A stretch of DNA of 20,000 nt from Craspedostauros australis (lineage: Eukaryota): assembly GCA_030167865.1 (NCBI GenBank), contig JALAGF010005345.1:56845-76844 (forward strand). Direction: 5' to 3'. Of this stretch, positions 1-20,000 are shown piece by piece. The first letter of the stretch is position 1. Every line of letters starts with the position of its first letter. The translations under genes and the position numbers were made by a program. Below the pieces are notes generated by a model, which had not been told where the DNA came from, made no database searches, and worked only from the letters and a program-made list of their open reading frames with translations.

Positions 1-39
1 GATACGATCTCTCTCGAGTTCGAGATACGGACGTAGCAT
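1..39 (-). CDS. Possible 5' end of a gene running off the window (MLRPYLELERDRI...)
   Basis: Minus-strand ATG at 39-37 in an ACC-ATG context after an A-rich leader (AACACAAGCAAAAAACTAAAGAGGACC). The frame is open to the window edge, but only 13 codons are visible. Confidence 0.25.
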   Translation of the reverse strand, partial: MLRPYLELERDRI

Positions 40-900
40 GGTCCTCTTTAGTTTTTTGCTTGTGTTTCGACTGGCCTTCGTACGCTTGAGAACACGATTG
101 AGGATCTGGTGTGTCGCTGCTGACATCATGTTCAACAACCGAATGAGGGCTGTGTGGCATTCTCGCTGCCACAGAAGACCGTTTGGAGTTCTGACCGTTT
201 CGTTTGTTCCGACTTGTCGCCTGCGTCTTTCAGCTCATCAAAGAACTTCAACTCGCATCAGTTCGAGATGACACACCAGCTCCATCTTCTTGTGTCCACA
301 CACCCAACAAAAGAGAGATCTTCGGACGATCAAACCCACAGAACGAACGAACGAGACAAACGACAGACCCGAAAGAGAGCATCCTCATCTTCCACCTTGA
401 GCCCATCTGTTGGAACATCGGTCACAAGGTTAAACGCATTGAGGCAACAACTCTCCAGAAGCGACAGTTGCGAGCAGAGTCCTCTGTGTACAAGCCATCA
501 TTCGTGCTCCATCGTGTCTCAGCATCAGAAGCCCCCACCAAGAAACTCTTTTTGTTGTCACGTGCGATTGCAGTGATCGTGCCGTCTTCAGCGACAGCGA
601 CAGCCACAGAAGGATCATCTTGTTCTCACTGGTCTCATTTCGAGAACACCGAAGAGACATTTGTGGCACCAACCTCGACGTCATCACCGCACGCACAACG
701 CAACGACGACAGCAGCAGCAACAGCAGCCTGACTATCGCTACTGCCTCTTGACAATCAGAGTCAACAGATCAAGATACATCACTCTGCACAAGCACACAC
801 GGTGATCTTGACAAACACAAACACAACTATACACACTAATCTCACCAACTCTCTCTGGAGCAACAAGAGCAAGAACAGACACAACACAAAGCAGCACAAG

Positions 901-2793
901 ATGAGGATCATACGCCGCAGAACGGTGCTCGCATCGACGGCGACCGTCATGCTCATGACGCCGTCTTCGACCGATGCCTTCCTTGCGCAGTACGCTTCCG
1001 TGCGGCTGCCGATGGCCGATCTATCTCCAGGTGCCACAGCAGCGCCCTCCTTTGCGACACCGTCGCAGAACGTCATCTGGGGAACGTCGTCGCCGCATCA
1101 CAGCCTGCTGCGCATGTCGGATGAATTCGATGGCACAGCGACGGAGACAGGAGTTACCAACGGAGCAACTACAAATGGCGCTGTGAACGGCGCGATCAAT
1201 GGTGCATCCAACGGCGCTCCAAATGGTGCTGCGGCTACTGCCACCATCGAGCCATCAGCACCTGCCACACCGCCCGACTACGAACCTTACATCCCGCGCG
1301 AGTTGGAAGACGCCCTGGCGCAACGTGAACAGACCATCTTCCTATACGAAAAGGAGATCGAGATGATTCGGAAGAAGCTTGAGATGAAGCAGATGGAATA
1401 CGAGGAGACGGTGGACACGTGGCGGTCGGAGAAGTCCAGCCTCGTCAACACCATCGCCGAATTCACCGACATGTTGACGCAGCGCGATGAAGAAACCAAG
1501 CGCCGCGCGCAGAATGAGGAGGACTACAAGCAACGCGAGAAGAAGCTCGAAGCGGAGATCGAGAACCTCACGCAGCAGCTGGAATCCGCCAAGGCCAAGA
1601 TGCAGCAGGAGACGGGGTCCGTGTCGGAGTTGAAGAAGACCCTGGACGAGACCACGGATCGGTTGGAATTCGATCAGATGGAGTTCGAAAAGTCGAAGAA
1701 ACAGCTCGAGAACAAGATCGAGGAAGAGCGCAAAAAACTCAAGAAGTTGGAGTCGCAGATAGGGGATAACGAGAAGGGGTTCGAGACGACGAGAAAGGAG
1801 CTCGTGGCGCGCGTCCAGCAGGAGGAGAAGAAGCTCGCCGCTGCGAAGCAGGAATGGGCGGAGGCCGAGCGGCAGATCCTGGCGCGGGAGCAAACCTTGC
1901 GCACGACCATCGAAGAGAAGGAACGCACCATCGAGGAACGCAACGACGCTTTGAAGGAAGAGAAGAAGAAGTCATCGCAGACGGCCGCCGACCTCAAGAA
2001 GGAGATTCAGGAGCAGAAGGACGAAGTGAGCCAGACCAAGGCCACGCTGCGTGCGGAGCAAGCCAAGTACGCCGGCATGAAGACCGAATTGGAGGAACTC
2101 ATCGAGAAGGAGCAGGCCGATCTCGTCAGCCTCCAAGCGGAGATGGTGCGGGAGAAGGAGCGATCCGCCACGGAACGTGAAACCCTCCAGAAGTCGCTGG
2201 ACAGCGAAAGCGAGGCCCTGGCGCAGATCCAGACCACCCTGGCGGCCGAACGGGAGCAATCCAACCAGCAACGCATCGACTACGAAGATGAAATCGTCAA
2301 GTTGGTCGACAGCCGCCAGAGGAAGGCACGTCAGATGGGCAGACGATTCGAGAAGATCCGCACCGAAATGACAGAACTGTGGCAAGGCGCCAAACGCGAT
2401 GCACGAGAGCGCGAGCGTCACCTCAACGCGAAGTACGAATCCAAACTGAGCGACTTCAACCAGCGCGTGATATCGCTGGAGATGCAAGTGTCCGCGTCGA
2501 CGGCCCAAAACGAGGATCTGTCCCAAAAGGTCGCGGAATTGGACAGCATGAACGTCAGTCTGCGTTCCGAAATCTCCACCTTGCAATCCACCATCGATGC
2601 CAAGGATATCGTGATCCAAGAGAAGACGGCCGTAATTCAACAGAAGACTGCTGTGATCGAGAAGTACGAGGGCAGCTACCGTCAGCTCGCACGATTGACG
2701 GTCCGTTTGGCAGGCAAGCGCATCCGCGGCGTGGGGTCGCGCATCCGGCGCATCATTCGGAACAAGCCCTTGCCGACCGATGAAGAACTGTGA
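901..2793 (+). CDS. Long coiled-coil protein (630 aa) with a probable bipartite plastid-targeting presequence; function unknown
   Basis: The long ORF 802-2793 has its first plausible ATG at 901, after an A/C-rich leader. The N-terminus MRIIRRRTVLASTATVMLMTPSSTDA-F resembles a signal peptide with Phe at +1 (ASAFAP-type), followed by an S/T/A/P-rich transit-like region and NGA repeats. About 450 aa of E/K/Q-rich heptad-like sequence follow, then a basic C-terminal helix. Strong GC3 codon bias. Confidence 0.85.
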   Translation: MRIIRRRTVLASTATVMLMTPSSTDAFLAQYASVRLPMADLSPGATAAPSFATPSQNVIWGTSSPHHSLLRMSDEFDGTATETGVTNGATTNGAVNGAINGASNGAPNGAAATATIEPSAPATPPDYEPYIPRELEDALAQREQTIFLYEKEIEMIRKKLEMKQMEYEETVDTWRSEKSSLVNTIAEFTDMLTQRDEETKRRAQNEEDYKQREKKLEAEIENLTQQLESAKAKMQQETGSVSELKKTLDETTDRLEFDQMEFEKSKKQLENKIEEERKKLKKLESQIGDNEKGFETTRKELVARVQQEEKKLAAAKQEWAEAERQILAREQTLRTTIEEKERTIEERNDALKEEKKKSSQTAADLKKEIQEQKDEVSQTKATLRAEQAKYAGMKTELEELIEKEQADLVSLQAEMVREKERSATERETLQKSLDSESEALAQIQTTLAAEREQSNQQRIDYEDEIVKLVDSRQRKARQMGRRFEKIRTEMTELWQGAKRDARERERHLNAKYESKLSDFNQRVISLEMQVSASTAQNEDLSQKVAELDSMNVSLRSEISTLQSTIDAKDIVIQEKTAVIQQKTAVIEKYEGSYRQLARLTVRLAGKRIRGVGSRIRRIIRNKPLPTDEEL

Positions 2794-2920
2794 TTCAGCC
2801 ACATGTTATCCATACCATACCATACACACGCACACACACATCCATACTCTATGATACATATGATACGGGTTCATCCCGTACCATGCATGCTTCATGTAAA
2901 GGATGTTCAATTCATTGCAG

Positions 2921-2936
2921 GAGAGAGAGAGAGAGA
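2921..2936. repeat. (GA)8 microsatellite
   Basis: Read directly from the sequence. Confidence 0.9.
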
Positions 2937-3539
2937 AGTAGGAACGAAACCGGCAATCAATGCGGGGAACTGTCCACACTGTGACGACGATCGCTGGGAG
3001 TGTTGCGTCGCAGATCACCAATGACACAACATAATACGAGTACTCTAGGCAAATTCTGTTTGTAGGTTCATGTCACCATCCACAACTACTCTACACTGCC
3101 ATCATCGGAGTTCCCAGCGCAATCTCTATGACGAGCAACAGAACATCCGAAGAGTTGTACTCTGCGTCTATGCCTGTGGATAGGCATTGGGCAGTATGGA
3201 ATGTTGACTACATCGACTAACTAGATTGTCCCTTGACTGATCCGACCGCTTCTCCTTCATTTCGGATCATCATTTTTCGGCCGTCCATCAGCCGCTCGCC
3301 ATTGCGATTTGCTTGGTTTGTTGCTCTCGTGTGAAATTGAGTTTGGGAAGCCAGCAAGGGGGAGCAATGCACACGGTTGGACTCTCCTCATACTTTGCCT
3401 GTGACAAACAACAACAAACACAAGCCGGACCAGAAGCAGTGGTGAGAACGACGAGGAGTGCAACTACTCTGCAAACAACAGACGACAGACAACAACGAAT
3501 AAACAAGCAGTGCCAATTGAAAGAGAGACAAGAAGAAAG

Positions 3540-5518
3540 ATGGCAGGCGGAAAAGGAGAGACGTTCCAGGAGAGATCCAAAGGAAAGGATGTCAGAACAT
3601 CCAACATTGTGGCTGCAAAGGTGAGTTCAGGTGCTGCAGAGGAGAGGAGAGAAGAAAAGAGCATGGTGGGGCTACCATCCGTGTGTATCATTCCTCGTGG
3701 ATCTTGACATTGGCTTTCACGGATGAACACATGGACGAACGGAGGCTTGCGTGATAGTGTGGGCTACGCTGTTCATGCTCTTTTCCAGTCATGTACGAGT
3801 ATTGCAAAATGCAGTAGCTGTCGCCTTCGTTTCAGTTCCGTGGCCACCTCTGTCTCACCAATGCTGCTGCTCTGTTACTCCTACCTCTGCAACTGCAACT
3901 AAAAACATCACTGCATACATCATTCCTTTTCTTCGTCTGCGTGCTGTGTATCATGCATTGATTCATGCTGCGCAATGACACCATGCACTCAATATTCCCT
4001 TCCAATATCCAGGCTGTTGCCAATGCTGTGCGGACGTCGTTGGGACCACGCGGAATGGACAAGCTGATGCAACTGGCGGATGGCGAGATTTTGATCAGCA
4101 ATGACGGAGCCACCATCTTGAGCAAGATGAGTGTTATGCACCCCGCCGCAAAGATGCTGGTGGATCTCTCCAAATCGCAGGACATCGAGGCAGGTGATGG
4201 AACGACCACGGTCGTGGTGCTCGCTGGTTCGCTGTTGAATGTATGCTCGTCGTTGCTGTCCAAGGGGATCCACCCAACTGCCATCGCCAGCTCCTTCATG
4301 CGGGCGGCCGACAAGGCATGCGAGATCCTCGAGGAGATGGCCATACCCGTCGATCTGGCGGATCGCAACGCACTCCTCAGCGCAGTCGAAACCTGCCTTT
4401 CCAGCAAGGTCGTTGCCCAGAATTCTGAAATCCTTGCGCCCATCGCCGTCGATTCCGTCCTGGGGGTGCTCTCGGACATCAACACGGCAAAGACCGTCGA
4501 TTTGAGAGACATTCGTTTGGTGCAGCAGGTGGGAGGCACCGTCGATGACACCGAGCTGGTGAAGGGTCTGGTGCTCACGAAGGGATCCACCAAGACAGCG
4601 GGTGGACCATCCAGCATGAGCAACGCGAAGATCGGTTTGATTCAGTACTGCCTCAGCGCCCCCAAGACCGACATGGACAACAACGTCGTGGTGTCGGACT
4701 ACGCGGCCATGGACAGAATCCTTCGCGAGGAACGCAAATACATCCTGCAGCAGTGCAAAGTCATCAAAAAGTCAGGATGCAACGTGCTTCTCATCCAGAA
4801 ATCGATTCTGAGAGACGCGTACAACGAGCTCTCCCTGCACTTTCTTGCCAAGATGGGAATCCTCGTCGTCACCGACATCGACCGACCAGAGGTGGACTTC
4901 ATCTGCCGCACGCTCGGATGCACTCCGGTGGCGCACCCTGATCAGATGAGCGCCGACAAGCTGGGATCCGCAGAGCGAGTTGCCGATGTTCTCATGGAAG
5001 GTGGATCGACGAAGGTCGTCAAGTTCACCGGCGTCAAAAATCCGGGCAAGACCATGACTGTGCTGATGAGAGGTTCCAACGAGTTTGTGTTGGGTGAGGC
5101 CGAGCGCAGTTTGCATGATGCCCAGTGCGTGGTGCGGTCGTTGGTGAAGAAGCGTGCGCTCATCGCAGGTGGCGGTGCCGGAGAGACGCAGACATTTCTG
5201 AAGCTCCAAGAGTACGCCCGCGAACTGACCGGCATGGATGCCTACTGCTTCCAGGCCTTCGCTGATGCGCTCGAGGTGATATCGTACACGCTGGCAGAGA
5301 ACGCTGGAATGAAGCCCATCGAGGTCGTGACGGAGCTGAGAAAGCAGCACGCGGAGGGCATCGTCGGTGCAGGCATCAACGTCAAGAAGGGCAAGGTTTC
5401 GGACATGTACGAGCTGAACGTCGTGCAACCTCTGTTGGTTTCCACCTCCGCGATCCAGCTGGCCACCGAAACTGTCTGCATGATCATGAAGATCGATGAT
5501 CTCGTCGTCGTGCAGTAG
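3540..5518 (+). CDS. CCT4: T-complex protein 1 subunit delta (CCT/TRiC chaperonin); exon 1 3540-3620, intron 3621-4012, exon 2 4013-5518; 528 aa
   Basis: Exon 1 encodes [27 protein letters not shown] and ends at AAG|GTGAGT. The acceptor CCAG| at 4012 resumes in phase with [17 protein letters not shown]. Chaperonin motifs SNDGATIL and GDGTTT are present, as are delta-typical [28 protein letters not shown] and [11 protein letters not shown]. Confidence 0.95.
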
Positions 5519-5554
5519 GAAATAGTGTAGTCCAATCCATAAACGCTTTCCAGT

Positions 5555-5574
5555 GAGAGAGAGAGAGAGAGAGA
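5555..5574. repeat. (GA)10 microsatellite in the CCT4 3' region
   Basis: Read directly from the sequence. Confidence 0.9.
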
Positions 5575-5803
5575 TGCACATGAAAGTCGTACAAAAGAGT
5601 CTAAACTGGGAGACTGATTACTGATTGTAGTAGGGGTACGCATGTATTTCAGTGAAGGACAATTCTATCGCTCTTCAGTCTCTTATCAGAATTGCCTGTC
5701 CGCATCTTCAGCGAGACGTGCTCGTAGGTCACTGATTGAAGCAAGCAGTGCTGCATCTTTCAGATAGATACTCGTACTCTTCCTCCAGAACCGTACGTGC
5801 AAG

Positions 5804-6519
5804 TCAATGACCTACAGTGACCGCGGCACACACAATCACCATGTCGTCGTTAGTGTCGCCCAACCGCTCAATGGCAATTCCGCTGGGCGCGATCATGCCA
5901 CCATCCTGAATCTGAAATCGCACCGAACCGTACGGGAAAACGTCGCCCACCTTGGACAGATCCAGCGAGTCACGGTACTTGGCGGGCACCGCCAGAACGA
6001 CATCCAACCGCAGGTTCTCATACCCGCCCGGCACGAGCCGACGAATGGAAGGGATGGAGTTGAATTCGATGGCGTTGCGGCATGCGCGGACTGCAGATGC
6101 AATGTAATGTGAGTGGTTGTGTTGTTTTGGGTTGGAATTCAGCGCAATGGTTCATGCAGGAGAATTGCTCTCTTGAGTGCTGCAGAGTCGCTCTCACCTG
6201 CCGCTTTGGTTGCATTTTGACCATGGGAATCATTGCCAAATCCGCATTCGATGAAGAGGATCTGTTCCACGTGTGGTTCGCCTTCCCCTCTCTCCCATGT
6301 TGGCAAGGATGAAGAGGAAGACATGCTTGCGATGGTTGTGGGGATATGCCCCGTGACGGTGCGTGTCGAATGGGTAGGATTTAGACTGAAGCCTGCTGTC
6401 GGTTGAGGACAGATGAATGCTGCTAACAAGAGCAATGGTAGAAACAGAGATACGCGTGGCGGTGGGTGTGACGGCAATGCAGCTTGGTGCCGAAAGGATC
6501 GTCGGCTGATGGATTGCAT
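5804..6519 (-). CDS. Lin0512-family conserved hypothetical protein with a probable plastid-targeting presequence; exon 1 6519-6198, intron 6197-6091, exon 2 6090-5804; 202 aa
   Basis: Splicing G|GTGAGA ... CTGCAG|TC gives LFIECGFGNDSHGQNATKAAVRACRNAIEFNSIP...LAVP...VFPYG...IQDGGM...DDMVIVCAAVTVG, matching the Lin0512 family pattern as I recall it. The N-terminus has a hydrophobic signal (LFLPLLLLAAFICPQPTAG-F) with Phe at +1 and an S/T-rich transit-like region. Exon lengths sum to 609 nt, in frame. Confidence 0.85.
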
Positions 6520-7114
6520 TTGAGTTGCCTCGAGGGTTGTTCACGGAGCAGAATCGGTGGATGTTGGGTGAATGGCTGAGTGATGGCGTCGGGTTGATGG
6601 ATGTGGACGACCCGTGTATCCGCATGGAAATGACGTCGATGCAGATCGAGATGACGTTGATCGAGGCCGCCTCTGCATGGGAATGAGGGTGGTGTGTCAT
6701 GTGACGGATGATGCCGAAAGATACTCAAGAAAAGATCGTTCGGCAAGTGATGGAACTCATGATTTGCATTCCCACGTGAACACGAAACAGATCGTGACTG
6801 AAACCAAAACAACACGAAACACCACCAAATAATGAACCACGCGGGACTGGGAGATGAAGGCGAACGAAACGAACAACAACGAAACACGCACAAGGAAAGA
6901 GAGACGATGACGCAAACTGAAGCGTTCCCGAGATCTTCGACAAACCACTCCATTCAACACGACCAGACACACAAGAACATCAGTCCATAGCCGTACCACC
7001 CTTTTCGTGGTATTGTTATATGTTGTGCGTACGTGTGCTCCGACTAGATTCAAGCACGCAATCCAACAACTCCACTCGACAACACTCTGCAGGAAGCAAA
7101 AGGACGAGAGAACC
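6520..7114. promoter_or_regulatory. Divergent intergenic region (putative bidirectional promoter) between the Lin0512-like gene and the beta-oxidation enzyme
   Basis: Head-to-head gene arrangement about 600 bp apart with A/C-rich leader sequence. No specific motif identified. Confidence 0.35.
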
Positions 7115-9310
7115 ATGGTCGCAACTATCGTTGACTTCAGCACGGTGAGCGCCAACCCGCTGAATCCCGTGGGCGCCAAGCTGAGATGGGCAGTGTGGAA
7201 CGCGTTGGAGGCTGCGGAGAAGGATGACAGGATCACCAGCCTCATTCTGACGGGCGGCAAATCTGGCAACTTCTCCTCCGGTGCGGACATCACCGAATTC
7301 GCGAAGGTGGTCGACACCGAACAAAGCGACCTCGCGTTGGTACATATCATCAAACGGATCGAGAACTTCCCCAAGCCCATAATTGCGGCGGTGGATGGCG
7401 TCGCATTCGGCGGTGGCTGCGAACTCACCCTCTGCTCCCATTACCGCGTGGCCACGAAGACAGCCAGTCTCTCGCTGCCCGAGGTTCATGTCGGCGTCAT
7501 CCCTGGGGGAGGTGGAACCCAGCGTCTGCCACGCCTCATTGGAGTGGCAAAGGCCTTGGACATGATCATCACGGGCAAGCCGGTGAATGCGGTGACGGCC
7601 CAGAAGCTCGGCCTCATCGATCAGGTGGCCAAGCCCGGGGAGACCTTGATGCAGTGCGCGCAGCGATGGGCCGACTGGGCGGAGCTCATGCCGCTGGACG
7701 ACAGACGCGTTGGCCATCGCCAGATCAAGGAATCGAAGGCGGAGCTGGCCTCCATCTTTGCGGCAGTGGAACGAAAGCTCCCCTCCGAACAGATGGGCGG
7801 AGCAGGTGTGCGTGCTGCGCTGAGCGCCGTCAAGGCATGCATTCTGCCCATCGAAGAAGGCAACGCTATCGAGAGCAAGCACTTCATTGATTCCCTCCTC
7901 CATCCGCAAGGCGTGGCCAGGCGGCATGCTTTCTTCGCCGTCCGCAGAGCCCAAAAGCCGTTGGGCAAGGCGCCCAAGGACCATCCCTTCCTCTCCAAGT
8001 CCTATGGATCCTACACCGTCGGTGTTGCGGGCGCTGGTCTCATGGGGAGCGGCATTGCCATGGTGTTGCTCCAGGCTGGATTCAAGGTCATCCTCGTGGA
8101 TGTCTACAAGCAGTCCCTTGACAAAGGCATGGCATTCCTCACGAAGACCATCAAGACGCACGCTCAGCGTGGCAAGCTGTCGCCAAAGAAGGCGTCGGCC
8201 ATGATGGCTTCCTTGACCGGAAGCGAGAAGCTCGAGAGCCTCGCACCGTGCTTGCTCGTCGTGGAGGCGGTCATCGAGAGCATGAAGATCAAGAAGAAGA
8301 TCTTCACATCGTTGGACAAGATCACTCCGCCCAACGCCATCCTGCTCAGCAACACCTCGACGCTGGACATTGATGAGATGACATCGGTTCTGTCGATGGA
8401 TCGTCGTTCCCGATTCGCAGGCTGGCACTTCTTCTCTCCCGCCCACATCATGAAGCTCGTGGAGATCGTCCGTGGGAAGGCCACATCGATCGAAACAGTT
8501 GCCGTCCTCCAGCATCTCACGAAGCGCATCAAAAAGACGGGCGTCGTGGTGGGCAACTGCGATGGCTTCGTGGGCAATCGTCTCCTAATCCCGTACGGCG
8601 CAGAGACGACCTTCCTGCTGGAGCAGGGCGTTGCATCAGTGGCATCCGTCGATAAGGTGTTCCTCAGGTTCGGCATGGCGTTGGGTCCATTCCAGATGAG
8701 CGACCTCGCAGGCCTCGACATCGGATACAACATCCGCAAGGAACGCGGTTGGACCAAGGTCGGCAACACGCCGGCCAAGAACCGCCCCGAGCGGTACCCC
8801 GAACTCGCCGATGTCATCGTGGCCGACCTGAGGCGATTGGGGCAGAAATCAGGCAAGGGATGGTACACCTACGATCCCCGCATCGGCAAGGGCAGGATGC
8901 CCCTGCCCTCCTCCGAAGTTGATGCGCTCGTGGCACGATTCGCCAAGCCCAACCAGGCCCCTTTCAAGCCGGAGCAGATGATCGAGCAGGTCATGTGCCC
9001 CCTCGTCAACCTCGGCTTCCTCTGCCTCGAGGAGGGCATCGCCGAACGCCCCTCCGACATTGACGTGGTCTACCTCTACGGATACGGCTGGCCCGTCTAT
9101 CGTGGTGGCCCCATGTTCTGGGCCGAAAACGACGTAGGCTTGGAGAACATTCTGGCATCATTGAAGAAGCTCTCCGCCATGTACCCAACCACCGATTACT
9201 TCGTCCCCAGCAAGCTGCTGCAGCACTGTGTCGAGCGCGGCGTCGCCGTCGAAGAAGGGTGCAAACAGTTGCGCAAAGGCGGTCTGGACAATCCATTCTC
9301 CAAGCTGTAG
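7115..9310 (+). CDS. Peroxisomal fatty-acid beta-oxidation multifunctional enzyme (enoyl-CoA hydratase / 3-hydroxyacyl-CoA dehydrogenase; MFP/EHHADH/FadB-like)
   Basis: Crotonase motifs FSSGADI, GGGCEL and PEVHVGVIPGGGGTQRLPRLIG; Rossmann motif GAGLMGSGIA; HAD motifs VEAVIE, SNTSTL, HFFSPAHIMKLVE and GFVGNR; C-terminal PTS1 SKL. The first in-frame ATG is at 7115; a short upstream exon is possible (CTGCAG acceptor ending at 7092). Confidence 0.93.
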   Translation: MVATIVDFSTVSANPLNPVGAKLRWAVWNALEAAEKDDRITSLILTGGKSGNFSSGADITEFAKVVDTEQSDLALVHIIKRIENFPKPIIAAVDGVAFGGGCELTLCSHYRVATKTASLSLPEVHVGVIPGGGGTQRLPRLIGVAKALDMIITGKPVNAVTAQKLGLIDQVAKPGETLMQCAQRWADWAELMPLDDRRVGHRQIKESKAELASIFAAVERKLPSEQMGGAGVRAALSAVKACILPIEEGNAIESKHFIDSLLHPQGVARRHAFFAVRRAQKPLGKAPKDHPFLSKSYGSYTVGVAGAGLMGSGIAMVLLQAGFKVILVDVYKQSLDKGMAFLTKTIKTHAQRGKLSPKKASAMMASLTGSEKLESLAPCLLVVEAVIESMKIKKKIFTSLDKITPPNAILLSNTSTLDIDEMTSVLSMDRRSRFAGWHFFSPAHIMKLVEIVRGKATSIETVAVLQHLTKRIKKTGVVVGNCDGFVGNRLLIPYGAETTFLLEQGVASVASVDKVFLRFGMALGPFQMSDLAGLDIGYNIRKERGWTKVGNTPAKNRPERYPELADVIVADLRRLGQKSGKGWYTYDPRIGKGRMPLPSSEVDALVARFAKPNQAPFKPEQMIEQVMCPLVNLGFLCLEEGIAERPSDIDVVYLYGYGWPVYRGGPMFWAENDVGLENILASLKKLSAMYPTTDYFVPSKLLQHCVERGVAVEEGCKQLRKGGLDNPFSKL

Positions 9311-9648
9311 ACTTCGTTGCAAGGTGAGAACGTCACATAACAATACTCTGCGAAATAGTGCGTCTATTGTATGGTCGTATCTAATCCTCTATTGCATGAC
9401 ATGAACTAAGATACCGCGGGAACAAAGCAGTGTGTAGAATATAATACTCTGTGTTCGTGCTGTCGTCCTGACAGGCAGGATGCGTTACTCCAATCAAAGA
9501 GCGAGCGTGAGGTAGCCAATCTACTACGAGTATTAGTAGTATTGAGAGGGAGTGCAGATTGAGACTTTCGCGGAAGACAATTCCTTTCTGGGGGGTGTCA
9601 CAGGAGACATGGACGCTTCCCGAAGTGACGTTGATGTGTCAATCGTAT

Positions 9649-10001
9649 CGAATGATTCTGGCTTGCTTGCGTGCTCAGGACGCGAAATGAAGCACTCGCA
9701 GGCACACAGATGACAGTCTTCTATTGCTTATNTGNTGTTGGTGTATTGCTGATACACTCCTTGTTGTGAACCAGATTGTGACCGCATGCCATGAATCCAA
9801 CAAAGACACATGCTCTGTTCGTTTTTTCCCTTTGTGTTGTTTCAGCCACAAACACTCCACCTTGGTTGCTTATGACTGTACGGTCACAGAATCTTTGACC
9901 AATACGAGCTACGCGACTCGTTTGACCCTAAAACTCGCTCTGTCCCCTCGTTGAATTGGCATATGCTGGCTGTATGCCTGACTGCCATCTGTGCCTATAC
10001 A
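9649..10001 (-). repeat. 3' LTR copy A, lacking the outer ~18 bp and joined to host-side sequence
   Basis: Near-identical to 10155-10508 (about 10 substitutions and 1 indel by eye) and preceded on the minus strand by the same PPT (10002-10013). Confidence 0.85.
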
Positions 10002-10136
10002 ACGCCCCTCATCGTTGTAGNNNNNNNNNNNNNNNNNNNNNNNNNNNNNNNNNNNNNNNNNNNNNNNNNNGGACACGAGGGAATATGGACTGAGGGTGAA
10101 GCCGGATCCATTGGAGAACGATGCATGGAAGATTGT

Positions 10137-10508
10137 TGTATACACCGACAGCGACGAATGATTCTGGCCTGCTTGCGTGCTCAGGATGCGAAGTGAAGCA
10201 CTCTCAGGCACACAGATGACAGTCTTCTATTGCTTATCTGTTGTTGGTGTATTGCTGATACACTCCTTGTTGTGAACCAGATTGTGACCGCATGCCATGA
10301 ATCCAACAAAGACACATGCTCTGTTTGTTTTTTTCCCTTTGTGTTGTTTCAGCCACAAACACTCCGCCTCGGTTGCTTATGACTGTACGGTCACAGAATC
10401 TTTGACCAATACGAGCTACGCGACTCGTTTGACCCTAAAACTTTCTCTGTCCCTTCGTTGAATTGGCATATGCTGGCTGTATGCCTGACTGCCATCTGTG
10501 CCTATACA
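10137..10508 (-). repeat. 3' LTR copy B (372 bp)
   Basis: Bounded by the inverted termini TGTATA...TATACA and adjacent to the PPT, about 100 bp after the pol stop. Confidence 0.88.
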
Positions 10509-10520
10509 ACGCCCCTCATC
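10509..10520 (-). promoter_or_regulatory. Polypurine tract (GATGAGGGGCGT) for plus-strand priming
   Basis: Purine-rich run immediately upstream of the LTR's TG on the minus strand. Confidence 0.75.
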
Positions 10521-10611
10521 GTTGTAGTACGCGCGCAGGAAAAACGGCATTTTGCCTCCTAAAAAACCTCGCGCGTTCGCTACCCTTCATGCGACTCCCC
10601 ATGGCTATCTG

Positions 10612-12099
10612 TTAGTACAGAAACCTACCCAAAAGCGTCTCCCGTTTTGGGGCTGCCATGGTCTTGGTGAACACATCTGCCAGATTGGTCAGTGTGTCCT
10701 CTTTCGCGACTCTAATGATCCCACTTGCCACAGCTTCCCTGCACCGGTGATATGATATGCTGTGATGCTTCTTGGAGAGTGTGGAGTGGGGTGTCGATGC
10801 ATTCTTGTACACCGCTTCATTGTCACAGAACATATTGGTCGGTCCCTCCAACGGGACGCCAAACATCCTGAGTTTGTATCGTAGCGACGATACCATTTCC
10901 ACTGCTTGCCGCATTGCTGTGAACTCCGAACCAAACGTGGATGTTTCGACTGAGTTTTGTCGTTTGCTGTACCACATGACTGGCGCTCGATTCATGAAGA
11001 TCNNNNNNNNNNNNNNNNNNNNNNNNNNNNNNNNNNNNNNNNNNNNNNNNNNCTTCTTGGAGAGTGTGGAGTGGGGTGTCGATGCATTCTTGTACACCGC
11101 TTCATTGTCACAGAACATATTGGTCGGTCCCTCCAATGGGACGCCAAACATCCTGAGTTTGTATCGTAGCGACGATACCATTTCCACTGCTTGCCGCATT
11201 GCAGTGAACTCCGAACCAAACGTGGATGTTTCGACTGAGTTCTGTCGTTTGCTGTACCACATGACTGGCGCTCGATTCATGAAGATCAAGATGCCTGTCT
11301 GCGACCTGCGGGTTGCTTTGTCTGCTGCGTGACTGGCATCCACAAAGCAGTGGGTGGAAGCAACGTTTCCTCTGGGCTTGGGTGCATTNGTGGGTATCTG
11401 CTCTTCGGCGTCTCGGTAGAAATCTTCCCATTCAAACGATTGGAATCGATCCTCCGAAATCCTTGGGTGGTCTGGATCCATCAACATCGAGCGCTTGCTC
11501 GTGTTCTTGAGGTACCCAAAGATGTGATACACCTGCTGTAGATGTCCCACCCTTGGCATCGCCAAGAACGAAGATAGGAGGGAGACCTCGAGCAAGATGT
11601 CGACCTGTCCGATCTCGATCGCCCACCGCAGCACACCAATCAGCTCTTGGAATCGTTGTAGCCCATCTGCCTTGAGCTCTGCTGTAGTATNNNNNNNNNN
11701 NNNNNNNNNNNNNNNNNNNNNNNNNNNNNNNNNNNNNNNNAAAGATGTGATACACCTGCTGTAGATGTCCCACCCTTGGCATCGCCAAGAACGAAGATAG
11801 GAGGGAGACCTCGAGCAAGATGTCAACCCGTCCGATCTCGATCGCCCACCGCAGCACACCAATCAGCTCTTGGAATCGTTGTAGCCCATCTGCCTTGAGC
11901 TCTGCTGTAGTATCCTCAGCTGGATGATATCCAGATGTGAATGGTGTCTTGCATCCCGATGATAGTCGCATACCTTCTTCGGACAGCTTTGACTCCACGT
12001 TCTCGATAGCCGCCTTGCAGTACTTCTCTGATGAAATGCGCCAGCACATGGTGCCGTTCTCGTTCGCCTTCTTGTCGAGCGATGCTCCAAGGTACATAT
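10612..12099 (-). pseudogene. pol: pol 3' part: RT C-terminus and RNase H (with assembly-duplicated segments)
   Basis: Motifs MYLGA, FQELIGVLRW, HCFVDASHA, SQTGILIF, ETSTFGSEF, MFCDNEAV, KKHHSISYH and NLADVFTK; stop TAA at 10612-10614. Confidence 0.92.
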
Positions 12100-14230
12100 C
12101 CATAGTGATTTTTTTTCTGCGTCAGGACGCAAAACAGCCACTTTTTGCAAGCTGACGCAAGCTAAGAATGTAGCACTGTTTGTGTTTGCGTCAGGACGCA
12201 TCCGAAAAATACCGTGGCAATTTAACACGGAGAGTAGTCGTGATAGACTCGCCCGATCCATGCGAAAAAGATAGCTCCCAAATGCCACCTCTGTTGACTG
12301 TGCTTCTTTGGACATCGAAGGCCTCTCACGCGTTTTCTTCGTGTTGTTTTCTTCATTGGGCAGATATCTGTCGTCTCTGCCCAAGGTACCAGTGGATAGT
12401 GAATATAATACAATAGTAAATAGATACTGTCACTTATGATACACACCATTACACATAGTACCCTCTGCCTATTGAATATACTTTATTTGTGTCGAGAAGT
12501 ATAGTGGTATGCATTTTCATTAGTGTGTCCATCAGCTCCGTCGCGCAATATTCATTCCTGTTGCAAATCATCTGCTGCTCTTCTTGGCTTGATCGGTAGC
12601 AACCATGATTGCAACTGCGCCATTCACAAGGCATTTTTGTTCAGATTTCTTGCCATCCGTACAGCCGCAACAGTCGCCGGGTTCACTCAGTGAACATTCA
12701 TCTGTATTGGTAGTTCCATCGGGCATGTTCTTGTCTGTCTTGCAAGCGAAAAGCTCAATCTCATTCCATTCCCCAGACCTATCCTTGCACTTGCTGGATT
12801 CGGACAACTACTATCCATGAGCCTCTGCCAAAACAATATGAGGGTGAGATTTACAATGGTCCTATGTGAAGTGCACTTGCTCTCTTCAGTGTGGCATTCC
12901 GATTTTGGCATGGTAGATGCTGTTCATATCGTGCATCCATCCATCCATCCATCCATCTTAGAATCAAATAGGTGTCTTCTCATGTGTGGGGCTTTGCATG
13001 ATAGGACTGACGAATCACATGGCGATGGCACTCTCAACTACAACTTTTCCATCCACAACTTGATGAATCTCATCATTCATGTTGGCATCCATCCTCCTGC
13101 GAATGAAAGCACAAACTGAACAATGAAATGAAACAGGGACTTGGTCATGTGCATTCCATGGAGGAAAGGAACACATATGCTGGCATGAATGTATCCAACA
13201 TCTACGAAAGCAAGAGTCTACAGTGATCTGATACATTTCCATGGCGCGTCATTCCGTCCTCCTTGCTCGATACACCTCCTCCACCATCCCTAGATTGGGA
13301 GTGCCGATATGGCTGAGATCGCAGACGGAGATATCGCCAGACAGATGGGCATCCAAATCCACCACAGAATGAAGCAGCTCGGAATGTGGTATCCTGTTTA
13401 CGTCAGTCTTCATTGACCTGTTGATACTGATACCATTCGAGCCAATCCTACAATGGTTGGGCCATTGTGATGGAACATCCAATGTCAACAACTCAGCTGA
13501 GGAGCACAACAAATGCATACAACTCACATGCAGATTGGCACTCGTGTGTGTGTCTCGAAAGGGACTGCCATGTGCACGAATGCTGACGCTCAACATACAT
13601 TCGAATAACATTGAATATACCTATTCCATGAAGGAGCACAACTTAGTTGATGGCAGCGATCAAGGCACATGGGCAGCCACTGAAGATATGAATACAGCAC
13701 TGGATACATTCATAGTAACTGGAGCAACCACGTGACGACACGAGGAGGGAGCTGAGAGGGTCGCACGTTCGACCAACATCGAAGAAATGAAAGGAATCAG
13801 TTGAACATTGCAGCCACCGGATACCTGTGGGTTTCAAATAAAGACTGTAGGTTTTTCCTTGGCAGTTATATTGCACGAAAGAGTTGGAAGAGGCAGCTTC
13901 CTATTCATAATCACTCTCCAAACAACAACAAGCAAAAATATAGTGTCTGGGATGGAATGCACACAAAAGCATGCGATTTTGTGCAGCGCAACAAACAACA
14001 CGAAGAATCGGGTGGTGGCATGAGAACCCAAAACAACACGAAGAAACACGCGATGTGGGAAGGGTGTTGTTTGCCATTTAGTCGGACGAGTCTATCACGA
14101 TTAAACGTCGCGACAAATCGCCGCGCTATTTTTCGTTTGCGTCAGGACGCAACAGTTCACGCACACCGCTAGTAAAATTCTGCGTCCTGACGCAAGGGGG
14201 GTCCTCTATCGTGGGGAAAAATCACTATGG
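12100..14230. mobile_element. Non-autonomous TIR DNA transposon with piggyBac-like ends (2131 bp) inserted in the copia RT
   Basis: Perfect 14-bp TIRs CCATAGTGATTTTT (12100-12113) and AAAAATCACTATGG (14217-14230), with ATAT on both sides (12096-12099, 14231-14234). Removing the element and one ATAT restores KVEPPDMYLGA. Subterminal TGCGTCAGGACGCA palindromes lie at 12118, 12187, 14138 and 14181 (the last inverted). No transposase ORF inside. Confidence 0.9.
12934..12957. repeat. (CATC)6 microsatellite inside the nested element
   Basis: Read directly from the sequence. Confidence 0.9.
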
Positions 14231-17200
14231 ATATCAGGTGGCTCGACTTTGTCCCCTTTCAGCTTGAACACAGCTGAGATATTGGATATGACTTGCTTGG
14301 GTTGATGGCTGATTGCCATCACATCGTCGACGTAGCACAGCACGATTTCATAGTATTCGAATCCGTCTGGCTTTGCTGCTGGTCGTAGCCATACGTCAGG
14401 ATCTGCCTGCGACGATCTGAATCCGCTATCATGCAGAACGCCGGCCAGTTTGGCCCTGAATGCAGCCCCGGATGACTTCAACCCGTACAGCGCCTTCTTC
14501 ACAAGCATGATCTTTCCTTCTTCAGCTGCGAATTCTGGTCCTGCTCTTGTCCAGATTCTCTCGCGGCAATCTGCCGTGAGGTAGGCATTCTGAATGTCGC
14601 ATGCCATGACATCCAGGTCGTTCATTGCCGCAATGGTCAATGCGATGCGAACCGAATCTCTGGATACGACGGAGGAGTATGTGATCGATGATGGCGTGGA
14701 TGTCTTGTGTCCCCCGGCGACCAGTCGGGCCTTGCGTCTAAAATTCTCGCCGAGCTTCACATCGAATATCAGGTGGCACTTGATCTCCTGGTATCCGTTG
14801 GGTATGTCAGATTGATCCCCTTCGAACACCTCGAATGCTGGCCTGACGTTCTTCATCTCCTTCATGATCGAATCCCACCACAGGGTATTGCCGTTTCCAC
14901 GGTCGACCTGCTTCGCTTCCTCCACCGACTTTGGCACGCGAACACCATACTTGTGAGTTCGAACCCAATACTTGGATTTGACCTTCGCGAGAATGCGCTT
15001 GCGCTTCTTCAACACGAAGGGAACCCACCAAGCAAATGCTGGCTCCATTGCAATGCGATTGTCCACTGCATACTCAGCCAGCTGTACTGGGTATGAGTCC
15101 TTGACATCCTTCAATGCATTCCACGTCGTGCTGCCGTCTTTCCACTGAATGAGAATNTCCCACCCAATGGTTGTTTCACGGCGCCTCTTCACTCCATTCT
15201 TGGCAGTGATGAAGGCATTCTGCTGAGTGATGGCACTGGCATCCTTGCGATGATCGATGATCTCATCGATAAGCACGTGCCGGTTGCCTTCTTCGTCAAT
15301 CTGTGCGAATAAATTCTCCGCAATGACGTTTGCTGCNNNNNNNNNNNNNNNNNNNNNNNNNNNNNNNNNNNNNNNNNNNNNNNNNNCAACCGCGTATCCA
15401 TGATTGGGTTGGTGGCCGCCGTCCCAATGGGTTTGCCGTCCTTGTCGCGAAGCCGCTTTGTGACGCGAGCAAATTCCGGATACTCTCCCCCGCGATCGAT
15501 AGATAGCTCCATGTAGAGGTATCCATCGAACGTATCAGGGTCGAAAGCGTCATTGGCCTCCGCGACGTCCCCGTTGCTGAACGTGCGGGAGAACTCGGCC
15601 GCAAAGTCGGGATCGTCGTCATTCAGCTCGGCCCATGCGGAAAGCTGCGGCCTCCCTCCCGTGACCGCCAGCCGCTCCTCTTTGAAACGCCGAGCTATTG
15701 CAGCATCATATGCCACGAATTTCTCCTTGTGGGCATCGATACCCATCTCAACAGTGGTCACCCGCTGCACCATAGTGCGCGCCATGGGAATGACAGATGC
15801 TGGCAAAACCCAATATGACATCAACGATCCAGTCGTCCGTGCCACACCAAGGAATCGCCCCACCTGTATTTCACCCAACCCCGCGTTCGGCTTGAACCAC
15901 ACTCGATCGTAGAATCCGAAATCGAGGTACTCCGAAATGTCCGGCGTCTCACCAGTCAATTGCTCAATCGGTATGCGTCCCTGTAAGCCTCCTGCATTGC
16001 TGGCTGTGCGCTGCATGATGGCAGCGAGGTGGGTCAACCCGTAGCTCCACAATCGTCTGGGACAGTTCGTCCTGAACATGACCCTGTACCACCGCCGTCT
16101 CAACTCCCGAATGACACCTTCCGCCGGGTTCTGGTTGTGCCGCTCAACTTCCGAGACATGCAACTGAATGTTGTACTTGCGACATCGTTTCCAGAATTGG
16201 CTGTGTGGTCCAACCTGCTCCGGCGCACCGTCTGCGATGAGTATATCCGGAGCCCCATAGTCACGGACGAAGGTGTCNNNNNNNNNNNNNNNNNNNNNNN
16301 NNNNNNNNNNNNNNNNNNNNNNNNNNNACTCACGAATGACACCTTCCGCCGGGTTCTGGTTGTGCCGCTCAACTTCCGTGACATGCAACTGGATGTTGTA
16401 CTTGCGACATCCTTTTCGGAATTGGCTGTGCAGTCCAACCTGCTCCGGCGCACCGTCTGCGACGAGTATATCCGGAGCTCCATAGTCACGGACGAAGGTA
16501 TCGAGGGCCTCATGTGCCTCCGACTTCCGGAACATGTGGTATGCCTCAACGAAGAATTGAGGAGATGCGAAGATCTGCGAGTACTTGTGCCCATGTAGAT
16601 CCTCACATCGGGCATACATNGTATCCGTTGCCATANTCCCCTGGATCCGCTTTGGGATGTACATGCGATCGGCACGNTAGCGCCGAGCCAACGGCATGAC
16701 CGCCGATCGCACGAGGTTCCGAGTCGTAGCTCGAAGAGTAAGCCGTGCTTGCTCGAGGCTGAGGTGCCACCGATCGCTGAGCTCTTCGGCCGTCATCTTC
16801 GAGTGCCGATCAACCGACAGAAACGATCTCGGTACCTGGATCTCGTCCTCTGTGATGGGACCAGGGATATGGGCATCGGGGTTGTCCGTCATCTCCGTTG
16901 ACACCGCAGGCTTGCGGTCTATCGCCTTCTCATCCACACGCACACTCCGAATCAGCCGTTGGTTGAAATGGCAATTGATGGATCCATAATGGCNNNNNNN
17001 NNNNNNNNNNNNNNNNNNNNNNNNNNNNGCATGCGTGTTTCGGACCTCGATCTCTTCCTGTTCGTGGTATGGGATGACTGGGAACCGGACGCGTTCTGGG
17101 TTCCAAGGTGTCGGGCTGGACAGTACAATGTGTGGTAGCTGGCTCAGATCTGTGGATGATGGCCTCCATGTGTCGAGGTATATGGTGGTACCCTCTGATT

Positions 17201-18103
17201 GCAGGCACGCCGCAAAACCCTGCTCGTCATGTCGTATGACCATGGGCTTCCCAGCGTATGGGTTGTCCTGTACGTCAACTCCATGGTGCCGCAGTTGGTT
17301 TGGATTGACCAACGANNNNNNNNNNNNNNNNNNNNNNNNNNNNNNNNNNNNNNNNNNNNNNNNNNNNNNNNNNNNNNNNNNNNNNNNNNNNNNNNNNNNN
17401 GTCACTATGGGCACATCTTTGACTGGATCATAGCTGTCAGTGTATGGTGACACGTCACAGCACCTGTCAGTATAATGTAGCACCACGCACTGTCGGCCGG
17501 CAACAATGGTGTCGGCATGAGAGTCCAGTTCAAGTCTGGACTGTACCTCATGGCCATCGTGCGGATTGTTGGCATGTATGGTGCCAACACGTCGTGATCT
17601 TTGGGACGTACGAAACACGGATATGCAACTGGTGTACTCGCAANNNNNNNNNNNNNNNNNNNNNNNNNNNNNNNNNNNNNNNNNNNNNNNNNNAGGCTCG
17701 GCATCGACAATGCCTCGTTGAACACGAGTATGTACCGTCTGCCTGCAGCGGACGTGTATCCGGTTGCGGCCGTCACTATGGGCACATCTTTGACTGGATC
17801 ATAGCTGTCAGTGTATGGTGACACNNNNNNNNNNNNNNNNNNNNNNNNNNNNNNNNNNNNNNNNNNNNNNNNNNNNNNNNNNNNNNNNNNNNNNNNNNNN
17901 NNNNNNNNNNNNNNNNNNNNNNNNNNNNNNTGCGGATTGTTGGCATGTATGGTGCCAACACGTCGTGATCTTTGGGACGTACGAAACACGGATATGCAAC
18001 TGGTGTACTCGCAAGAGTGTCGTTGGATATGTGAGTAACAGCGTCTTAGATTACGAATCCAGATACCGAACATCACCACGAACGTGCACTCTCGCCAACA
18101 CCA
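14231..18103 (-). pseudogene. pol: pol 5' part: aspartic protease, integrase, chromo-like segment and RT (cut by the insertion; N gaps)
   Basis: Protease ELDSHADT; integrase LSDRWHLS..., ATD / ADGA / QNPAEG (D,D-E), ETPDISEYLDFGFYD, GRFLGV; RT CHLIFDVK, RKARLVAGGH, DIQNAYL, KALYGLKSSG and YVDD. Confidence 0.93.
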
Positions 18104-18106
18104 TCA
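18001..18106 (-). promoter_or_regulatory. Candidate gag-pol UGA readthrough signal (stop, 8-nt spacer, extended stem-loop)
   Basis: Single in-frame TGA at 18106-18104. GCGAGAGUG (18095-18087) can pair with CACUCUUGC (18019-18011), and UGGUGU (18103-18098) with ACACCA (18006-18001). Confidence 0.55.
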
Positions 18107-20000
18107 GCTTCCGGTGTTCTGTCGCTTGGAGTCCCTTCCACCAAACGCNNNNNNNNNNNNNNNNNNNNNNNNNNNNNNNNNNNNNNNNNNNNNNNNNNNN
18201 NNNNNNNNNNNNNNNNNNNNNNNNNNNNNNNNNNNNNNNNNNNNNNNNNNNNNNNNNNNNNNNNNNNNNNNNNNNNNNNNNNNNNNNNNNNNNNNNNNNN
18301 NNNNNNNNNNNNNNNNNNNNNGTCCGTTGCGCTTCGTGCCCCTGGCCTTCAGGATCTCTTCGCGGTGTTGCTGCACCTCGGCGCTGAACCACTGCTTTGG
18401 ACTGTACTTGCCGATGTACAAGGATCCATCAGCTGTGATGGCGCCCACGGCTGGTGGTGATCCTTGCGATGTGGTGCGACCGTTGGAGGTTGTTTGAGCG
18501 ACTTGNNNNNNNNNNNNNNNNNNNNNNNNNNNNNNNNNNNNNNNNNNNNNNNNNNCTCGCCAACACCATCAGCTTCCGGTGTTCTGTCGCTTGGAGTCCC
18601 TTCCACCAAACGCTGTGCCAGCTTGGTCGTGTCGATCGGTTGCTGGCTGCCCACGATCCATGGCGGGCTCGTCGTTGGTATCATGATTGCGCTTCTGTTG
18701 TGCGGATGCGGATGACTGGAGTTGGCTCACTTGTCTCTTGAGTTGCTGGACCTGTCGCTGGAGGTTCTGCTTGCCCTTCCCTCCGCGTCCGTTGCGCTTC
18801 GTGCCCCTGGCCTTCAGGATCTCTTCGCGGTGTTGCTGCACCTCGGCNNNNNNNNNNNNNNNNNNNNNNNNNNNNNNNNNNNNNNNNNNNNNNNNNNNNN
18901 NNNNNNNNNNNNNNNNNNNNNNNNNNNNNNNNNNNNNNNNNNNNCCGTTGGAGGTTGTTTGAGCGACTTGTCGGTTGCCCCGCATGCTGGTTGAATGCTC
19001 AGGTATTTCCTTCGCAAACTCCAAGAGGACTGTCTTGTAATTGGTTGGGTTGCGGCTGTAGTCCAGCTTGAGTGTGGACTTGAGCATTTGCAATCCCAGT
19101 GCTTGGATTGTCTGGAAGATGGTGTCAACGATGTCTTGGTCATACATCGGTTGGTTGCAGTTGTCAAGTTCGTCCACTGCACGTTGCAGCTTGGCCGAGT
19201 ACTGTTCGAAGGACAGGTGGCGCTCGTTGTTGTAGCGAATGGTGCGAAGGACTTGCTTGGCGGCTGTGACCCTNGCCTCGACGCTGGCTGGGTTGTCGTA
19301 CCTTTCAGCCAGTGCCTTGAAGCAACGCCTGCCGTCGCGCGCCCTGATGAATGGCTTGATGTAGGTGTACGCGTCAGAATCCTCTGCGATGTTCTGAAGG
19401 ATGATGCGGTGCACTGTTGCTGTGTCCAGGCGATAGGTTTCGCCGGTCAGCGGCGCTAGCGTGAGAGCGTTGTGTTCCCAGCTGAGCTCGGGTTCGTCGG
19501 ATGTCTCCGCCTGCTCTCTGATGACATAGCTGAGTGGGATGCCTTTGGCACCAATGATGGCCTCAAGGGTGCTCACAAGTTCATCCACCCAGCGTCGCCA
19601 TTGCGCGCCTGACTTGAGNNNNNNNNNNNNNNNNNNNNNNNNNNNNNNNNNNNNNNNNNNNNNNNNNNNNNNNCGCCGGTCGTGCCGTGCCTTCGCTTCC
19701 AGTATCTCGGAAAAGAATTCCTGACGCGTGGTGTCATCGTCGAACTCAACCTCGAGATCCAACCGCACTTGGTCTTGCACCCAATACATGAGGGCGATGA
19801 GCAGGCGCCTCGTCGCTCTGGAGACATGGAAGGCGTCTTGACCTCTGCGAGAGTACTGGTTGCAAGCGGTGTCGATGGCTTCCGCTGTCTCATGTTGCAA
19901 CCCTTCGAGTCCAACATTCTGCGGCACGAAGTCGTCGCGGACGATGTTGCGGTGGGGAATCGAGTCAAACCCCAACCAGGTGAAGATCTGGGTCAGTGTG
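18104..20000 (-). CDS. gag: gag (5'-truncated by the window; 3' end assembled twice, stops at 18569 and 18104)
   Basis: Open frame from the window edge (TLTQIFTWLGFDS...) through IGAKGIPLSYVIRE, RDGRRCFKALAERYD and YNNERHLSFEQYSAKL, typical of diatom copia gag, to AGTAFGGRDSKRQNTGS*. It lies upstream of the protease. Confidence 0.85.

Follow-up and report, generated by a model that had tools for sequence, protein, structure and literature searches.

A candidate UGA readthrough signal with a positionally conserved 3' stem-loop at the gag-pol junction of a diatom Ty1/copia-type retrotransposon and its relatives

Copia-type elements reportedly carry, for the most part, a single gag-pol ORF, as Gao and colleagues are said to have described in 2003. 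The Ty1/copia element Tca2 of Candida albicans is organized as gag-UGA-pol with a putative pseudoknot 3' of the stop, and its Pol is produced from the gag-UGA-pol RNA (Forbes et al. 2007, PMC2194720). Tca2 is the only copia element of this layout known to have been studied. An in-frame TGA also lies between gag and pol in the fission-yeast Ty3/gypsy elements Tj1, Tcry1 and Tosmo1-3, in the context GAA-TGA-CT (PMC10085805). The gammaretrovirus MuLV is assigned to type III of Beier & Grimm, with UAG-G and a compact pseudoknot after an 8-nt spacer (described in Firth et al. 2011, PMC3159437). A further class, in which an extended 3' stem-loop accompanies readthrough, is described by Firth, Wills, Gesteland & Atkins (2011, PMC3159437) for alphaviruses, tobra-, peclu-, furo- and pomoviruses, coltiviruses and Drosophila kelch. 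According to that account the UGA is often followed by CUA or CGG, with UGA-UGG and UGA-AUG recorded as exceptions; a spacer of 7-9 nt (12 nt in Sindbis virus) leads to a stem of ~10-14 bp, sometimes with a 1-nt bulge; the loop is large and poorly conserved, and nucleotide conservation peaks twice, once at each arm. For the CoDi Ty1/copia elements of diatoms, the words 'readthrough' and 'read-through' are absent from the main text of Maumus et al. (2009, PMC2806351), which reports no recoding signal and has 'recoding' only once, within the title of a reference; the per-element table of that paper may already record an in-frame stop. In the literature we found no description of a gag-UGA-pol readthrough hairpin in diatom copia elements.

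The window analysed here, a 20,000-nt stretch of Craspedostauros australis contig JALAGF010005345.1, carries a diatom Ty1/copia-type LTR retrotransposon on its minus strand, to which all the coordinates below refer. Pfam matched RVT_2 in the window with an E value of 3.1e-20, the protease motif precedes the reverse transcriptase (RT) by motif coordinates, and in tblastn the window was collinear with the pol of L002, a metagenome relative, from the protease to the C-terminus; Pfam itself made no integrase call in the window. Pol, with protease, integrase region and RT, occupies 14227..17597 on overlapping scaffold pieces (tblastn with L002 pol; Pfam RVT_2) and contains the RT motif YVDDVM at 14334-14317. 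Its C-terminal part (RNase H region, ...ADVFTK...) lies at 10612..12100, and between the two parts pol is interrupted by a 2.1-kb insertion. Because this insertion breaks pol, the window copy itself is probably dead, the junction of its family being nonetheless preserved. The scaffold is fragmented: positions 9700-20000 are a chain of unmerged, overlapping pieces, the window ends before the 5' end of the element is reached, leaving gag 5'-open. Like the CoDi elements (Maumus et al. 2009, PMC2806351), this is a copia-order element of a diatom. The diatom origin put forward in the first-pass annotation was borne out by the neighbouring host CCT-delta gene, for which every named top match is a diatom (Bacillariaceae sp., MMETSP diatoms and Mayamaea).

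The gag ORF, taken from the ORF list at 18569..19999, ends in ...AGTAFGGRDSKRQNTGS; it is interrupted by N gaps, continues past the edge of the window and had no Pfam match. Its last 14 codons (AFGGRDSKRQNTGS) are found again at 18107..18148, identical to 18572-18613, on the contig that also carries the stop and the hairpin. The in-frame UGA between gag and pol is at 18104..18106 and is repeated at 18566-18568 in the overlapping contig end. On the minus strand the junction reads ...CAG AAC ACC GGA AGC TGA TGG TGT TGG CGA GAG TGC..., and the pol frame stays open after the UGA through WCWRECTFVVMFGIWIRNLRRCYSHIQRHSCEYTS...GTIHANNP. An overlapping contig, at 17401-17643, continues this frame to the protease active-site motif LDSHADT (17508..17528), which is in frame with the UGA and whose D is codon 70 after it. 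These data confirmed the first-pass reading of a gag ending in ...QNTGS-UGA (18106-18104), with the same frame open to the protease motif. A companion claim, that the TGA occurs in two separately assembled contigs, did not survive: 18091-18148 and 18556-18613 are 58 identical bases at the ends of two scaffold pieces, so that both TGA readings come from one locus and are not independent. It is the relatives, not the contig duplication, that argue against an artefact of sequencing or decay.

A stem-loop consisting of a lower helix, a main helix, imperfect inner helices and an apical hairpin is predicted at 18001..18103, immediately 3' of the stop. The 8-nt spacer UGGUGUUG (18096..18103) separates the stop from the main helix, and its first 6 nt may form a weaker lower helix with 18001-18006. 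The 5' arm of the main helix, GCGAGAGUG (18087..18095; nt 12-20 counted from the U of the UGA), is paired in both the minimum free energy (MFE) and the centroid folds; its partner in the MFE fold is the 3' arm CACUCUUGC (18011..18019; nt 88-96), with one G-U pair. In the predicted fold this 9-bp helix closes an 85-nt stem-loop. The MFE fold also pairs UGGUGU (4-9) with ACACCA (101-106) and CGUU with AACG, and forms the apical hairpin GGAUU-CGU-AAUCU; the 8-nt spacer and every pairing originally named at this site were recovered in it. The 106-nt stretch has a predicted folding energy of -38 kcal/mol, where its shuffles average -28.3 (z -2.75; 2/200 shuffles were as stable), and a 121-nt stretch gave z -3.11. 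A contiguous 9-bp helix at this offset falls within the top 1.04% of the 8380 positions considered (window 10600-20000). The stem-loop is wholly translated in the pol frame, as WCWRECTFVVMFGIWIRNLRRCYSHIQRHSCEYT.

Junction-spanning DNA of distant marine relatives was available from seven metagenome loci (L001, L002, L003, L005, L006, L008 and L010); three further fetched loci end before the junction. The seven represent four lineages, to which all the DNA of the relatives belongs, and make five lineages with the window, among which Gag identity is 28-57%. Scans of viral contigs and genome contigs with the Gag alignment yielded no relatives. In all seven loci TGA terminates gag, and the codons directly after it form an open pol in frame 0. 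A search for CGA or TGG at the site, which would have marked the stop as a mutation of one copy, found TGA in 7/7, and the expectation that relatives keep gag and pol in frame held in the same seven loci and in four fused homologues that continue in frame. The homologous D[ST]H[AT]D motif lies 69, 76, 78 and 91 codons after the stop in L001, L002, L005 and L008, the stop-to-protease linker of the stop-bearing lineages thus ranging from 69 to 91 codons and remaining in frame throughout; the hairpin loops of L002, L005 and L008 differ in length by 21 and 12 nt (gaps in alignment A4). The junction TGA is the sole in-frame stop across 314-488 gag and at least 1327 pol codons in L002, L003, L010 and L005. 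The pol ORFs of L006 and L008 end in TGA, and gag and pol contain no other in-frame TGA, which indicates that UGA genuinely terminates translation in these hosts. L008 shows signs of degeneration: its gag ORF begins 700 nt after the start of the tblastn match, and its pol stops after 410 codons. The codon following the UGA is CUG, CUC or CUA in three of the five lineages; L002, L003 and L010 have exactly GAA-TGA-CT. The window, with AGC-UGA-UG, reads UGA-UGG and L008 reads UGA-AAU, neither of which is a classical leaky motif.

At the protein level, 42 Gag homologues were found at E<=1e-3, and their alignment (A1) has a conserved C-terminal AG[DT]AFGG[KR] motif. One Gag homologue is from a Thalassionema frauenfeldii transcriptome. 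A 39-sequence Gag profile matched 5138 representatives (50% clustering) at E<=1e-3, 596 of them at E<=1e-30. In a set of 186 Gag homologues, 97 carried the C-terminal motif (A[GR]xxF[GWE]), and 92 of these 97 end no more than 22 residues past it, as seen from ORF ends alone. The stop-less lineages (P0008, P0130, P0154 and P0178) are a minority; in homologues P0008/P0193, P0130/P0195, P0154 and P0178, Gag runs straight into a D[STN]HAD protease through an ordinary basic linker. The earlier suggestion that the Trp/Cys-rich linker of the window reflects constraint at the RNA level fits these observations, in that linker peptides vary between lineages and helix arms are conserved.

In the four other lineages the spacer between the UGA and a helix is 7-8 nt. 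Over all five, contiguous helices of 9, 7, 11, 9 and 7 bp (window first) stand 7-8 nt after the UGA and rank in the top 1.04%, 0.31%, 0.10%, 0.86% and 3.8% of the positions of their own element; the junction hairpins have z scores of -2.75, -3.44, -6.15, -4.45 and -2.85 in the same order (200 shuffles each). Because of their shared ancestry, L002, L005 and L008 were counted as one lineage for the helix. The Fisher combination of contiguous-helix ranks over the resulting three independent lineages is 3.6e-5, for a statistic that was picked after the folds had been seen and with 7-9-nt offsets that follow the literature. The arms in the window and L001 occupy the same position as those of the L002 group, with which they share no sequence relationship. 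The test of stem conservation proposed with the original observation came out in favour of the stem: a helix recurs at the same 7-8-nt distance even where the sequence is unrelated.

Other measures of structure varied more between lineages. In fixed 100-nt windows the junction ranked 35/453, 5/591, 21/551 and 155/443 by folding energy, and its total folding energy is unremarkable in some lineages. An enclosed-energy test gave per-locus fractions of 0.22, 0.006, 0.14, 0.13 and 0.067 (combined p 0.003). The fixed-window and enclosed-energy scans give only moderate support for structure. RNAalifold applied to L002, L005 and L008 recovered the helix unaided. In the three-sequence alignment A4, 91% of cells pair as compared with 33-60% with slid partners; four pairs change on both sides, and 43/500 shuffles reach the observed values, so that covariation in the stem among these three alignable sequences is at most suggestive. 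Invariant positions in A4 number 12/22 and 12/18 in the arms and 5/54 in the loop. Pair counts were taken from A4 only; with the window and L001 included, or with flanks added, MAFFT aligned the hairpins wrongly (A2, A3). No differences occur inside the hairpin among the near-identical copies L002/L003/L010 and L001/L006, an identity that is uninformative because these copies differ so little overall (30 differences in 4800 nt and 11 in 3460 nt, respectively). A simple complementarity scan, which is not a pseudoknot folding program, found loop-to-downstream complementarity no better than in shuffles in 5/5 lineages (89-289 of 300 reach it).

The junction resembles the class of Firth et al. (2011, PMC3159437), as presented there, in its UGA, spacer and stem, its poorly conserved loop and its conserved arms, and the CUG, CUC and CUA contexts of three of the five lineages would fit the UGA-CUA type II motif of the same paper, from which L008 and the window depart, the latter with a UGA-UGG that is among the exceptions recorded there. 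Some alphaviruses are without the stop, much like the stop-less minority of copia lineages found here. The differences lie in its setting, a retrotransposon gag-pol junction in diatoms rather than the replicase or coat extension of an RNA virus, and in its dimensions: the loops enclosed by the main arms measure 25-67 nt, as against ~100-270 nt in that class, and some helices have only 7 bp. The signal described here is, moreover, a candidate read from sequence and predicted folds. Tca2, as described by Forbes et al. (2007, PMC2194720), belongs to the same superfamily and likewise has gag and pol in frame around a UGA with a predicted 3' RNA structure; it is, however, a single fungal element with a putative pseudoknot, whereas the arrangement here is conserved across a very large family and takes the form of a plain stem-loop with no pseudoknot signal. 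MuLV shares the 8-nt spacer before a structure and, if our proposal is correct, the use of gag terminator readthrough to make Gag-Pol, but it has the UAG-G and compact pseudoknot of type III (Firth et al. 2011, PMC3159437) where the present junction has UGA and an extended hairpin. The 8-nt GAA-TGA-CT motif conserved in Tj1 and Tosmo is matched exactly in L002, L003 and L010; Tj1, Tcry1 and Tosmo are, however, gypsy rather than copia elements, and the account given of them (PMC10085805) is of a short linear context, with no conserved downstream helix in that description.

What the sequences show directly is a conserved UGA in frame between gag and pol, a pol that continues in the gag frame and a helix at a conserved position, and these features support the structured gag-UGA-pol readthrough signal that the first-pass annotation had proposed. 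We consider it likely, from the sequence comparisons and the modelled folds, that programmed UGA readthrough makes Gag-Pol in these elements, helped by an alphavirus-like 3' stem-loop. With gag and pol in one frame and a single UGA between them, most ribosomes would terminate at the UGA to release Gag, and a minority would decode it with a near-cognate tRNA to yield Gag-Pol; readthrough would in this way bypass the stop and set a low Gag-Pol:Gag ratio. With the UGA in the A site, a helix 7-8 nt downstream would sit at the mRNA entrance of the ribosome, and the stem-loop may favour readthrough from this position. Frameshifting by -1 or +1 was rejected, pol being in frame 0.

An alternative that we regard as unlikely is that Pol is made without canonical readthrough, a view that has been put forward for Tca2. 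It could then come from internal initiation, from a pol-only RNA driven by a promoter at the junction, or from termination-reinitiation, and the hairpin would have a different function, for example in packaging or dimerising the RNA, in making ribosomes pause so that Gag can assemble, or as part of a promoter or an IRES. Each lineage does have an in-frame AUG 5-25 codons past the stop, and the Tca2 junction, which contains a minor promoter, was by itself unable to cause readthrough in S. cerevisiae (Forbes et al. 2007, PMC2194720). Independent initiation needs no common frame, however, yet pol shares the frame of gag in the five stop-bearing lineages and four fused homologues, and this frame is kept across indels of the hairpin loop upstream of and around the AUGs; the position of the helix, 7-8 nt 3' of the stop, is moreover the geometry of a recoding stimulator (Firth et al. 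2011, PMC3159437). Reinitiation at the overlapping UGAUG of the window was rejected, since its AUG opens a different frame that closes after 17 codons, and the other lineages are without UGAUG. Removal of the UGA by splicing from a share of transcripts, with Gag-Pol translated from the spliced RNA, we hold to be very unlikely. Drosophila copia regulates Gag versus Gag-Pol by splicing and so provides a precedent, and L001 has a GU across GAG|UGA, but there is no GU within 30 nt upstream of the window stop, and L002, L005 and L008 are without a conserved 5' splice-site-like sequence at or before theirs. An intron removing the stop, which would have refuted the first-pass proposal, found no support, no conserved 5' splice site being found upstream of the stop in the junction sequences of the window and its relatives, and the whole post-stop stretch is kept as open, in-frame coding sequence.

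We give very little credence to the idea that the UGA arose by chance or decay in a single dead copy, say by mutation of TGG or CGA to TGA, and that the fold is an accident of a G/U-rich stretch. The 2.1-kb insertion leaves the window copy free to decay, its two TGA 'contigs' are one locus and its hairpin z is modest; against this, TGA stands at the homologous site in 7/7 loci from four other lineages, 92/97 motif-bearing Gag homologues terminate there, and a helix is found at the same offset in every lineage. At Gag identities of 28-57%, the loci are not copies of one recent mutant. It seems just as improbable that the UGA is decoded as a standard residue, either as selenocysteine through a SECIS element or because UGA is reassigned in the host code. 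Diatoms possess selenoproteins, and the stop is UGA in every lineage; stem-loops near Sec-UGA codons are also known, that of SEPN1 having a 6-nt spacer (Firth et al. 2011, PMC3159437). An Rfam search of the seven loci at E<=1 (36,464 nt, both strands, several loci being without their 3' ends) nevertheless returned no SECIS, only three chance-level RMST_1 matches, none of them near the junction. UGA is not a general sense codon either, because the junction UGA is the sole in-frame TGA in ~1800 codons and pol itself, in L006 and L008, terminates in TGA.

The gag-UGA-pol layout is conserved at 28-57% Gag identity, with a helix where well-studied viral readthrough stimulators sit. Whether the signal extends through the family we judge to be evenly balanced: a very large marine/diatom Ty1/copia clade, with thousands of 50%-identity Gag clusters, may tune Gag:Gag-Pol by UGA readthrough, driven by an alphavirus-like extended stem-loop 7-8 nt past the stop; this would be the first structured, conserved signal of this kind in Pseudoviridae and the first programmed readthrough in stramenopiles, and would have been lost repeatedly in sub-lineages with fused gag-pol. 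If the readthrough proposal is correct, structured readthrough signals would extend to the retrotransposons of a major marine algal group, and diatom engineering would gain from the junction a small, naturally occurring cassette with which expression ratios could be tuned. The stop-less relatives would then form a natural series for the origin and decay of readthrough signals, and ORFs of these elements that look 'gag-only' or 'pol-only', whether in the genomes of diatoms or in marine metagenomes, would belong to one translational unit rather than being broken genes.

The Ty1/copia-type retroelement lay on the minus strand, from ~10600 to the end of the window, and comprised gag, protease, integrase, RT and RNase H regions. 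As the first-pass annotation had proposed, its gag and pol were found in one frame across a TGA. The gag ORF (19999-18569, minus strand, open at its 5' end) finished in ...GGA AGC TGA (stop codon at 18106-18104, minus strand); the frame past it was open, reading WCWRECTFVVMFGIWIRNLRRCYSHIQRHSCEYTSCISVFRTSQRSRRVGTIHANNP, and reached the catalytic Asp of the protease (motif LDSHADT, 17528-17508, minus strand) 70 codons later via an overlapping piece. Reverse transcriptase (YVDDVM at 14334-14317, minus strand; Pfam RVT_2, E 3.1e-20) and the integrase region were also present on this strand, as was the RNase H region, which ended near 10612. Starting 8 nt past the UGA, GCGAGAGUG paired with CACUCUUGC 68 nt downstream in a main helix of 9 bp with one G-U. 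The other pairings named earlier, namely the lower helix UGGUGU/ACACCA, the inner CGUU/AACG and the apical GGAUU-CGU-AAUCU hairpin, were likewise all present in both the MFE and centroid folds. The 106-nt junction stretch folded at -38 kcal/mol (z -2.75), and 2 of 200 dinucleotide shuffles were equally good.

Where the retroelement lies, the window is scaffolded from 22 pieces with N runs between them, many adjacent pieces overlapping by 26-373 bases at 94-100% identity. In minus-strand order, piece 18847-18556 overlapped 18148-17931 by 58 nt (18091-18148 = 18556-18613), which overlapped 17643-17401 by 84 nt (17560-17643 = 17931-18014), which in turn overlapped 17824-17694 by 53 nt. The claim that two separate contigs confirm the TGA was therefore not borne out: both contig ends represent one locus, so the two readings are not independent. 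Across the scaffolded region (9649-20000), the assembler left overlapping or gap-filling contigs unmerged, one next to another, and ORFs and apparent duplications there are partly artefacts.

Alignment of the L002 pol (from a related metagenome locus) by tblastn showed that the window pol is split between residues 1089 and 1087 by 2.1 kb (12101-14226); the alignment skips from 14227 to 12100, placing the insertion between the RT and RNase H regions. Perfect 18-nt inverted repeats flank it (12096-12113 and 14217-14234), and it contains several subterminal TGCGTCAGGACGCA-type palindromic repeats, has a lower G+C of ~0.45 and holds only ORFs of ≤141 aa. The insertion is most likely a non-autonomous DNA transposon lodged within the retroelement. 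Because the insertion breaks pol, this copy is probably inactive; fragmentation of the assembly prevents a judgement on the rest. Bases 1-9300 of the window carry ordinary host genes, all on the plus strand: a long coiled-coil protein (733-2793), the CCT-delta chaperonin subunit (about 4001-5518) and an ~800-aa bifunctional enoyl-CoA hydratase/3-hydroxyacyl-CoA dehydrogenase-like ORF (6911-9310), which lies at most ~1.3 kb from the retroelement end. The named top matches of CCT-delta were all diatoms (Bacillariaceae sp., MMETSP diatom transcriptomes and Mayamaea; 74-88% identity), identifying the host as a diatom.

When metagenome contigs were scanned using the Gag alignment, 10 loci were recovered, seven of which reach the junction. 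These seven form four lineages (L001 and L006; L002, L003 and L010; L005; L008). Their Gag proteins were ~57% identical within the L002/L005/L008 group and ~36-44% identical when that group was compared with L001; the window Gag shared 28-45% identity with those of all four lineages. When the relatives were checked for TGA versus a sense codon and for the gag/pol frame, gag ended in TGA and pol was open in the same frame (frame 0) from the next codon in 7/7. In L002, L003, L010 and L005, copies that look intact, the junction TGA was the sole in-frame stop across gag and at least 1327 pol codons; several of them lie on 6.3-6.5-kb contigs. Between the stop and the protease, the linker measured 69, 70, 76, 78 or 91 codons in the five lineages (window included), in frame every time. 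In L008, the 3' end of the pol of one element (1-1215) precedes a second, apparently degenerate copy (1755-4386), in which the Gag match begins at 1755, the ORF only at 2467, and pol stops after 410 codons. L006 has a frame change near the end of pol (3540-4064). The TGA and hairpin are kept in both.

The window Gag matched no Pfam family; it had 42 homologues at 20-40% identity, most of 468-496 residues at 92-100% query coverage. Nearly all aligned homologues stopped a few residues past an AG[DT]AFGG[KR] motif, as does the window Gag. A profile of the Gag alignment matched 5138 proteins at E≤1e-3 and 596 at E≤1e-30 among 1.84 billion cluster representatives. The motif was matched in 99 of 186 collected homologues, or 97 once two internal false matches were dropped; the 87 lacking it were mostly fragments. 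The protein ended within 22 residues of the motif in 92/97, an end that marks a stop there and tells neither its identity nor the downstream sequence. Longer tails were seen in P0127 (29 residues), P0169 (45), P0027 (47), P0008 and P0130; in the last two, Gag ran in frame into the protease (...ELDSHADT... and ...ELDNHADT...). The more divergent homologues P0154 and P0178 were also continuous Gag-Pol proteins. In this stop-less minority (P0008/P0193, P0130/P0195, P0154, P0178) the linker is shorter and basic, and the Trp/Cys-rich stretch is missing from it. The distribution suggests that single-ORF and readthrough layouts may have switched repeatedly within the family. Many relatives lie on contigs of very similar length (~6.2-6.5 kb), as though each were a complete element or a full-length transcript assembled in one unit. 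Expression is hinted at by one Gag homologue that came from a Thalassionema frauenfeldii transcriptome (MMETSP0786).

A hairpin lay just 3' of the stop in every lineage folded, with z-scores of -3.44 (L001), -6.15 (L002), -4.45 (L005), -2.85 (L008) and -2.75 (window) that are flattered by picking the spans from the folds. In 5/5 lineages a strong uninterrupted helix began 7-8 nt past the UGA, its 5' arm being GCGAGAGUG in the window, GGCGUGC in L001, GUGCAUUGUGG in L002, GUGCAUUGC in L005 and GGGCAUC in L008; most also had a weaker lower helix involving the spacer. The arms of the window and L001 are unrelated in sequence to those of the L002 group, yet occupy the same position. Three statistical controls were applied, given here in order of weakness. 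With fixed 100-nt windows, the junction ranked 35/453, 5/591, 21/551 and 155/443. The second control took the energy that a pair beginning 6-9 nt past the stop encloses; the fractions of positions at least as good were 0.22, 0.006, 0.14, 0.13 and 0.067 (combined p 0.003). The third, a statistic chosen after the folds had been seen, asked for an unbroken helix of ≥5 bp that begins 7-9 nt past the codon, the spacing reported for viral readthrough signals (Firth 2011, PMC3159437). Its fractions were 0.0031, 0.0010, 0.0086, 0.038 and 0.0104; with the L002/L005/L008 group counted once, Fisher combination gave 3.6e-5 (5e-6 to 1.3e-4 by member taken).

Covariation was assessed on the only alignable sequences, L002, L005 and L008 (alignment A4). 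RNAalifold found the helix unaided (columns 12-22 with 78-88), together with the lower helix; 91% of cells paired on this structure, versus 33-60% when partners were slid by 1-3 columns. Both-sided changes occurred in four pairs (e.g. U-A, U-G and C-G at columns 18/82 and 20/80), but 43/500 column shuffles did equally well, three sequences giving no significance. Invariant positions numbered 12/22 in the 5' part, 5/54 in the loop and 12/18 in the 3' arm, two peaks of conservation coinciding with the arms. Loop lengths differed by 21 and 12 nt, each a multiple of three. The linker peptides, rich in Trp, Cys, Leu and Gly, were unconserved between lineages, unlike the flanking Gag end and protease; stop-less homologues had ordinary basic linkers. 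A scan for a pseudoknot at the junction gave no signal.

That the UGA arose by decay of the window copy is contradicted by the TGA in all seven related loci and by the motif-bearing Gag homologues that end at this point. Against a reassigned UGA or Sec insertion, no Rfam family, SECIS included, was found in the seven loci, several of which lack their 3' ends. UGA itself terminates the pol of L006 and that of the upstream element in L008, and there was no other in-frame TGA, so UGA is not a sense codon in these hosts. Splicing could remove the stop, an intron for which there was no conserved donor site. Non-canonical bypass or separate expression of pol has been argued for Tca2, the gag-UGA-pol element of Candida albicans (PMC2194720); against both here, the frame is maintained across the hairpin. 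Programmed UGA readthrough is the best-supported reading of the junction, and the annotation's interpretation gains support from comparison of related loci, not from experiment. From these genomic observations we infer that most ribosomes would terminate at the UGA to yield Gag, while a fraction would decode it to yield Gag-Pol. The helix 7-8 nt downstream may exert its effect at the mRNA entrance channel, a mode of action proposed for MuLV and for the alphavirus class (Firth 2011, PMC3159437).

Immediately 3' of the UGA, three lineages have CUG, CUC or CUA; L008 has AAU, and the window has UGG. UGA-CUA is described as the classical leaky context of type II; UGA-UGG and UGA-AUG are recorded as exceptions among structured signals (Firth 2011, PMC3159437). 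L002, L003 and L010 carry GAA-TGA-CT, an octamer that fission-yeast Tj1/Tosmo elements are described as keeping strictly at their gag stop (PMC10085805). Full-text searches of the literature turned up no account of readthrough, or of a recoding structure, in the copia elements of diatoms, although a supplementary table of Maumus 2009 (PMC2806351) may list the stop; the terms 'readthrough' and 'stop codon' are both absent from Llorens 2009.

The observation of an in-frame UGA followed by a predicted hairpin is real. The comparison supports a putative readthrough signal, formed by the UGA and a 3' stem-loop, where gag meets pol in a very large copia family of diatom and marine elements. Most copia elements reportedly have one ORF. 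Signals of this kind are already known, and this would be a further one.
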